Source: a virus. Taken from it: a stretch of 64,000 nt of DNA. The DNA lies in the IMG/VR virus record IMGVR_UViG_3300013014_001174, positions 14,220 to 78,219 of that record; one strand, written 5' to 3'. Below are positions 1-64,000 of the stretch, piece by piece (the stretch's first letter is position 1; each line of letters starts with the position of its first letter). Made by a program: the position numbers and the translations under genes. The notes beneath the pieces are model-generated. The model saw only the letters and a program-made list of their open reading frames with translations, had not been told where the DNA came from and did not search any database.

Positions 1-312
1 ATGCAAGAAATATATAATGAACTTGTAGAACAAAGAAATACCGCAATTAGAATCCAAAATAAAATGTTAACTATGATGAAAGAACCAGAAGATATGACTC
101 TTATTGGTCCGGTAATCGAAAAACAACAAAAAATAATAAATGATTGTGTGGAAAAAAAACTTTCACTTTCAAAACTCCAAGCGCAAATCTGGCAAAAATC
201 AAATGATAGGAATGAAGAATTTACTTTATCTGATTTAGATTTAGATGATGATGTTATGAAATCATTAATAGAAAAAGACACATCTGATAAAAGTTACAAA
301 ATGAAAAAATAA
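1..312 (+). CDS. hypothetical protein (probably 5'-truncated by the window)
   Basis: ORF from window edge; stop overlaps next start. Confidence 0.6.
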   Translation: MQEIYNELVEQRNTAIRIQNKMLTMMKEPEDMTLIGPVIEKQQKIINDCVEKKLSLSKLQAQIWQKSNDRNEEFTLSDLDLDDDVMKSLIEKDTSDKSYKMKK

Positions 313-2279
313 TGGCAATAGATATTCAGGAAGGATATGAAGCTATTGGTGGTTCGATACAAAAAAATCAAACTTACAAACAACTTTCTAGAGACTATAA
401 AAAGTTAAAGAAGAAAGTAGGTAGTTCTTTTGAGAAAAAAAAATCAAAAGTTACAAAACGTTTTGAAAAAGGAAAATCTAAATTTAACAAATGGCAAAAA
501 AAACAAAATAGTCAGTTAGATGAATTATTAAAAATAAAATTCCTTTCAGCTAATGACCAATTTACAGACGGTTTAAAAGACGGTTTAAAAGGTCTTGACC
601 CAAACAAGTTAGAAAAATTCAAAAAAGGTGGTGATGTAAAAAAATATATTATTGGTAAATTTATCACAGCATTAAACGAATTAAAACCAAAAATATTAGA
701 CTTATTACAACAAGAAATTTTTAACACAACTGGTTGTTCTGACGACCAAGAATACCAACCAAATCAAGACTTATATATTAACGTAAAATCAATAGATTTT
801 TTAGGGTTATTAAAAGTTGACCCAACAAGTAATATTGGTAAAATTTCATATGAAGAGGCTAATTTAAATTTTCCTAATTACCCATTTTCAATGAACAAGG
901 AGTTGTATCAAAGAATACAAAATATTAACCAACAATTTTCTGTTCAGTACTCGTCAAATTACCAAGGTAAGTCATTACAAGATTTATTTGATATTGAATA
1001 TACTGAATTGGACAATAACGGTGTTTCTGGAAATTACTTTAAAGTAACACCAAAACAAAGGGTTAGTGGTCAAAAAATAAAAGAATTTGTTAAAGATTAT
1101 TACCAATCAATAGAAATTATAGATTTCAAAAATATTTTTGCAAATTTAATGAATATCCTTACTGGAGCAATTTCTATTGAGAAGGGTGACGGAAAAAATG
1201 ATTTGGGTGATTTTTATAAAGTTTCATTGGTAATACAACGAATATTAGGTTTATGTTTTGATGGTACAAAAGAAATTGATGTTTCTGGTTCTGCTAAAAT
1301 TTCAGAAAACGATAACATTGACGATTCTTTTTTTGAATTTGACGAACTTGAGACTTTATTTATTGACCAGTCTGTTTCTGACGTATTAAATGGTGTTGTT
1401 GAATTTGAGGAATGTTTAACAATTAAATTACCAGTTGATACTACGGCTATAGTTACAGCTGTATCAAATTTAATTTTTGTTCCGGGATCAAATAATTCAA
1501 ACACAATCGAAGACGCAACTAATATCACAAATTCATTAACTCAAAATCCAGATTGGTTACCGTTACAAATAAATATTGACGAATCAATGATTAAAGAGTT
1601 TCCAAAGGCAGTTGTGTTTGCATTATTAACACCAAAAGTAATATTACCTTTAGCAATAGTACTTTTAGCTTTAGGTAATCAAGGACTTAATTTGGTAAAA
1701 TCATATGTGGATTTTTTCAAAAAATTTAAAGATTTGGTTGTTAATTTAGTTTCAAAAATTTATGGAATTTTTATAAAAATTATTTTTGATTTAGTTGTTC
1801 AGGACATTAAACAATTAATTTCAACAATAACTGTTGATATAAAATTAGAAAAAAATAAAAAATCTTTATCAATAATATTTGCATTAACACAAATACTATT
1901 AAAAATTGCGGACATTATTGTTGATGTTCGTGAATGTAAAAGTGTTATAGATAATTTATTAAAATTATTAAAGTTGGCATCTAGAGGTTTTGGTAATCAA
2001 ATACCACTTCCTTTATTATTAGCAACAAGATTTTTAAGTGGATTTTCTTCGACTAGAGCTTATCTTAATGTTATAGAAGAATTTGAAAAACTTGGTATAC
2101 CAACTGGACCACTTCCTGATGGTACACCTAATAAATTTGTAATAGCAATGAAGGCTGTTATTGATGGTATGGATAAAGAAGAAGCAGAAAATGGTCAAGT
2201 ACAAATTGCTATTGATCCATTATCAATAACACCAATTGGTACCACATTGCCAAGTATTGCGTTTGGAAAAAAAGTATAA
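312..2279 (+). CDS. hypothetical virion/baseplate-region protein
   Basis: 655-aa ORF coupled to neighbours, upstream of gp5-like gene. Confidence 0.6.
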   Translation: MAIDIQEGYEAIGGSIQKNQTYKQLSRDYKKLKKKVGSSFEKKKSKVTKRFEKGKSKFNKWQKKQNSQLDELLKIKFLSANDQFTDGLKDGLKGLDPNKLEKFKKGGDVKKYIIGKFITALNELKPKILDLLQQEIFNTTGCSDDQEYQPNQDLYINVKSIDFLGLLKVDPTSNIGKISYEEANLNFPNYPFSMNKELYQRIQNINQQFSVQYSSNYQGKSLQDLFDIEYTELDNNGVSGNYFKVTPKQRVSGQKIKEFVKDYYQSIEIIDFKNIFANLMNILTGAISIEKGDGKNDLGDFYKVSLVIQRILGLCFDGTKEIDVSGSAKISENDNIDDSFFEFDELETLFIDQSVSDVLNGVVEFEECLTIKLPVDTTAIVTAVSNLIFVPGSNNSNTIEDATNITNSLTQNPDWLPLQINIDESMIKEFPKAVVFALLTPKVILPLAIVLLALGNQGLNLVKSYVDFFKKFKDLVVNLVSKIYGIFIKIIFDLVVQDIKQLISTITVDIKLEKNKKSLSIIFALTQILLKIADIIVDVRECKSVIDNLLKLLKLASRGFGNQIPLPLLLATRFLSGFSSTRAYLNVIEEFEKLGIPTGPLPDGTPNKFVIAMKAVIDGMDKEEAENGQVQIAIDPLSITPIGTTLPSIAFGKKV

Positions 2280-2281
2280 AT

Positions 2282-2491
2282 ATGGAAAAGGTAACAAAAG
2301 AACAAATTTTAGATACTGTGTCAAAATATAAGGAAAAATCTAATAAAGAATTAGAAATTGCTCTTGAGTTTATAAACACAGAATTTGAAAAGACAAAGGA
2401 AAATCTTATTAAGTTAACCGACCATTTAGATAAGTTAGAAATTACATATAATACAATATTAAAAGAATATAAAAATAGAAATGCAAGATAA
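2282..2491 (+). CDS. small coiled-coil hypothetical protein
   Basis: ORF tightly packed in operon. Confidence 0.6.
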   Translation: MEKVTKEQILDTVSKYKEKSNKELEIALEFINTEFEKTKENLIKLTDHLDKLEITYNTILKEYKNRNAR

Positions 2492-4037
2492 AAGAATAAT
2501 TCTTCCTGGTAAGGTTTTAGATAATGTTGATCCGTTAATGTTGGGTAGAGTAAGAATTGAACCACAAACAAAACTTGAAAATCAGTCAGTACCAACAAAA
2601 CCAGATGGTTCACCGAAATCAGTTGGTGATTATGCTTGGACTTCAGAAGACCCATTTATCTTTATTCCGTTATTACCTTATTATGTTAATCAAGTTCCAG
2701 AAGTTGGTGAATACGTTAATATTATTTATTCAACAAGAGTTGAACCTTTATCAAATAATAAATTTTATGTTCAGGGCCCTTTAAGTAGACCTTGGAACAA
2801 CGAAAGAGAAACATTCTTAAACGCCCAATCAGTTTTAGATAATGGGACATCAATTCAAAAAAGTTACGAACCTAGAAATAGTAGTACTGGTGTTGTACAA
2901 GAGATTGTAAAAGATATATACCCATTGCCTGGTGATAACGCACTTTTAAGTCGAGGCACTACTGATGTTGTTTTAAAGAAAAATGATGTTTTACTAAGGG
3001 CTGGTAAATATAGAAAAATAGTTGTAGAACAATCAAGTGGTGTTGGTGAAATTACACAACCAGATGTAACACCATACGATAAAAGATCTTTCTTACAATT
3101 ATCAATATTTGACCAAGAATTGGTAGATGTTGGTACCGAAACTTATGATATAACAAAGTTTGTTGATAAAGATGTAAAAAACTTTGTTGAATGGGATATT
3201 TCAAATGTTAACCTTACTGCAGATACTGTTGATGGTTACGTACAAGTAAGTACTGTAAAAAATGTTACAACATCTAATTTTGGGTTTAATACTGGCACTA
3301 CCGTAAATTGCAATTTAATCCCTAATTCAAAATATGTGTTTACTGGATTAAGTGTTGAGGATTCCATTATTTTTATTAATACGTATATTAGAGGTTTTAA
3401 TAAAGGTTTTATCAATATTGATGGTTATAACAAATACCCAAATTCTGGAAATTTAATAGGACAATTTCCTTTTGTTTTTGGTCCAAGTATTTCAACCAAC
3501 ACAAAAATATTAAACACAAGTCCAAGTCTAACAATAGATTTTGTGGAAAATAATGTGGTAATTAACATTTATAACAAAATAAAACTTTTTGACTCAAGTG
3601 ACCAACCAGGTTTTGCCGTTATTTGGGATTATAATAGGGTTGGTCCACAGACAATCAAAAGCTCAACAGATATTGAAAGAGCAGAATATAAAGATAATCC
3701 AGTTACTTATGCAACAATGGGTGGTGACTTCCTTTATCTCCTTACTCACCAAACAACTGATGATAAATTTACAATCGATTTAAAAAACACTTTATATGGT
3801 ATTGACCAACCAACATTTACAGATTATTTAAAAGATAGAACAAATTCTATGGTTAGAGGTGAAGAGTTATATAATCTATTAGATAAACTAATAAGATGGA
3901 TATCAGGACATGTTCATAACCCAGTTGACGCACCTTGTTATCTATCTGGTGAAGGTGAAAATAGTGTTAGTCTAGACGACATAAAAAAAGAATTAAACTC
4001 AAAAAGATTTTTAAATCCAAATATTCGAATTAATTGA
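2481..4037 (+). CDS. baseplate hub/central spike protein (T4 gp5/VgrG-like)
   Basis: N-terminal DPLMLGRVRI OB-fold motif; C-terminal HVH spike metal-binding motif. Confidence 0.65.
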   Translation: MQDKRIILPGKVLDNVDPLMLGRVRIEPQTKLENQSVPTKPDGSPKSVGDYAWTSEDPFIFIPLLPYYVNQVPEVGEYVNIIYSTRVEPLSNNKFYVQGPLSRPWNNERETFLNAQSVLDNGTSIQKSYEPRNSSTGVVQEIVKDIYPLPGDNALLSRGTTDVVLKKNDVLLRAGKYRKIVVEQSSGVGEITQPDVTPYDKRSFLQLSIFDQELVDVGTETYDITKFVDKDVKNFVEWDISNVNLTADTVDGYVQVSTVKNVTTSNFGFNTGTTVNCNLIPNSKYVFTGLSVEDSIIFINTYIRGFNKGFINIDGYNKYPNSGNLIGQFPFVFGPSISTNTKILNTSPSLTIDFVENNVVINIYNKIKLFDSSDQPGFAVIWDYNRVGPQTIKSSTDIERAEYKDNPVTYATMGGDFLYLLTHQTTDDKFTIDLKNTLYGIDQPTFTDYLKDRTNSMVRGEELYNLLDKLIRWISGHVHNPVDAPCYLSGEGENSVSLDDIKKELNSKRFLNPNIRIN

Positions 4038-4057
4038 TATTTATATTAAAAAAGTAA

Positions 4058-5515
4058 ATGTCGATTCATAATTCATATTTCAGTAGAAATAATACTATTG
4101 TTTATAGTGGTGAAACAAACACGGGTAGAAACCCTATTATTGAATTATATTACGCCGACGGCGGTGTAAAAGTACCTATTGGGTTTTCTAGATGTATATT
4201 TGATATCGATTTAACGGAACTTCAAGAAAAGTATAACCAAAAAATCATTTCAACCGGATGCACAACAAATATAAGACACGTATTACGTATGATTAATACG
4301 TCTTCATTTAGTAGAGATTTTTTAAATACAAAAACATCAGAAGAAAAAGAAAGGGCAACATCATTTGATTTAATTGTCTGGAGAATACCATATGAAGATT
4401 TTAATGAAACTTTACCTCAATATTGGGACGAAGGTGTTGGTTATGATTTTTCCGATTTAGATTCCGTACCTGGTGATAGAAATTATTCAACAAGACCATC
4501 AAATTGGTATTTAAGACAAACTCTTACACCTTGGCAACAAGATGGTGTTTATAACAATGAGAACTACGGAACATTTCCATTTTCAGCATTAACAATTGTT
4601 GGTGTACAACATTTTGAATTTGGTAATGAAGATTTGGAAATTGATATGACAAGTGAGATTGAAGCAATTTTGGATGGTTCATTTGTTAATCCAGTTGGTT
4701 GGGGAATATCTTTTTTACCTCAACTTGAAAACTTAACCGGAACAACAAAATCATACTATGTTGGTTTCTTTTCTAGACACACTCAAACATTTTATGAACC
4801 AAGACTTGAAACAATTTATGATGATTTAATACAAGACAATAGAAATAACTTTTCATTAGGTAAAGTTAATAAATTATATCTTTATACATATGAAGATGGT
4901 GATTTTGTAAATTTAGATGAAATACCAAAAGTAACAATTGCAGACCAAACCGGAACTCCAATACCTGGACTTATTAATTTAGATAGTTGTCAGAGAACAA
5001 AAGGTGTTTATGAAATTGCAATACCACCATTATTAAATTATCATTCACCTTGTATTTTTACAGATACTTGGAGTAACATAAAATTAAATAATTTTTCATT
5101 ACCAAATGTTGTTAATGAATTTGTAATCAAACCTTTAGAAAGTTCATTACAATTTGGTACAACAACAAATGACCCATCAATCTATGGTTTTGACTTTTTT
5201 GGTATTAAACAAGATGAAAAAATATTAAATACCGATATTAGAAAAGTTGGTGTGATAATTAAAAAAGCATACACAAAAAACCAACAACTACCAAAAGTGG
5301 AAGCTTATTATAGAGTTTATGTAAGAGAGGGACAAACAGAAGTTCAAGTACAAGACTGGACAATGTTAAATAGAACACCAAATGAGTACTACTTAATTTT
5401 TGATACAAGAGATAAAATACCAAATGAATATTATATTGATTTAAAGGTAATCTCTAGTGGTGAAGTAAATACTTATAAAAGAACAATAAAGTTTCAAATA
5501 GTTAATAAAAAATAA
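4058..5515 (+). CDS. putative virion structural protein
   Basis: 485-aa beta-rich ORF preceded by TATTTATA motif. Confidence 0.55.
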   Translation: MSIHNSYFSRNNTIVYSGETNTGRNPIIELYYADGGVKVPIGFSRCIFDIDLTELQEKYNQKIISTGCTTNIRHVLRMINTSSFSRDFLNTKTSEEKERATSFDLIVWRIPYEDFNETLPQYWDEGVGYDFSDLDSVPGDRNYSTRPSNWYLRQTLTPWQQDGVYNNENYGTFPFSALTIVGVQHFEFGNEDLEIDMTSEIEAILDGSFVNPVGWGISFLPQLENLTGTTKSYYVGFFSRHTQTFYEPRLETIYDDLIQDNRNNFSLGKVNKLYLYTYEDGDFVNLDEIPKVTIADQTGTPIPGLINLDSCQRTKGVYEIAIPPLLNYHSPCIFTDTWSNIKLNNFSLPNVVNEFVIKPLESSLQFGTTTNDPSIYGFDFFGIKQDEKILNTDIRKVGVIIKKAYTKNQQLPKVEAYYRVYVREGQTEVQVQDWTMLNRTPNEYYLIFDTRDKIPNEYYIDLKVISSGEVNTYKRTIKFQIVNKK

Positions 5516-7548
5516 TGACAAATATAATAAGATTTAACGTATCTGGTTGTAGTGATGGTCTTACTTATACCTTTGTTGTTGATGATACGTTATCGGCAAC
5601 AACCACTAATGGTACTTACTATTTTAATCAAGTCTTTGGTGGTCGTATACCATCAGGATGTTATACCCGAATAGATGAAAGTAAACCTGACCAAGGGACT
5701 CCAAATATGATATTAGGTGATACATATACCGATTGTTTAGATTGTCTTAATAGTAATTCACAATATGTTTTAGTTGGGTTTTGTCCACCAAGTGAAAATA
5801 GGAATCTATTTCCTTTACCAACATCCGCATTTACTGGGACATTAGATGTTGGGCAAACTTATTACATTTCATTTATATATATTGGGGGTAAACCAATAAC
5901 GTGGTGTTTTAATATTAATTCTTTTTTAGTTGAATATGAAGGAGACGTTGGTCAAGTAATTAGTATATCACCGTTAGAAGACAATTGTGAAACCTGTATT
6001 GCAGAAAACTCATTTACGTATGAAGTTACGGATTGTCTTGATGGATTTATCAAATACGTCCAATTACCAAGTGATGATTATATTGGTAATCTAATCACCT
6101 ATTATGACCCATTGTTATTCCAACAATTCTGTGGTGTTGTTGGGGGTGTGACTGAAGGCTCAAGTCCAGACGTAACATTGGTTGCCGATTTAGGTCCATT
6201 TATTGATCCATCTCAATGTGAAGAATGTTTAGGACAAGTTGCGGATAAAAGAATCATTACAAATTGTATAAACGGAACAGAACAAGTTGTGTGGGCATCA
6301 ACATTATTAGGATCAGAAGATTTTAGTAATTTATCATATGAACTTGGTTGTTATGATATTGGAGATTTAACTGAAAGTGGTATAACAATATCATCATTTT
6401 TAAATTTTGAGCCTCAGCCCTCTTGTACGGATTGTATTGAGTGTACAGGTATTCAATATAATTATTCAACTTGTAGTGGTGCAGGTCCAATAGGGGGATT
6501 TAGCTATAGTGACACTACCGCTTCGGTATTAACAGATGGTACGTATTACGTAACGGGCAGCACTGATGGTAGTGGCCAATATGCGTTATTTGAAGTTATA
6601 GTAGAATTTAATACAATAACTTCAATCGGATTACCTAATCTTGGTATTTTATATGATGTTGGTGATACCATAACGCTTTTAGGTGGTGAGATTGGCGGTA
6701 TTAGTCCTGATGATGATATTATTATTACGGTACAGAATGTAGCGAATGAAGGTTCATTAATTTCTTATCAATATATTGAAAACCCCATTGGTACCACGTT
6801 ATATGTTCCGTGGTTAGATGATTGTGTTGAGATTACGTCGTATTCAAACCCAATAGTTAGCACTTCTTATCCAATATATAGTTTTAATTTATTAATAGAT
6901 TGTGAAACTTGTAATCTTTCTGATAATTTTGTTTGGTTAGGCGAAAGTTGTAGTACAGGATCACAAGCAATAATTACAACTACAAATGGGTTTATTACTG
7001 GAGACAGAGTTAAAGTAAAATGGGGATCAGTTGATTTTGATTGTTACACTTTACTAAGCCCTTATGACCCATCTATGGGTCCTTATCCAATATACAACTC
7101 ATTAACAAGTGACGCTTACCAAATTTGTGACGACTGTTTATTAAGTTCAAGAGTTAATATTTCAATCTCCGAATGTGATGGTTCAAATCAACAATATGTT
7201 AGTGTTTCGTTAAGTGATTATTTTATGTTTTATAATTTTGGGTATACCACATTTAATATTATACAATATAGTAAATGTTATGTTATTAATGGTACTTGCC
7301 TTGTAAACGGAGATTATCCAGAAATTAATATTCTTAATTTTTACTTTAATTGTATTGAGTGTAATATTGATAACATTAGACCACCAAGAAGTGCAAATAC
7401 AGAAAACTTTATTTGTGTACCGGATTGTGAATTTACCGGATCAACGGCGGTAACGCCACCACATCCAGTATGGACTGATGGTTATGGAACTGAAGTAACA
7501 CAATTAAATATGATTACATTGGGTGGAATAAATGGATTAAACGGATAA
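5515..7548 (+). CDS. Cys-rich (CxxC repeat) fibre/decoration-like protein
   Basis: repeated CxxC modules; C-terminal ~50 aa shared with next gene. Confidence 0.55.
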   Translation: MTNIIRFNVSGCSDGLTYTFVVDDTLSATTTNGTYYFNQVFGGRIPSGCYTRIDESKPDQGTPNMILGDTYTDCLDCLNSNSQYVLVGFCPPSENRNLFPLPTSAFTGTLDVGQTYYISFIYIGGKPITWCFNINSFLVEYEGDVGQVISISPLEDNCETCIAENSFTYEVTDCLDGFIKYVQLPSDDYIGNLITYYDPLLFQQFCGVVGGVTEGSSPDVTLVADLGPFIDPSQCEECLGQVADKRIITNCINGTEQVVWASTLLGSEDFSNLSYELGCYDIGDLTESGITISSFLNFEPQPSCTDCIECTGIQYNYSTCSGAGPIGGFSYSDTTASVLTDGTYYVTGSTDGSGQYALFEVIVEFNTITSIGLPNLGILYDVGDTITLLGGEIGGISPDDDIIITVQNVANEGSLISYQYIENPIGTTLYVPWLDDCVEITSYSNPIVSTSYPIYSFNLLIDCETCNLSDNFVWLGESCSTGSQAIITTTNGFITGDRVKVKWGSVDFDCYTLLSPYDPSMGPYPIYNSLTSDAYQICDDCLLSSRVNISISECDGSNQQYVSVSLSDYFMFYNFGYTTFNIIQYSKCYVINGTCLVNGDYPEINILNFYFNCIECNIDNIRPPRSANTENFICVPDCEFTGSTAVTPPHPVWTDGYGTEVTQLNMITLGGINGLNG

Positions 7549-8179
7549 TTAATATATTTATATAAAAAAAGATATTATGACAAATTATATTATAAATGAA
7601 TGTTTAACTAACGATGTATATATTATTTCAGCGGTAACGTTAACGTTGGGAGAATCGATAAGGTTTGGTGTTGGTGAGGATCTATTTTGTGGTAATGTTG
7701 TGACCGTAACTGAGGAATCTATAACACCTCTTTCTTACTTGAATGCTCAATATCCAAATTGTTGTGAGTGTTTAGCCGATAATGTAGAATCTTTAAATTT
7801 TAAATTTATACAATGTGGTACAGAAAATGAAATTAATATAGAAGCACTTAATTTTTGTGATCAATTTGGATCACCCACTACAGGTCTTACTTATGAAATA
7901 CAATTTGCTTCTGAAACACCATTTTGTGCTACTTTTGGAGGGTTAAGTGAATCAGGTCAAACAGATTATTCATACGTTTCAGGGCCCTTTTCGGTTTGTG
8001 AAGATTGTGGAGAAGAACTACCAAGAAGCGCAAATACAGAAAACTTTATTTGTATTCCAGATTGTGAATTTACTGGATCAACGGCGGTAACGCCACCACA
8101 CCCAGTATGGACTGATGGTTATGGAACTGAAGTAACTCAATTAAATATGATAGTTTTAGGAGGACCTAACGGATTAAAC
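7383..8179 (+). repeat. ~160-bp direct repeat (7383-7542 and 8020-8179) encoding the shared C-terminus
   Basis: PRSANTENFICxPDCEFTGSTAVTPPHPVWTDGYGTEVTQLNMI in both genes; mostly synonymous differences. Confidence 0.9.
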
Positions 8180-8185
8180 GCTTAA
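7577..8185 (+). CDS. short paralogue of the Cys-rich protein
   Basis: same CxxC modules and near-identical C-terminus. Confidence 0.55.
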   Translation: MTNYIINECLTNDVYIISAVTLTLGESIRFGVGEDLFCGNVVTVTEESITPLSYLNAQYPNCCECLADNVESLNFKFIQCGTENEINIEALNFCDQFGSPTTGLTYEIQFASETPFCATFGGLSESGQTDYSYVSGPFSVCEDCGEELPRSANTENFICIPDCEFTGSTAVTPPHPVWTDGYGTEVTQLNMIVLGGPNGLNA

Positions 8186-8189
8186 TAAT

Positions 8190-8645
8190 ATGAGAAATTT
8201 AGATAGAATTATAAAAAAAGTTTTAAGAGAAGAAGAGGAACATAGGTCTGGAAGATATATGTTTTTTTCTAACTTAGAACAAATGAGAAGACAATGTGAT
8301 TTATTACTTGATTTAGATGAAGAAATGGTTGAGTCTATTTTAGAAAATGGTCACGATTGGGCTCAAGATCACATCTCTGAAGCAAAAAATAATATGGATC
8401 AAGTTTTTGATTTTATTATGAATGAATCAAAAAAAGATGGTATGGAAATGTCTATGAATATTGACGATAAGGATATGGTTATGTCAGAAGGTAAGAAAAA
8501 AAAGAATGTTGCAACTAATAAAAAATTATGGCAACAATCTTTATCTTGGGCTAGAGCAAGATACGACGTTTGTCCGAGCGCATATTGTAATGGCGCTGCC
8601 GTTAAGAGGTACAACTCTAAAGGTGGTAAGTGGATAAAAAAATAA
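8190..8645 (+). CDS. hypothetical protein with N-terminal 'RIIKKVLREE' motif
   Basis: ORF; motif shared with other putative head proteins. Confidence 0.6.
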   Translation: MRNLDRIIKKVLREEEEHRSGRYMFFSNLEQMRRQCDLLLDLDEEMVESILENGHDWAQDHISEAKNNMDQVFDFIMNESKKDGMEMSMNIDDKDMVMSEGKKKKNVATNKKLWQQSLSWARARYDVCPSAYCNGAAVKRYNSKGGKWIKK

Positions 8646-8690
8646 TTTACAGATTTAGACACTTTACCCAAATTCCATATATTTATATAT

Positions 8691-9596
8691 ATGGAAACAA
8701 AGTATTGTAAAGAATGTAATGAATTAAAACCATTAAGTGAGTTTTATACTTCACAAAAAGGTTTATTATGTAAACATCACCACAAATTACGAGGCAGAAC
8801 CAACAAAAAAAAGTATAGACAAGATCCAAAAAATATTGAAAAAGAAAAATTAAAATCACAAGAAAGAAAATTGAGATTATGGGTCAATAATTTATTACAC
8901 TCAACAAAAAGAAGGAATTGTGAAAATACATTAACTATTGACGAAATTCTTGAAATTTATAAAAACCAACGCGGTCTATGCTATTGGTTTAATATACCTT
9001 TAATTCCAACACTAACGAATAAACACCCACAACAACCTTCAATTGATAGACTAGATAGGTTTAAAGGTTATACAAAGGATAATGTTGTTTTAACTTGTTA
9101 TGTTGCTAATATTGGAAGAAATGAAACAAGCGTTGATGTTTGGCAAAATTTTATTTCTTTATTATTTAGTGGTAAATCACAAGAATCCAATTTAGGTTCT
9201 GAAATTATTAATTTAAAAAATAAAATTCAAGAATTAGAAACTAAAGATGAATTTGTAATATACGATGAAAATTTAAATGAAACGGTTGTTACAAATTTAT
9301 ATGAATATGGTAGACAAAATAATATTAATCAAAATACTTTAAGTTCTATCAGAAAGAAAAGAAAAAGAAACACCCAAAAAGGTTTAATAATTTTAAACAG
9401 AAGTAAAAATGAAACAATTGAAAAAAGAGTTTATAAATTAATATCACCAGATGGTGTTGAATTTAATTTAACTTCCTTGAGAAATTTTTGTTTAGAGTAC
9501 GGTTTGAACGACAGTGCTTTACATAGGGTTGGTAAAGGTGATTTACAACATTATAAAGGTTGGAAATGTGAATATAATAAAATACTATTAAAATAG
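8691..9596 (+). CDS. free-standing homing endonuclease (His-Me finger with NUMOD-like DNA-binding modules)
   Basis: CxxC N-terminus; PSIDRLD..GYTKDNVVLTC..AN core; C-terminal LISPDG..SLRNFC..HYKGW module. Confidence 0.7.
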   Translation: METKYCKECNELKPLSEFYTSQKGLLCKHHHKLRGRTNKKKYRQDPKNIEKEKLKSQERKLRLWVNNLLHSTKRRNCENTLTIDEILEIYKNQRGLCYWFNIPLIPTLTNKHPQQPSIDRLDRFKGYTKDNVVLTCYVANIGRNETSVDVWQNFISLLFSGKSQESNLGSEIINLKNKIQELETKDEFVIYDENLNETVVTNLYEYGRQNNINQNTLSSIRKKRKRNTQKGLIILNRSKNETIEKRVYKLISPDGVEFNLTSLRNFCLEYGLNDSALHRVGKGDLQHYKGWKCEYNKILLK

Positions 9597-9629
9597 TTTG
9601 TTTATTTCAAATAAAATTCACTATCTTTG
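9597..9629 (+). promoter_or_regulatory. Bacteroidota sigma-A-type promoter
   Basis: TTTG (9597-9600), 21 nt, TATCTTTG (9622-9629). Confidence 0.75.
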
Positions 9630-9649
9630 TAGAACAATAAACAAAAGAT

Positions 9650-10081
9650 ATGAAAAAAAGAATTAAGAGATTTTTTAAAAGGTTAAAATTAAAAACGTAT
9701 TTGTATTTTAAAAAGATTGGTTTTGCACCAACACATCAGGATGACCCAGCAACTTATGAAAAAACTTGTTTTCTGATTTGTCTTAAAGTAATACAACATC
9801 CAGATACAAAGTTTATGATTGCACCAATGTCAAATAAAAGGTATCTTGAAAATAAAGAAATTGATATTTTTATAACAATGGATTATGGTCGTGTCGATTT
9901 AACAAATCACGTATATCATTATAGTGTTAAATTAAGTAACAGAGATTGGGAAAGAATGTCTAAAATATTTGACGTAGAAACAGAAAAAAGACGTTTAAAA
10001 TATGAGGACATAATAAACTCTCAAATAAAAAATTCGTTACATAACGTATTAGAAAAAGTATCAAAAAGTGTTAACCAATAA
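9650..10081 (+). CDS. hypothetical protein
   Basis: ORF behind a host-type promoter. Confidence 0.6.
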   Translation: MKKRIKRFFKRLKLKTYLYFKKIGFAPTHQDDPATYEKTCFLICLKVIQHPDTKFMIAPMSNKRYLENKEIDIFITMDYGRVDLTNHVYHYSVKLSNRDWERMSKIFDVETEKRRLKYEDIINSQIKNSLHNVLEKVSKSVNQ

Positions 10082-10091
10082 TTTATATAAG

Positions 10092-10364
10092 ATGAAAAAT
10101 TTAATTTTAGTTTTAGTAGTCATATCAACTTTATTTAGTTGTAAAAATTCGTCAAAATTGACGTATAACACTTACAATGATAATACACCATATACGTACA
10201 AAATGGGTAATACAAAAAATAATGAAATTGATTTAATGAAATTAACTCCATTTGAGCGAGCTCTTATAAATACTTGGTCAGAAATGAGTGAAGAAGAACA
10301 AAATAAAATTAAGAGTTGTTTTATTTCATCTTCAAAAATTGACTCTTTATTTATTAAAAATTAA
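10092..10364 (+). CDS. putative lipoprotein
   Basis: MKNLILVLVVISTLFSC signal peptide and lipobox; start moved to ATG 10092. Confidence 0.6.
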   Translation: MKNLILVLVVISTLFSCKNSSKLTYNTYNDNTPYTYKMGNTKNNEIDLMKLTPFERALINTWSEMSEEEQNKIKSCFISSSKIDSLFIKN

Positions 10365-11974
10365 ATATCGTTATTTAAATCCCAGTTATCTTTTAATTCT
10401 GTTAAAAATTCACCATTAGGTGTATTACTAATAATACGACAAAAAGAATTTCTTCCGGTACTTGATGTGTCAAAAATAATGTGTTTTTTATCATTTTGAC
10501 CAATATTTAAAATACTACTAAGGATTTCATCAATTGGCTTTAGAGTAAATTCATAACTTGGTGTGTTATACATATCTGGAAATCCTGATCCAGATCCTGG
10601 TGGTGTATATGGTTTTTTATTTTGGTTAACATTAAAAACTAAACCGTATTTGTCAGTTTCAGTATATTCAAAACCACTACCCCAAGGTTCACCAATTTTA
10701 TGTCCTCTATCTTGGAAACTACCACCTGCTAATACTCGTGATTCAGTATCTAAAATACCAGAAATAGTTTCGGTACCACCAATTTGTATCTTTTCATTTG
10801 GCGAAGTCCCAACTAATTTATAACTTGTACATTCTAATTTTATTTCTTGATTTGGTGATATTATAGGTTTTTCTTTTTCTTCGTTTAAAACTCTTTTAAC
10901 AATTCTTGTTAAATCATCTTCCGTAAGTGTAATAATTCTTCTTTTCATATTTTCATTTGTTTTTTTCCTATTTGAAACCATTACTGGTTTTTGCCCTTTT
11001 CCGGATTGAGGGTCGTTTTTTTCGGCTTTTCTTTTTTGACTACAAGCATTTCTTTTTTGTGAATCTGACATTTTTCCTGCAACACCTGCTGCTCTACATT
11101 TTGGATAGGAACCTTCACTAGCATCTGATCTTCCACAAGGTGGATGTTTACCATCAACTTTTCTACATATATCAACCCAAGGACCTTTTGGTTGTGAAGA
11201 ACCCTTTGGTTTTTTCTTTTTACCAAACCAAACAGCCAAATCTTCGTTCATTTTTTGTCTTTTAAGAATATCTTTTTTTGTTACCACTTTTCTTTTTAAA
11301 GGTCTATACCATTCAATAGGGTCATTTGTTAGTTGTCCTTTTGATAATTGTGATTCGTGTTCACCATCAACATCATATGTTGTAACTTCAAATTTACCTT
11401 GTTGTGGTTCCCAACCTCCAACAACTTTATAAACATTTTTTTTCGTTGTTCTTTTTTTAAAAAAATTATTTACCGGACTATCGCTTTCGATATCAAAAGC
11501 CCCAAGTTCTGATTTTTTCCATTTTCTCATTCCAAGCTCTTGCGGACCAGAATATTCACCAGCAGTTGTTGTTGTGGTTATTTCGTTAATTTTTAGTTTC
11601 TTTTTTTGGTGTTTTACCGGTACAATTTCTAATTTTTTTGAGTTTTCTTTACCACTTGGTGTTCTATTTAAAACATTACCATCTTCATCACTATTTGTTG
11701 ACCCTGGGTGTTTCTTTATAAAATTTGATATTTTTCTTGCAACTTTTTCGAGTTCTCGTATTTGATTACTTCTTAAATCCCAATCGTGATCATAACTATC
11801 ATAGGCAACTAAAGGACTTTTATAGTTTGATACTGAATCTGTAAATGGGGCTAATTTTGGTTTATCAAAATCACGCATTCCAGGTTGTAATGGAGCCACG
11901 TATGAACCTCTACCACCAGTTGAATCTCCAGTTGCTTCTTTTAATATTTTCTTTATTAAATCCTTAATTATCAT
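10361..11974 (-). CDS. multi-module putative head protein
   Basis: N-terminal LIKKILKE and internal MKRRIITLTEDDLTRIVKRVLNE motifs; basic Cys-containing domain. Confidence 0.55.
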   Translation of the reverse strand: MIIKDLIKKILKEATGDSTGGRGSYVAPLQPGMRDFDKPKLAPFTDSVSNYKSPLVAYDSYDHDWDLRSNQIRELEKVARKISNFIKKHPGSTNSDEDGNVLNRTPSGKENSKKLEIVPVKHQKKKLKINEITTTTTAGEYSGPQELGMRKWKKSELGAFDIESDSPVNNFFKKRTTKKNVYKVVGGWEPQQGKFEVTTYDVDGEHESQLSKGQLTNDPIEWYRPLKRKVVTKKDILKRQKMNEDLAVWFGKKKKPKGSSQPKGPWVDICRKVDGKHPPCGRSDASEGSYPKCRAAGVAGKMSDSQKRNACSQKRKAEKNDPQSGKGQKPVMVSNRKKTNENMKRRIITLTEDDLTRIVKRVLNEEKEKPIISPNQEIKLECTSYKLVGTSPNEKIQIGGTETISGILDTESRVLAGGSFQDRGHKIGEPWGSGFEYTETDKYGLVFNVNQNKKPYTPPGSGSGFPDMYNTPSYEFTLKPIDEILSSILNIGQNDKKHIIFDTSSTGRNSFCRIISNTPNGEFLTELKDNWDLNNDI

Positions 11975-11997
11975 TACTATAATAAATATCATAATAT

Positions 11998-12210
11998 ATG
12001 GAAAACGAAAATAAACTATTTGGTACTTTATTTGGTTCTATAGACTTAAAAACTGAAGAACATTTGGATATTATCCTTACTACTATGGATAAAGACCACT
12101 CCATATATTATCTAGTTGAGGCCATAAAATCAGCCCATAGAAAGGGTGCGTTTACAATTGGTGAAACTGAAGTCGTATCAAAGGCTATTAGAACTATGTC
12201 TAGACAGTAA
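11998..12210 (+). CDS. hypothetical protein
   Basis: 70-aa ORF. Confidence 0.55.
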   Translation: MENENKLFGTLFGSIDLKTEEHLDIILTTMDKDHSIYYLVEAIKSAHRKGAFTIGETEVVSKAIRTMSRQ

Positions 12211-12657
12211 ATGTACTTTGTATAGCATAATATGTAGGTGATAAACACATAATGTTATTATTCCCCAAGTCTCCATCCAAAAAAACCCATTAAATATCCA
12301 GAAAAAAATTGATATTAAATAGATATAAAAATAGTATTTTAATCTTTTTGTAAGGTATAGTGGAATCAAACAAGAAAGAAAAAAAAGTATTGCAAATAGG
12401 TTATGTAACCAAAAATGACTGGGAACTGAAAATGCGGTTAATAATAGTAAAAACATTGACGGTATTTTCCATTCATCTAACTCAAAAAAAAAATAACTCA
12501 CAAGGGCATTTGTTAATATAAATAAAAATTGTAACTCCGTTTCCCAGGCTTGGGATACTGAATCTAGTTCCCCACAGTAAAAATAAATAATAAAAGGTTG
12601 TAGGATAGCAAGTACTATAACAAACAACCTTCTAATAAAATCAAAACTTTTTATCAT
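12178..12657 (-). CDS. integral membrane protein
   Basis: about five hydrophobic segments. Confidence 0.65.
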   Translation of the reverse strand: MIKSFDFIRRLFVIVLAILQPFIIYFYCGELDSVSQAWETELQFLFILTNALVSYFFFELDEWKIPSMFLLLLTAFSVPSHFWLHNLFAILFFLSCLIPLYLTKRLKYYFYIYLISIFFWIFNGFFWMETWGIITLCVYHLHIMLYKVHLLSRHSSNSL

Positions 12658-15086
12658 CGTATAATTTTTCTCATTGTACCATCATCATATATTTCAATAA
12701 TAACACCTTTTGATTCTGAACCAACCTCTTGACCTAATAAATTAACGTATTTTACAATCTTTTTATCTGTCTGATAGTTTGTTATAACTATAGGTCCGTA
12801 AGTCTTGTATTGACCATCAAAATCATATTGTTGTAATCTGTAGTACACCACCGAGTTGTTTGAAAATTGATCAACGTATGAATATTCAATCAGTTCGTTT
12901 GAATTACCTGCAGATCCTTTTTGACCAACACTTCTCCATTCATAACCATCAATACTTCTTTGTATTAAAAAGTAATTAGAGTTATATTCACTTGATGTTG
13001 CCCATTTTAAAAGATTTGTTGTTTCATACCCAACACCCTCAAAATACAACATCTCAACTGGTAATGGTTGTGGTGATGTAACTGAAATACCAAACGTACC
13101 GGTTGTCCCACCATTATATTCCCATATTCTAATATAAATTGTTTCATATTCAGTAAAATCGCTTCTTGATATAAACGACATTGCCCCATTTAATGAATTA
13201 TCATCATCACATTGTATTTCTACTAATGATCCTGGCGTACCTCTATAAATTGCCATACCACCATCAGTTATCACACCGGTTTGTGTGTCAAAATCTAATG
13301 ATGTTACATATTGTGGAAGTGTAACTTTAAACCAAACATCTTCACCAACATATGCAGCACAACTAGGTGTTAATTCAGTAGTTGTGTTAGTTGCGTTTGT
13401 ATTAGTATAAGTGACATATGTTACTGTATTTGATATTGTTAAATCAATAGCTCCACTTGGGTTATCATTGATTGGTGGTACAGGAGGTGCGGTACAAGTT
13501 CTAGATATCGTAAACGTTCCTGTTGAAGTACTACTGGTTAAATAATGAGCAACATAAATATAATACTGAACACCTACCGTTGTTGTAAATGTATATGTTT
13601 CAGTAGAAAATGAATTATCAATGTTAGTTATGTAAGTTAATCCACTACAAGATCCTGACATAAATAATAAACTATGGTCAAATGTTGTTGTTGATGTGAT
13701 GGTTGTTTGTTGACCGTCACCCGCAAATGTATACCAAACACCATAATTAGATGATAATGAAAATGGTGCAGTTTCAACAACCGTACCTACTGTCGTACCT
13801 GCTAATGAGCTAGTACCACAAGAAACATTTACAGCTCCAGAACAATAATCATTTGCTGGTGGTGGTAATGGAGAGGTTGAACTTGCGGACGCATTCCAAG
13901 AACTATACGTTCCTCCACAATTACTTCTAACATATAATATATAGGTTGTATTTTGAGTTAATGATGAGGTAGATGCCGATGTAACTCCCGCACCAACACT
14001 ACCACTAGCAGTTAATCCTGTTGCACCACTACCCCCTAAACCTGAAGTTCTAATTTCCCATTCATACCCATTTGTCGGTAATGATGGTGATGCCGACCAA
14101 GATAAATTAGCCGAGGTTGGGGATGTGTAAGTTACTAATAATGGTGATGGTGCCGCGCAAGACGGTGGCGTCCAAGTGTATGTTAAACCAGAAGCTGGTT
14201 TAACTGTACTTGAAAGTGTTACAGTTGATGTATTTAATGTCCCTGCGGTTGTTGATGCCCAATTTGTTGTGGTTGTTCTGTTATTAAACGCAGTTGCCCC
14301 TCGTATTCCCACTTGAAATGTTGTTGCAGTAGCACTACCAGTCCCTAAATCAGGGCCTAATATATTATAAACAAATTGTATTGTGTTTGTTGTTTCGTTT
14401 AATTTTATTTGGAAATTATATAATTCACCAAAAAATCCTGATGTGGTATATCTTTGAAATCCTGTAAATTGTACTGTACACGTTCTATTAGGTGCGGTAC
14501 CTGAAGTTAAATATCTAATACCAAAAGTATTTCTACTAAATCTAAAATGGCGAAGAGTTCCTGTGGATGTCGCATTTGCTGACATAGTAATTGTAGTTGC
14601 CGTTTTAGATGATACCGTAGCACCTGCAGGAATACCTGTACCACTAACTTTATCACCAACTAAAATTTGACTAATGTCTCCTGAAGTTACAGTAACCGTA
14701 GGGTTAGCATTTGTAGTACTAACTCGTAAATTACCACGACCTATAAGATCATTCCCCATTGGAGAAATAGAATTTGCTGATGATGATATTGGCGTGTAAT
14801 TAGTACCTGTAGGTGTAGCACCTAATATGATAAACCCATTTTGACTAATACCGAATGTTGTAAAAACACTACCTTCGTATGTAAAATTAAATCCAATTGG
14901 TTGGGGGGCATACACACCGTCATCAAAAAAGACCGTATTTGTCCAAGTCGTGAAATTATCGGCATTAGTACCACCGGCAATAGGTGTATAAGTTCCTGTT
15001 GATGACCCAAATGTATAAGAACTAACTTGTGAATTAACAAAAAAACTTGTTAAAATTGTGAATAAAATTATTATATAGTTTTTCAT
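12654..15086 (-). CDS. secreted Thr/Ser-rich protein resembling Bacteroidota T9SS cargo
   Basis: signal peptide; FN3-like region; PxND repeats; PLPVE motif; C-terminal NLLGQEV...YDDG..KII. Confidence 0.65.
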   Translation of the reverse strand: MKNYIIILFTILTSFFVNSQVSSYTFGSSTGTYTPIAGGTNADNFTTWTNTVFFDDGVYAPQPIGFNFTYEGSVFTTFGISQNGFIILGATPTGTNYTPISSSANSISPMGNDLIGRGNLRVSTTNANPTVTVTSGDISQILVGDKVSGTGIPAGATVSSKTATTITMSANATSTGTLRHFRFSRNTFGIRYLTSGTAPNRTCTVQFTGFQRYTTSGFFGELYNFQIKLNETTNTIQFVYNILGPDLGTGSATATTFQVGIRGATAFNNRTTTTNWASTTAGTLNTSTVTLSSTVKPASGLTYTWTPPSCAAPSPLLVTYTSPTSANLSWSASPSLPTNGYEWEIRTSGLGGSGATGLTASGSVGAGVTSASTSSLTQNTTYILYVRSNCGGTYSSWNASASSTSPLPPPANDYCSGAVNVSCGTSSLAGTTVGTVVETAPFSLSSNYGVWYTFAGDGQQTTITSTTTFDHSLLFMSGSCSGLTYITNIDNSFSTETYTFTTTVGVQYYIYVAHYLTSSTSTGTFTISRTCTAPPVPPINDNPSGAIDLTISNTVTYVTYTNTNATNTTTELTPSCAAYVGEDVWFKVTLPQYVTSLDFDTQTGVITDGGMAIYRGTPGSLVEIQCDDDNSLNGAMSFISRSDFTEYETIYIRIWEYNGGTTGTFGISVTSPQPLPVEMLYFEGVGYETTNLLKWATSSEYNSNYFLIQRSIDGYEWRSVGQKGSAGNSNELIEYSYVDQFSNNSVVYYRLQQYDFDGQYKTYGPIVITNYQTDKKIVKYVNLLGQEVGSESKGVIIEIYDDGTMRKIIR

Positions 15087-15185
15087 AATTAAATATTTTT
15101 ACTTAATAAATAGTTTAAAAAACAATTTAAAACAAGTGTAAAACTTAATAAATGAACATTAACCGGCGTTAAATTATTATATAAC

Positions 15186-15215
15186 AAAAAAAGGAGACAA
15201 TTTCTTGTCTCCTTT
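15186..15215 (-). terminator. intrinsic terminator after major capsid gene
   Basis: AAGGAGACAA/TTGTCTCCTT hairpin with T-run. Confidence 0.8.
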
Positions 15216-15237
15216 GTAGGTTATTTTAAGGGTTTGA

Positions 15238-17094
15238 TTATCTCAATTCTCTTAAATCAAACGTACGAACACCGTCAACTGTAACTCTAGCGTAGAAACG
15301 GTTATTAACCATTTTCTTAGCATAACGAGTCATTATACCTTTAATAGGTGTAAAGTTGAATGGGTTATACATTGTAGGTGTCAATTGTAGAGGTACATAC
15401 GGTGCGTAGATGTAACCTGTGTCAAGTAAAGACGTTCCTTTGTGACCAATCAAAATTGTGTTTGGTGGGAAGTAAGGATCTCTATACACTTGGTAACGAC
15501 CAGCTAAAGTACCAACTCTTTCAATACCCATATTGTATTGGTCTTGCTCAGGAGACGCGTTAGATACGTGGAAGTATTCTAAATCATCAAAGATCGCAGA
15601 AACTTCAGAAGAAACAACAATCCAGTTAGCACCACCTCTCAAAGTTGATTTGTGAATTTGTGCAGACAATTGGTTGATTGCAGTAATCAAAGTTTGATTC
15701 CAATCTTTTTGAGTGTAAGAAGTTGTTAAACTTAATCTTCTCCATCCGTTGTAATCCCAACGTAAATTCCAAGCAGCACCTTTTCTAAGGTCTCTAAGGA
15801 TTTCACGGTCGATTTCAGCAGCAACTTGTTCAGACAATAAAGCTGTCAATTCTGCTTCAGCATCGATATTATGGAATGCAGCAACGTCTTGAGCAAGCTC
15901 TGGAGACCATTGTGCTCTTAATTTTCTTTCAGTTACAGAAACTGTTACAGACTCAAGGTCAAAAGAAACCTCACCGATTTTTTCTTCAAACTCCAATTCT
16001 TCATATCTTCTCCATACAGCAGTAAATGATGTACCAGAAGTAATTGCAGATAAAGTAGAACCTGTATATCCGTCTAATGATGTATCACCACAAGTAGCAC
16101 AAGCTGGACAAGAAAGATCAACTTCAAGAATAATACATCCATTTGCGTTACAGATGTCATAGAATGAACCACCATTTCCAGTGGTTGGGAAAGTAGTTTG
16201 TGTTGTTTCACCATACTGAACAATTCCTTTACCATATTTTTGAGTAACAACTCTAAATAAAAGTGGTTGAGCTGCTGTAGGAAGTGGACATGTGTTACCA
16301 GATGAAAAACCTAAACCAACATAATTTGGAATAATTTTAAGGTCAGAAAGGAAAGATTCTGTATCGATTTCGTTTCCGTCTGGTCCGATTAATTTTCCAG
16401 CACCAGCGATATTACTCCAACCACAAAGTTGAATTAAAACTTTTCTTGTGTTACCAACATACGCAGCATCATTATTAGATGCGGTAACTAAATTACCACC
16501 AGACCATTTAACAACTGTTGATGGAGCTGTAACAGCTGACCAACGACCTTTTGAATAGTCAAATAGACCACCTGGATCTAATCCTGGTTCTGCACCTTCG
16601 TAGAATAAATCATAAAGATTTTTTGCGTAAGGAAAGTTTGTTGCAGACGCATCACCATAACCTTGTCCTGGATTGTTTTCATTAGAGTTAACTGCTTCTG
16701 GAGAACCAACTGGTGGATAATGAACACCTGATGTTCCGTTATCATAACCACTTGAATATCCTTGGATTTTAGGTACGAAGTAGAACAATTTACCAATTGG
16801 TAAGTTCATAGCTTGTACAGATACGATATCGTTAGCTAATAATTTAGAGAATACTCTTCTAACGATTGGAAATACAACAGTTTCAAAAGCTCCGTTTGAG
16901 CCTTCAGAAGTCGCTTCGTTAATTAGGTGAGATGCTTGGTTTTCATATAACTGTGCAACGTTCTCTTTTAAATGTCCTTTAAGACCTTCTAGGAATCCTA
17001 ATCTATCCCATTTGTTAATTGTATCTTCTTTGATAACTTTAAGGTGTTTTAAACCGATGTTACCAACAAGACCTGATTCTAATAATGCTCCCAT
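15238..17094 (-). CDS. major capsid protein (T4 gp23-like)
   Basis: RKLRAQWSPELAQD..AFH.IDAEAEL..EIDREI and YAPYVPL motifs. Confidence 0.95.
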   Translation of the reverse strand: MGALLESGLVGNIGLKHLKVIKEDTINKWDRLGFLEGLKGHLKENVAQLYENQASHLINEATSEGSNGAFETVVFPIVRRVFSKLLANDIVSVQAMNLPIGKLFYFVPKIQGYSSGYDNGTSGVHYPPVGSPEAVNSNENNPGQGYGDASATNFPYAKNLYDLFYEGAEPGLDPGGLFDYSKGRWSAVTAPSTVVKWSGGNLVTASNNDAAYVGNTRKVLIQLCGWSNIAGAGKLIGPDGNEIDTESFLSDLKIIPNYVGLGFSSGNTCPLPTAAQPLLFRVVTQKYGKGIVQYGETTQTTFPTTGNGGSFYDICNANGCIILEVDLSCPACATCGDTSLDGYTGSTLSAITSGTSFTAVWRRYEELEFEEKIGEVSFDLESVTVSVTERKLRAQWSPELAQDVAAFHNIDAEAELTALLSEQVAAEIDREILRDLRKGAAWNLRWDYNGWRRLSLTTSYTQKDWNQTLITAINQLSAQIHKSTLRGGANWIVVSSEVSAIFDDLEYFHVSNASPEQDQYNMGIERVGTLAGRYQVYRDPYFPPNTILIGHKGTSLLDTGYIYAPYVPLQLTPTMYNPFNFTPIKGIMTRYAKKMVNNRFYARVTVDGVRTFDLRELR

Positions 17095-17162
17095 TTTTAT
17101 TGGTTTTTTTGTTTTATTTTTTATTTATGTATATTATAAATATACTTTACTTTTAAAAAAGT

Positions 17163-18779
17163 TTATTTTATTTTAGTCATTAAGTCTTTCATTCGTAAAA
17201 ACTGTGGATTTTCATACGTTTTTGATTCAATCAAATTTGCAGCAGATCCAGTAGATGGAGTAATTTCTACTCTTCTTTGTACTGATTCTGTGATTGTATT
17301 TTCACTAGCTTTTGGCGAGTCTAACTCTGACTTAAGTGTTCTGTAAAGATTTTTAGATTCTTTTAAAGTTTCAGCGTTGTCAAATCTTCTAAGAATATTA
17401 ATCTTTTCTTGTTTAGTTGTTGAATGCTCCGTGAATAACCTAGTAGCGTACGCAAGGTTTGAATTAAATACTGCAACTTCATTTAATTTAGTTCTAAACA
17501 AATCAAGTGCTTTTCTGTATTCATCATTTTTACCTCTTAGTAATTCAAGTTCTCTTTTATTTTCCAATGTAAGATTTCGATTAGGTGTAATACCTTTTCT
17601 TAATCCTCTTCCAGATTTTGAACCATTACCATAAGTTCTTGAAGCTTCTTTTGTTTCCATTTTAGAAGGTTTTACATTAAAATCCCCCTTTAAATTTTCA
17701 CCCTCTTTATATTCAAATTTTGGTCTACCAGTACCCATAGTTTTGTTGGCAGTTTTCTTAACTGTTTTAAATCCACCATCCATGTTTGGTTTTTTACTCA
17801 TTCGATATTTTGAAGCGTTGCCCATTCCAACACCTTTTGCTTTGAATCCTTTAGCTTCCATCATTGAGTGATATTTTTCTTCATTAGAAAAATCCTCTTC
17901 ATCAAATTCAAACTTATGTGTTTTACTTCCATCAAACATACCGTCTTCCTCATCTAATTCTAATTCATAGATGTTTTCTTCTACTGGTCTAGAAAATTCT
18001 TCACCATTATCCATAGTGATTTTATCTTCTTCTTCACCCAAAGACATATAGTCAAATTCATCATCAAAACCTTCTTCATCATCAAATTCATTAGATTTAA
18101 ATTTACTGGCCATCGGATCTTGATTAAGCATTCCTTTTTCTCTAATACCCATATCCAATTTGTTCATAGGCATATAGTCACCAAATTCGTCTTCTTCTTC
18201 ATCATCCTCGTCTTCAAAATCAAAAGATAAATTTTCAAAATCATCTTCATCTTCATCATCATCAAAATGATGTGAATACATATCAAATTCAGATTTACCA
18301 AATTCTTTTAATTCACTATCATCCATCATTGATTCAGAAAGTTGGATAATGTATTCTGCGTTGTTTTCGTTATCGGATAAATGTATCATATTATCATCTC
18401 TTTTTACTATAACACCATCGTTATCACCCATCGCTCTAAATACTCTTAATACTTCAGAGTCAGATGCTTGGGTTAAATCAACTGTGTCATCATCGGAAGG
18501 CATTACTTCTTGACCCATCATTTCTTCATCACCCATATTATCTATGGCGTATTCATCGTCATCAGTAAATTCTTCATTATCAGTATCCGTGTCCTCAATG
18601 TCCACCTCAACTTCTTCTTCATCCTCAACCTCATCTTGTTCTTTTAGAGATTCTTTTACTAATGAATTGATTTCTTCCCTCATTGTTGATGAAAGTATTC
18701 CTTGTGCGTTTCTTTGTAAAGACTCTTCCAAATTCTTAATCTGGAATAATGCGTCTTCTACTTCTCTTTGATTTTTTGC
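17163..18779 (-). CDS. prohead scaffold/core protein (gp22-like position); exact start uncertain (near 18782)
   Basis: very acidic, coiled-coil; directly upstream of MCP. Confidence 0.6.
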   Translation of the reverse strand, partial: AKNQREVEDALFQIKNLEESLQRNAQGILSSTMREEINSLVKESLKEQDEVEDEEEVEVDIEDTDTDNEEFTDDDEYAIDNMGDEEMMGQEVMPSDDDTVDLTQASDSEVLRVFRAMGDNDGVIVKRDDNMIHLSDNENNAEYIIQLSESMMDDSELKEFGKSEFDMYSHHFDDDEDEDDFENLSFDFEDEDDEEEDEFGDYMPMNKLDMGIREKGMLNQDPMASKFKSNEFDDEEGFDDEFDYMSLGEEEDKITMDNGEEFSRPVEENIYELELDEEDGMFDGSKTHKFEFDEEDFSNEEKYHSMMEAKGFKAKGVGMGNASKYRMSKKPNMDGGFKTVKKTANKTMGTGRPKFEYKEGENLKGDFNVKPSKMETKEASRTYGNGSKSGRGLRKGITPNRNLTLENKRELELLRGKNDEYRKALDLFRTKLNEVAVFNSNLAYATRLFTEHSTTKQEKINILRRFDNAETLKESKNLYRTLKSELDSPKASENTITESVQRRVEITPSTGSAANLIESKTYENPQFLRMKDLMTKIK

Positions 18780-18847
18780 CATTTTTATTTTTTTGACTTT
18801 ATTCAAATAAATACACAGGTTTTTGAAAAAGTTTAATTTTAGACAAT

Positions 18848-18882
18848 AAAAAAAGGGAACAACTAATGTTATTCCCTTTTTA
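18848..18882. terminator. intrinsic terminator
   Basis: AAAAAGGGAA...TTCCCTTTTT hairpin. Confidence 0.65.
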
Positions 18883-18903
18883 TGAAAAAATATTTTTTAA
18901 ATT

Positions 18904-19119
18904 TTACTCTATTACTTCATCAATTTTACTTTCTGTTATTGAGGTAATCCTCCAGTCCATTGTGTAGTTTTCATAGATTTTTGTCACTTTTGCCTCAACA
19001 TCCGTTGGTGTGTACCCTAAAACTAATTTTTCTTCTTTTACTTTTTTTACTCTCCCAGATTCTGAATCTAACAAATCTGATGTAATCTTTGCTACAAAAT
19101 ATTTTTCTCCTTGTTCCAT
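18904..19119 (-). CDS. small conserved protein (DUF4494-like)
   Basis: KKVKEEKLV...DVEAKV...ITSITESKI pattern. Confidence 0.45.
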   Translation of the reverse strand: MEQGEKYFVAKITSDLLDSESGRVKKVKEEKLVLGYTPTDVEAKVTKIYENYTMDWRITSITESKIDEVIE

Positions 19120-19127
19120 AATTTTTT

Positions 19128-19844
19128 TTATTTACTCAAATAATCGGATAATCTTTTCATTAAGTCAAGAGATTTGTTTCCGGATTCACCAACATTTCTT
19201 TCTACAGTCATTCTTTTTTCTTCTTCTAAATTTTCATCAAACTTAAATCTATCATTTTTATCTAAAAATAAATAAGCTCCCGGTGTTGATGGAGAAGATA
19301 CAAGATCAAAACAAATTAATTCAAAATCATCTTGTACTTCATTTTGTTCGCCAACTTTTTTTAACGACCCAACACCGCGAGAAGATATACCTAATGTTAC
19401 ACCTTGACGTAAGTAATTTGCTGCCATATCACCTTTTGTTGATACAATACCTCTTTCGTGAAAACCTGGTGATGTTAATAGTTTTAGTTTGCCTAATAAT
19501 ATCGGACCATCCCACCAAACTTCAGTTATCATATGGGATACACGATCAAGATCAATAAGTGAAGATTCTGGGTGATTAAGTTCTGAAAGAGATGTTCCTT
19601 TCTCAATCATTTTTTTATAATTTTCCGCTTCTCTTTTTAATATCTTTTCTGGGTAAACTCTACCATTTCTATTTGGGGTGTCATATTTTTGTAATACAGC
19701 ATAAAACTCAAAAGGTTTTGAATGGTCCAAAAAGTTTTGAGATTCCATAATGTAATGATTGTTTTGTGATTTTGGATTTATATATCCAGCATCGTATTCG
19801 ATAAGGATTCCTTTACCAGTTTCGTTTGGTCCTAAAATTTTCAT
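19128..19844 (-). CDS. prohead protease (T4 gp21-like)
   Basis: NRNGRVYP, ELNHP, GISSRGVGS, FDLVSSPSTPGA motifs. Confidence 0.95.
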   Translation of the reverse strand: MKILGPNETGKGILIEYDAGYINPKSQNNHYIMESQNFLDHSKPFEFYAVLQKYDTPNRNGRVYPEKILKREAENYKKMIEKGTSLSELNHPESSLIDLDRVSHMITEVWWDGPILLGKLKLLTSPGFHERGIVSTKGDMAANYLRQGVTLGISSRGVGSLKKVGEQNEVQDDFELICFDLVSSPSTPGAYLFLDKNDRFKFDENLEEEKRMTVERNVGESGNKSLDLMKRLSDYLSK

Positions 19845-19866
19845 ATTTAAATTTTTATTATAAATA

Positions 19867-20334
19867 TTAAACTTTTTCGGTTTTTACTTTTAAAGGTTTG
19901 GTATTTCCGTTTTTTGTTAGATAAAATTTGAAATTATCATTCTTGCTAAATACGTCTAAATAAATTTCTTTGGTAATATTTTTTAAGTATTTTTTTAATT
20001 TAGTGGATTTAAAATCAATCTCTTGTGTTAAATATAAATTTATTTCTAAATTCATAAAAGATTTTTTTTTCATCTGTAAACCACTTGTTCTTAAATCCAA
20101 ATCCACTATAAATTTATCATCAAAAAGTTCTTTGTTTATGTTATTGAAAACTGAATGTTTTACACTTCTATTCATATTCAGAACAACTCTTGCCCAGTTT
20201 TCTGATTCTTTTTTGGGCTCTACCCAGGATTGTATGTTCAAATAAAGTGATTTGAATTCTTTGGAATCTACTGTTCCGTAACTTACTTTGGATGTTCTAA
20301 ATCCGTTAATTTTTGAGGTTTTTCCCTTTTTCAT
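19867..20334 (-). CDS. hypothetical protein
   Basis: 155-aa ORF. Confidence 0.6.
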   Translation of the reverse strand: MKKGKTSKINGFRTSKVSYGTVDSKEFKSLYLNIQSWVEPKKESENWARVVLNMNRSVKHSVFNNINKELFDDKFIVDLDLRTSGLQMKKKSFMNLEINLYLTQEIDFKSTKLKKYLKNITKEIYLDVFSKNDNFKFYLTKNGNTKPLKVKTEKV

Positions 20335-20416
20335 AAAAATTTTTCATAATCTCAATGTTTATTTTAGTAAAGTTTACGTAATTTTGTAATATATATCAAA
20401 TATAATAAAATCATTT

Positions 20417-20602
20417 ATGTTAATAGTACAAGTAAAAAAAAACGATATTGAAAAAGCCTTAAAGGAATTAAAAAGTAAGGTAATTAGAACTAGACAAAAT
20501 TCACATCTTAATTATAGAAAAGAATATACAAAAAAGTCTGTCGAAAAAAGACAGACTTTACAAAAGGCTATTTATATACAAAGACTTAAGAATTTAGATT
20601 AA
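20417..20602 (+). CDS. rpsU: ribosomal protein bS21 (Bacteroidota type)
   Basis: 61-aa basic protein: IEKALK..K.KV, R.EY.K.SV.KR, QKAIYIQ. Confidence 0.85.
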   Translation: MLIVQVKKNDIEKALKELKSKVIRTRQNSHLNYRKEYTKKSVEKRQTLQKAIYIQRLKNLD

Positions 20603-21315
20603 ATACTTCTATTTAGTTCTTGCAGTTTAAAAAATGAAATTCTATCAAAATTTTCATTTTGTAGTCTATTTAATGTTTCCTCAATTGTTTTAAGAACTTC
20701 AGTGTCAGCTTCATTTTTTTTGATGTTTTCCAATTTATCAACAACATCTTCTTTTAATAGTTCATATTTTAACTTTAATTTATTTTCATCTTCTGATAAA
20801 ATTTTTGTTAAAGTTTTTTTACTTTCTTCATTTAATGAATTAATAAAATTATTTAATGTTTTATTAGCGACATTTACTAATTTTTCTATAGGTAAACTTT
20901 TTATAGTTTTTATTTGTTCCGGAGATTGTTTTAAATTTTCAAGAATAATTTTTTTACTTTTAACTTTATTTTCTAGTGTTAAAACACTTGTTGAAAACAA
21001 GTTATCTAAATTTTCATAATTATTTTTAGATTTAATGTGTCCGACCCATAAATTTAATTCATCCAAGTTTTTCTTGGTAATTTTATTAATTGTATTTTCA
21101 TATACAACCATAGATTGATTTATTAGCTCTGTTGCAATAGATTCATTTAAACCTTTATTACTTGATAATTCATCGTATAAATAATAAAGTTTACTAATAT
21201 TTTTATTCTCTAAAACTAATTCGTTAAAAACAAATAATGTGTTTTTAAAAGAATTTTTCTTGTATGACTCTGTAAGTAGTTTTTCAATCTTACTTTTTAT
21301 TAAACCAAATTTCAT
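20599..21315 (-). CDS. hypothetical head-module protein
   Basis: ORF between portal and protease; upstream TATTTATA. Confidence 0.6.
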   Translation of the reverse strand: MKFGLIKSKIEKLLTESYKKNSFKNTLFVFNELVLENKNISKLYYLYDELSSNKGLNESIATELINQSMVVYENTINKITKKNLDELNLWVGHIKSKNNYENLDNLFSTSVLTLENKVKSKKIILENLKQSPEQIKTIKSLPIEKLVNVANKTLNNFINSLNEESKKTLTKILSEDENKLKLKYELLKEDVVDKLENIKKNEADTEVLKTIEETLNRLQNENFDRISFFKLQELNRSI

Positions 21316-21338
21316 AATTATTTTTAATTATAAATATA

Positions 21339-23117
21339 TCAATCTTTAAGTATTTTTAATAATTCATCTTCGATAGCACCAAGAGAACTATTTTTTATTA
21401 TAAAATCATCATCATTTGATTCTAATAATAGATTCTCCAATTTAGCTCTACTTTCTGGCAAACCACCTAAATCACCTCCCGCTGGTGGTGATGGTGGCCC
21501 TGAAGGTGGTGCTCCTCCTGCAGGTGGTGCTCCTCCTGCGGCTTCACCACCTTCGGTTGTTCCGCTTATAGTTTTATATAATCTATCAATATTATCAAAT
21601 AATCCGGTGTGAGTAATGATTGTTGCGGTATTTGCAAGTTCTGCAGCAACAGCTCTTTCCATTCTTTGTCTTTGAGTGTCAAGTTTAATATCTTCATCTG
21701 AAAAACCAAAAATATGTTTTTTTGCCCACGTTGCTGAAGTTGGTGCCAATGTATTTGGAATTTCTGTAACCATATCTTTATACAATGTTACTTTTTCTTT
21801 CCACACATCAACCATTAAAAGATCGGCTTGTTTTGACGGATTATTTAAACCTAATGTAAAGTTCTGTAACTCATCTTCAAAACCTAATAAGAATAAATGA
21901 ATTATTGCAACTTTATTTAATTCTGATAAAATATTTTTTTGTATTCTATTAATTGTTCTTGCAAAACGGATATCAAGTAACGATAAGTTTTTACCATCAC
22001 CAACAACCTCTTCAAAACCAAGGTATGCTTTAGGTATTCTTAATGCTGTTACCAATTTCTTTTGGATGTACTCAATATCGGCGATTTCAGATAGATTTGT
22101 TCCACCTGGTAAAGTTTCAATTGGCATTGTTTGTGTTGCATCTCTTACTGGAATAAAATAATCTTGGTCAACAGCCATTTGGTTAAATCTTAAATCGACA
22201 TTACCTGTTTTATGGTCAACAACTTGATCTCTTTTAAATTTATTGGCAACACGTTGTACATATGGTTCAACGTCTTTATCATCCATATTTCCAACAAATA
22301 CCTTAAATACCCTTCTTTCTGGTGCTCTTGATGTACGATAAATTAACATCGCATCTTCAGCCAAAACCAATTGTTTCCAAATTCTTCTTGCTTTTTCAAG
22401 CATAGATGTACCATAAGGAAGTTTTCTATCATCACCAAGTAATCTAAAGTGTGCGATTTCAAAAGTATTAAAAGACATATTCTTTTCTTTCCAATTAAAT
22501 CTTAAACCTTTTTCTGCTGGGTTATTTTCAGAATTTGCCGTTTTTGGGGTCATTCCCCTTTCTAATCTTTCAATCTCAATGTTTGGTAATTGTACACCAC
22601 CAATAATTCCTTTTTCTGGGTCTAATTTTAGATATACAAAGTTATCACCATACTTACAAGTGTTTCTAATCCACATTTGTAAGTTTGTGTTAATATCTAA
22701 TGTGTTATTAAATAAATCTGCAAGAATTCCTTTTATTCTTTTTGATTCAGAATATATTTGTAAAATATGTCCGTCTTCATTTGGGGTTGTAGATTCTTCA
22801 GCGTATATATCAAGTGCTGTTGAAATCTCTGGTGTAAACTCCATAGATTCGTAATCATAAAATGCCGCTAGTCTTGTTGGTTCATAATAAATTGCCTGAG
22901 TATATAGGTTACTTTCTATTTTTTGCCATTGATTTGATAAATATAGTGTTTGTTGAGCTTGGAGTTTTTCCTTCTCAAATTCATTTTTATCTCTTGTTTT
23001 TAACAGGTCTTGTTTACTAAACTTATGTGTTGGTACATCTTGCCCTAATAATGAATTAGGACCAAATGCTTTATTAAGTCTTTGCCAAACTGTAAGTTGA
23101 TTTGTATTTTGTTCCAT
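21339..23117 (-). CDS. portal protein (T4 gp20-like)
   Basis: EDAMLIYRTSRAPERRVF, DYFIPVR, IETLPGG motifs. Confidence 0.95.
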   Translation of the reverse strand: MEQNTNQLTVWQRLNKAFGPNSLLGQDVPTHKFSKQDLLKTRDKNEFEKEKLQAQQTLYLSNQWQKIESNLYTQAIYYEPTRLAAFYDYESMEFTPEISTALDIYAEESTTPNEDGHILQIYSESKRIKGILADLFNNTLDINTNLQMWIRNTCKYGDNFVYLKLDPEKGIIGGVQLPNIEIERLERGMTPKTANSENNPAEKGLRFNWKEKNMSFNTFEIAHFRLLGDDRKLPYGTSMLEKARRIWKQLVLAEDAMLIYRTSRAPERRVFKVFVGNMDDKDVEPYVQRVANKFKRDQVVDHKTGNVDLRFNQMAVDQDYFIPVRDATQTMPIETLPGGTNLSEIADIEYIQKKLVTALRIPKAYLGFEEVVGDGKNLSLLDIRFARTINRIQKNILSELNKVAIIHLFLLGFEDELQNFTLGLNNPSKQADLLMVDVWKEKVTLYKDMVTEIPNTLAPTSATWAKKHIFGFSDEDIKLDTQRQRMERAVAAELANTATIITHTGLFDNIDRLYKTISGTTEGGEAAGGAPPAGGAPPSGPPSPPAGGDLGGLPESRAKLENLLLESNDDDFIIKNSSLGAIEDELLKILKD

Positions 23118-23157
23118 AATAGAAGTTTAATTTATAATTATCAAATATAAATATTCA

Positions 23158-23427
23158 TTAGTATATAATGTTTTCACCACTTTCTGTTAGTATTACTTCT
23201 TGTAGTTCTGTTAGAATATAAAAAGTATCAACTACTGGTGTTGGGGTTGGTGTCGGCGCTGGGGGTTGACTTGGTTGTGGGATTTCTCTAAAAGTGTCTT
23301 TTGGTGTTCCTCTTTTATATTGAAAAGTTGGGGGAAAATTTTTTACAGAATATATTGGTTGGTCAGGTACTATTAAATTAGCACCACCAAATATTCTACC
23401 CGAAGTTTTTCTTCTATCTAAACCCAT
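23158..23427 (-). CDS. hypothetical Pro-rich protein
   Basis: ORF between terminase and portal. Confidence 0.55.
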   Translation of the reverse strand: MGLDRRKTSGRIFGGANLIVPDQPIYSVKNFPPTFQYKRGTPKDTFREIPQPSQPPAPTPTPTPVVDTFYILTELQEVILTESGENIIY

Positions 23428-23435
23428 AATAATAA

Positions 23436-25208
23436 TTATCTTTTACCACCAAATAACCAACCGTATTTCATATAATCATCTTTTGATGGTCCAGAATTCA
23501 TTTTCATTCTTTCATTAAGCATATTACCATTTGGTATCATTGGGTCAAAATGAATTTGTTTACCAACAGAATCATTGTTTGCAACCGTCCAAGAGTCTAT
23601 CATTACTTTTGTTTTTTCAACAACCTTTTCAAGTTTTGAGAATGAAGATTCGCCAACATAGATTGCAATTGAAATCCCCATAATAAGGTCATCGTGTTGA
23701 CCCCTTTGATGATCCGGTCTTCCATTTACATAAACAAAAGTGTTCATCTCGTTGTATAACCGAACACTTTTAATTTTAAATTTATGTCTAACATACTCTT
23801 CAAACGCCGCAATAATTTGAACACGTTTATTATTAAAATTTATTCCAGGAATTTTATCTTGATTTTTTGGGTTATAAGACCAAATATTTGTAGAATCAAC
23901 ACCATCAATATATAAATTTTTATATCCAAGTTCCTGCATTTTTCTAACAGTTGTAATACCCATACCACCGGTGATATCAACAACACAAAATGCATTATAC
24001 ATTAATCCCCATTTAAAGGCTATTTCAGCTAATGCGTCTGGGGGTATCTTCCCAACATATTCTAAAACTTGTTCTCTTTCATCAAAATCAATTATTTGTA
24101 TAGTTGAGAAGTCTTCACTATCCCCACGAGATACGTCAACACCCATAATGTATTTATGACCTTGCTCTGGTTCTTTCCACATCCACAAAGAATTTCCCAT
24201 CATTTTATTTGGAGCGTCTTGTACTGTATTTGTTTTTATCCATTCAAGTTCTTTAGAATCAAATACGTTATCACCCGATCCTAGAAATTCACAGTTAAGC
24301 TCTTGGTTAATTTTACGTTTATCGTATTTTAACTTTTTAACCATTTTTTCATACCAAGTAGAGCAAGGTTTGTATCCTTGTGAGAAATATTCTTTTATTT
24401 TATCATAGTCTCTTTCGTATGGGTCAGTATCGGCAAATGATATATTTTTAGAATGGTCTTTTTCATCTTTATTTAGTAGATAATCAACCATATCATCAGT
24501 TGGTACCAAATATAGGTCTTTTGAATATCTTGGGTCTTTCCACCAAAACATTTCAGAAATTTTAAAGTTGTTAATTCCTTTAACAGCTTGACTATAAACA
24601 TCATGATAAATTGGGTCATATCCGTTTGGTGTGGAAACAACAATTACTTTACCCCCCGTAGAAAGGGATGCCATACAAGCAGCCCAGAAATCACCATCAG
24701 CTTCTATAAACGCGGCCTCATCAAATACAAGTACCGTAGGTGTGTAACCCCTCAAGGCATCGCGTGATGTTGCAACCGCTTTTACTTCACAACCATTTGT
24801 TAATTTATAATGTCTTTGCGAGTTTTTATCTACGGAAAATCCAGAACCAACCCATTTAGGCCATTGATCAACAAAAGCCCTAATCTTATTTGCCATCTCC
24901 ATTGACGTATCAAGTTTGTTGGCAATAATCAATATTTTTTCTGGTTGTTCTTTTTTTGCAAATACAAGTCTTTTTGATATCCAAGCGGCTGTTACCGTTG
25001 ACACACCAGCTTGACGGTATTTTAATGCGATATTTTCTTCGTAATCTTCATAATCTTTAAGAAGTGAAACTTGATCTGGGAATAATTCCAAAGGGACATA
25101 TCTTGATACGGTATTATCATATGTCTGTAAGTAGGTTCTTAATGCGTATGGCGTATCTTTCATACATCTTACATACTCAAGCATTATTTGTTCTTTTGAT
25201 AAACTCAT
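23436..25208 (-). CDS. terminase large subunit (T4 gp17-like)
   Basis: RQAGVST Walker A variant, FDEAAF Walker B, STPNG, GVDVSRG, HDDL. Confidence 0.95.
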   Translation of the reverse strand: MSLSKEQIMLEYVRCMKDTPYALRTYLQTYDNTVSRYVPLELFPDQVSLLKDYEDYEENIALKYRQAGVSTVTAAWISKRLVFAKKEQPEKILIIANKLDTSMEMANKIRAFVDQWPKWVGSGFSVDKNSQRHYKLTNGCEVKAVATSRDALRGYTPTVLVFDEAAFIEADGDFWAACMASLSTGGKVIVVSTPNGYDPIYHDVYSQAVKGINNFKISEMFWWKDPRYSKDLYLVPTDDMVDYLLNKDEKDHSKNISFADTDPYERDYDKIKEYFSQGYKPCSTWYEKMVKKLKYDKRKINQELNCEFLGSGDNVFDSKELEWIKTNTVQDAPNKMMGNSLWMWKEPEQGHKYIMGVDVSRGDSEDFSTIQIIDFDEREQVLEYVGKIPPDALAEIAFKWGLMYNAFCVVDITGGMGITTVRKMQELGYKNLYIDGVDSTNIWSYNPKNQDKIPGINFNNKRVQIIAAFEEYVRHKFKIKSVRLYNEMNTFVYVNGRPDHQRGQHDDLIMGISIAIYVGESSFSKLEKVVEKTKVMIDSWTVANNDSVGKQIHFDPMIPNGNMLNERMKMNSGPSKDDYMKYGWLFGGKR

Positions 25209-25231
25209 AAAGATATTTTAATATAAATATC

Positions 25232-25265
25232 AAAACCCCCAGTTATTTTCATAAAAGGGGGTTTT
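25232..25265. terminator. intrinsic terminator
   Basis: AAAACCCCC...GGGGGTTTT. Confidence 0.6.
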
Positions 25266-25286
25266 GTAGTACAATATATTATTTAA

Positions 25287-26669
25287 TTATAAACCTAGTC
25301 TTGTTAAAATATCATCATCTTCTTCATCATCGTCGTAGTCGTCATCATCGTCATCATCACCTTCTTTATATTTTTTGTAGTTAGCTTTTGCTTGTTGTAA
25401 TAATTCATTAAATTTTTTAGTTGCTTTATCGTTATCCGACTTATCATCAGAAACAACATTTGCAATTACATCTTTTAAAAATTCTTCAGCTGGAATACTA
25501 TAAAGTAGCTGCTCAAAAAACGGAATATATTTTTTTCCTTCATTATCTAAAGTTAATTCGTCCGGAAGTAATGTCCTTAATTTTCTTACAAGTTCACCAC
25601 CAACACGGAAATTCATTGGTTCATTTTGCATTGTATCTGTTTGTGAAATAACTTGTGTTGCCATTTCTGGATCCATATCTTTCCATTGTGCTCTTGATTG
25701 TACCATTGAAAATGATTTAAACAATTCGTGAAGTAAGATTGGAAATATTACTCCGTTTGCGTAATATGTGTCATTATCATCTTGTTCTTCGCCACCTTCG
25801 TCGTCATCTTCATCTTCATCACTATTCGGTTCTGACATCTTACCCGCGGCACCAGCGGCATTTCCACCCAAAGCTTCAATTAAGTCCTCATCGGTAAAAT
25901 ACATTAAATCATTCGCACCCATAATCTTATTGTATAATGGATATAATCCTGGATCAATAGCATCTAACCTATCTTTAAACATTTGATATGCAAATTGTCC
26001 ACGTTTTCCTTTACCCATTATAATTGCATTGATAATGTTTCTTTTTTCAATCTCCAATTGTTTTTGTTCTTCTGGTGTTAATTCATCAATATCAAAAGAA
26101 AAATTTGGAGGTAACGGTAGTTTTTGTTCTTTTTGTGATTTCATTTGGAATATACTTGGGTCAATTCTTTGTTCACCTAAAAACGTTAACATATTGACAA
26201 AGTCAAATTCATAAACAATCCCACCTTCTTTTCTATTTTTAACAACAAGACCTTCCTCAACAGCTTCTTCCATAGTTTTATTATACGGCATCCACCCTTC
26301 TTCTTTTGCGGCAATCTCAACGGCTAAATCTCTTAATTGTTCACGGTAACGAGGTTCAATCTGCATAGCTTGTCTAACGGATAATATTTGTTCCATTTGA
26401 ATCGCTCTTTTTACTGTAGGCTCTGTTATATTCCTTTCAGTACTATAATACCTTTTGACGTAGTCAACAATCTCTTTAAATCTTTTACCGGTAATTTTTT
26501 CAACATCTGAAACACCACCACGAAACCCTCTATTTTTTGCATAAAGCCCCTCTGGATCCTCAATTCTTTGTTGAGTCTTTGGGTCCATTCTTTCTGGATA
26601 ATCACCATAATCAACTGGCGCTTCGTTAACTATTTTTCTTATAAGTCTTTCTATGTCTCTATTTCCCAT
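25287..26669 (-). CDS. hypothetical protein with acidic tracts
   Basis: 460 aa; N-terminal ERLIRKIVNE motif. Confidence 0.6.
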   Translation of the reverse strand: MGNRDIERLIRKIVNEAPVDYGDYPERMDPKTQQRIEDPEGLYAKNRGFRGGVSDVEKITGKRFKEIVDYVKRYYSTERNITEPTVKRAIQMEQILSVRQAMQIEPRYREQLRDLAVEIAAKEEGWMPYNKTMEEAVEEGLVVKNRKEGGIVYEFDFVNMLTFLGEQRIDPSIFQMKSQKEQKLPLPPNFSFDIDELTPEEQKQLEIEKRNIINAIIMGKGKRGQFAYQMFKDRLDAIDPGLYPLYNKIMGANDLMYFTDEDLIEALGGNAAGAAGKMSEPNSDEDEDDDEGGEEQDDNDTYYANGVIFPILLHELFKSFSMVQSRAQWKDMDPEMATQVISQTDTMQNEPMNFRVGGELVRKLRTLLPDELTLDNEGKKYIPFFEQLLYSIPAEEFLKDVIANVVSDDKSDNDKATKKFNELLQQAKANYKKYKEGDDDDDDDYDDDEEDDDILTRLGL

Positions 26670-26672
26670 TTT

Positions 26673-27896
26673 TTATTTATTTAAAATTGATTCTATTGCT
26701 GACATAAAGTCATTTTTTTGTTCTTCAGCTTTTGGTTGTTCTTTAACACCAGGATTTGGATCTCTGAATGGATTTTTTCTTGTTGGCGTTTTAGTTTTTT
26801 CCCTTTCCTTTGTTCTTTCTTTTTCCCTTGTGTTTGCTTTTGGTTGTTCCTTAACCCCTGGATTAGGATCTTTAAAAGGATTTTTTCTTGTCGGTGTTTT
26901 AGTTCCCGGTTTAGTTTTAGTTTTTTCCTTTTCTTTTGTGTCTTCTTTCATTTCTTTAGATATACTAGTTAATCTCCCAATTGGTAACTTCATTTTACCG
27001 TTTGGTTGAAACATAGTATTTTTTTTTGGATTGCTCAACATAAATTTTTCTGACTTATCAACTTTTTCTTGGATTGTTCTTAATAATTCACCTTTTGTCA
27101 TACTAGGTTCAATATGTTTTTCAATCATATTGAATATTTGTTCTTCTAAATACTTTTCATAGTTTTCGTCTGTATTTTTTCTTTTTACAGTTTTTTCTGG
27201 GTGTTTTTTTTCTGGCATATCTTTATATTGTTTTTTTGATGTACTATCGGAAAATTCTTTAGCCATTTCACACCATTTCTTTTTCTTAACACCTTTACTT
27301 GTATTACATTTAGCCCAAAAGAATCCTTGTTGTGCTTTTGATTCAAATTTTTCTTTAATCTCTTCCTTAATAGCGGGACCCTTAGCGCCCGTAACAACCT
27401 GTACTTTATTTGTCCCTGGTTGTTTTCTAATCTCAACTCCACCAGTGGCAGGGTCGTTAGGTACTGCCATACCTTTACTTAAATCAGTATCATCTAAAGT
27501 TGTAATAGTTTGAGATACTTCTTGTGTTGTTGCTTCTTTAGTTTCTTTTGATTTTCCTTTAAATAAAGGTTTTGCTATTCTGTATAATTCCCCAGCCATT
27601 TTATTAAGTTTAGAACCATTTGGTGATTTTGCCCAATAAGCAAGTCCTTTAATTTTATCTAATACTTGTTCGTCAGAAAAATCATCTGGATTGTCACCTA
27701 AACCTAAATCTATTTTATTATTTTTAATAAAAGCTTTCATAGCTTTTATAGAGTCTTTTTTTGCCTGCTCGACATCACCCATAGGTTTAAAAAATTTTTC
27801 AGCTAATAATTTAACTTCGTTTGGTTTCATTTTAGAAATTGTACTGAAATGGATTCCATTTTCTAATAATATACTGACGTTTCTGTTAGTTTTCAT
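26673..27896 (-). CDS. Lys-rich hypothetical protein with duplicated C-terminal module
   Basis: KTPTRKNPF(K/R)DPNPGVKEQPKA twice; start assumed at MKTNRN. Confidence 0.6.
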   Translation of the reverse strand: MKTNRNVSILLENGIHFSTISKMKPNEVKLLAEKFFKPMGDVEQAKKDSIKAMKAFIKNNKIDLGLGDNPDDFSDEQVLDKIKGLAYWAKSPNGSKLNKMAGELYRIAKPLFKGKSKETKEATTQEVSQTITTLDDTDLSKGMAVPNDPATGGVEIRKQPGTNKVQVVTGAKGPAIKEEIKEKFESKAQQGFFWAKCNTSKGVKKKKWCEMAKEFSDSTSKKQYKDMPEKKHPEKTVKRKNTDENYEKYLEEQIFNMIEKHIEPSMTKGELLRTIQEKVDKSEKFMLSNPKKNTMFQPNGKMKLPIGRLTSISKEMKEDTKEKEKTKTKPGTKTPTRKNPFKDPNPGVKEQPKANTREKERTKEREKTKTPTRKNPFRDPNPGVKEQPKAEEQKNDFMSAIESILNK

Positions 27897-28293
27897 AAAC
27901 AACTTTTTTTTCAAATTGTAACACAAGATCTCTCTCGTATAATTTATCTTTTACATCCTGTTCTTGGTCCCCATATTTGAAAACCAATCTTTTAACCAAT
28001 GAAAAATCAATTTCATCTTCTTTTTCCCAACCTAGGGCAATAACACCGTCAATTGAATCTTGAACCGAAAAAACATCTGAATTTTGTACCAATTCCAATG
28101 TGATTTCATTGTGTGTTAATGTCCCAACTTTTTTTATATGTTCAACATCTGGTGGACTTGGGTATCCATTTGCTGGTCTTGCTTCCCAATTTTCACCCCA
28201 AACATCTTCCAAAGAGTCACTAAAAATAAATTCATAAATGTTTTCACCCTTATAGTTGGGTCCCAAACCATTTATGTATAATAAGTAACTCAT
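27886..28293 (-). CDS. hypothetical protein
   Basis: ORF overlapping neighbours. Confidence 0.6.
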   Translation of the reverse strand: MSYLLYINGLGPNYKGENIYEFIFSDSLEDVWGENWEARPANGYPSPPDVEHIKKVGTLTHNEITLELVQNSDVFSVQDSIDGVIALGWEKEDEIDFSLVKRLVFKYGDQEQDVKDKLYERDLVLQFEKKVVYEN

Positions 28294-29810
28294 ATCACTA
28301 GTCCGTTGATTGTAACTTTTGTGTTAATAACCCCTTCTTTAAATACCAAACTTCCTTTATTAGTTTTTCCAATAAGAACCGAAACTGGATTTTTTTCCAT
28401 ATATTTTAATGCCATTCTTTCTTGTCTGATACTTTCAGAAAGATTTTTAACATTCATATAATTTGTTTCTTTTAATTTTTCGTATTTTTCTATTTTTTGT
28501 ATTTTTTTCTTTTCTTCAGAAATAATTTCTTTTTTCTGTGTTGTAAAATATTGTGAAATAATTTTATCAACCTTTGATTCACTAAAAGTACCATGTGTTA
28601 AATGGTCATAGTTATGTCTTGGTTCTCTAGCGCCACGTCTAGTATATTCTTCGCCCCATTCACGGGTCGTATCTTTTAAGGCTTCTGCTGTTTGACCTTT
28701 TACACTAGAATATATTGCGTCGCCAAGTGTTGCCATTTCACCTAAATCATATTCTGTCATTTCACCACCAGCAGGGGGCGGTGGGGGTAAAGCTCCTTCT
28801 TCTTCTTCGTCAAATGCTGGTTCTGGCAATTCTTCATCATTCATTTCTTCATCATCCATTTCTTCATCTTCGTCTTCATTGCCTTTTTCATCAAAATCAC
28901 CTTCTAATCTTGAAATAATTTCTTCTAAATCGTCATCATCTAACAAATCAACGTCAAGAGCTGATAATATAGAATTTATGATGTATTTAACATCATTAGG
29001 ATCCATATCGTCTTCACTATTATATTTTCTAATTCTTTGCGCTAATTTACCTGTAAGTTTTTGAATTACTTTAAATGTGGTACCACCTTCTTTTTTTGAT
29101 TTTCCTTCACCTTCTGGATCTTCTTCATCATCCATATCGTCCATTGGTGGCGGGGGTAATTCTTCATCACCCATATCGTCCATTGGTGGTGGCAGCCCTT
29201 CTTCACCTCCAGTCGCAGTATCTGGTGGTGGCATACCTTCTCCACCCATATCATCTATTGGTGGTGGTAACCCTTCTTCACCCCCTGTCGCACTAGCGTC
29301 TGGTGGTGTCATACCCATACCTCCCATATCATCCATAGGCGGTCCAGCTGGTGCTGGTGGTGTTACTGGAGCTGCCGCTGGTGGAGGTAAAGCTCCTTCA
29401 GGTTCGGTTGGTTCAGCTTTTTTTTTACCAGGAAGTTTTAGTTTGAACTTTTTTTTTTGCTCGGTAAATAAAGACATACCCTCTTCATTTCCGTACATTT
29501 GATTAAAGTCTTTAGCCATAAGGTTTAACTTTTTCAATGCTTGTGAGTAAGAAGGAAAATATTTTCTATTTTGGATAGGTTCAATATAATCAGAATTAAT
29601 ATCATCATAACTTTCTTTGATTATATATCCCAATCTTTCTCTTACGATTGTATATGTTTTACCGTCAGCTAATTCAGCTGTATATTCTGTTTTTTTATCT
29701 TCATTTACTGGTTGTGGAATAGATTCATTGTATCTAGCAATTTCCATAATTCTACGAATTTTATCCATGCCTTCCAATTTTTCACTTCCGATTGGTCTTA
29801 ATCCTCCCAT
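28290..29810 (-). CDS. Pro/acid-rich putative head protein
   Basis: low-complexity PPPMDDMG repeats. Confidence 0.6.
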   Translation of the reverse strand: MGGLRPIGSEKLEGMDKIRRIMEIARYNESIPQPVNEDKKTEYTAELADGKTYTIVRERLGYIIKESYDDINSDYIEPIQNRKYFPSYSQALKKLNLMAKDFNQMYGNEEGMSLFTEQKKKFKLKLPGKKKAEPTEPEGALPPPAAAPVTPPAPAGPPMDDMGGMGMTPPDASATGGEEGLPPPIDDMGGEGMPPPDTATGGEEGLPPPMDDMGDEELPPPPMDDMDDEEDPEGEGKSKKEGGTTFKVIQKLTGKLAQRIRKYNSEDDMDPNDVKYIINSILSALDVDLLDDDDLEEIISRLEGDFDEKGNEDEDEEMDDEEMNDEELPEPAFDEEEEGALPPPPPAGGEMTEYDLGEMATLGDAIYSSVKGQTAEALKDTTREWGEEYTRRGAREPRHNYDHLTHGTFSESKVDKIISQYFTTQKKEIISEEKKKIQKIEKYEKLKETNYMNVKNLSESIRQERMALKYMEKNPVSVLIGKTNKGSLVFKEGVINTKVTINGLVI

Positions 29811-29885
29811 AGTATGTTTTTTTGAATAAATTATTTTTTCTTAATAAATATATCAATCATTAAGATTATTTTGTTTTTTATTAAA

Positions 29886-30617
29886 TTATTGGTTCATAGA
29901 TAATTTATTATCTAAAATTTTTGTTGTAGAATCGTGTAATTTTTCTATATAACCATTTCTTCTTAAAATTTTAAAAACAAGGTTTTCTGTCGAATACTCA
30001 CCACCCTTTTCAAGCCCACAAGTTCTATATTTTTTTAACTTATCTTTATATTTCTGAACCATTTTTTTTGCCGTACTTGCGTCATCATCTTTTATTGTAT
30101 CCAATAAGTCATCTATTATGTTCATCCATTGTTTCGCCTTTTCTTTAATCAATTCTTTATCAATTGTAACATCTTCTTTTTTTGGCGTGCTTGCCCATTC
30201 ATCAAATAATATAGAATAAACCCCACTTGAAAAGTGTGATTCTGTTTCGTTTTGAACGTATAATTCAACTTCATAACCCTTTATTGTAATGTCGTGTTTT
30301 TGGTTAAATAACATTTTTTTTAATGTAAAAAGTTTTTCGTATAGTTCAATTTGATTTTCTTGGTATTGTTGGAAATTTGCAACAATGTGTAAATCAAAAT
30401 CAGAATACTTTGACCAATTATAATTAGATAATGAACCAGTAAGGATTATGTCAGTAACAACAATTTCGACATCTAAAAATTCGATAAATTCGTAAGCAAT
30501 TTCAAGTAGCCTTTCCCTTATTTCAGGTTTTAAATTTGGTTCTTTTTTATTACCCTCCCAAACTTTTGGGTTTAATTCATCTTGAGGTTCAAAACTTTTT
30601 AATAATTCGGTTTCCAT
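29886..30617 (-). CDS. nucleotidyltransferase (Pol-beta superfamily)
   Basis: GS...SDFDLH catalytic signature. Confidence 0.75.
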   Translation of the reverse strand: METELLKSFEPQDELNPKVWEGNKKEPNLKPEIRERLLEIAYEFIEFLDVEIVVTDIILTGSLSNYNWSKYSDFDLHIVANFQQYQENQIELYEKLFTLKKMLFNQKHDITIKGYEVELYVQNETESHFSSGVYSILFDEWASTPKKEDVTIDKELIKEKAKQWMNIIDDLLDTIKDDDASTAKKMVQKYKDKLKKYRTCGLEKGGEYSTENLVFKILRRNGYIEKLHDSTTKILDNKLSMNQ

Positions 30618-30642
30618 TAAATATAAATATTATGAAAATGGA

Positions 30643-30888
30643 TTAACTCAATTTCTTATACTTAAAAGTTTTTGAAATGTTTGTATTAAAAAATGAACCT
30701 TGTGATTTTGCAGTTCTAAATGATGTATAAGTCTGATGTGGAACATCTTCATATTCATATTTTATACCATTTTTAAATTCTGTAATCATTTTTTTTGTTT
30801 CGGTATCGTATTCAGTTCTAACGATATTTGAAGATTCGACTTCATTTATGATTTTAGTTCCTTTGATTTCTTCTTTAGTAATTGCCAT
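30643..30888 (-). CDS. KTSC-domain protein
   Basis: SSNI...YD......F.NG..YEY.DVP......AKSQGSFFN.NI. Confidence 0.85.
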   Translation of the reverse strand: MAITKEEIKGTKIINEVESSNIVRTEYDTETKKMITEFKNGIKYEYEDVPHQTYTSFRTAKSQGSFFNTNISKTFKYKKLS

Positions 30889-31003
30889 ATTGTAAAATTT
30901 TATAATAAATATTATAGTAACACAAAATCAATTGTATATGATAGCCAGCGTTAAATTATTGACATACCATAATTTTATGTCTAAATTTTGAAGAAAAAAG
31001 ATT

Positions 31004-33064
31004 ATGGCAATAGAATTTGTGGATGATGGCGATAAAGGTAAAAAGAAAGATGGTAACACACCAGTATTAGATAACTTCAGTAAAGATTTAATTAAATTAG
31101 CAGAACAAGGAAAACTAGACCCTGTAATTGGTCGACAAAAAGAAATCCTACGTATTGCACAAGTATTATCTAGAAGAAAGAAAAATAACCCCATTATTAT
31201 TGGTGAACCTGGTGCTGGTAAAACAGCGATTGTTGAGGGTCTTGCAATGATGATTCACGCTGGTGAATGTCCTAAAAACTTAGCAGATAAAAGAATTGTA
31301 TCGTTAGATATAAATTCAGTTGTGGCCGGTACAAAATACCGTGGACAATTTGAAGAAAGAATGAAGGTTATTATTGAGGAGTTACAAGCAAGTCCGAATA
31401 TTATAATTTTTATAGATGAAATACATACAATGGTTGGTGCAGGAAATAGTTCTGGGTCACTCGATGCCTCAAATATTTTTAAACCAGCATTATCAAGAGG
31501 TGAAATTCAATGCGTTGGTGCGACAACACTGGATGAATACAGAAAACATTTTGAAAAAGATGGCGCGTTAGAAAGAAGATTTCAAAAAATAATTGTTGAC
31601 CCATCAACAAAAGAAGAGACGTTTGAAATTCTAAAACAAAGTAAAGAAAAATATGAAGAGCATCACAAAGTAAATTACACAGACGAGTCACTTTGGTTAT
31701 GTGTTGAGTTAGCTGATAGATATATTACCGATCGTGAATTTCCAGATAAAGCTTTTGATATTTTAGATGAGGTTGGTTCTCGTATGCAAATTGATATTAA
31801 ATTACCAGAGCATATTGAAAAACTAAAACAAGAAGCTGTAGATATTAAACAAGAAAAAGCGGATGTAATTAAAAAACAAAAATATGAAATGGCCGCAGAA
31901 TTACGTGATCGTGAAAAAAATATTCTACTTAAACTTGATGACGCAAAAAAGAAATTTGAAGAGGAATTAAAAAACAGTAAAAGAGGTATTCCAGAAGATT
32001 TAATTTATGAAGTGGTTTCAAATATGACCAAAATCCCAGTTAATAAAATTAATATCGATGAAAAAAACTCACTTGTTAATTTAGAAGAATCGCTTAATGG
32101 TTATGTAATTGGACAAGAGGAAGCGGTTAAAAAAATATCAAAGGCAATTAGAAGAAATAGAGTTGGTATTAAGGACCCAAATAGACCAATTGGTTCATTT
32201 ATATTTTTAGGATCTACCGGTGTTGGTAAAACGTTTTTAGCTAAAAAGTTAGCAAAAGAAATTTTTGGTAGTGAAGATAGTTTAATTCGTGTTGATATGT
32301 CAGAATATCAAGAAAAACACACAATCTCAAGACTTATTGGGTCACCTCCAGGATATGTTGGTCACGAAGAAGGGGGACAATTAACCGAACAAGTGAAAAA
32401 CAAACCTTATTCTGTGATTTTATTTGATGAAATAGAAAAAGCAAATAAAGACATTTTCTCAACACTACTCCAGATGTTAGATGATGGTCATATGACTGAT
32501 GGTCTTGGTAGAAAAATTAATTTCAAAAACTGTTTAATTATTATGACATCAAACATTGGTGTTAGAAAAGTGCAAGATTTTGGTTCTGGTGTTGGGTTTA
32601 AAACTAATAACAATAGTGATGCGGTACAAGAAGAATATAAAAGAGACGTTTTGAAAAAAGAATTACGTAAGTTTTTTGCCCCAGAATTTTTAAATAGAAT
32701 TGATGATGTTGTTATTTTTAATTCTTTAGTAAAAGAACATATTGATAAAATAGTAAAACTTGAAATAGAAAAATTGATTGGTAGACTTAATTCTATGCGA
32801 TATACGGTCTCTTATGAGGCGTCTGTAATCGATTTAATTGCAAAAGTTGGTTTTGATGAACAATATGGTGCAAGACCAATTAAACGTGCAATCCAGGATA
32901 AAATAGAAGATTTAATTTCTGAAAAGATTTTAACAAATGATGTTGTAGAAGGAAAAGAATATATGTTGTTTGTTAAAGGTGAGGGTGATGATCAAACAAT
33001 AGAAATAGAGGATAGGTCAAAACCAGAACCAAAAAAACGTGGTAGAAAGAAAAAGGAGGATTAA
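31004..33064 (+). CDS. clpC: ClpC-type AAA+ unfoldase lacking the N-terminal Clp-N domain
   Basis: GEPGAGKT and GSTGVGKT Walker A motifs; UVR coil (YEMAAELRD); sequence starts directly at D1. Confidence 0.85.
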   Translation: MAIEFVDDGDKGKKKDGNTPVLDNFSKDLIKLAEQGKLDPVIGRQKEILRIAQVLSRRKKNNPIIIGEPGAGKTAIVEGLAMMIHAGECPKNLADKRIVSLDINSVVAGTKYRGQFEERMKVIIEELQASPNIIIFIDEIHTMVGAGNSSGSLDASNIFKPALSRGEIQCVGATTLDEYRKHFEKDGALERRFQKIIVDPSTKEETFEILKQSKEKYEEHHKVNYTDESLWLCVELADRYITDREFPDKAFDILDEVGSRMQIDIKLPEHIEKLKQEAVDIKQEKADVIKKQKYEMAAELRDREKNILLKLDDAKKKFEEELKNSKRGIPEDLIYEVVSNMTKIPVNKINIDEKNSLVNLEESLNGYVIGQEEAVKKISKAIRRNRVGIKDPNRPIGSFIFLGSTGVGKTFLAKKLAKEIFGSEDSLIRVDMSEYQEKHTISRLIGSPPGYVGHEEGGQLTEQVKNKPYSVILFDEIEKANKDIFSTLLQMLDDGHMTDGLGRKINFKNCLIIMTSNIGVRKVQDFGSGVGFKTNNNSDAVQEEYKRDVLKKELRKFFAPEFLNRIDDVVIFNSLVKEHIDKIVKLEIEKLIGRLNSMRYTVSYEASVIDLIAKVGFDEQYGARPIKRAIQDKIEDLISEKILTNDVVEGKEYMLFVKGEGDDQTIEIEDRSKPEPKKRGRKKKED

Positions 33065-33079
33065 AAACCCTCCTTTTTT
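33051..33079. terminator. bidirectional terminator
   Basis: AAAAGGAGG...CCTCCTTTTT between convergent genes. Confidence 0.7.
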
Positions 33080-33080
33080 A

Positions 33081-33866
33081 TTAGTGTTTAGAATAACCAA
33101 GTTCCTCAATCATCAACTTACCGACTTTAATTCCGTTGTATGTGTCATCCACAACAACATATTCATTTCTTGTGTGGTAATTATAATAACCAATTGATAT
33201 ATTAAAACAAGATAAACCAAAATTTTGATTTAATGGGAAAATATCCGTATAAGGATGTCTATGGTATTTGGTATCACCTGGGAAATGTTCAGTGATAAGA
33301 CGACCACCAACATTAAAAAATTCCGAGTCTCTATTAAACATAGGTTTTGACATAAGATACTCGGAAATCATATTATTTTCCGGAGCATCAAATTGTATTG
33401 CGTAACCAACGTTTTCAAAAAATTTAGGATCCGCATTAAAAGACCCTTTACATCCGGTTTCTTCTGCAACAAAAAAAGCGGCCTTTAAATTTGGTAATTC
33501 TTTTAACAACTCTAAACATCCATATACACCACACTTATCATCACCACCAATACCAGTGGGTTCACCACTGTCATTATAAGCCTTTAAGGACAGTTTAATT
33601 TCTTTTTGAGCATTAGGTAACATCTCTTCTCTAACATTAATAGAATCGATTGTATGTACCGTATCTGTGTGCGCAACGACACAGGGAAAATACTCAATAT
33701 TTTCATCAGTTTGTTTTGTCGCATATATGTTATAAAAACTATCAACATAATATGTGATTTTATTTTCATCTAACCAATTGGTTATAAAATCAATGATTAA
33801 ATCTTCCTGATATGTCTTTGTTGGGATTGATAAAACCTCCTTAAGTAACTCAAAATTTCTTTCCAT
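33081..33866 (-). CDS. M20/M28-family metallopeptidase
   Basis: AHTDTV, GGDDKCG, EETG and C-terminal YHT ligands. Confidence 0.75.
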   Translation of the reverse strand: MERNFELLKEVLSIPTKTYQEDLIIDFITNWLDENKITYYVDSFYNIYATKQTDENIEYFPCVVAHTDTVHTIDSINVREEMLPNAQKEIKLSLKAYNDSGEPTGIGGDDKCGVYGCLELLKELPNLKAAFFVAEETGCKGSFNADPKFFENVGYAIQFDAPENNMISEYLMSKPMFNRDSEFFNVGGRLITEHFPGDTKYHRHPYTDIFPLNQNFGLSCFNISIGYYNYHTRNEYVVVDDTYNGIKVGKLMIEELGYSKH

Positions 33867-33894
33867 ACAACAAATATAGAGATATTATTTTGAT

Positions 33895-34953
33895 TTACAA
33901 AAGTTTTTTTAATATTTTTCTAATACTTTCAAATAGTTCTGGATGGTGTAACTGAAGGTTTAAGTCTTCAAGATTATCCACAGATCTTTCTTCACGTTTA
34001 TTACCACCATGTTTAAATATGTCAAAAAATAACTTACTATTTGGTTTAAAATTATGAAACATTATATCCATATTTTTTTCTGGTAATCTTATGTATTTAT
34101 TAAATCCACCAATACTCATAACTTTTTCATACATTTTATTATATTCTTCATAATCAAAATTTCCAAGTTCCTCTTCAACTTCTTCCAACATCTTTTCAAG
34201 ATTTCTGGTTACCTCTTTTTGAAAAGACTCATCCTCATAATCATCACACCAAGAATTATATTCTAGTTCGTTCCAGTCGCCAACACTATTATTTGAATAG
34301 TTTTCTATTAGTAATTTTAACATACCTTTTAAATCCTCGTCTTCAGCATTTAACATTTTATATAAGTTTAATAAAATATTTACACTTGTTTGGAATTTGT
34401 AACCGTGTCGTATTTGCACAATACCAAAATTTATAAATGGGTTGTTAGTTTCACCTACTAACGTTTTTGAAATCGCCCTTTCAATACATTCTTCGTTATA
34501 CCTACCGTATTCGTATATAATGTCATCACATTCGTCATCAAAATTATTTTTTAAAAATTCTGAAATTTTAGCATTATCATTATTATCATTATTAGGGACT
34601 ATTTGTAATGTTGGATTTGTTAGACTTAAAATTTTATTAGCAAGTGTGATATTTTCATCCTTAAACGAATCAATGATATAACCCTCTTTCCAATCTTCGT
34701 CATACCTCCACCGATCAAAATCGTAACTACCATAACTAGAGTTTACGTACCTACTCCAAACCCAAATATCAGTATCATCAGTAACACCAAGAATTTCAAG
34801 AAAATCATCATCATTATCAAAGGTAATTTCAATTTTTGGCGATCTGCCTTTTGAGTATGAAACATCATATATTAGTTTGTCAGGATAAGACCATCTATTA
34901 ACTTCTTCTCCTTTAGCAATTTTTTTTAAAAATTCGTATGTTTCACTTGCCAT
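33895..34953 (-). CDS. hypothetical protein
   Basis: 352-aa ORF. Confidence 0.6.
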   Translation of the reverse strand: MASETYEFLKKIAKGEEVNRWSYPDKLIYDVSYSKGRSPKIEITFDNDDDFLEILGVTDDTDIWVWSRYVNSSYGSYDFDRWRYDEDWKEGYIIDSFKDENITLANKILSLTNPTLQIVPNNDNNDNAKISEFLKNNFDDECDDIIYEYGRYNEECIERAISKTLVGETNNPFINFGIVQIRHGYKFQTSVNILLNLYKMLNAEDEDLKGMLKLLIENYSNNSVGDWNELEYNSWCDDYEDESFQKEVTRNLEKMLEEVEEELGNFDYEEYNKMYEKVMSIGGFNKYIRLPEKNMDIMFHNFKPNSKLFFDIFKHGGNKREERSVDNLEDLNLQLHHPELFESIRKILKKLL

Positions 34954-35018
34954 ATTAAATAAATATAATTATATTTGTATTTATATATAGTTCTTTGATA
35001 ATAGTCATTTAGATATAT

Positions 35019-35426
35019 GGGCCTATATCGGATTTGACGGGCGTTGGTTGAATAATAGAAGCATGTCGGGACTGAATTAATCTCGTTAAAAACTGATTCA
35101 CAAAACAACTGGCAATGTGCTAAACAAAATGGAAACTCTTGGTTTACTAAGAGGTTCTGAAGTTACTGTAGCTTAAGAAGTTTACGGAAACGCGAGCCGG
35201 TTCACATACGCTCAGGAACAGAAGTGACTAAGGTGGACCAAGACTGAACCCGAAATCGAGTCTTCCATTGGTTGTTAATTTACGATGGTGAAGAACAAAT
35301 TAACTTTGTTTTTGGTCAAATTAAAACCAAATATTTTGGGGTATTAGAAAATACCAACCTAAACATGTAGTTGTCTCTTAAACAAGACGAACCGGACGAG
35401 GGAGTCGGAGCCCTCTAGGTCCACCA
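35019..35426 (+). ncRNA. ssrA: tmRNA; tag ORF 35111-35176 (A)GNVLNKMETLGLLRGSEVTVA*
   Basis: GGGCCTA/TAGGTCC-A-CCA acceptor with G3.U; GGATTTGAC 5' motif; ACAACTGGC resume context; upstream TATATTTG promoter. Confidence 0.9.
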
Positions 35427-35429
35427 ATT

Positions 35430-35465
35430 AAAAAACCCACTCTTTTGAAGTGGGTTTTCTTTTTT
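35430..35465. terminator. terminator after tmRNA
   Basis: AAAACCCACT...AGTGGGTTTT. Confidence 0.75.
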
Positions 35466-35479
35466 AGGAGATATCCTAA

Positions 35480-35653
35480 TTACTTAACAGCAGTAGTATC
35501 TTTTACTACAACAGTTGCATTAACTGTAGATTCTACAGCGGTTGCTTCTGGTGTTGCGTCAGCAGTTGCGTTTCCTGTTCCTTTTTCACCACAAGATGTC
35601 ACAAGAGATAATGTCGTGAAAATTGTTAAAGAAATTAAAAATAATTTTTTCAT
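35480..35653 (-). CDS. small lipoprotein (57 aa, absent from ORF track)
   Basis: MKKLFLISLTIFTTLSLVTSC lipobox, then Ala/Thr-rich tail. Confidence 0.7.
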   Translation of the reverse strand: MKKLFLISLTIFTTLSLVTSCGEKGTGNATADATPEATAVESTVNATVVVKDTTAVK

Positions 35654-35773
35654 TTTGAAATGGGTTTAATTAAAGTTTATTATAATAATATATACTACAT
35701 TTTTTATAAAAAGAAAAGGACAACCATAAGTTGCCCTCAAATTTTTTTTTAATAAGATCTTAAATTTTAAAAA

Positions 35774-36650
35774 AAGGTTGAGATTACACCTGTAATTGAG
35801 AATCTTTTGAAGTATTATTGTTTCCCTTCGTATCCACTTTCTTTTGGAAAGTATTTCTCAGTGACGGTCTTTTAGGTTTACCACTCCTTGAGGTTTGAAT
35901 TACTCTCATCTTACTTGACTCTTTCCGAGGTTGCCACCCCAGTTCGTCCTTGCGGGACTAAAGGTTTTTCGGATAATTACACTCAGACTTGGGATCCTTG
36001 TGTGCAATGAACGGCTCATTACTATGTAGTCACCTTTCATCCAAACCTGACAGACACTTTTCCATTATTATTTTAGGTTTTACATCCATATGTAATAAAT
36101 GTTGTGTTGTGGATTATCAAAGTAGTGGTCTGCCAACCGAGCCAAGTCGTCTTTTGAACAACCCGATACTCAACTACTCTGTGAAATGTCCCCATCTCCA
36201 TATTTCTAGACTACTTCGAGATCGAACCCTTGGTAGGGGACGGTCAAGGTTAATAACAGCACCACCTGTACGTTAACATACCTTTCGGTTTTAAGTATCC
36301 TATGATACTGGAATACGCAATAATAAAATTGGATAACTCTATTTTTTGCATAATTCCTACGGGTTATTCCTATTGGTGTTCCCACCTCAACTAGACGACC
36401 CACATCGCCTATTCACTTAACCACTTTCCCTACAGCGTCGCCCTCGGTACTAAAGATTAAACGGTATCCCGCTTGTGTACTTGACCTCACTTTCGTAAGA
36501 CGCAAATAAGTTAACACAACTTACTCACTTTATCCTGGTTTCCCAGTTTATTTTATGGACTATACACGGCCCAATATCTTTATCAGTTTCATTACTTACT
36601 CCTGAACGGATAATCTATTTTTTCAAAGAACGATTTCGGACGTTTCCGAT
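35774..36650 (-). ncRNA. large structured ncRNA, GOLLD-like candidate
   Basis: GC-elevated and free of credible ORFs; several GNRA-capped hairpins on the minus strand; own promoter and boxA-like motif. Confidence 0.65.
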
Positions 36651-36659
36651 TTTGTTTTA

Positions 36660-36691
36660 CAAAGTTAAGACTTTTATTTTAATTTGTCAAG
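36660..36691 (-). promoter_or_regulatory. Bacteroidota-type promoter of the large ncRNA
   Basis: CTTG, 20 nt, TAACTTTG. Confidence 0.7.
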
Positions 36692-36708
36692 TACTTTTTA
36701 AACTTTTT

Positions 36709-36858
36709 TTATTTTTTTTCTATAAAGACATGTTCTGTACCATATTTAGTCGCCATAATATGGGCAAATTCTAAATTTGGTGTAAAAACTTTTTGTCCTT
36801 CATTATTAACATATCCGTATATTTCAACTTCGATTACTTGTGTTTCTTGTTCTGTCAT
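36709..36858 (-). CDS. 49-aa hypothetical protein (absent from ORF track)
   Basis: MTEQETQVIEVEIYGY...; A-rich upstream region. Confidence 0.55.
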   Translation of the reverse strand: MTEQETQVIEVEIYGYVNNEGQKVFTPNLEFAHIMATKYGTEHVFIEKK

Positions 36859-36918
36859 TTTTGTTTGTTTTTAAATACATTACAAACATATAATAAATAT
36901 TTTGTTCTGTCAAGGAAG

Positions 36919-37995
36919 TTAAAGAATTTTTTTCATAATATCTTTAATTCGACTAATTTCTTCGTTTAATTTAAAGTCTTTTTCTTCTAAATTAATTTTA
37001 GGTTTCTTAATTTCCGAAATTTCTTTGTCGTTACTAAAAAGTTTTTCAAATTTGTTCATAAACGCTTTAAAATTTTCTAAATCAAACTTAGTGTCACCTC
37101 CTGTTTTACTCTCAACTTTAACTTCAAATTTTTCGGCAATTGTTTTAATCTCACTTCTATTAAAATCATTTTTACCTAATTCTTTTTCAAAATAATCTAA
37201 ACATTCATCTAAAGTGTTAAATGTTTTATCATTTAGTCCATCAATAAAACTTTGCGCTTCGGTGTTTGAAGTTGTTTTATTTGTGGTTATTAAATCTTTA
37301 TTCTTGATTACAAGAGCAGCTAAAACAATTTTAGAAAAATTATCTTTAACACCTAATGTTCCCAATTTTTCTAAAACAGATTTAATTATTGACTGTTCAC
37401 CAGAAGAAAATGCTGTGTAAAATATTTTTTTAATTTTTGGTACTGTTTGATTTGGTGTTTGTTGTTGTGAATCTTGAGTTTCACTATCTTCAGTTGAAGA
37501 GTACTTATCGTCCGGTTTTGTATTTCTAACACCAACGTGAATGTGATCATAATGGTTAGTAACATTCCAACCAACTTGGTATCTATAATTTCCAACATTA
37601 AAATTAATCCACTTACCATTACCTTTTTGAAGTAACTTATCTGGCATTTTATCTTCCGATATCCAACCACGTTTTACAAACTCTTCTCTAAGTTTCTTCC
37701 AACCGTCGTCTCCTTTTTTACCACGACAAGGTAAATCAATACCATATGAATCCTTTGAGCCATCCCAGTGGTCAGACCTATTACCAGATGCTGTTAGTCT
37801 TCTACTTCTTTTTTGTGATCCGGCATTGAATCCCAAATCTTTTAACCAGGATGCCATTTGTAACGCCCTTTCTGCAGATCCCGCCCAGTCACCATTTATC
37901 CCACCACCAAGACAAACTTTACCTTGATCAAGACATTTAGGATATGCTGAACCAACAGCAAAACCATATGTATTTGTGTTTTCAAATAAATTCAT
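36919..37995 (-). CDS. putative Zn-dependent cell-wall peptidase (M15-like)
   Basis: SDH...GIDL...HYDHIHV ligand pattern; C-terminal LNEEISRIKDIM motif. Confidence 0.55.
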   Translation of the reverse strand: MNLFENTNTYGFAVGSAYPKCLDQGKVCLGGGINGDWAGSAERALQMASWLKDLGFNAGSQKRSRRLTASGNRSDHWDGSKDSYGIDLPCRGKKGDDGWKKLREEFVKRGWISEDKMPDKLLQKGNGKWINFNVGNYRYQVGWNVTNHYDHIHVGVRNTKPDDKYSSTEDSETQDSQQQTPNQTVPKIKKIFYTAFSSGEQSIIKSVLEKLGTLGVKDNFSKIVLAALVIKNKDLITTNKTTSNTEAQSFIDGLNDKTFNTLDECLDYFEKELGKNDFNRSEIKTIAEKFEVKVESKTGGDTKFDLENFKAFMNKFEKLFSNDKEISEIKKPKINLEEKDFKLNEEISRIKDIMKKIL

Positions 37996-38010
37996 ATGTA
38001 TATAAATACA

Positions 38011-38478
38011 TCAATGAATCAAAAACCATTCTGGAATACTTCTATTTTTCCAATTAGCAAAAGATTTTTTTGCATCTATATAATAATTTCTATATGAGTC
38101 AATAACAGATTCCACTTTATATTCGTCTGGCATTGCCTTTGCTGGCTGTGTAAAATCTTTATCTGGTATATTTGGTTTATTAATTAAACACCATTCTATT
38201 ATATCCTGGGATTTATGTCTTTTACCATATCTATATGTGTATTCTTTACATAATTCCAAACCTAAATCACATAAATAAAGATAATTGGATAATGATTCTC
38301 TGGACCAAATAGCACAAGGGTGATTTTTATGTGATAATTTATATGGAGCTTCAGATCCAATAATCCAATGCGCACCACATAAAAGTTGTGCTGTTTCAAG
38401 TATCATCTTAACAACGTGTTTATCACAATGATACTGTGCACATTTTTGGGTATCAAAATCTAAAAAAAATATATTCAT
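38011..38478 (-). CDS. pyrimidine-dimer DNA glycosylase/endonuclease V-like protein
   Basis: MNIFFLD..HCDKHVVKMILE..HKNHPC..YTYRYGK.H. Confidence 0.75.
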   Translation of the reverse strand: MNIFFLDFDTQKCAQYHCDKHVVKMILETAQLLCGAHWIIGSEAPYKLSHKNHPCAIWSRESLSNYLYLCDLGLELCKEYTYRYGKRHKSQDIIEWCLINKPNIPDKDFTQPAKAMPDEYKVESVIDSYRNYYIDAKKSFANWKNRSIPEWFLIH

Positions 38479-38510
38479 AAAACAAAGATATGAAATATTT
38501 TTTAATCAAC

Positions 38511-38537
38511 AAAAAAACCCCACCTAAAAGATGGGGT
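38511..38537 (-). terminator. intrinsic terminator
   Basis: ACCCCATCT/AGGTGGGGT with T-run. Confidence 0.65.
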
Positions 38538-38558
38538 CAACAAAAAGTTATAATAAAC

Positions 38559-38726
38559 TTATTTTTTAGCAATTACAGACCAAATAGCACCTGCTAATGT
38601 CATAATACCGCCAGTGATTTCAGTAACAACACTTTCGTCTGCCCATCCTTTCATAACAACAATACCACCAACAAATGTTAAAGCATGTCTAACAATTCCT
38701 AATACTTGTTCTTTTGTTAATTTCAT
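38559..38726 (-). CDS. holin-like two-TM protein (55 aa, absent from ORF track)
   Basis: MKLTKEQVLGIVRHALTFVGG...GAIWSVIAKK. Confidence 0.65.
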   Translation of the reverse strand: MKLTKEQVLGIVRHALTFVGGIVVMKGWADESVVTEITGGIMTLAGAIWSVIAKK

Positions 38727-38786
38727 AAAATTTTTTTTTATTGTTTATTTTATACTATATAAATATATTTATTTAATAAAAAAGTT

Positions 38787-40028
38787 ATGAAACAAAATAT
38801 CAATGAAGAATTAAATTATATAAAATATCTTTTAGGTTATCAAAAAGGTGTTGTAATTTCCGAACAAACAACACCAGCGTCTGATACACCAATGCAACCA
38901 CAAGCACAAGGTACACCAGTATCAGAACCAACTCAAGGTGGTGATGGATGTATTCCATTAACAATTAGTGGTAATTTTAACCCTAAAAAATCAGATTCCA
39001 CAGAATATTTAACAAACATAATTAGCCAACTTGACGCTCAAATTAAAAGTAAACCAGAATTTCAAGGTGGATCGGTAACAAGTATAAGAATTATTGGCGG
39101 TGCTAGTAATGTGGATAATGGTATTAAATCTGATTTTACATTAAATAATGATTACACACCAAGTGGTACAACACCGAAACAAACTAAAGAGTTTCAAAAT
39201 AATATGAGTTATGCTCAAGCAAGAATTGATGCTTCTAAACAGCCAATATTAGATGAATTAAAAAAAGTTGGTTTAACTGTTAGTGTTGAACCCACAACCG
39301 AAACTCACGTTATTGACACTGGGGGTACAAGTGACTCAAAACGTAATTCAGGCACCTACCCAAATCCTGGTCAAGTTGTTATAATCCAGATGACTATTTG
39401 TCCGGTAAAAGATGGTGCTGGACGTGAAGATTTTGATAAATTACCATATCTGAAACCGCAATTAATACCAACAACTTCAGGAGAAATAGTAAACAGAATT
39501 GAAAATTTAATAGAATGTTATGAAAATTCTGAAATAAGGATTTTTTATGGTGATCCAAAAAAAGGTCATTGGTGTCGTAAAGCTTTATATAATGTTTATG
39601 CTAACGGTATACAATTGAAAAGGGCTGATGGTAAAGATTATGCTTCTTTAAATAATGTTGGGGATAAGTTTGATAATGCGGAAATTATTAATGGGGAGAG
39701 GAGAAAAGAATGTGGTAGAGGAAATAGATGTGGTAGAAGTAATACATTTACTTTAGATAGAATTACAAATGAATCTTTCTTTAATAAAGATGTTTTATAC
39801 AAACATAATGGTGGGTTAGTTATTACTGCAGAATGTACTGATAAAGGTCAAGGATCATATGATGGTAATTCAGACTGTCATAATGACGTTGGTAATATTT
39901 CTTTCAAAATAAAAGGACTTGGTGAAGAAGTTAAGGAAGCTTCCGATACACCAAATATGTTCAATGTACCAAAAGAAATTGGAAATTTTGCCGCTTGTAA
40001 AACATTTAAACTTCAGGCAGCTAAATAA
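38787..40028 (+). CDS. hypothetical protein with INEELNYIK motif
   Basis: 413-aa ORF. Confidence 0.6.
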   Translation: MKQNINEELNYIKYLLGYQKGVVISEQTTPASDTPMQPQAQGTPVSEPTQGGDGCIPLTISGNFNPKKSDSTEYLTNIISQLDAQIKSKPEFQGGSVTSIRIIGGASNVDNGIKSDFTLNNDYTPSGTTPKQTKEFQNNMSYAQARIDASKQPILDELKKVGLTVSVEPTTETHVIDTGGTSDSKRNSGTYPNPGQVVIIQMTICPVKDGAGREDFDKLPYLKPQLIPTTSGEIVNRIENLIECYENSEIRIFYGDPKKGHWCRKALYNVYANGIQLKRADGKDYASLNNVGDKFDNAEIINGERRKECGRGNRCGRSNTFTLDRITNESFFNKDVLYKHNGGLVITAECTDKGQGSYDGNSDCHNDVGNISFKIKGLGEEVKEASDTPNMFNVPKEIGNFAACKTFKLQAAK

Positions 40029-40033
40029 TCAAG

Positions 40034-40615
40034 TTACTTGTTATAATGTAACTTGATTATTGCTTTATCAATTTCAGAAAATTTATTTGTATTACAACCA
40101 CCTTGGTAAAAAACACTTTCTGGATACTTCCAAGAATCATTCATTAAACCTAGAGATTGTGTAATTTCTTCACGTAATACACTTTTTAATTCAATACCAC
40201 AAAGTCTTTCATTTATGAAAATATGACTTGTGTAGATTCTTGATTGATATACAACTGTCCCAACAAAACCCAAAAATTTACCATTTATAGTAATGTTAGC
40301 CCTTTTTTTATATTCAGAAAAATCACAAAAATAAATAAAAGTATTAGCCTCTTTTTTATCCTTAGCAATTGAAATTGTAATTGGGTCAATAAGATTGTTT
40401 AATTCATTAATGATAATTTTTGTATACTCTTTTATTGAATCATTGTCTTCAAAATCAAAAAATATCTTTACATCGTTTTTCCATTTTACAAAATTATGAC
40501 TTGAGTCCCCGTATTCAGATTTTCCGGCGATTTCGTTATAATAATGAACCACAGAATCTTGACTAAAAGTTGTGGTTACAAAAAATAAAAATAGGGTTGT
40601 TATAATTGTTTTCAT
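40034..40615 (-). CDS. secreted DUF2927-like protein
   Basis: signal peptide; LREEITQSLGL.NDS..YP.SVFYQ. Confidence 0.65.
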   Translation of the reverse strand: MKTIITTLFLFFVTTTFSQDSVVHYYNEIAGKSEYGDSSHNFVKWKNDVKIFFDFEDNDSIKEYTKIIINELNNLIDPITISIAKDKKEANTFIYFCDFSEYKKRANITINGKFLGFVGTVVYQSRIYTSHIFINERLCGIELKSVLREEITQSLGLMNDSWKYPESVFYQGGCNTNKFSEIDKAIIKLHYNK

Positions 40616-40654
40616 ACAACAAAGATATAAAGTTTTTTTTAATATACAAAATTA

Positions 40655-40861
40655 TTATTCTTTGATTTTAAACCAACGTTTGAATAATTTTTCCCAAACA
40701 TCCATTGCCGGATTAATAGCAACGAAAAAACCAATAGCACCAACAATAAAATTACCAATAGAAGATTCTGACTCCAAATAGTATTTGAATAGCCACAAGC
40801 CAACCCAAACAATGAAGAATGAAAGGATTGAGGACAATAAGAATAAAAGAAACTTTTTCAT
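40655..40861 (-). CDS. small membrane protein
   Basis: two hydrophobic segments. Confidence 0.55.
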   Translation of the reverse strand: MKKFLLFLLSSILSFFIVWVGLWLFKYYLESESSIGNFIVGAIGFFVAINPAMDVWEKLFKRWFKIKE

Positions 40862-40880
40862 AATATAAATTTAAAATTTG

Positions 40881-40963
40881 ATGTCAGGGTGGGAGTCGAA
40901 CCCACAATGAGCAACCATCTTTAACAGATGGGATTAGCACCGGTGCCTTTTACACTCCTGACA
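40881..40963 (-). tRNA. atypical tRNA-like element (central loop TGTTAAA)
   Basis: TGTCAGG/CCTGACA acceptor; GTGGG-TTCGACT-CCCAC T-arm; irregular D and anticodon regions. Confidence 0.45.
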
Positions 40964-41126
40964 AACACGACTCTTCAGCATTCTACTCCCAGCTCCGAGG
41001 AATTGTATCTAACTTAGCCCGTTACTCACCGCTGTACAGGTACTGAAGTTCATCGTCTTTTTCTTACCGTAAAGATAACTAAAATAAAGAACATAAACAA
41101 TAATCCAATCATAATTTTATTTTTTT

Positions 41127-41201
41127 TGGCGGTCCCACCGGGAATCGAACCCGGCATACTGCCGTGACAGGGCAGCGTTATAGCCGATTAACTACAGGAC
41201 C
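41127..41201 (-). tRNA. tRNA-Asp(GTC)
   Basis: canonical cloverleaf with encoded CCA. Confidence 0.92.
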
Positions 41202-41415
41202 AAAGTTTCCCCACCTGAGATTAATGGTGAGTAGATATTCACAGTTTTTCTATTTGAAAACCCAACGTGTCTTACCACTTAAAAGTCAATCCTTACTTGG
41301 GGGAGAGGAGGATTTTCCAAACCGATTCCCAATGAGTACCACATTTACGCGATAGTACCAGCTTCGTTAAGTTTTGTATGAACTTAAAAACATCTTGAGT
41401 ATCTCTCACTCATTG

Positions 41416-41487
41416 TAGTCCCACCGGGAGTCGAACCCGACTTTTCAGGATGAAAACCTGACGACCTAACCGATAGTCGATGGGACC
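41416..41487 (-). tRNA. tRNA-Glu(TTC)
   Basis: canonical cloverleaf. Confidence 0.9.
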
Positions 41488-41498
41488 ATTTTGTTTTA

Positions 41499-41780
41499 TT
41501 ACAAACCTAACATTTCACCAACTTTTTTGAAATGTTTTTCAATCTTATTCAAAGCAGCCGTAGCCTTTTGTTTGGTCTTGAAGTACACGTAGAACTGACC
41601 ACTTTCAGAATCAAACTCACCTTCAATCTTTAAGACATCTTGTACAAAACTTTCAAACTCATACGCATCTTCCCAATTACGGATTGTGTTTTTGTTTGGG
41701 AATCCTGTCAAACAATAATCGGATCCTTCAATTTTTGTAATTTTTAAACCTACGGTTTTAATTGTCTCTGTGTTTGTCAT
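41499..41780 (-). CDS. hypothetical protein
   Basis: ORF behind host-type promoter at 41801-41832. Confidence 0.6.
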   Translation of the reverse strand: MTNTETIKTVGLKITKIEGSDYCLTGFPNKNTIRNWEDAYEFESFVQDVLKIEGEFDSESGQFYVYFKTKQKATAALNKIEKHFKKVGEMLGL

Positions 41781-42133
41781 AGTTATTTATTTTTGTTCTA
41801 CAAAGATATGTAATCTATTTTAATCTACCAAATCTTTTTTTAAATTTTTTTTGTGGGACCCGCTCCCCACTCTGAACTTGTACTTCGTTCTTTTAAGCGT
41901 TTTTTTTAAGTTCTCCAACCAGCCAGTATTCGTGTTAACTCTAATCATTTTAACTTTTGATGACTCTGAAGTACCTGATAAAATTTCTCTCATCATTTAT
42001 TCGTATTAATTGTTTATTTTTGAGCGGAAGACTTCCGCAAAATAAAAATCAACATTGCTATCAGGATTTAAACGTCGCTCAGAATACTTACTGACGCCCA
42101 CTGGTTGGGTACAGTGACTAGTTGATCTTTTTG

Positions 42134-42214
42134 TACTGATGGTTGGATTCGAACCAACGTTTTAAACTTACCGCTACAGGCATAGACGATATAAGCGTCC
42201 ACTGGTACATCAGC
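42134..42214 (-). tRNA. D-armless tRNA-Ile(TAT)-like RNA
   Basis: GCTGATG/CATCAGT acceptor; GGACG-CTTATAT-CGTCT arm; canonical T-arm; no D-arm; long extra region. Confidence 0.5.
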
Positions 42215-42293
42215 GTAATCGTCAGTCTCTCCTGACCGTCACCCCTAACCCACAGGTATTACCCGTATCGTAGTAAAGCTTGGTTTGCTATAG

Positions 42294-42365
42294 TAGCGTG
42301 TCGTGGATTTGAACCACCCCGTAGACGTTATGAGCGTCCCATGCAACCAATTACACCTTCACGCG
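42294..42365 (-). tRNA. tRNA-Met(CAT), somewhat degenerate
   Basis: GGACG-CTCATAA-CGTCT; C1 mismatch; overlaps end of HNH gene. Confidence 0.7.
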
Positions 42366-42921
42366 ATATATCTATTTTTCCGTTATCAAACTCCCAATGA
42401 TGATTAGGACATAAACCGATTAAATTATCAATTGAGTTTATGTTTCTTATTAATTCATCACCACCAAAAGACGAAACTGAGTTTATATGACAAACCTCAA
42501 CATGATTAGAATATCCACATATTAAACATTCTTTTTTTGTTGTGTGTTTATTAAAAACATAATGTGCGTGTTTTCTAACTACAGCCCTAAATTTATAATA
42601 AACTCCGTGTTTTTCATATAGTTCTTTTTTTGTCATATCTAACAAAAATTCAAACTTTTCTTTTTTTTCTTTTTTAATACCTTCAACTACTTTTTTTTCT
42701 CTTTTCAGTTCTCTAACTTTATTGTTATAAGTCGCAGAACAAGAACTATTACAAAAAGTTTTTTTTCTTACGTGTCTTGGTTTTTCACTTTCTTTAACCT
42801 CAATTATTTTACCACAATTTTTACAAATCTTTGGGTTATCATAATAATTTTTCAAAGAACGCTCTTGTAAAATTTTCTTTGTTGTTTGTGCTCCTTTCTG
42901 ATATTTGTTAAGTTTTTCCAT
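42328..42921 (-). CDS. HNH homing endonuclease
   Basis: CLICGY..VEVCHI...N.IDNLIGLCPNHH.EFD; N-terminal CxxC...FCxxxC. Confidence 0.85.
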   Translation of the reverse strand: MEKLNKYQKGAQTTKKILQERSLKNYYDNPKICKNCGKIIEVKESEKPRHVRKKTFCNSSCSATYNNKVRELKREKKVVEGIKKEKKEKFEFLLDMTKKELYEKHGVYYKFRAVVRKHAHYVFNKHTTKKECLICGYSNHVEVCHINSVSSFGGDELIRNINSIDNLIGLCPNHHWEFDNGKIDISREGVIGCMGRS

Positions 42922-43004
42922 ATATATAAATATATATTAAAGCTCAAAAATACCTATCACTACAAACTTTTTTTAGAGAAATCAACTTTATCTCCCGCGA
43001 TATG

Positions 43005-43110
43005 TAGTCAAAGAAGGATTCGAACCTTCACGGAATAAGTGTAATAGTTACCTTATTCCAAGGAGTTTTGAGTATTATCTCCCAGCGTCTGCCAATTCCG
43101 CCACTTGACT
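43005..43110 (-). tRNA. tRNA-Leu(CAA)-like with expanded anticodon loop and long variable arm
   Basis: Leu-type D arm GGCGGAATTGGCAGACGC; GGAG-ATAATACTCAAAA-CTCC; canonical T-arm. Confidence 0.6.
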
Positions 43111-43238
43111 ATTTAGACTTGTAATTTAGTAGTTGACTCAAACTCTCGTTTCACCATCTTGAGTCAACAGGTTAATGCACTTTACGAGTTTCCCGTTTCT
43201 TACAACCACTTGTCTTTAACAAAGATATGTATTTTATT

Positions 43239-43355
43239 TCAATCTACCAAATCTTTTTTAAACTTTTTTTTTCTTGTGTATTTCTTTTTATTACGATACA
43301 CATTTGGCCTTGTTGCCATCATAATCTCCTGGTATGTAATCTCAATTGTTTTCAT
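43239..43355 (-). CDS. 38-aa basic peptide, ArfA-like (absent from ORF track)
   Basis: MKTIEITYQEIMMATRPNVYRNKKKYTRKKKFKKDLVD. Confidence 0.5.
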   Translation of the reverse strand: MKTIEITYQEIMMATRPNVYRNKKKYTRKKKFKKDLVD

Positions 43356-43647
43356 CGTTATACAATCTTTGAACGTGACTAATTATTTTATTTATATCTT
43401 CTTTTGTTTGGAAACCTAAAACATCATTTGTTAATATTGTATCATAACAAATTTTCCAATTACCCTTCCTTCCTTTAATTATTGCAACCTCCCAGGTTTT
43501 ATCGTCTGTATAAGACGAATATCTGGTACTATAAGGATGTTTATATCTTACAACTGAAAGTCCGTATCCACCAGGAAAAAATATCAATCCGTGAACACCA
43601 TCTCCAGATGTGTGTGGTTTAAATTCTATATCATCAAATGTTATCAT
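43342..43647 (-). CDS. hypothetical phage protein
   Basis: 101-aa ORF with own TACTTTTG promoter. Confidence 0.6.
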   Translation of the reverse strand: MITFDDIEFKPHTSGDGVHGLIFFPGGYGLSVVRYKHPYSTRYSSYTDDKTWEVAIIKGRKGNWKICYDTILTNDVLGFQTKEDINKIISHVQRLYNDENN

Positions 43648-43694
43648 AAGACAAAAGTATAAATAATTTTTTAATTATCAAAATTTCAAAGAAC

Positions 43695-43824
43695 AAAAAA
43701 ACCCACCTCTTTTGGAGATGGGTTTCAAAATTTATTATGCATTAATTTATCATACCATCTCCTTATAGGAACAATCCTCAGCTATCGCCAATCCGCCTAA
43801 TAATATGATATGTAAATTTTTCAT
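43695..43824 (-). promoter_or_regulatory. attenuator 2: 24-aa leader (43750-43824) plus terminator (43695-43725)
   Basis: MKNLHIILLGGLAIAEDCSYKEMV*; leader GGAGATGG complementary to terminator arm CCATCTCC. Confidence 0.65.
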
Positions 43825-43825
43825 T

Positions 43826-44362
43826 TTAGTATCTATTATTTCTACTTTTATCGGATTTTCCGTAATGGTGTCCCGATTGGTATTTATCATAACCTTTTCT
43901 TTTAAACCAAGCGGCGTCTCTAAGAGTATTACTTGCTAAAGCGTAAACCCCTAAAGCTGCAGCAATTCCCCCACTTATAAACATTGCTGCTGGAATAACT
44001 GCCAATCCAGCACCAACTGAACTATAAGTAATAATTTTATCAAGAATATTTCTTATTTTGTATTCAGTATCACCCATTTCTTCTTCATCATCTTCCGTTA
44101 ATACAGACTCCAGAGAATCCTTAATCATAGATTGTAAAGATTTGATACCGTTACTTTCTATAAAATCACGTAACATATCTTGTTCTTCAGAACTCAATCG
44201 TTCTGTCGCTTTTTTACTACTTTGTTCTAATTCCATTTTTGAAACGTCCACATCTGATTCCATATCTTCAGATTGTGAAATCCATTCTTCTTCATTTTCT
44301 TTAATCACTCGTCTAACAATTCTTGCTAAATCTGATTCTGTTAATCTAATAATTCTTTTCAT
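43826..44362 (-). CDS. LTESDL-motif protein with hydrophobic segment
   Basis: MKRIIRLTESDLARIVRRVIKE. Confidence 0.65.
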   Translation of the reverse strand: MKRIIRLTESDLARIVRRVIKENEEEWISQSEDMESDVDVSKMELEQSSKKATERLSSEEQDMLRDFIESNGIKSLQSMIKDSLESVLTEDDEEEMGDTEYKIRNILDKIITYSSVGAGLAVIPAAMFISGGIAAALGVYALASNTLRDAAWFKRKGYDKYQSGHHYGKSDKSRNNRY

Positions 44363-44416
44363 ATCAACATTTTAATATAAATATAACAGTATACAAAAAA
44401 AAACAATAAAGTTTTG

Positions 44417-44496
44417 TACCCCCGGAGAGACTCGAACTCTCACACCCTTCGGCACTGGTGTCTAAAACCAGCATGTCTGCATTCCATCACAGGGGC
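44417..44496 (-). tRNA. tRNA-Leu(TAG)
   Basis: type II cloverleaf. Confidence 0.85.
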
Positions 44497-44505
44497 ATTT
44501 ATTTG

Positions 44506-44577
44506 AGGACCTAATTGGAATCAAACCAATCTAACCGGTTTTGCAGACCGGCACCTAAATCTCTCGGCCATAGGTCC
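44506..44577 (-). tRNA. tRNA-Cys(GCA)
   Basis: cloverleaf with U discriminator. Confidence 0.85.
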
Positions 44578-44582
44578 TTATA

Positions 44583-45038
44583 TTAACGGCAGTGATGATC
44601 TGCCGCTTTTGTTGCAATTTGATTGTCAGGTTTAATATTTGTTTTATAACCCAACGACGTTGCCCACCCAACAACAGGTTGAACCAATTTTGAACTGAAA
44701 TGTTTTTCTTGACTATTATAATCTAAATCAATCTCAACTATCACCTTCACTTTCTGGGTTAACCATTCGGCAACCTCAATTGAATAATCGGCCTCATTCC
44801 AAAGACGTGTCCATTTGTCTTTAATTTTTTTCACTTTCTGTTTATGTAGTATGTAGTGAACACCACGATTTCCATACCGGTATGCAATAACCGTAACATA
44901 AATTGTACTTCTTCTGTGATTTTGTGAATCTGTACCAATGTGGACCTCAACCCAGGGACATTCTTTCAGAACATCTAAGGTATGTTTTACCACATCAGGA
45001 ATTGTTTCACCGTTAACCGTTCTAAATACTCTGTTCAT
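44583..45038 (-). CDS. RNase H-like YkuK (DUF458) family protein
   Basis: IGTDSQ, RLWNEA..S, ATKAADH motifs. Confidence 0.75.
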   Translation of the reverse strand: MNRVFRTVNGETIPDVVKHTLDVLKECPWVEVHIGTDSQNHRRSTIYVTVIAYRYGNRGVHYILHKQKVKKIKDKWTRLWNEADYSIEVAEWLTQKVKVIVEIDLDYNSQEKHFSSKLVQPVVGWATSLGYKTNIKPDNQIATKAADHHCR

Positions 45039-45055
45039 TATTTCTATTTATTTTG

Positions 45056-45128
45056 TGGACAGGGAGGGTGTCGAACCCCCGACTCCAGGATCTTCAATCC
45101 TGAGCTCTACCAACTGAGCTACCTGTCC
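45056..45128 (-). tRNA. tRNA-Phe(GAA)
   Basis: canonical cloverleaf. Confidence 0.9.
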
Positions 45129-45132
45129 AGTG

Positions 45133-45213
45133 TGGAAGTGGTAGGGGTCGAACCTACACGCCTTTCGGACTTGATTTACAGTCAAGCGAGCCAGCCAAAT
45201 GCTCAACACTTCC
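45133..45213 (-). tRNA. tRNA-Tyr(GTA)
   Basis: type II cloverleaf. Confidence 0.88.
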
Positions 45214-45223
45214 TTATTATTTG

Positions 45224-45297
45224 TACACTCTACAGGGGTCGAACCTGTGACCTTTTGCGTATCAGACAAACGCTACTACCATCTGAGCTAAGAGTGT
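45224..45297 (-). tRNA. tRNA-Ile(GAT)
   Basis: canonical cloverleaf. Confidence 0.9.
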
Positions 45298-45367
45298 GTT
45301 TTAGTTTCTTGGAACGAAGATAACCATTTTTTGGTAATTATCGTTCTTTTTTACTAAATTTTTTTTG

Positions 45368-45438
45368 TTCCCCCGGACGGTAACGCTCCGACTTCTTTCC
45401 GTTAAAAGCGGAAAGCTTCACTTTAAAGCTTCGAGGGA
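45368..45438 (-). tRNA. tRNA-Lys(TTT) with atypical D and T loops
   Basis: TTCCG-CTTTTAA-CGGAA; T-loop AGCGTTA. Confidence 0.65.
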
Positions 45439-45497
45439 TTCTGTTTGTCATACTTGTCACTTTCCATAACACTTGTTTTTATTTGTTTATTTATTAG

Positions 45498-45568
45498 TCG
45501 AATGTGTACGAATCGAACGTCTCCCGAATGTCCCAAACATCCTGTGCAACCATTACACCACACACTCG
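45498..45568 (-). tRNA. tRNA-Pro(TGG)
   Basis: cloverleaf with C1-G72. Confidence 0.8.
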
Positions 45569-45583
45569 TTATTTTTTTTTTTG

Positions 45584-45668
45584 CTACGGGGGGAGGGATC
45601 GAACCTCCAATGGTAATTTACCTCCAGGGTCAAAACCTGGTGACTTTGCCTAATTCGTCTACCCCGCA
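45584..45668 (-). tRNA. tRNA-Gln(TTG) with long variable region
   Basis: U1-A72; CCAGG-TTTTGAC-CCTGG; extra GGTAAATTACC hairpin. Confidence 0.8.
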
Positions 45669-45676
45669 ATTTACAG

Positions 45677-45760
45677 AGGAGAGATGAGGTGTCGATCCCC
45701 ATACCTTTCAGTACCAACCGTTTTCAAGACGGTGTCACAAGCCGTTGTGATTATCTCTCC
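45677..45760 (-). tRNA. tRNA-Ser(TGA)
   Basis: type II cloverleaf. Confidence 0.82.
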
Positions 45761-45800
45761 TTTTATGAAACCAATATGTCAAAGAACTTTTTCTTTTTTG

Positions 45801-45873
45801 AGGTTCCTATCAGGGTCGAACTGATGACTCCGGGTTACAAAGCCGGGATATTACCAAACTATACTAAGGAACC
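45801..45873 (-). tRNA. tRNA-Thr(TGT)
   Basis: cloverleaf; loop TTTGTAA. Confidence 0.82.
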
Positions 45874-45887
45874 AAATTTTTGGGTAT

Positions 45888-46060
45888 AAAAAAACCCGAA
45901 CTGTTTTGAGTCCGGGTCTTATATTCCTTTTTATTTTTGTTAATCTTTATCAACTCATAAATGAAAACGCCCTAATATGCGACTTAAACGTAAGATACAC
46001 GTTAAACGACCACTGAATGCTCGGATTACAAATGTTCATATGTTTATTAGTTGTTTTCAT
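45888..46060 (-). promoter_or_regulatory. attenuator 1: 36-aa leader (45950-46060) plus terminator (45888-45918)
   Basis: MKTTNKHMNICNPSIQWSFNVYLTFKSHIRAFSFMS*; ACCCGGACT/AGTTCGGGT hairpin and T-run 14 nt before tRNA-Thr. Confidence 0.7.
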
Positions 46061-46113
46061 TTTTTGTTTTGTTATAAATATACTGTTATTACTAAAAGTT
46101 TTAATTTCTGTTA

Positions 46114-46144
46114 CAAAGATAGGTTATTTTTTTTAATTGACAAG
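46114..46144 (-). promoter_or_regulatory. Bacteroidota-type promoter of leader 1/tRNA operon
   Basis: CTTG, 19 nt, TATCTTTG; TATTTATA motif also at 46073-46080. Confidence 0.75.
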
Positions 46145-46158
46145 TTTTTTTATTTTAT

Positions 46159-46425
46159 TTATCTTCTTCTTCTTGCTTCTTGGAATATTTTTTCAAACAC
46201 ATCCCCCATACCGGCACCATTTGCACTCACTCTTTTCCCTAAAATTGACTCAATATCCGAAAACTCCTCACTTGTCATTATATCACTAGTTTTAGATAAA
46301 AAATTTCTAAAAAACCTATCTGGAATATCGTCCATAGTTTTTTTCTTACCTTCTTTGTCTTCATTAATAACTTGTCTAACAATTCTTGTTAAATCTGATT
46401 CTGTTAGTTTAACTACTTTTTTCAT
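46159..46425 (-). CDS. LTESDL-motif protein
   Basis: MKKVVKLTESDLTRIVRQVINE. Confidence 0.65.
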   Translation of the reverse strand: MKKVVKLTESDLTRIVRQVINEDKEGKKKTMDDIPDRFFRNFLSKTSDIMTSEEFSDIESILGKRVSANGAGMGDVFEKIFQEARRRR

Positions 46426-46453
46426 AATCTTTTATTTATAAATATATTATTAT

Positions 46454-46894
46454 TTAGTATTCCCAAGATTTTTTTTTCGGCCCTTCAGAACTACATATTA
46501 TTGGTTCGTCAATAATATTCCAACGTCTATGTTCTATTTCTTCCATTAATTCTTCATCAAATTCTTCGTGGTCTAACATTCCATCCAAAATTTCATAGGT
46601 CCTTTCAATATTTCCACAAATAAAATCACTAACATATTCTGGTGTTGGTCCACTTACCGGTAATTCAGCTGTTATCATATATTCACCGTCATTATAGTTA
46701 TCACAAATTAATACAGCACCGAATTTTGAATATTCTCTATTTGTTACTTTATTTTCAGCAACTTTAATTTTACAAGCAACTCCTGTTCTTGGGTGTGTAT
46801 ATTTAAGGTCTTCTTCGGAATACTTTTCTTCTTTAATAATTCTTTTAATAAGTCTTATTAAATCAGATTCCGTTAGTATTACTTTTTTCTTCAT
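46454..46894 (-). CDS. LTESDL-motif protein
   Basis: MKKKVILTESDLIRLIKRIIKE. Confidence 0.65.
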   Translation of the reverse strand: MKKKVILTESDLIRLIKRIIKEEKYSEEDLKYTHPRTGVACKIKVAENKVTNREYSKFGAVLICDNYNDGEYMITAELPVSGPTPEYVSDFICGNIERTYEILDGMLDHEEFDEELMEEIEHRRWNIIDEPIICSSEGPKKKSWEY

Positions 46895-46989
46895 AGATAT
46901 AAATATCTTGAAGGTATGAAAAATAATCTTCAGAGTTTATAAATTCATTGTGTATTTGTTCAAATATATCTTCCATACTATTTTTTTAG

Positions 46990-47064
46990 TGATCCCGGAA
47001 GGATTTGAACCTTCAACCCTCGCCTTAGAAGGGCGATGCTCTAATCCAATTGAGCTACGGGACC
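46990..47064 (-). tRNA. tRNA-Arg(TCT)
   Basis: canonical cloverleaf. Confidence 0.9.
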
Positions 47065-47069
47065 AAGTT

Positions 47070-47249
47070 TTAAATCTCTTTAACTTCGTATGTGTGTCCA
47101 GAATCTGAATTTAATTCAAATATCTCTCTCATTTTTTTAGCTTCCTCAAGTGAATTAAATTCTAAAATTTCAGATTCACTATTTAATATGATAACAGGAA
47201 CTCTTTTTTTGTTATCATTCATTTTAATGTGTTTAATTATTACGTACAT
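47070..47249 (-). CDS. 59-aa hypothetical protein (absent from ORF track)
   Basis: MYVIIKHIKMNDNKKRVPVIILN... Confidence 0.55.
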   Translation of the reverse strand: MYVIIKHIKMNDNKKRVPVIILNSESEILEFNSLEEAKKMREIFELNSDSGHTYEVKEI

Positions 47250-47287
47250 ATTTTTTTATTAAATTATACCAATAAAAAAATGATAAA

Positions 47288-49108
47288 TCAAATTCTTAAA
47301 GAGTCTTTTCCAATATTAAAACCACCACCTTTTGGATTTTGTGTTTTTTTATTAACCAAAACACCTTTTGCTTTATTTGCTAATGAATTTTTATCAATTG
47401 GTCTTTCTATTTCATTTTCTTGTTTTACTTGACTAATTGGTGGCCTTTCTTTTATTTGTGATTGTGGTCTATGTTTAATTTCTTCTCTTGTATAATTCCT
47501 AATAGGTTGTGGTTGTGAGTCTTTAGTTTGTAACAGACTTAAAGGAGATATGTTTTTTTCAACTCTTGGTATATTTGGACTTTTAATTTCTTTTTTTGGT
47601 GTTGTTAGTGTTTGTGTATGAAGTATAACATAAGGTTCAATAACCATATTCTGTATTGGTCCAACAGAATTTCTTTGTCTTGCTAAAGTCCCATAATGTG
47701 CTCTTAATTTTGATCCCATCCCTGTGTCTGGTCTACTTGTTAAACCATTTTTGTGTATTCTTCTATAAAAATTAATTTTATTTGTAAATTTAAATTTATA
47801 TTGTTTTGTACCGTATAGTCTACCCATAAAATCTGAATCTGCAGCACACATCCAAGGTTCAAACCCATTCATATATTCAAATATATCTTTTTTAATTGCA
47901 AATACACCTTCACCAATGTGTTTTTTTGTTTGAGAATTAAATGGTTTTCCATCGATAAAATTTGTATAATATGGTTTTACACAGTCGTGAGTCATAAGAC
48001 CATTAATCGAATCCTCAACCATATTTAAATTCATAATATCATCTGAACCAAAAAATAAAATGTTTTTAGAAAGTGCCAGTTTAGATAAAGTATTAAACAC
48101 AATATAAGGACCGTTGTTCTTTTTAAAAAAGAAAAATTCAAAATAACCTGGATAACTATGTGATTCTATATGTTCCTTTGATTCAATACAAGAATCAATA
48201 CCAACTAAAACTTGTACCTTTTTTCCACCAATGGAATTAATAATAGAATCAAAACACTCTTCCAAATATTGTGTGTTTAGATATGTTGATATTATTATTG
48301 TAAGTTCATATATGGATGTTGAATCTATTGAATTTTTTATATTATTATTCCAACCTAAATCATTAACATTTAAATTTGTTTTTGAGAAAATATTTGGTTT
48401 TGTATCAAAATATGATTCTCTGGCATGACTTATATTATTATGACCGTGTGTGTCAACACTATCATTATAGAGTTCATCATCAAAGTATCTTCTGAAATTT
48501 CTGGAAGATTGTTTACAAGAAATTATTGAGTAATTATATATGTACCCATCAATACCTTTTTTCAAAGGTGAAAACGACAATGTTTTTATGTATTCCGTTT
48601 TTAATGACATATTAAGATTTGTAAAACCTTTATAGTCATATAAAATAACCCTATCACTTATAAATGAATAAAAATAACCTTTTGTTTGGTCATACCAATC
48701 ATAGTCTTCATTTACAATTTTTTCATAACTTATTTTAAGTCTTGTTTTTGGTGAATAACAATCGGCAGCTTGAAGTAAAAAACATTTTGATGAGTCACTT
48801 ACGTTTTTTCCAATTTCAATCCATTTTTCAACTAAAGAAACTTTTTCATTATTTGTTATATATACAATTCTTGAGCAATTAACCAATTTTAGTTTTTCGA
48901 TATACAAATCAAATAGTTCTGGAAATACAGATTGTTCGTGTTTTTCTTCATAAACAATTAATTCCCAATTAAAATCAATATTGATTTGTTCACATAAACT
49001 TTCTATAGATATCCAAGCAATTTTTTTACTATTGTAAACTGGAAGTGCTACAGTTAATTCCGACACTGTGTCGTTCTCAAAGATGGTTTGTACTATTGTT
49101 TGATTCAT
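47288..49108 (-). CDS. tandem family-2 glycosyltransferase
   Basis: two GT-A starts (TVALPVYN; TIIISTY..YLEECFDSI), SDD, GFEPW..ADSDF. Confidence 0.7.
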   Translation of the reverse strand: MNQTIVQTIFENDTVSELTVALPVYNSKKIAWISIESLCEQINIDFNWELIVYEEKHEQSVFPELFDLYIEKLKLVNCSRIVYITNNEKVSLVEKWIEIGKNVSDSSKCFLLQAADCYSPKTRLKISYEKIVNEDYDWYDQTKGYFYSFISDRVILYDYKGFTNLNMSLKTEYIKTLSFSPLKKGIDGYIYNYSIISCKQSSRNFRRYFDDELYNDSVDTHGHNNISHARESYFDTKPNIFSKTNLNVNDLGWNNNIKNSIDSTSIYELTIIISTYLNTQYLEECFDSIINSIGGKKVQVLVGIDSCIESKEHIESHSYPGYFEFFFFKKNNGPYIVFNTLSKLALSKNILFFGSDDIMNLNMVEDSINGLMTHDCVKPYYTNFIDGKPFNSQTKKHIGEGVFAIKKDIFEYMNGFEPWMCAADSDFMGRLYGTKQYKFKFTNKINFYRRIHKNGLTSRPDTGMGSKLRAHYGTLARQRNSVGPIQNMVIEPYVILHTQTLTTPKKEIKSPNIPRVEKNISPLSLLQTKDSQPQPIRNYTREEIKHRPQSQIKERPPISQVKQENEIERPIDKNSLANKAKGVLVNKKTQNPKGGGFNIGKDSLRI

Positions 49109-49150
49109 AGAAATAAATATAAAATAAAAAAACAATAAATGAATAGGGTG

Positions 49151-49179
49151 AAAAACAAAATAGGAACCGAAGTTCCTAT
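49151..49179 (-). terminator. terminator with cUUCGg loop
   Basis: ATAGGAAC-TTCG-GTTCCTAT-TTTGTTTTT. Confidence 0.8.
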
Positions 49180-49253
49180 CTTGCTAGATACTTAAACACC
49201 TCCTTCTTTTAGATGGTTTATTCTTATTCGGTAACTACACCAAACAAGTATCT

Positions 49254-51584
49254 TTAGTATCCATTTCTTTTTATGTTTGTTAAAATTTTAGTTAAAGTAG
49301 ATTCTGTAAGTTTTAAATTTTTCTTTTTTGTTATTGCTTCGCTTAAATTTTTCTTAACTGTTTTTCTTACTGATTCGTAAACTGCAAAACCTTCTCTATA
49401 AAAGTCTTTATCTATAAAATTGTTATTTGTAATTTCAACACCATTAACTTCTTCGCCTCTTAATAGTTTAATTATATCATTCATATCTAATTTTTTCTTA
49501 AACATACCAAAAGGTAATCGATCTTGATCTACATTTAGGAAATCGTCTTCTGTTAAAGGTCCTAATTGTTTTAATTCTCTACGAACATCGCCTTTGGCTA
49601 AACATCTTTCAAATTCATCTAATTTTTCTCTATTACCTTTAGTTGATCTTGATGCTGCAAATGCAGTATTTAAATACATAATTAATTCATCTCTTAATGT
49701 TTCTGCATTACATTCAATAGACATAGTACTAGCAGCACTACGACCCATTTGAGTTTGATAAATAGGTAAAGTTGATTTTGTTTCTAAAAAATTACCAAAT
49801 GTATTTTTTTTATATTGTGAACTAGATTCGCCTTCTAACGGTGTTAATTCTGAATAGTTTTCTTTATCAATAACTTCTCCAGCATACTCCTCAACTTCAA
49901 AATTTTCTGGGAATCTTAATTTATATTCAGAAAGACCTTCGATATCCATTAGTTCGTTATAATCTTCAAACCATTCGGATCTTGCATCATACTTATCAAT
50001 CGCATGTTGGATACTCCCTGTTCCACCAACACCTTTATTTGGTGTTTTATTCATTAACTGAATTCTAGTCTTTGGTGGTACTGTATTTCCTTGTGAATCA
50101 ACAAAACCAAACATTTTTCTTAGTTCATCTTTTCTACTTCCACTAACAATAGTTGCACTACCTTGACTTTGACTACTTCCAGAACCTTGACTACTTCCAG
50201 AACCTTGACTACCACTAGTATTTTGTGATTGTCTTTTTTTCTTTTCGATTTTAACACATTCTGATTCAACTTGACCTAATAAAGATTCTAATTGACTCAT
50301 ATATGATTCATCTTCTTTACTTAAAGCAAAACTCAACTCAGCTTTCTTTTTTACCAAATCTTCTTTTGTTTTAACTAGTTCAGCCTTATTTTCAGCACTA
50401 CAAAAATCTTTAGGGTTTTTTCCTTGTATTTGTGTTCTTGCGTTATCAATTTCGGTATTAATTTTACCTTTAGCTGGATTAATAGCCAATTTTTTTGAAT
50501 TACTATCATCCCATTCGTCAATAAGCTTTAAAGCTTTTTCTTTTATGGGTCTCATAACTTTTTCAGTCTCTTCTACTTCATTAAAATTACTTAAAACGCT
50601 AGTACTACTTGAACTTTGATTAGTTGTACTACTTGAACTTTGATTAGTTGTACTACTTGAACTTTGATTAGTTGTGTTACTTGGACTGAAATTCCAAGAA
50701 CTACCAAGTATTGGTGCGAACTCAATTTTTTGTTCACTTAATTTTCTTCTTCTTTTTGATTCCAAAAATACAGCATTCCCAGGTTTCCAAGTATAGGATG
50801 GATCTGTAATAATTTCATTTCTTTTTTCCATATATCCATATAGTAAATCTGGAAATAATAAAACAAATAAATGATTGGGTGAAAATGTTACATCAGCTTT
50901 TCCAGAAATTGGTATACCATTTCCGATTGCTGTTATTTTTCCTTGTTCATTTCTTGTACATTCAAATTTCTTAACATAACAATATCTATAAATTGAGCCG
51001 TCTCTACCTGTTAAATCAGAATTAGATGAAAATTCGTGAATATAGCCATCGTAAACTCTTCCTGTACCACTTAAGCTTACAAAAAATTCTTTTTGTTTTT
51101 CTGGTGCCATAACACCACCTTGATTATTAGGCGATTGGTCATCAACTGAAACACCTTTACAGATATTCTCAACATCACTTTCTTTAAATGTTGTTTTACC
51201 AGTTTTTGCTTTAAGGGCTTTTTCTGTTTTTGGTCCAAACTTACTATCTTGTGACGCACCAATACATCCTTGTACTTTGTATATAGGTCCATTAGGATTT
51301 GGTGCTCCGGAATCTTTACAACCATTTGAATAAGTTGGCCCAGAACAAACAGAATAACTAACCCCAGAACCAGTTCCAGTACCACCAGTTCCAGTACCAC
51401 CAGTTCCAGTACCACCAGTTCCAGTACCACCAGTTCCAGTGCCACCAGTTCCAGTACCAGAATTAAATTGTGAACAATTACCACTACGTGCTACTTTTCT
51501 TTTAGCATCGTCCGTTATAATACTATAGTCCGAAGCACCACACTCCTCAAATTTACCTGTCCTAGGACTTTTACAACAATACAT
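49254..51584 (-). CDS. large low-complexity putative virion protein
   Basis: GTGGT and TTNQSSSS repeats; DSKFGPKT peptidoglycan-binding-like motif. Confidence 0.6.
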   Translation of the reverse strand: MYCCKSPRTGKFEECGASDYSIITDDAKRKVARSGNCSQFNSGTGTGGTGTGGTGTGGTGTGGTGTGGTGTGSGVSYSVCSGPTYSNGCKDSGAPNPNGPIYKVQGCIGASQDSKFGPKTEKALKAKTGKTTFKESDVENICKGVSVDDQSPNNQGGVMAPEKQKEFFVSLSGTGRVYDGYIHEFSSNSDLTGRDGSIYRYCYVKKFECTRNEQGKITAIGNGIPISGKADVTFSPNHLFVLLFPDLLYGYMEKRNEIITDPSYTWKPGNAVFLESKRRRKLSEQKIEFAPILGSSWNFSPSNTTNQSSSSTTNQSSSSTTNQSSSSTSVLSNFNEVEETEKVMRPIKEKALKLIDEWDDSNSKKLAINPAKGKINTEIDNARTQIQGKNPKDFCSAENKAELVKTKEDLVKKKAELSFALSKEDESYMSQLESLLGQVESECVKIEKKKRQSQNTSGSQGSGSSQGSGSSQSQGSATIVSGSRKDELRKMFGFVDSQGNTVPPKTRIQLMNKTPNKGVGGTGSIQHAIDKYDARSEWFEDYNELMDIEGLSEYKLRFPENFEVEEYAGEVIDKENYSELTPLEGESSSQYKKNTFGNFLETKSTLPIYQTQMGRSAASTMSIECNAETLRDELIMYLNTAFAASRSTKGNREKLDEFERCLAKGDVRRELKQLGPLTEDDFLNVDQDRLPFGMFKKKLDMNDIIKLLRGEEVNGVEITNNNFIDKDFYREGFAVYESVRKTVKKNLSEAITKKKNLKLTESTLTKILTNIKRNGY
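50602..50672. repeat. 24-bp tandem repeat x3 (TTNQSSSS)
   Basis: tactacttgaactttgattagttg units. Confidence 0.85.
51369..51460. repeat. 15-bp tandem repeat ~6x (GTGGT)
   Basis: accagttccagtacc units. Confidence 0.9.
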
Positions 51585-51607
51585 TTTATATAAAAATTTT
51601 TAATTTA

Positions 51608-53233
51608 TTATTTAACAGTTTTTGACCAAGTACCACTTGTGGCATCACGAGTTCCTGTTGTTTTTTTTCCGTCAGCATCAACATAAAATAATTCCTGCCA
51701 ATCAGAACCAGATTTATAAAAACCACCGTCATTAGCAAAATCATAATCATCACCATTTTGTGATAAATTATTATCTTTGGCCCACGCTAAAATTCCAGTT
51801 TTATTATATGAATATTGTTTACCAGTACCAGTTCCAGTACCAGTTCCAGTACCCGTTCCAGTACCAGTACCTGTTCCAGTACCCGTTCCAGTACCACTAA
51901 CAGGTGCTTTAATTTCTTTACCAGTATTTAATTCTTTTTTTGTTCCGTCTTTGAATTTAATAACAGTACGAAGAACTCCAGTAACTGGGTTTTCTTCAGT
52001 TTCAACAGAGATTGGGGGGTTGGCACCTTCAAATGCTTCACAGCCAATACCACTATTCAATATTTCTTTTTGTTCTTCAACTGATTTTGTTGCAAACGTA
52101 GACACATTTTTTGTCCAACAGAAACAACTAGTTCCAGGTGCATCACAACCCATTTTGTTTCTATTAACATATTCGGTAGCATAATTATAAATAAAAAGAC
52201 CAGTACCTACAATTGCGACTATACTAACAATTGTCCATTTAAATTTTTTCAAAAAAGTTAAAGCTGGTCCACCAATACCCTCAGTTAAAAATTTAATTAA
52301 ACCTTTTATAAAATCAGTTCCTAAACCAGCCAAAGCGTTAAATTTATTTTTAAAAATATCTATTTTACTTAAAATTGTTTTTGGGTCACTACCAAAATAC
52401 CCAACCATTTCTTTTCTGATTTTTTCCAATTCGGTCATATCGCCTTCATCAATAGCCTTTCCGATTCTTTCAGAAAAATAATCATAGAACTCATCACCTT
52501 TATTTTTTGGGAAGTCTTTTGGTACTTTACCTTGCTCCTCAATTGCCTTAAAGTTTTTATTAAATTCTAATTTAATTTGTGCGTCTTTAGTTGGGTTTGA
52601 AATAACGTCATCGGCAACGTCATCGGCAGCTCTTGCTCCAGTACCACTAGTGTCATCAACAATTTTAAAATATCCACTATCAATTAACCCTCTTCGTAAC
52701 GCTGCGTCTATTTTTTTTGTTTTTAAGTCATCAACTAATTTCGCTAAATCAGGATTTGTGGTTGATATAACTTCATCCCCTTGTTGTTTAACAAAACTAT
52801 CCCAATCGGCTTTTGTTATTTCACTTCCCATTCCAGCTGACTGCTTTAGTGTTGTCATAGAATTTAGTAGTCTACCATGTGCTGTTGTTAAATTTGCATA
52901 AACACCGTTTAAAAATTCATCTTGTTTTGCTACTGGTATTTGTTTGTATAATTTACCTAAAGCCGAAGCTCCAGCGTCACCACCAGCTTTTAACCCACCA
53001 GCAATTTCATCAGCGTCCAGAACCCCTCTTGGTATTTGAAAGTCATCCTCAAGTTTAGCTAACATTGTTGGGTTAGTGACGTTACCACCACCTTTCCTAA
53101 CAGCAAAACCAATCATATCATCGACAATACTTTCTGTTAATAATGTACGTTTTGTTGTAAAATTCATAATCTCATTAATTCTACTTAACTCCTCAAGTAG
53201 AATTAAACTTTTATCAAATCTATTTGTTCTCAT
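51608..53233 (-). CDS. putative virion/ejected protein with TM segment and (GT)n linker
   Basis: LLEELSRINEIM motif; hydrophobic segment. Confidence 0.6.
   Translation of the reverse strand: MRTNRFDKSLILLEELSRINEIMNFTTKRTLLTESIVDDMIGFAVRKGGGNVTNPTMLAKLEDDFQIPRGVLDADEIAGGLKAGGDAGASALGKLYKQIPVAKQDEFLNGVYANLTTAHGRLLNSMTTLKQSAGMGSEITKADWDSFVKQQGDEVISTTNPDLAKLVDDLKTKKIDAALRRGLIDSGYFKIVDDTSGTGARAADDVADDVISNPTKDAQIKLEFNKNFKAIEEQGKVPKDFPKNKGDEFYDYFSERIGKAIDEGDMTELEKIRKEMVGYFGSDPKTILSKIDIFKNKFNALAGLGTDFIKGLIKFLTEGIGGPALTFLKKFKWTIVSIVAIVGTGLFIYNYATEYVNRNKMGCDAPGTSCFCWTKNVSTFATKSVEEQKEILNSGIGCEAFEGANPPISVETEENPVTGVLRTVIKFKDGTKKELNTGKEIKAPVSGTGTGTGTGTGTGTGTGTGTGTGTGKQYSYNKTGILAWAKDNNLSQNGDDYDFANDGGFYKSGSDWQELFYVDADGKKTTGTRDATSGTWSKTVK
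51821..51896. repeat. 6-bp-period (Gly-Thr)n repeat
   Basis: accagt/tccagt array. Confidence 0.9.
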
Positions 53234-53279
53234 ATTTTTAATTTATATATAAATATTAGTTATTTGAAAAAAAACCGAA

Positions 53280-55844
53280 TTACCTCAAAGGTAAACTAGA
53301 TAAATCCTCAAGCGCTTGCTTTTGTTCCGGTGTTATTGTTTGTTGTGCTGCTTGCACTTTATAAAAATCTAACCATTGTTTTACTTGTTCTTGATTTTTA
53401 TAATATTTTTTTCTTTCTTTTCTATTTAAAGTTGCCGGGTCAAGGTTTTTCAAACTATCCGTACCAGTTATATTACCAATAATTAATTTTTTTTCAACTT
53501 TATCACCACTAGCTTTTAATTTTTCATATTCACCAAAAGTTATTTTAACCCATTCTGATTTTCTAGAACTCCAGTTAAAATACTCATATTTATCTTCTTC
53601 TAGTGAGTCAAGTGCCTGTGTTGTAGTTTTAGTTGGTAAAGCTTCAATTGGGTCTTTAACTATATATGAATATGTCTCAAGTCCAATTGGACCTCTTTCG
53701 GTTATTTCTTTACCGTAAAAATTTTTAACCACATTCTCTTGGAAATCAAGTATTACACTTAAAAAATCATCATCAAAATTCGGATTACTTATGGTTTTCA
53801 TTAGTAGTTCTTTATTTAAAGCATTACCAAAATTAATTCTAACTTTATTTTTAATTTTTAATAAGTCATCACTTGTCATTCCATATGAAAACTTTTTACC
53901 AGAATTTAAAACTTCTTGTATTGTTGGTGTTGGAATTACATTTTCATTTCCACTACCGACATATCCTGGTTTTTTGTTTTTTACGTTTGAATTGTATACA
54001 TTTCTAACCCTAGTTAGTAGCCATTCTGCTGCGGCACCTTGTTCTTTACCGGTATCTGATCCTTGTTTTATTAGTGTTGCCACAGCTTTTTCTGGGTCTT
54101 TAAGGTACTTGTCAGCAAATTCTTGTATCAATCTTTCTTGTTCTTTTTTTGCCGCTTCTTCTTCTGGTAGTCCACCACCTTTAATTAAATAATATAATTT
54201 TCTAATATCTGAATTTTGTCTATCTTCATCTCTACCGTATAATGCTAAATATAGTTGATCAATTCCCCACATTGTTCCACCAACACTTATAGCCATTTTT
54301 GGAAATGATCCGGTAGCTTTCGACAATCTACCAATAAAATCAAAAAACGTTGACCAAGAACTTGATGGTTTTCCAGATAAATCCACACCTTTTTTTACAA
54401 ATTCACCATATGTCTTACCCAATTCTTTCACATTTTTTTTTGCTTGTTGTTGCATAGCCTCAACCATTGCTGGTGCAATCTTATCTTTTTCTTTTACAAA
54501 AGCATTAAAAATTTTAGCTTCACTTGCTTCAGTAATTTCACCAGCCATCCCTTTTTTAATTATATTTTTAACTTCTTGTTCCCCAAGTTGTTCAAGGGCT
54601 TCAACCCCTATTTTTTTAGCTTTAAGTATTTTGATAAGTTCTCCACCTGGTATAACTTCTAAACCTAACATCATAGATCCCATATATGTATCACCTTCGG
54701 CAAAATATGTTCCAGCGTCAGCTGCTCCAAAAACTGAAGACACACCAAATAGAATAGGTGCTAATGGTGGGAACGCGAAGGCTCCAGCTAACGCACCCAG
54801 TTCTCCTACTGTAAATATATCGTGTAAAAATTCTGTTGACCACATCGTATAGCGTGGCTCTCCATAATCATTATTGTCTGATGCGTTAAAACTTTGTGAA
54901 CTAATACCTGTTGTTAGTGATGCTATTTTACCTAAAATTTCATTAGCATTATCGGTTTCCCAATATGTTGTAAACCAGTTCCAAACACCATCCGGAAACA
55001 TCCAGTTATTATGTGGCGCTGTAGGTGATGTTGCGTCTTGTACCGGTTTAATAATTTTCCCATAATCAAAATAGAAATTTTGTAAAAAACAATATTGTGG
55101 TGGCTTAAATGTTTTACCATTAAAAGTTTGGTTTTGTAGACTATTAATGTCTTCTGCCATTGCCATATCAAAATAATTATATGTTTTAAAGGTTCCTGGA
55201 GCACACGTTGACCCAACTATTTTAACACAAACTCCGTATTTTTGAAAGTCTTTCCCACCAACTTGTCTTTGTATCCTATCAGTCGCTGTTTTTGTAATTT
55301 TAAGGGCAGCTAAAGCCATAGCTTGATTATTACTATTACCACCAGAACCATCTAAACCAAGACTAGCTAAATGTTTTATTGTTCCATAATCCACATTAGC
55401 AATACCACCACAAGCTTTTAATTTGTTATTCCTAATTTCATACATTTTTTTTGCAATCTCTCCTTGACATATACCACCACAACCAGGCGTGTTACCAACA
55501 CTATAGCCCTTCTCTTTTAATTTTTGCCATAATTGTAATGATGTCTTTTGAGTATCTGGTTTACCAAAAAGATGGGTCCATATTGCCGTTGACGTTGGGT
55601 TACCTAAAGCCCAATCTTTTGTTATTTTAAAACCTAATGCGATTAAGTAATCTTGTATTGTACCAATATTATTATCTAATGGTTTATTTTTAAGTCTAAC
55701 CCATCTTTCACATTCAGTCTCTTCATTAATCAAATACCTCTTATGTCTTTCAAGAATAATTTTTTCATTCTCCTGTCTTGTTATTTTTGGATTATAAGAC
55801 ATATTTAATAATATTTGTTCTAACCTTTTACTTATTTCATTCAT
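53280..55844 (-). CDS. large putative virion/ejected protein with hydrophobic hairpin
   Basis: 854 aa; Gly/Ala-rich amphipathic segments. Confidence 0.6.
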   Translation of the reverse strand: MNEISKRLEQILLNMSYNPKITRQENEKIILERHKRYLINEETECERWVRLKNKPLDNNIGTIQDYLIALGFKITKDWALGNPTSTAIWTHLFGKPDTQKTSLQLWQKLKEKGYSVGNTPGCGGICQGEIAKKMYEIRNNKLKACGGIANVDYGTIKHLASLGLDGSGGNSNNQAMALAALKITKTATDRIQRQVGGKDFQKYGVCVKIVGSTCAPGTFKTYNYFDMAMAEDINSLQNQTFNGKTFKPPQYCFLQNFYFDYGKIIKPVQDATSPTAPHNNWMFPDGVWNWFTTYWETDNANEILGKIASLTTGISSQSFNASDNNDYGEPRYTMWSTEFLHDIFTVGELGALAGAFAFPPLAPILFGVSSVFGAADAGTYFAEGDTYMGSMMLGLEVIPGGELIKILKAKKIGVEALEQLGEQEVKNIIKKGMAGEITEASEAKIFNAFVKEKDKIAPAMVEAMQQQAKKNVKELGKTYGEFVKKGVDLSGKPSSSWSTFFDFIGRLSKATGSFPKMAISVGGTMWGIDQLYLALYGRDEDRQNSDIRKLYYLIKGGGLPEEEAAKKEQERLIQEFADKYLKDPEKAVATLIKQGSDTGKEQGAAAEWLLTRVRNVYNSNVKNKKPGYVGSGNENVIPTPTIQEVLNSGKKFSYGMTSDDLLKIKNKVRINFGNALNKELLMKTISNPNFDDDFLSVILDFQENVVKNFYGKEITERGPIGLETYSYIVKDPIEALPTKTTTQALDSLEEDKYEYFNWSSRKSEWVKITFGEYEKLKASGDKVEKKLIIGNITGTDSLKNLDPATLNRKERKKYYKNQEQVKQWLDFYKVQAAQQTITPEQKQALEDLSSLPLR

Positions 55845-56080
55845 AATAAAGTATTTGCTTTTCCTCTTGTAATTTTATATAATGACGACCAAGTTACTTT
55901 ATCATCAATTGTGTTTGCAACACTTCTGGTTAATCCAGTTTCCCACTTTGTTACAGTTGGGTAACCACCACCTCCACCAGAATCGGCAGCCGGAGCAGCA
56001 TCTTGTTCGTCTAATTCTCCATCAACATCACTATTAAAGGTATATTTTTCCATTAAACCAATTAATTCTTCAAGTTGCAT
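55841..56080 (-). CDS. hypothetical protein
   Basis: ORF with upstream TATTTATA. Confidence 0.6.
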   Translation of the reverse strand: MQLEELIGLMEKYTFNSDVDGELDEQDAAPAADSGGGGGYPTVTKWETGLTRSVANTIDDKVTWSSLYKITRGKANTLL

Positions 56081-56152
56081 AAATTATTTCTTTATAAATA
56101 GTTGTAGGTTTAAAAAAAAGTACTATCTTTGTAGATATATAAATAATACAAT

Positions 56153-56656
56153 ATGAAAAACATTTTTAAACTTTTAATCATTCTAATTTCTTTAAGTTCT
56201 TGTGTTAAATACACCCAACCAAAACTTTTATCTTTAAGTGGTGAATATCGTATTGATAAAATCACATATGAACAAACTGATAATACAGCATCACCACAAT
56301 CTATGGTTTTTTATCCTGGTGATATGTATATCAATCCAAATGACAATTCACCATTTGATACGATTGCTGTTGGTTTTTTTAAATTACATATGGATTATGT
56401 TATAATGCGTTTTTCACCAAGCCCAATGCCAGACGGTTCAACATATTGGGGTAAAGAATATTTTTATAACGTTGTTGGCGAAACAAATTCAAGACTTGGT
56501 AATTTAATTGTTGAATATGAAGGAACAAGAAAAGTTTTTAATATAATTGAGGATGGCGCTGAAACCTTGGTTTTACGTTCAACAGGACAGTGGGCTTACG
56601 GTTCATCTGGACCAAACGAATCAATAACATTGTTTTTAACAAGAGTTGGTCCGTAA
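56153..56656 (+). CDS. lipoprotein
   Basis: LSSC lipobox; TATCTTTG promoter at 56124-56131. Confidence 0.7.
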   Translation: MKNIFKLLIILISLSSCVKYTQPKLLSLSGEYRIDKITYEQTDNTASPQSMVFYPGDMYINPNDNSPFDTIAVGFFKLHMDYVIMRFSPSPMPDGSTYWGKEYFYNVVGETNSRLGNLIVEYEGTRKVFNIIEDGAETLVLRSTGQWAYGSSGPNESITLFLTRVGP

Positions 56657-56672
56657 GAAATTACGGACTTTT

Positions 56673-56978
56673 TTATATAATCTCAACCTTTGGTAGTTTT
56701 TCCGTATAAACAATATAATATTCATTTAAAAAAGAAAGTAATATATCTTCATCTATTGTTTGGAAATCGGAATCGTCATCATCATCAAAATCATCATCAT
56801 CAAAATTAAAAAAGTCTGTACTTTCTTGTATTAATTCATAACCAAATTCTTTTGATTCATCTAAATTAATAACGTCATTTCTTATTTCATCTTCGGAATC
56901 GGTTGTAAGTCTAAATGAGACCTCAACTCTTTTTGTGTCTTCATATAAATAGTAAGAAACAAGCTCCTGTATTTCCAT
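56673..56978 (-). CDS. acidic hypothetical protein
   Basis: start MEIQELV directly after the upstream stop. Confidence 0.6.
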   Translation of the reverse strand: MEIQELVSYYLYEDTKRVEVSFRLTTDSEDEIRNDVINLDESKEFGYELIQESTDFFNFDDDDFDDDDDSDFQTIDEDILLSFLNEYYIVYTEKLPKVEII

Positions 56979-56979
56979 T

Positions 56980-57546
56980 TTAATTATATCTTTTAAATCT
57001 TTTAAACATATCAAGTGATTCGTTTAATTTTTCCATAAAATCAGGTAATTCTTCATCATCAACCTCATCTTTAAAACTATCACCAGTAACTTTGTAATTC
57101 ATTGGCCCTGCTAAATCTTCAGAGAAATCTCTATCAATATCGTATTCAAACTCCTCATCTAACTCATCAATGTCAATTACAATATCCAATGAATCATCAT
57201 CTTCTTCATTATCATGCAAACCAAGTGATACGTACTCATCATCATTATTTAAATTATCAAATTCACCAGATAAATCAACAGTTCCGTTTTTTAAATCCAT
57301 TGATCCGTCACCAATTCTATCGTGTCTATCAATATCTTCATTAATGTTCATATTTGTATATGGCATAACTTCACCTTTATTGTTTACAGTAATCCCACCT
57401 TTATCGTTTGCAAAATCTTGAACGTATAGTGGTTGTGTATTTGGCTGCTGACCATATTGTGTTACATACCCATCATAAATTGTTTTATGTTTGTCTAAAA
57501 TGTCATTTTTTTCTGCTTGGGACATTTTGAAAAAATATTGTGCCAT
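56980..57546 (-). CDS. acidic hypothetical protein
   Basis: ORF in operon. Confidence 0.6.
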   Translation of the reverse strand: MAQYFFKMSQAEKNDILDKHKTIYDGYVTQYGQQPNTQPLYVQDFANDKGGITVNNKGEVMPYTNMNINEDIDRHDRIGDGSMDLKNGTVDLSGEFDNLNNDDEYVSLGLHDNEEDDDSLDIVIDIDELDEEFEYDIDRDFSEDLAGPMNYKVTGDSFKDEVDDEELPDFMEKLNESLDMFKRFKRYN

Positions 57547-57549
57547 ATC

Positions 57550-57852
57550 TTATTTTTTTATTTCTTTGATTATTGCTCTTTTTGTTGTAAAAAACATAAA
57601 ATTTTCATTTAGGTCTTCTTCACCTTCTTTAACTACTTTTCTCCATTGATCAACATCATCAAGAAGGGCCAAACTTGAGCCATTGTCCCATTTAACATAG
57701 TAAATTTTACTACCCATTACTTCACTTACTGATTTAACAGTACCAGTTGTTCCCGCTTTTACCGCTGAAAATTGGTCGTCCATATTAACACAAACAACTT
57801 CGTCACCAACCTCAAGTGGTGCGTTTTTTAAATATTTAATTCTCTTTGCCAT
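57550..57852 (-). CDS. SH3-like DUF4314-type protein
   Basis: GTTGTV...VKWDNGSSLALL.D.D. Confidence 0.6.
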   Translation of the reverse strand: MAKRIKYLKNAPLEVGDEVVCVNMDDQFSAVKAGTTGTVKSVSEVMGSKIYYVKWDNGSSLALLDDVDQWRKVVKEGEEDLNENFMFFTTKRAIIKEIKK

Positions 57853-57885
57853 ACAAATATAAATATAGCGAAATATTTATTTGTT

Positions 57886-58503
57886 ATGAAGATAATAATA
57901 ACAGAATCTCAATATATTAAAATTTTATCAGAAGAAAGACAAAATAACTTATTAGAGAAACTAAAAGACTTAAAATCTTTTTTTAAAAAAGTTAGTGAAG
58001 AAACAAAAAATCAAGTTGGTTTGGATTTAAGTTTTCTAACAACTTGGGGTGTAACTATTGCAGGGTTTGTAAAACCAGTTTCAGATTTTATTGAAGGTAA
58101 ATTTCCAGAGATGTCATCTACCGACTTAGCGTTAATATCAACAGGTATAATTTTAACATACTACCATTCAAATAAAGAAATGTTGGGTAAAGTTTTAAAT
58201 AAGATAAAAGAAAAAGAACTTGTTTTTGAATTTGATAGTGCATTAAAAGTTGCTGATAAATTAAAAAATGTTTTTTTATCCTTCATTGAAAGTTTAGCAG
58301 TACCAACTTCTAAAATATCAAATATGTTAGCATATACATTTTTAATTCCGATATTACCTGAATTATATGAAGCGGCACAATCTGGAAGTCAAGTTGACGT
58401 TAAAGAAATTATTGAGAGAAGTGTTGCTTTTTTAGTTGTTAGTTTTGGTGGTAATTTTGCAAAAAGATTAATGTTAGAAATTGTAAAAAGATTTAAATCT
58501 TAA
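57886..58503 (+). CDS. IITESQ-motif protein with hydrophobic segments
   Basis: MKIIITESQY. Confidence 0.6.
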   Translation: MKIIITESQYIKILSEERQNNLLEKLKDLKSFFKKVSEETKNQVGLDLSFLTTWGVTIAGFVKPVSDFIEGKFPEMSSTDLALISTGIILTYYHSNKEMLGKVLNKIKEKELVFEFDSALKVADKLKNVFLSFIESLAVPTSKISNMLAYTFLIPILPELYEAAQSGSQVDVKEIIERSVAFLVVSFGGNFAKRLMLEIVKRFKS

Positions 58504-58904
58504 TATTCTTCTCCAACATCATAAAAAATTCCAAATGTTAGTTCTTGAAATTCAGCCCTCCAAATTTTACAATCATAAAATAAAATACCCCTAAGAGAAC
58601 TTTTGGTACTTTTTAATTCAAAGGTTGGTGAGATATAAAAACTAGCAGCTCTTGTTAACCTATCTCTTAATTCTGAAATTGTTTTTCCAATTTGTTCTGG
58701 TTCAAAATCACATTCAGAACACTCAACATCATTTAGTTTAAGACTAAATACAATTTCAGAAACTTCGTTATCACCAGATTCGTAAAATTCTTCGACCTCC
58801 ATTTTAAGGTTATTAAGACCGTATTCTGTTAATAACCCAGATCTTGATAAAATAATATTTTTTATTTTTTCTACTTTAGTAGTATATTGTGACGGAACTC
58901 TCAT
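58500..58904 (-). CDS. hypothetical protein
   Basis: ORF. Confidence 0.55.
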   Translation of the reverse strand: MRVPSQYTTKVEKIKNIILSRSGLLTEYGLNNLKMEVEEFYESGDNEVSEIVFSLKLNDVECSECDFEPEQIGKTISELRDRLTRAASFYISPTFELKSTKSSLRGILFYDCKIWRAEFQELTFGIFYDVGEEY

Positions 58905-59500
58905 TTTCTATAATTTAAAATTTTACTTATAACATCTTGTGCTTGTTCGTTTGTTAGTCTATGAACATCGCCATGCGTTTTAAACCACCTTTTAACCACA
59001 ACATCCATTGGTGTTTTTGTAATCTTTGATAATCTTTTAAATCCAAAGACTTGAGCATCAAGTTCGTGTGGTTGGGTGTAATATTTGTATGGATCTTCTT
59101 CTTCTGGTCCACTTAAATCAAATGTTCCTTTTATTTTTTGATTGATGTGTCTTATTTCGTGAGCAATTATTTCATTTAATTCACCAACCAAATCATAGGT
59201 CATTCTTGTTTTATTATTTGGGTTATATTCAATTGTTACTTCAATTATGTCTTCATTATGGTAGTAATTGGCATTTACCTTAAAACTTTCAAGACTTTCA
59301 TTTGGTTCTAAAACAACTTCTAAAACAAACGCTTCGCCAAAATTAGGAAATTCGTAAAAATCTTTATCCTCGTCTTTATAGTCCGGAAGATAAAATTCAC
59401 CATCGTTTTCTTTTTTGTATAGTTCAATAATATCTTTAACCAAAGTTCTGATGATTTCTTTTCTTCTACCATCTTCTAATATTAAATCTTTAAATTTCAT
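58901..59500 (-). CDS. zincin-like metalloprotease
   Basis: AHEIRH...YYTQPHELDA. Confidence 0.65.
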   Translation of the reverse strand: MKFKDLILEDGRRKEIIRTLVKDIIELYKKENDGEFYLPDYKDEDKDFYEFPNFGEAFVLEVVLEPNESLESFKVNANYYHNEDIIEVTIEYNPNNKTRMTYDLVGELNEIIAHEIRHINQKIKGTFDLSGPEEEDPYKYYTQPHELDAQVFGFKRLSKITKTPMDVVVKRWFKTHGDVHRLTNEQAQDVISKILNYRK

Positions 59501-59564
59501 AATAATAAATACTTTATTTGATTATAATATAAAATATATCTATTATTTTAATAAAATAAAACAA

Positions 59565-60524
59565 ATGAAAAAAGTATTTGATTTTGATAACATAACATTA
59601 TTACCAAATTTTAGTCGTGTTGAAAGTAGGACTGAATGTGAAACAAGTTGTAAGTTTGGTGATCACACATTTAAACTACCGGTCGTTCCTGCAAATATGG
59701 AAAGTATTATTGATGTTGATTTGGTAATTAAACTTGCAAAAGAAGGGTATTTCTACATTCTACATAGATTTAATATTGATGAGGTTGCATTTGTTAAAAT
59801 GATGAAGGATATGAATTTAATTACATCAATTTCTGTTGGGGTAAATGAAGATTCGTATAATCTTATTAATGAACTTGTATCAGAAGACCTAATACCACAC
59901 TTTATCACTGTTGATATTGCTCACGGACATTGTATTAAGATGAAAAAAATGATTAAATACATCAAAAGTAAAATGTCTAACGTGTTTTTAATCGGTGGTA
60001 ATGTATGTACACCAGAAGCTGTTGAGGATTTAACTGACTGGGGTTGTGACGCTATTAAATGTGGTATTGGTGGTGGTTCTGCATGTACAACATACCACTC
60101 AACTGGGTTTGGTAATCGTGGATGGCAGGCTAGTATGATAAAAAAATGTGCTAAAATCTCAAAGGTTCCAATTATTGCCGATGGGTCTATAAAGGAACAT
60201 TGTGATATTGTTAAAAGTTTAGTTTTAGGAGCGTCAATGGTTATGGTTGGTGGTATGCTTGCTGGGTATGATGAATCACCGGGTAGTTTAATTGAAGAGG
60301 GGCCCAAGAAATATAAAGAGTTCTGGGGTAGTGCATCATCGTCACAATCTGGAAAAACTAATAGGGTTGAGGGTATTAAAAAATTAATTCCGTATAAAAA
60401 TCAATCTATTTTTAATAAGTTAACTGAAGTTGAGGAATCTTTACAAAGTGCGATTTCGTATGCTGGTGGTAATCCTAGTGATTTATCTTGTTTAAACACT
60501 ATTAAATACGTTACGCGGACGTAA
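59565..60524 (+). CDS. guaC: GMP reductase
   Basis: PANM, DIAHGH, GIGGGSACTT, IIADG, FWGSAS, LQSAISYAGG; start MKKVFDF. Confidence 0.9.
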   Translation: MKKVFDFDNITLLPNFSRVESRTECETSCKFGDHTFKLPVVPANMESIIDVDLVIKLAKEGYFYILHRFNIDEVAFVKMMKDMNLITSISVGVNEDSYNLINELVSEDLIPHFITVDIAHGHCIKMKKMIKYIKSKMSNVFLIGGNVCTPEAVEDLTDWGCDAIKCGIGGGSACTTYHSTGFGNRGWQASMIKKCAKISKVPIIADGSIKEHCDIVKSLVLGASMVMVGGMLAGYDESPGSLIEEGPKKYKEFWGSASSSQSGKTNRVEGIKKLIPYKNQSIFNKLTEVEESLQSAISYAGGNPSDLSCLNTIKYVTRT

Positions 60525-61389
60525 TATTTGAATTGTCAACATTTGATGAATTTTTAACTAAGTAGTCTTTATCGCCTAAACTAAAAATTTTATATTTGGA
60601 TATATCAATTCCCATATTATCTAATTTATCTAAAAAACTTGTTGGTAAATTTATACAACCACTAGATAAATCTAAATTAGTATCTTTAGTAAGTGTTGTA
60701 CCATTTACACACTTAAAAGCATCAATTCTTTCTTTAGTATCTTTAACTCCGTGTATTGCCGGAACTAATTCTTTACCATAGTCATCAAAAAAGGACCAAA
60801 GATTTTTTTTTGGGTCTTCTGGTGTTCCAGCACCAGTATATTGTTTATATGTTTGTCCTGGTCCGGCGTTAAACGTACCACTAGGTGCAAATCTACCTCC
60901 GACTCTTGATATTGGGTCATCAAGACCGAATTTAACTCTTTCATCATAACTCATTTTAGACCAATCTTCAAATTCTTTAGTTGGTTTGTCTTTTCCCATA
61001 ATTGCTAAAGTCCCAGTTAAATATGTTCCACCATTATCAAAAAAATATACCGTATTTTTAACCTGGTCTATTATTAACCAAGGTTTGTCTTGGTAATTTG
61101 GTCTTATAGTATTTAAAGCAACTTGACAAGCAGACCTAATCTCAAGATTTTCATTTTGATCTTTATTTTTTACATTCTGTAATATTTCTTTTGCTTTAAT
61201 TGTTAAAGCTTCAGAAACTTTATTAACGTCATTACCATATTTAGACATTATCCCATTATAGTCACTTAAAGTATTTTTATAAACATCACTAAAAGTACAA
61301 CCAGTTGTATTTTCTTGTTCGGTTAACAAACCATAAAGTTTTTTTATTTGGTTTCTTTCACCCTCTGTTATAATAAATCTTTTAGACAT
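60511..61389 (-). CDS. L,D-transpeptidase (YkuD)-like protein
   Basis: AIHG...SSGCINL catalytic motif. Confidence 0.65.
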   Translation of the reverse strand: MSKRFIITEGERNQIKKLYGLLTEQENTTGCTFSDVYKNTLSDYNGIMSKYGNDVNKVSEALTIKAKEILQNVKNKDQNENLEIRSACQVALNTIRPNYQDKPWLIIDQVKNTVYFFDNGGTYLTGTLAIMGKDKPTKEFEDWSKMSYDERVKFGLDDPISRVGGRFAPSGTFNAGPGQTYKQYTGAGTPEDPKKNLWSFFDDYGKELVPAIHGVKDTKERIDAFKCVNGTTLTKDTNLDLSSGCINLPTSFLDKLDNMGIDISKYKIFSLGDKDYLVKNSSNVDNSNITSA

Positions 61390-61390
61390 T

Positions 61391-62065
61391 TTAATATTCT
61401 TTAATTTTTACAATTAAATCTCCACTACCCTTTATTACTCTATGATAAACACCTTTTGGTATAAATATTGTTTGACCTTCCTTTAATGGTTTTGGAATAT
61501 CATTATCCATCTGTAACATCCAGTTATTAGATTTTACAACTTTAACTTTCCTATCTTGTTTATCAAAATGCCATTTTAATTCACCACTATTAATACTTTC
61601 TTTAAACAATCTAATTTTAATTCCATTTTTTTCTTCTTGGACAAAAGGCAGTTTATCTTCGTTTACAGAATCTTCAACAACATAATCCAAATCATATAAA
61701 GGTCTTTTATTAAAATTAAGCCCAAGACGAAACTTTTCTGATTTATACCCCAACCAGTCACCTTCCTGTAATTGTAAAAAACTTCTACCTTTTAAAAAGA
61801 TTAAATCTTCAATAAAATTAATGTTTTCCAAATAATCATTTTGTTCAGAATCAATAAAAAAACTTACAGTAGCTTGTGAATCTAATAAATCTTCTTTAGG
61901 TATTGCCTCATAAATAGAATTTTTTGGTCGTACTGAAATACCATATAATTTAAATTTTATTTTTTTTTGATACTTGTCATAAACAATAGGTTCAACAACT
62001 TCTTTTAAAAAGTGGTTGAATATTTTTACATATCTACGGTTAATGAATCTTTCGTATGGTTTCAT
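61391..62065 (-). CDS. protein with C-terminal cupin domain
   Basis: WHFD..DR...IFIPKGVYHRVIKG. Confidence 0.65.
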   Translation of the reverse strand: MKPYERFINRRYVKIFNHFLKEVVEPIVYDKYQKKIKFKLYGISVRPKNSIYEAIPKEDLLDSQATVSFFIDSEQNDYLENINFIEDLIFLKGRSFLQLQEGDWLGYKSEKFRLGLNFNKRPLYDLDYVVEDSVNEDKLPFVQEEKNGIKIRLFKESINSGELKWHFDKQDRKVKVVKSNNWMLQMDNDIPKPLKEGQTIFIPKGVYHRVIKGSGDLIVKIKEY

Positions 62066-62071
62066 AATGTA

Positions 62072-62680
62072 TTACCAGTTTCTGGATGATTTAAGCCCTA
62101 ATTTTTTTGCGTATCTCCCAACATTACAAGACCAGTATCCTGCTGTAGTTCTATCTTTTTTCTGATCACATTTATGTCTAGCTCTAAATGATTTTGCTCT
62201 TGCTTTATTTGCGTTTTTAACCCTTAAGTTAGGATCCCCAAATGTAACTTTTTTAACCCCGCCACCTGGTGTTTTAACATATACAGCAAATTTCTTTGGT
62301 CCGCCTGGCGTCCTAAAAGGACTTCCAAGATTTACCTTCTTCCCTCTATGTACTGCTTCACTAATTGTTTCTTTTATTTCAAATGGAACATCTAACCAAA
62401 CTATCTTTCCATTATCAAGAGTTACAGATTCACCTAAATTACTTTCAACAAGCCATAAGTCTTCATCGTTAACATCCATTAAACCATTATTATAAAGGGT
62501 TCTAACTTCATTAATTAATTCAAAATAAGAAGGTGAAAAAATTCTAAAGACATTTTCAGACAAAGACAATCTATTGTTTAGATGGTATTTTAAATTTTCT
62601 GATATATTTACAGATTCTTTAAGAATCATAGGGTGATTTATTTCTTCATTTATAATTCTTTTTATAATATTGTCTAACAT
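62072..62680 (-). CDS. conserved T4-like-phage basic-domain protein
   Basis: KKFAVYV..VKKVTFGDP..SFRARHKC..AGYWSC. Confidence 0.6.
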   Translation of the reverse strand: MLDNIIKRIINEEINHPMILKESVNISENLKYHLNNRLSLSENVFRIFSPSYFELINEVRTLYNNGLMDVNDEDLWLVESNLGESVTLDNGKIVWLDVPFEIKETISEAVHRGKKVNLGSPFRTPGGPKKFAVYVKTPGGGVKKVTFGDPNLRVKNANKARAKSFRARHKCDQKKDRTTAGYWSCNVGRYAKKLGLKSSRNW

Positions 62681-62758
62681 AATCAACTATTTAGATATTT
62701 ATTAATATAAATACATTAAAATTGATTAAATAAAACATATTTATTTTAAAATAATCAT

Positions 62759-63310
62759 ATGAAAAAAATAAGATTAACAGAAAGTGAGCTTGTTGCTTTA
62801 ATTGAAAAGGTAATTAAAGAAAACGGTGATGTTCAAATGGGTGGTGAACAAAAAGAAAATAAGAAAAAAGAACCACCAAAACCTAGGTGTATGGAAGAAA
62901 ATATGATTCCATTAGATGAAATGGTTGGTCAGGCTGATGAATACGTTAAATACGCACCAGGTGTTTCGAAAAGAAGGATGGGCGTAAACTCAATGGTTGA
63001 TACTTTAGGTATTTTAAATAACTTAAGACTTTTCAAGGATGTAAAAGATGGTGGTGCGCATTTAGCTTACGATATGATGAATAATCTTAATAGATTTAGA
63101 AATAAAAACTACCACGACGAAACAACCGGTGATTGTCATAAAGCAATGGATAAGATTATTGAATTATATAAAGAAAATGAACACGGAACTGAATTAGTTA
63201 AGGATATTGAAAGGGTTTTAGCACTACAAACTAAAGATGATGAATATACACCATCACCCAGAGCTAAAGAATATCTTAAACAATGTGTAAACCTTGTAAA
63301 AGGACAATAA
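62759..63310 (+). CDS. LTESEL-motif protein
   Basis: MKKIRLTESELVALIEKVIKE. Confidence 0.65.
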   Translation: MKKIRLTESELVALIEKVIKENGDVQMGGEQKENKKKEPPKPRCMEENMIPLDEMVGQADEYVKYAPGVSKRRMGVNSMVDTLGILNNLRLFKDVKDGGAHLAYDMMNNLNRFRNKNYHDETTGDCHKAMDKIIELYKENEHGTELVKDIERVLALQTKDDEYTPSPRAKEYLKQCVNLVKGQ

Positions 63311-63346
63311 AAGTTTTTCTTAGGATCGTTACCGTTAACGGTAACA

Positions 63347-63380
63347 CAAAAAGGGACAATTCGCTACTGTCCCTTTTTTT
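63347..63380 (+). terminator. intrinsic terminator
   Basis: AAAAGGGACA...TGTCCCTTTTTTT. Confidence 0.75.
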
Positions 63381-63413
63381 ATTTTAAAGATATTTATAAA
63401 TAAAACAATTACG

Positions 63414-63644
63414 ATGAAAAATTATTGGAAACCAACCCCAAAAAAATGGAGAAGATTAGGAGATTCATTATTAGCTGTAGCAACCATTATTGCAGTAGGC
63501 GGTATTTGGCAATATGATAGTCTAAAAGAAATTTTTACACCACAAGAATTAAAGATTATGATAATATCGTCAATCATTTCTGGTGTTGTAGGTAAATTTT
63601 TAACAAACTTTTTTAAAGAAGATGAAAAAGAATCTCAAGAATAA
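63414..63644 (+). CDS. holin-like two-TM protein
   Basis: basic N-terminus, two TM segments, charged tail. Confidence 0.55.
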   Translation: MKNYWKPTPKKWRRLGDSLLAVATIIAVGGIWQYDSLKEIFTPQELKIMIISSIISGVVGKFLTNFFKEDEKESQE

Positions 63645-63688
63645 GTATTAATAAAATTTTTAAAAAAATTTTATTATATTTGTATTCT

Positions 63689-63844
63689 ATGAGTGATAAG
63701 AAAGTTAAAAAACCGATTGAACATAAGAGATTTGAAAGGGTAATTACCTTTGAAGATAGTATTATTATCTGGAAATATGACAATCATAAGACAAATACTG
63801 GACCATACGAGGTAGAAATCAAACAAGTGAAGAAAAAAGGTTAA
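63689..63844 (+). CDS. 51-aa hypothetical protein (absent from ORF track)
   Basis: ORF with TATATTTG promoter element upstream. Confidence 0.5.
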   Translation: MSDKKVKKPIEHKRFERVITFEDSIIIWKYDNHKTNTGPYEVEIKQVKKKG

Positions 63845-63861
63845 TTATAGTATTTATTTAT

Positions 63862-64000
63862 ATGAAGTTATTACCCATTTTAAGTGAAATAATAGACAAA
63901 AAAGCCCTCATTTCGGTCTTAAAATCAATGGATTATAGTGAAAAAGAAGCTAAAAATGAGCTAAAAGACCACCTAAATAGGGTAAAAAACCTTCCAGAAA
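63862..64000 (+). CDS. hypothetical protein, runs off window
   Basis: MKLLPILSEIIDKK... Confidence 0.5.
   Translation, partial: MKLLPILSEIIDKKALISVLKSMDYSEKEAKNELKDHLNRVKNLPE

Follow-up and report, generated by a model that had tools for sequence, protein, structure and literature searches.

A GOLLD RNA gene behind a putative boxA leader, with a linked small protein gene, in an uncultured phage that probably infects Bacteroidota

The window considered here, a 64,000-nucleotide stretch (positions 14,220 to 78,219) of IMG/VR virus record IMGVR_UViG_3300013014_001174, is part of a virus record estimated to be 24% complete. Between positions 34954 and 36918 the window has its longest stretch free of open reading frames (ORFs) of at least 100 amino acids, which includes a tmRNA gene, a small ORF, and a GOLLD RNA. 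The neighbors of the GOLLD RNA are a ClpB/ClpC-like ATPase, a peptidase, the tmRNA gene, a small lipoprotein-like ORF, and a tRNA array with HNH-like genes. There are 12 tRNAs in the window, 4.4 to 10 kb from GOLLD, and the tmRNA lies 350 nt away; a phage location near tRNA genes is a feature of the GOLLD family and is found here too. The features of the locus, in window coordinates and running with the GOLLD gene, are as follows.

36709..36858, minus strand: p49, a conserved 49-amino-acid gene with its own predicted promoter (36913-36883)
36660..36690, minus strand: predicted GOLLD promoter, TTGACA (36690-36685), 17 nt, and TAACTTTG (36667-36660)
36636..36649, minus strand: leader hairpin UCGGA-AACG-UCCGA, 4 nt before boxA, in a boxB-like position
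36620..36631, minus strand: putative boxA, GUUCUUUGAAAA, located in the untranslated leader some 24 nt downstream of the predicted start
36182..36572, minus strand: GOLLD 5' domain, about 19 predicted helices, about 390 nt upstream of the Rfam-modeled part
36382-36379, minus strand: GGAA loop of the 5' domain
36192-36189, minus strand: GGGA loop of the 5' domain
35775..36181, minus strand: GOLLD 3' domain, the part modeled by RF02032
about 36056..36123, minus strand: A/U-rich linker, unpaired in the Rfam alignment, of varying sequence and length among relatives
36048-36039 with 35900-35891, minus strand: long-range pseudoknot helix in which AGGUUUGGAU pairs with AUUCAAACCU, marked by square brackets in the Rfam consensus
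35946..35958, minus strand: GUCC-CGCAA-GGAC hairpin, whose loop has a self-complementary GC (35953-35952)
35768..35791, minus strand: 3'-terminal hairpin AGGUG-UAAUCU-CAACCU followed by U7, its stem covarying and its loop fixed
35706..35738, minus strand: intrinsic terminator-like hairpin GAGGGCAAC-UUA-UGGUUGUCCUU (35738-35716) with a U-rich tail, 37 nt past U7
35019-35426 (unit 34947..35426), plus strand: convergent phage tmRNA gene, 78.1 bits to the Rfam tmRNA model against a cutoff of 47
34947-34977, plus strand: predicted tmRNA promoter, with -7 box TATATTTG
34990-35001, plus strand: tmRNA boxA word GTTCTTTGATAA, in the same layout as in the GOLLD gene

We are highly confident that a full-length GOLLD RNA gene of about 880 nt occupies the minus strand from 36655 to 35775. 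The DNA that carries it is a fragment of a large uncultured phage whose hosts are probably Bacteroidota. An earlier note on this DNA, made from the sequence without database searches, had guessed at a GOLLD-like RNA from size and context, and this guess is borne out. The Infernal search against Rfam that it had proposed as a check was run, and the covariance model RF02032, whose curated cutoff is 150 bits, matches 36181-35775 of the minus strand at 315.6 bits (E = 1.6e-89) over model positions 1 to 416 of 416, without truncation. The match is recovered equally when the entire 78-kb record is searched, and 12 of 12 related loci tested also exceed the cutoff. GOLLD alone passes any Rfam threshold, which excludes the ROOL, RNase P, and intron models: at relaxed thresholds over 35600-36900, no second family appears at E ≤ 0.1, the next-best matches stand at E = 0.45 and 0.66, and the ROOL model (RF03087) gives no match even at E ≤ 1. 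Reportedly, the reference for GOLLD RNA is Weinberg et al. 2009.

The other observations behind that guess also hold. The earlier note had described the region as the longest noncoding stretch, and the longest ORF-free stretch by the measure given above does contain it; the note had also called it elevated in GC, which it is, at 0.39 to 0.42 inside the GOLLD stretch against 0.23 to 0.31 in the flanks. In several close relatives, stops or frameshifts interrupt the two internal ORFs, of 95 and 65 amino acids, and the GOLLD stretch is therefore not protein coding. The 886-nt RNA has a minimum free energy z score of -4.5 relative to shuffles. The other identities considered for the stretch in place of one GOLLD, namely, a ROOL RNA, RNase P, an intron, some new class of RNA, or a gene for a protein written in an unusual code, have next to no probability, and no result of the analysis favors them: besides the Rfam result, the spacing between the two GOLLD halves is fixed in more than 100 loci, and the lack of conservation of the internal ORFs speaks against the protein-gene reading.

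Relatives were gathered by scanning IMG/VR for the fixed 3' loop and then for a fixed word of the 5' domain, which yielded about 200 loci. An RNA-body profile searched with nhmmer gave 138 hits that begin at the 5' end and run end to end, and removal of sequences more than 93% identical left 81 full-length, nonredundant relatives of very uniform length. On these 81, an RNAalifold consensus has 238 pairs with 94.3% canonical pair cells, compared to 39 to 44% when the 3' partners are slid by one to three columns in the same alignment. Compensatory changes on both sides occur in 173 of the 238 pairs, in both halves of the RNA, and a separate RNAalifold run on 22 sequences found them in 115 of 178 pairs. 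Covariation was the further test named in the earlier note, its absence counting against a structured RNA; as it is abundant, the family guess is confirmed. The gene-free stretch is thus a genuine and complete GOLLD, a new member of a family already known. Among other members, it is distantly similar to the GOLLDs of uncultured phages of 635 to 642 kb.

What the Rfam model and the published family alignment describe is the conserved 3' half of GOLLD alone. The GOLLD 5' domain is made up of the roughly 390 nt that precede the Rfam match; it is a conserved multihairpin region with heavy covariation, in which nearly every predicted helix from 36572 to 36182 shows compensatory changes among the 81 relatives. 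All three GNRA hairpins that had been pointed out on the minus strand are present, and they differ in how their loops are kept. The GAAA loop (36542-36539) of CUGG-GAAA-CCAG at 36546-36535 is the same in all 81 relatives; the predicted helix that contains this hairpin (36550-36543 with 36538-36531) has compensatory changes in three of six pairs. The stem of CUUAC-GAAA-GUGAG at 36499-36486 covaries, while its loop (36494-36491) is free to vary and is GAAA in only 18 of 81. For ACC-GAAA-GGU at 36289-36280, the loop (36286-36283) is GAAA in 64 of 81 relatives.

In the 3' domain, 9 of the 10 pairs of the pseudoknot helix have compensatory changes, with 97% canonical cells. The A/U-rich linker is closed by a covarying 7-bp helix, 36134-36128 with 36055-36049, and no tRNA is inserted in the linker of the window RNA. 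Inserts of 300 nt that some relatives appeared to have there were discounted, as they are sited upstream of the RNA body. By analogy, the linker corresponds to the disordered, inward-pointing linker of the solved env-38 GOLLD. The loop of the hairpin at 35958-35946 is CGCAA in 59 of 81 relatives and (G)UCGA in 14 of 81. From such a switch between self-complementary GC and CG, Kretsch et al. argued for a kissing loop between molecules (bridge B8, L21a; PMC12286853). The position also fits, since the dinucleotide falls at Rfam model positions 238-239, to be set against residues 656-657 of the solved RNA, in which the 3' domain starts at 421. The hairpin is therefore likely to be L21a, the kissing loop through which copies are joined in the cage. 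Given that both the GC/CG switch and the position of the L21a-like loop match the solved GOLLD, the window RNA is likely to form a cage like those of the solved GOLLDs.

The 3' end is as the earlier note described it, with GGUGUAAUCUCAACC (35790-35776) followed by seven U (35774-35768), and this end sequence is the most conserved element of GOLLD. The fixed-loop feature of the family, GUAAUCUCA, is present in the 3'-terminal hairpin (35791-35775). Across the 81 relatives the stem changes in a paired manner (AGG/CCU, ACG/CGU, AAC/GUU, and AGC/GCU) around a fixed loop, UGUAAUCUCA, and the U run after this last hairpin is kept even in relatives where a tRNA follows. Farther downstream, the position of the terminator-like hairpin at 35738-35706 is occupied in relatives by differing sequences that likewise form a hairpin plus a T run. 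This hairpin is probably the end of the primary transcript, which would then measure about 945 nt.

Turning to the start of the unit, the promoter that had been proposed is present as TTGACA-17-TAACTTTG at 36690-36660 on the minus strand. TAnnTTTG is the -7 box of Bacteroidota promoters, which pair it with a TTG at -33. The GOLLD promoter appears to be of this Bacteroidota type, and we infer a transcription start near 36655. The window holds five TTG-N20-TAnnTTTG sites compared to 2.8 expected, a count that is not significant by itself; all five are intergenic and face genes, three of them the tmRNA, GOLLD, and the small gene ahead of GOLLD and the remaining two in the tRNA region. With the gene bracketed by a predicted promoter and a predicted terminator, independent transcription of GOLLD, as claimed in the earlier note, is plausible.

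An alternative is that GOLLD is made mainly by read-through from the promoter of the 49-amino-acid gene (36913-36883), as the untranslated tail of its mRNA. The minus strand between the small gene and GOLLD has no terminator-like site, and the two genes are tightly linked in many phages, as such an arrangement would have it. However, in each of the 36 related loci examined the small gene and boxA are separated by a full promoter of the form TTG-N18-22-TAnnTTTG, with several loci keeping two, and about two-thirds of related GOLLD genes are without the small gene and yet retain a promoter or a tRNA upstream. We regard read-through as quite improbable as the main source of the RNA and favor transcription from the gene's own promoter.

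Downstream of this promoter, the leader hairpin is kept in relatives via paired changes (UCGG/CCGA or UCAGG/CCUGA), and over 73 relatives the 30 nt preceding boxA have a mean folding energy of -3.8 kcal/mol, compared to -1.2 for shuffles. The boxA-like motif noticed earlier proves to be GTTCTTTGAAAA at 36631-36620, a word that rRNA operons of the likely host phylum carry in identical form as their boxA. In 22 relatives the word is nearly invariant while its flanks vary freely. Of 119 distinct GOLLD bodies, 113 have its core, GTTCTTT[GA]A, in the sense orientation in the 150 nt that precede them and none has it in antisense, and control pieces of the same loci have it in 23 of 2,360 cases (about 1%). 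The boxA 9-mer is present five times in the window against 1.09 expected, a number reached by 0 of 100 shuffles, and all five copies fall within 34990-45787, the stable-RNA region, and read in the same direction as the RNA genes beside them. Of these GTTCTTTGA copies, one sits within an HNH-like ORF and may be there by chance.

For comparison with rRNA operons, we used 16S loci from genomes in the phylum of a metagenome-assembled genome (MAG) titled "uncultured Bacteroidetes bacterium." The 16S leader and the 16S-23S spacer are the two classical positions of boxA. In this sampled phylum, 11 of 17 leaders have GTTCTTTGA at 78 to 140 nt upstream of the 16S gene, and 16 of 19 operons have it in the 16S-23S spacer. 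Exact GTTCTTTGAAAA is present in three of the 16S leaders and GTTCTTTGATAA, the variant of the phage tmRNA, in four, while GTTCTTTGACAT, the variant that precedes tRNA-following GOLLDs, is present in many of the spacers. Among Patescibacteria, which served as a negative control, 1 of 16 leaders has a similar word. We conclude that the leader word matches the boxA of the likely host phylum, a phylum that is itself deduced from sequence.

The same leader type is found at the neighboring tmRNA gene. The layout of promoter, boxA, and tmRNA recurs in four of the four related phage loci that carry a tmRNA, and in these four and the window alike the -7 box is followed by six bases, GTTCTTTGA(T/A)AAT, two to eighteen bases, and then the 5' end of the tmRNA. 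Among bacterial tmRNA genes of the sampled phylum, about 8 of 29 have GTTCTTTG just upstream. GOLLD and tmRNA are also neighbors in four relatives and in Mycobacterium phage PegLeg.

Could the word belong to the RNA rather than to its transcription? In this reading, GUUCUUUGA would be part of the GOLLD RNA, in a closing helix with CAAGGAG (35890-35884), or else a ribonuclease site, and not a Nus site. RNAalifold on the 81 sequences does pair 36630-36624 with 35890-35884, in 7 pairs with 89% canonical cells, and near-universal retention of the word in relatives is what one would expect of a structural element. However, the word is invariant while its partner varies without compensation (CAAGGAG, UAAAGAG, CAAGAAG, and UAAGGAU), with a double change in one pair only, and this pairing was rejected for want of real covariation. 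Moreover, tmRNA and rRNA genes carry the word with no CAAGGAG partner, and in the solved structure the two GOLLD domains are described as separate, with few contacts (PMC12286853). A structural or processing role for the word is thus unlikely, and we prefer its reading as a boxA.

The boxA reading has its own bounds. We had considered that a boxA of the host's type might stand before every GOLLD, but this failed in four cultured phages of other phyla: in phages of Acinetobacter, Caulobacter, Mycobacterium, and Vibrio, in which GOLLD sits inside tRNA arrays, the 1 kb preceding the GOLLD 3' domain has no boxA-type word. The boxA leader is therefore a feature of this clade and not of all GOLLDs. 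As for the host of the window phage, the promoter type and the boxA word are the two features that point to Bacteroidota, which is probably the host phylum. A 21-base pattern of the 5' domain, searched against bacterial genomes, met eight contigs, five of them chance matches and three of them true GOLLDs. A host call by this route was dropped because the three GOLLDs lie on short MAG contigs of discordant phyla and are probably misbinned phage DNA.

Taken together, the leader features suggest that GOLLD is probably made by rRNA-type (Nus/boxA), termination-resistant transcription. In such a scheme, host RNA polymerase would start at the Bacteroidota-type promoter and transcribe the small hairpin and then GUUCUUUGAAAA, equal to the boxA of the phylum's rRNA operon leaders. 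NusB-S10 would bind boxA, and with the joining of NusA and NusG the polymerase would become an rRNA-type antitermination complex, which would keep Rho from halting the long untranslated RNA and may aid the folding of GOLLD during its synthesis. Transcription would stop either in the U run that follows the final GOLLD hairpin or farther on, at the predicted terminator (35738-35716), and the neighboring phage tmRNA gene would use the same type of leader. The mechanism of rrn antitermination has been reviewed (PMC10931766), and in phage T7 boxA is found behind early promoters (PMC3709561); our literature search found no paper linking GOLLD to boxA or to antitermination. No phage-encoded NusG or NusB was found in the 78-kb record, about a quarter of the genome.

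The small gene that precedes this unit is a second element of interest. The p49 ORF ends 18 nt before the GOLLD promoter, and homologues occupy the same place at 42 of 123 distinct GOLLD loci, or about a third; they comprise 37 distinct sequences of 43 to 58 amino acids that are 36 to 92% identical. Genes beyond p49 are not common to the related loci. Approached from the other side, 22 viral loci were fetched by the p49 protein alone, and 21 of these have a full GOLLD 135 to 195 nt downstream; the 22nd ends at a contig edge and is uninformative, making 21 of 21 informative loci. The linkage between p49 and GOLLD is real. No relative of p49 was found in Pfam, PHROGs, PDB sequences, Foldseek, or Atlas, and the 170 clusters of its family in a large protein collection are all unnamed. 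An AlphaFold2 model (pLDDT 77.6) predicts a small beta-beta-alpha-beta unit. Being acidic, the protein is not an obvious RNA binder. We found no paper tying GOLLD to p49, which is new here and offers a concrete candidate protein for study alongside the RNA.

Few RNAs of bacteria and phages are as large and elaborate as GOLLD, whose structure is solved. The copy in the window alone adds little to the family; it is the boxA unit and p49 that make the question of function more testable. The boxA unit points to a mode of production, probably at high, termination-proof rates like those of rRNA, and the sharing of boxA with tmRNA would tie GOLLD to the translation apparatus. As GOLLD appears to share its location and its regulation with phage tRNAs and tmRNA, one may guess, weakly, at a translation-related role for the cage during infection, for example, in holding or shielding tRNA or ribosome-related cargo. 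A broader and rather doubtful proposal is that, in Bacteroidota phages, GOLLD, tmRNA, and parts of the tRNA array form a "stable-RNA regulon" driven via boxA by the rRNA antitermination machinery of the host, with p49 as a dedicated partner. If this were true, the p49 family, whose members are 43 to 58 amino acids long, acidic, and always followed by GOLLD, would give the GOLLD cage its first known protein, be it partner, cargo, or regulator.

Of the large phage RNAs that invite comparison, ROOL (RF03087) resembles the window RNA in being large, ornate, cage forming, and situated near tRNAs, and some sequences of its published alignment start with UGUUCUUUGAUAUG, yet its sequence and fold are unrelated to those of the window GOLLD. 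Within the GOLLD family, the likeness is close. Cryo-electron microscopy of two GOLLDs has shown copies, 14 of them in env-38, in a closed dihedral cage without protein, in which the 5' domains form the caps and the 3' domains the rings, and the variable linker points inward (PMC12286853, PMC12990946). Like env-38 and the family at large, the window RNA has a 3' domain that is complete, pseudoknot and fixed 3' loop included; its 5' domain measures about 400 nt, its linker is variable, and its total length is about 800 to 880 nt. It also shares a phage site near tRNA genes and the GC/CG kissing-loop switch, and no defining feature of the family differs in it. The surroundings do differ: env-38 lies directly behind a tRNA-Met, whereas the window copy has its own predicted promoter and boxA leader, and a linker without a tRNA. 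Solved GOLLDs form 10-mers in the case of Streptococcus agalactiae and 14-mers in the case of env-38 (PMC12990946). The S. agalactiae RNA belongs to the same family and has the same conserved 3' domain as the window RNA, but it is without P9, P11a-c, and P21b and forms the smaller assembly (PMC12990946). The window RNA has both P21-position hairpins, like the Rfam consensus, and looks closer to the env-38 type.

The leader finds its parallels elsewhere. In the leader and spacer of rrn operons (boxB-boxA-boxC, served by NusA, NusB, NusE/S10, NusG, SuhB, and S4; PMC10931766), the order of promoter, small hairpin, and boxA is the same, boxA likewise heads a long untranslated structured RNA, and the 12-nt word of the window is identical to that of some 16S leaders. 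The cargo is rRNA there and a phage cage RNA here. The nut sites of lambda and the boxA of T7 early promoters (PMC3709561) similarly place a host boxA behind host-type promoters. Those elements, however, serve mRNA operons, whereas the boxA words of the window precede the stable RNAs GOLLD and tmRNA and imply no N-like protein. A boxA leader on GOLLD would thus be a case of known machinery put to work on a new cargo.

The GOLLD gene of the window, which encodes a giant phage RNA, is flanked by a small protein gene on its upstream side and by a tmRNA gene beyond its 3' end, and the features of this neighborhood, by window position, are as follows.

36883-36913, minus strand: promoter of the p49 gene
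36709-36858, minus strand: p49 gene, directly upstream of GOLLD, with a conserved, acidic 49-aa product
35480-35653, minus strand: 57-aa ORF between GOLLD and tmRNA, starting like a signal peptide with a lipobox (...LVTSC)
34947-35426, plus strand: phage tmRNA gene including promoter and leader (Rfam, 78 bits)
31004-33866: ClpB/ClpC-like double AAA+ ATPase (686 aa) and M20-like peptidase (261 aa), less than 2 kb from the tmRNA gene

GOLLD lies just downstream of the p49 gene in all 21 informative loci, these having been fetched through the protein, and p49 is present upstream of about one-third of related GOLLD genes. Searches of Pfam, PHROGs, PDB sequences, Foldseek, and the Atlas matched p49 to no known family or fold. 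The 57-aa ORF is kept in five related loci.

The tmRNA gene was not called by ARAGORN. Its short leader carries a boxA word, with a Bacteroidota-type promoter ahead, and in our own reading of the frame the tag has about 21 residues and ends in VTVA, not ALAA. In a related phage (L075, positions 3940 to 4517, minus strand), the GOLLD-adjacent tmRNA gene has a group I intron match (94.9 bits) touching or overlapping its 3' portion and may be intron interrupted.

Further elements lie in the tRNA region of the window.

45779-45787 and 43686-43694, minus strand: two more exact copies of the word GTTCTTTGA, sense-oriented
43220-43250 and 41801-41831, minus strand: two near-identical promoters (TTGGTAGATT.AAATA...TACATATCTTTG)
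43005-43110, minus strand: tRNA-like sequence with a 106-nt Rfam tRNA match
~42360-42290, minus strand: CAU-anticodon-like element immediately following an HNH-like ORF
near 42214-42134, minus strand: tRNA-like element

ARAGORN made no call for the tRNA-like sequences at 42100-42360 and 43005-43110 (both minus strand), and the 106-nt match may contain an intron. Each of the two promoters is followed by a short ORF. One of the two GTTCTTTGA words stands immediately after a terminator hairpin and the other between tRNA-Thr and the next tRNA.

Three short contigs (L125, L126, and L130), which binning had placed in Bacteroidetes, Saccharibacteria, and Methylocystis MAGs, also carry GOLLD of the window type, and L126 (G001 contig C155, 2,092 nt) has a tmRNA as well. 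These contigs look like misbinned phage fragments.

Comparison with ROOL, another giant phage RNA, shows that the 5' edge of some sequences in the supplementary ROOL alignment of PMC12286853 is UGUUCUUUGAUAUG or UUCUUUGAAAAAU, and judging from these edges a boxA word may also precede some ROOL genes. The GOLLD-tmRNA neighborhood extends beyond the Bacteroidota phage clade, as the cultured Mycobacterium phage PegLeg (L301, positions 54000 to 56700) has, within 2 kb, a tmRNA and several tRNAs along with the GOLLD 3' domain.

Follow-up and report, generated by a model that had tools for sequence, protein, structure and literature searches.

Leader-peptide attenuators head amino-acid operons, as with trpL, hisL, leuL and pheL and with the multivalent thr and ilvGMEDA leaders. 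In phage lambda, the late genes lie behind another kind of gate, PR′–6S RNA–tR′, formed by a strong promoter, a leader transcript of ~200 nt and a terminator that has to be overcome. To our knowledge, the control of expression of phage tRNA arrays is essentially uncharacterised. The arrays themselves are now regarded as counter-measures to host tRNA cleavage and to decay of the translation apparatus (PMC10264068, PMC11555353, PMC11464382). The pheL leader is a published leader-peptide attenuator (PMC3082878), and in the whiB7/wblC uORF attenuator of Actinobacteria, stalling caused by depletion of amino acids, tRNAs or synthetases leads to antitermination (PMC10274678). In Anabaena, translational stress induces the trn operon, a long array of tRNA genes (PMC8421152, PMC10272220). 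Our search of the literature found no account of a leader-peptide attenuator for tRNA genes.

Here we describe a family of phage cassettes that are, on balance, probably ribosome-dependent transcription attenuators heading the tRNA operons of giant Bacteroidota phages. The cassette from which the family was traced lies in a 64-kb stretch of DNA (the window), part of a 78-kb IMG/VR record with ~30% G+C, and had been proposed from the sequence alone to be an attenuator whose wobble codons mirror the tRNAs downstream (the original prediction). Related contigs reach up to 270-300 kb, so the window comes from a larger genome, that of a giant phage. Most occurrences of the 17-mer boxA GTTCTTTGANATATTGG are in Sphingobacteriia and Chitinophagia (Pedobacter, Mucilaginibacter, Chitinophaga and others), and this distribution points to a host in the Bacteroidota without requiring Flavobacterium, the genus named for reporter work in the original prediction.

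Reading from its 5′ end, cassette 1 opens with a promoter of the Bacteroidota type, P1 (46143-46114, minus strand), in which TTG (46143-46141) is followed after N19 by TATCTTTG (46121-46114). Its consensus, TTG-N17-21-TAnnTTTG, also lies 5′ of many window genes in a motif scan, and P1 is kept in relatives. Alignments reveal a strongly conserved stretch (46071-46104, minus strand) with a second −7-like box, TATATTTA (46082-46075); the stretch may be a second promoter, P2, because the box is the sole promoter box of distant family members (L141, L193 and L184), in which TTG-N19/20-TATATTT(G/A) abuts the ATG. The leader ORF has 36 codons (MKTTNKHMNICNPSIQWSFNVYLTFKSHIRAFSFMS; 46060-45950, minus strand), from an ATG at 46060 to a TGA at 45952-45950, with a second stop, TAA, at 45949-45947. 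A small hairpin across the stop codon, GUUGAU-AAAG-AUUAAC (45939-45954, minus strand), is modestly supported by a single pair altered on both sides (UA to AU, five sequences). The intrinsic terminator (45888-45917, minus strand) has the stem ACCCGGACU/AGUUCGGGU (hairpin 45917-45894), the loop CAAAAC and a U7 tract (45894-45888); covariation among relatives affects four of its pairs, and 99% of cells are paired. The distance from the stop codon to the terminator stem is 21-36 nt, no different from that at ordinary gene ends. Only 14 nt separate the terminator from the start of tRNA-Thr at 45873 on the minus strand, a gap in which a scan with the Bacteroidota consensus (TTG-N-TAnnTTTG) finds no promoter. 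Every coordinate that had been proposed for promoter, 36-codon uORF, terminator and tRNA thus holds on the minus strand. No Rfam family covers the cassette: Thr_leader (RF00506) reaches 22.7 bits where the cut-off is 55 (E = 0.88) and matches the terminator only. The cassette 1 fold as a single sequence has z −2.7. Contigs from lake and river metatranscriptomes span the leader, and two of them bridge the terminator/tRNA junction; transcript ends, strand and level are not readable from these contigs, and DNA carry-over is possible.

The array behind the terminator begins with tRNA-Thr(UGU) (45800-45873, minus strand, ARAGORN), the first gene past the terminator, followed by a tRNA-Ser(UGA)-like gene (45677-45760, minus strand), readable by eye from its GGAGAGA/TCTCTCC acceptor stem and CTTGAAA anticodon loop, and then by Gln, Pro, Lys, Ile, Tyr, Phe, an RNase H-like gene, Cys and Leu (44416-45668, minus strand, ARAGORN). 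The RNase H-like gene occupies 45038-44583 on the minus strand (PF04308, E = 3e-25). ARAGORN calls nine of the ten array tRNAs that had been claimed (Thr, Gln, Pro, Lys, Ile, Tyr, Phe, Cys and Leu), as well as the adjacent tRNA-Arg(UCU) upstream of the cassette (46989-47064). The tenth, Ser(UGA), is called by neither ARAGORN nor Rfam within the window and stands on the reading by eye; in relatives, a Ser(tga) is called at the position matching 45760-45677.

A nucleotide search of a phage collection returned matches to tRNAs only and no relatives. Relatives were instead fetched through the RNase H-like gene (PF04308) embedded in the array, which gave 65 related loci, and further ones came from two pattern scans. 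Most of the 65 loci have a recognisable leader region, with 66-92% nucleotide identity. The order promoter, ORF, terminator, tRNA recurs in ~40 unique variants or viral contigs, in each case immediately 5′ of a tRNA array, so that the uORF-plus-terminator cassettes sought ahead of tRNA arrays in related phages do exist. More distant cassettes have an identical layout and unrelated peptides. In the main family, frame 0 of the leader has no stop in any of 37 unique variants, compared with 9 polymorphic stop sites in frame 1 and 18 in frame 2; within group A alone, to which the window's copy belongs, the counts are 0 versus 3 and 9, and the contrast is also seen within groups B and C. Indels in the ORF are multiples of three and those in the flanks are not, and the ATG and the position of the stop are kept. 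The stop-free frame and the indels in threes indicate that the frame is selected, and we conclude from these patterns that the leader ORF is in all likelihood translated. The uORF is therefore conserved in the contigs of ~40 relatives, as the original prediction needed it to be, with its translation read from the evolution of the open frame.

The selection on the leader differs from that on an ordinary gene. Variable columns fall almost evenly on codon positions 1, 2 and 3 (26, 25 and 23), with no third-position excess, and nucleotide constraint extends over every codon position. The dN/dS of the leader is ~0.4 (0.39) within groups and ~1 between groups (range 0.4-1.2), as opposed to 0.05 in a neighbouring gene, whose dS is 1.0-1.9 versus 0.2-0.6 in the leader. 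By these sequence comparisons, the pattern is that of a regulatory leader, in which translation and nucleotides appear to matter and the protein does not. A small functional protein was considered and rejected on the dN/dS values, on the even variability over codon positions and on a content of rare codons (10 of 36) like that of non-genic frames.

As opposed to ordinary gene ends, most lineages of the family carry a segment near the end of the leader that is complementary to the terminator. We calculated, for each lineage, the duplex between the last 11 ORF codons and the region of the terminator 5′ arm, with z relative to shuffles. Its ΔG is −18 to −24 kcal/mol (z −4.6 to −6.4) in group C and L078, −22.0 kcal/mol (z −4.7) in L099, −19.5 kcal/mol (z −3.9) in L258, −17.1 kcal/mol (z −3.1) in L193 and −14.2 kcal/mol (z −1.2) in L184; group B is moderate, at −11.5 to −15.9 kcal/mol (z −1.3 to −3.2). 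The corresponding values at 19 ordinary gene-end terminators from the same genomes average −5.7, with a minimum of −8.8 and none at z ≤ −3. Terminator sequences differ among the antiterminator-bearing lineages. In a matrix of swapped pairs, each terminator has its best partner in the cognate ORF end, with the exception of L141, in which the strand is farther upstream (codons 21-23, pair probability 0.99) and falls outside the tested part of the ORF. In folds of the RNA that stop short of the 3′ arm, the 5′ arm pairs with the distal ORF with a probability of ~1.0, in L141 as well. A ribosome-mask scan shows the pairing to be lost only with the ribosome over the last third of the ORF; the column for a ribosome at the stop is uninformative where strand 2 lies behind the footprint, as steric block was not modelled. 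In these models, the pairing of ORF end and 5′ arm is, across the family, a predicted classical 2:3 antiterminator that a ribosome can mask. The terminator fold wins thermodynamically in every case, which means that the switch must be kinetic.

RNAalifold on 26 family sequences, full-length and truncated, returns the terminator only and no antiterminator, because the registers differ between lineages and group A is without one. In a pair count at a fixed register within group C, 89% of antiterminator cells are paired, compared with 30-59% when the register is slid; the element is conserved, yet has no two-sided pair change in the fixed register. A candidate helix between start codon and ORF end, AAAUGAAAAC:GUUUUCAUUU, is compatible with the sequences and likewise shows no two-sided change.

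The copy of cassette 1 in the window is a departure from the family. The place that in groups B and C pairs with the 5′ arm holds, in the window, a split remnant, AGUCG...GGGC (45969-45984, minus strand), a mimic of the terminator 3′ arm that in group A is broken by 8 unpaired nt and has negligible predicted pairing. The original prediction had placed the antiterminator in the last codons instead, pairing UGAGUU (45952-45957, minus strand) with GGACUCA (45913-45907) in the terminator arm and loop. This pairing can form, with 4-6 bp, a ΔG of −6.6 kcal/mol and a z of +1.0 relative to shuffles, which is chance level; its pair probability of 0.6-0.7 concerns four loop-proximal nucleotides only, and it is still the best partner of the 5′ arm in the window. 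In the closest relatives the partner of UGAGUU varies without compensation (ACUAA, ACCCA, deletions), and L041 is without any partner, so the element is not conserved. Nor does masking the leader end, the folding comparison that had been suggested, give a clear switch at any ribosome position in the window's copy. Of the attenuation proposed for this operon, the conserved frame, the terminator and the antiterminator of the family stand, and a significant antiterminator in this particular copy does not. Cassette 1 of the window is probably, on the modelled folds, a weak or largely terminating copy dependent on leak-through. Selection on the frame persists within group A, which implies that translation still matters there.

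A second cassette of the same design lies in the window at 43686-43824 on the minus strand, with a 24-codon ORF (43824-43750) and a terminator (43726-43698) whose U7 tract is followed at once by the boxA-like GTTCTTTGA (43694-43686). Here the last codons, GGAGAUGG, are the exact complement of the terminator 5′ arm, CCAUCUCC, and form an 8-bp antiterminator in which the strand GGAGATGG (43762-43755, minus strand) faces CCATCTCC (43721-43714), with a duplex ΔG of −15.1. The cassette is conserved in 31 unique relatives, all of them with an open frame, and a compensatory change turns AUG/CCAUCUCC into AGG/CCCUCUC. Exact complementarity and compensation together show that this phage does carry a cassette with an intact antiterminator.

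The relation of the leader to the array was examined at the level of codons and of amino acids. All 11 wobble codons that had been listed for the array and Arg are present in the leader, a coverage reached by 0.015% of nucleotide-shuffled ORFs, and the G-ending ones are indeed rare in phage genes, with a within-amino-acid share of 0.04-0.12. The reading of these rare codons as the informative signal fails on their number: 10 of 36 is unusual compared with genes (P = 0.002) and is the level of non-genic frames, since shuffled leaders have a mean of 9.3, the other two frames have 11 and 8, and spurious ORFs are alike. Part of the NCG excess in the family stems from complementarity to CCCG-type terminator arms. 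Sensing through wobble codons is thus unsupported, and the mirroring that had been proposed survives at the level of amino acids.

The consensus array between the two cassettes is C F H I K L N P Q R T V W Y, and leader 1 covers 14 of these 14 amino acids in 16 of 17 variants (P = 0.0165 versus shuffled ORFs, 0.0006 versus gene windows), with Cys and Val coming from different positions in different groups. After cassette 2 the consensus array is D E G L M, of which leader 2 contains 4-5 amino acids, and leader 1 is without D, E and G. In the window, the 2 × 2 table of two leaders and two arrays is complementary (Fisher p = 0.019). Coverage in distant lineages is 20/20 (P = 0.021), 14/14 (P < 0.00025) and 18/19 (P = 0.11), and the coverage P values combine by Fisher’s method to about 1e-5. 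The expected covariation of leader codons with anticodons is not seen within a lineage, where identical leaders precede different arrays. The window’s array no longer has tRNAs for Val, Asn, His or Trp, and its leader still has N five times, H twice, W and V. The leader thus appears to track the consensus array of its lineage, as opposed to the present tRNA set of each genome.

Past the terminator and the first tRNA lies a boxA-like element, GTTCTTTGACATATTGG (45771-45787, minus strand), which is identical to the boxA of the 16S–23S spacer in Bacteroidota rrn operons and invariant in relatives. Its core GTTCTTTGA has five copies in the window versus 1.1 expected: after tRNA-Thr (45787-45779), after the cassette 2 terminator (43694-43686), ahead of the tmRNA (35019-35426), ahead of a GOLLD RNA (35775-36181) and within an HNH endonuclease gene. 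The 17-mer, in genomes that are mostly of Bacteroidota, falls in the 16S–23S spacer in 50 of 122 occurrences, 257-861 nt past the 16S 3′ end, and before 16S in 2 of 122. By its sequence and by its location in the host phylum, the phage element qualifies as a putative rrn-type boxA. As GUUCUUUGACA, it is a candidate NusB–NusE site that would aid polymerase through a stable-RNA operon. The exact match to the host spacer suggests that the phage co-opts the antitermination machinery of rRNA operons to make its stable RNAs (tRNAs, tmRNA and GOLLD). The distant cassettes L184 and L193 run ORF, terminator, boxA, tRNAs, and at the tmRNA and GOLLD of the window a promoter is followed directly by boxA, so that ORF and terminator look inserted between the promoter of a tRNA operon and its boxA. 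Such an insert fits a gate better than an unrelated mini-gene.

We propose the following mechanism for the family. A host-type promoter would start the transcript, the first 27-46 codons of which would be translated. Within the last third of this ORF, most lineages have a segment complementary to the 5′ arm of the terminator downstream. If the ribosome were slow or stalled early, the segment would hold the 5′ arm, no terminator would form and polymerase would continue via boxA into the tRNAs; if the ribosome reached the leader end in time, the segment would be covered or blocked, the terminator would form and transcription would stop. The leader peptide is no functional protein, its amino acids sample the set of the array, and slow decoding of many kinds of codon would open the gate. 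The layout, the selected frame, the covarying terminator, the lineage-specific complementarity and the match of leader to array are observations; the direction of the switch and the signal sensed are what we infer.

Several other explanations have to be weighed against this attenuator. The ORF and terminator could be an autonomous tiny transcription unit that merely lies upstream, with the tRNAs expressed by constitutive leak through the terminator and nothing being sensed. We regard this as unlikely: the stop-to-terminator distance typical of gene ends, the absence of a significant antiterminator from group A and the within-group dN/dS of 0.39 would suit it, but the architecture is kept between lineages though the peptide is not, complementarity of the antiterminator type recurs in six lineages and is absent from ordinary terminators, ORF and terminator form an insert between tRNA-operon promoter and boxA, and the composition of the leader follows the array. 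The exact model of the original prediction, that this copy works as a sensor by slowing the ribosome at G-ending wobble codons for each array tRNA, with UUUAUGAGUU:GACUCAAAA as the antiterminator, is quite doubtful. The chance-level stability and uncompensated variation of its pairing (ΔG −6.6, z +1.0) tell against it, even if no better partner of the 5′ arm is available in the window, and the complete set of 11 wobble codons, for all its rarity among shuffled ORFs, comes with a rare-codon count no different from that of other frames and spurious ORFs. The model also has in its favour the retention of ACG in all 24 variants and of CCG in 23 of them, though both are fourfold-degenerate; nucleotide constraint at all codon positions alone explains the kept G-ending codons, and the leader has Watson–Crick codons for Thr, Ser and Lys too.

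Translation would be incidental if the region were the leader of a factor-dependent antitermination system, with a protein (as with Q in lambda PR′–6S–tR′, a NusG paralogue or Nus factors) acting at the promoter-proximal region. The tandem −7-like boxes, the very conserved promoter-proximal stretch and the rrn-type boxA within the operon would be in keeping with this, but boxA sits past the terminator, the frame is strongly selected to stay open and the antiterminator strand lies inside the ORF, which makes such a system very unlikely here. In phage T4, a stable RNA is co-made with tRNAs, and the cassette might likewise be a structured non-coding RNA with an ORF by chance. Nucleotide-level constraint at all codon positions and the single-sequence fold (z −2.7) are what such an RNA would show; with the terminator as the sole conserved structure, no Rfam family, a conserved frame and indels in threes, this reading is highly improbable. 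The ribosome-dependent attenuator remains the explanation that we prefer. More tentatively, and as a possibility that we hold short of even, the cassettes may close a loop around translation capacity: each tRNA block would have its own attenuator sensing the tRNA pool over many amino acids, with a leader peptide whose supply of that block's amino acids is maintained by evolution, any tRNA shortage or damage, for example by host anticodon nucleases, would stall the pioneer ribosome and open the terminator, and the opened gate would be coupled to hijacked rrn boxA antitermination. If this is true, the phage makes tRNAs on demand by reading decoding speed over many amino acids, trp-type attenuation reaches the supply of tRNA itself, and the cassette offers a compact natural sensor, for Bacteroidota, of whether the tRNA pool is intact. 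The family holds natural variants with strong, moderate and weak antiterminators for direct comparison.

Set beside the described systems, the phage family shares with amino-acid attenuators a promoter-proximal short ORF, an intrinsic terminator and a predicted ribosome-masked pairing with the 5′ arm, as well as a peptide that is unimportant and a codon content that would be the sensor. It differs in its target, which is tRNA genes as opposed to biosynthetic enzymes, and in the leader, which has no run of a single amino acid and instead spreads its codons over 14-20 amino acids, with one or a few apiece. The phage cassette further has an rrn-type boxA downstream and 2:3 pairing only, with no demonstrated 1:2 anti-antiterminator, and it has no sequence homology to Thr_leader, which is below the Rfam cut-off. 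The lambda gate, unlike the phage cassette, uses the Q protein and has neither a translated leader nor an RNA antiterminator. The boxA itself compares with that of E. coli, UGCUCUUUAACA (a sequence deduced from PMC3177189), of which the phage AGUUCUUUGACA matches 9 of 12 positions, with a G at position 9 as in Aquifex; as opposed to an rrn boxA, the phage element lies in a tRNA operon behind the attenuator or first tRNA, and also ahead of tmRNA and GOLLD. The trn operon of Anabaena resembles the phage model in being an accessory array kept at a low level and induced by impaired translation; according to PMC10272220, it is controlled by the transcriptional repressor TrcR, with no leader peptide or terminator, and it is borne on a cellular megaplasmid, not on a phage. 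In whiB7/wblC (PMC10274678), a uORF is likewise combined with a terminator, and the sequence of the uORF varies among species while its composition is kept; that uORF is enriched in alanine and controls a bacterial transcription factor for stress and drug resistance, whereas the phage leader holds many amino acids and would govern tRNA supply. The comparison suggests that control in the style of the trp operon extends to phage tRNA genes.

Every independent leader lineage, comprising the main family and the loci L141, L099, L184, L193, L258 and L216, contains at least one Trp codon, which in the leader of the window is the TGG at 46012–46010, even though Trp is rare. Its presence in all leader lineages may reflect mere coverage of tRNA-Trp, or it may mark a conserved pause or peptide feature. 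A second cassette, with leader ORF, antiterminator, terminator and boxA, lies at 43824–43686 on the minus strand and is kept in 31 unique relatives. Its leader peptide has a high content of G, E, D, L and M, matching the tRNAs found downstream of this cassette in relatives.

Two variants were seen in related viral contigs. In the paralogous cassette at L087:5690–5890, the first ATG has been lost (now ATA), and the frame is retained from the second ATG as 28 codons with an unchanged ...AFSFIS end, followed by the retained terminator and tRNA-Thr. The L216 cassette (~2500–2830, minus strand of the locus) combines a terminator with a 36-codon ORF using 19 different amino acids. No tRNA was found within the next 500 nt, and two tRNA-Cys genes lie ~1.2 kb or less downstream of the cassette, which may be a displaced or otherwise wired copy.

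Embedded in the tRNA array on the minus strand is an RNase H-like gene (PF04308, DUF458/YkuK-type; 44583–45038), with 67–99% identity across 65 related viral contigs and a dN/dS of 0.05, whose product may act on tRNA or another RNA. For tRNA-Gln(UUG) in the same array (45583–45668, minus strand), ARAGORN gives a length of 86 nt and places the anticodon at position 36; such a class-II-like length is uncommon for Gln. An HNH endonuclease gene (PF13391; 42328–42921, minus strand) is surrounded by weak or atypical tRNA-like matches (42134–42365 and 43005–43110), which score 26–34 bits with the Rfam tRNA model, one being 106 nt long.

The boxA-like motif GTTCTTTGA occurs five times in the window, at 34990, 36623, 42852, 43686 and 45779, versus 1.1 expected. 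The copy at 36631–36623, together with a host-type promoter (36690–36660) and a small hairpin, is upstream of a full-length GOLLD RNA (35775–36181, minus strand; Rfam RF02032, 315.6 bits). Another copy (34990–34998) and a promoter (34947–34977) precede a phage-encoded tmRNA (35019–35426, plus strand; RF00023, 78.1 bits). The 17-mer GTTCTTTGACATATTGG is the boxA of the Bacteroidota 16S–23S spacer (50 of 122 genomic matches). The phage seems to have put host rrn antitermination signals ahead of its stable RNAs.
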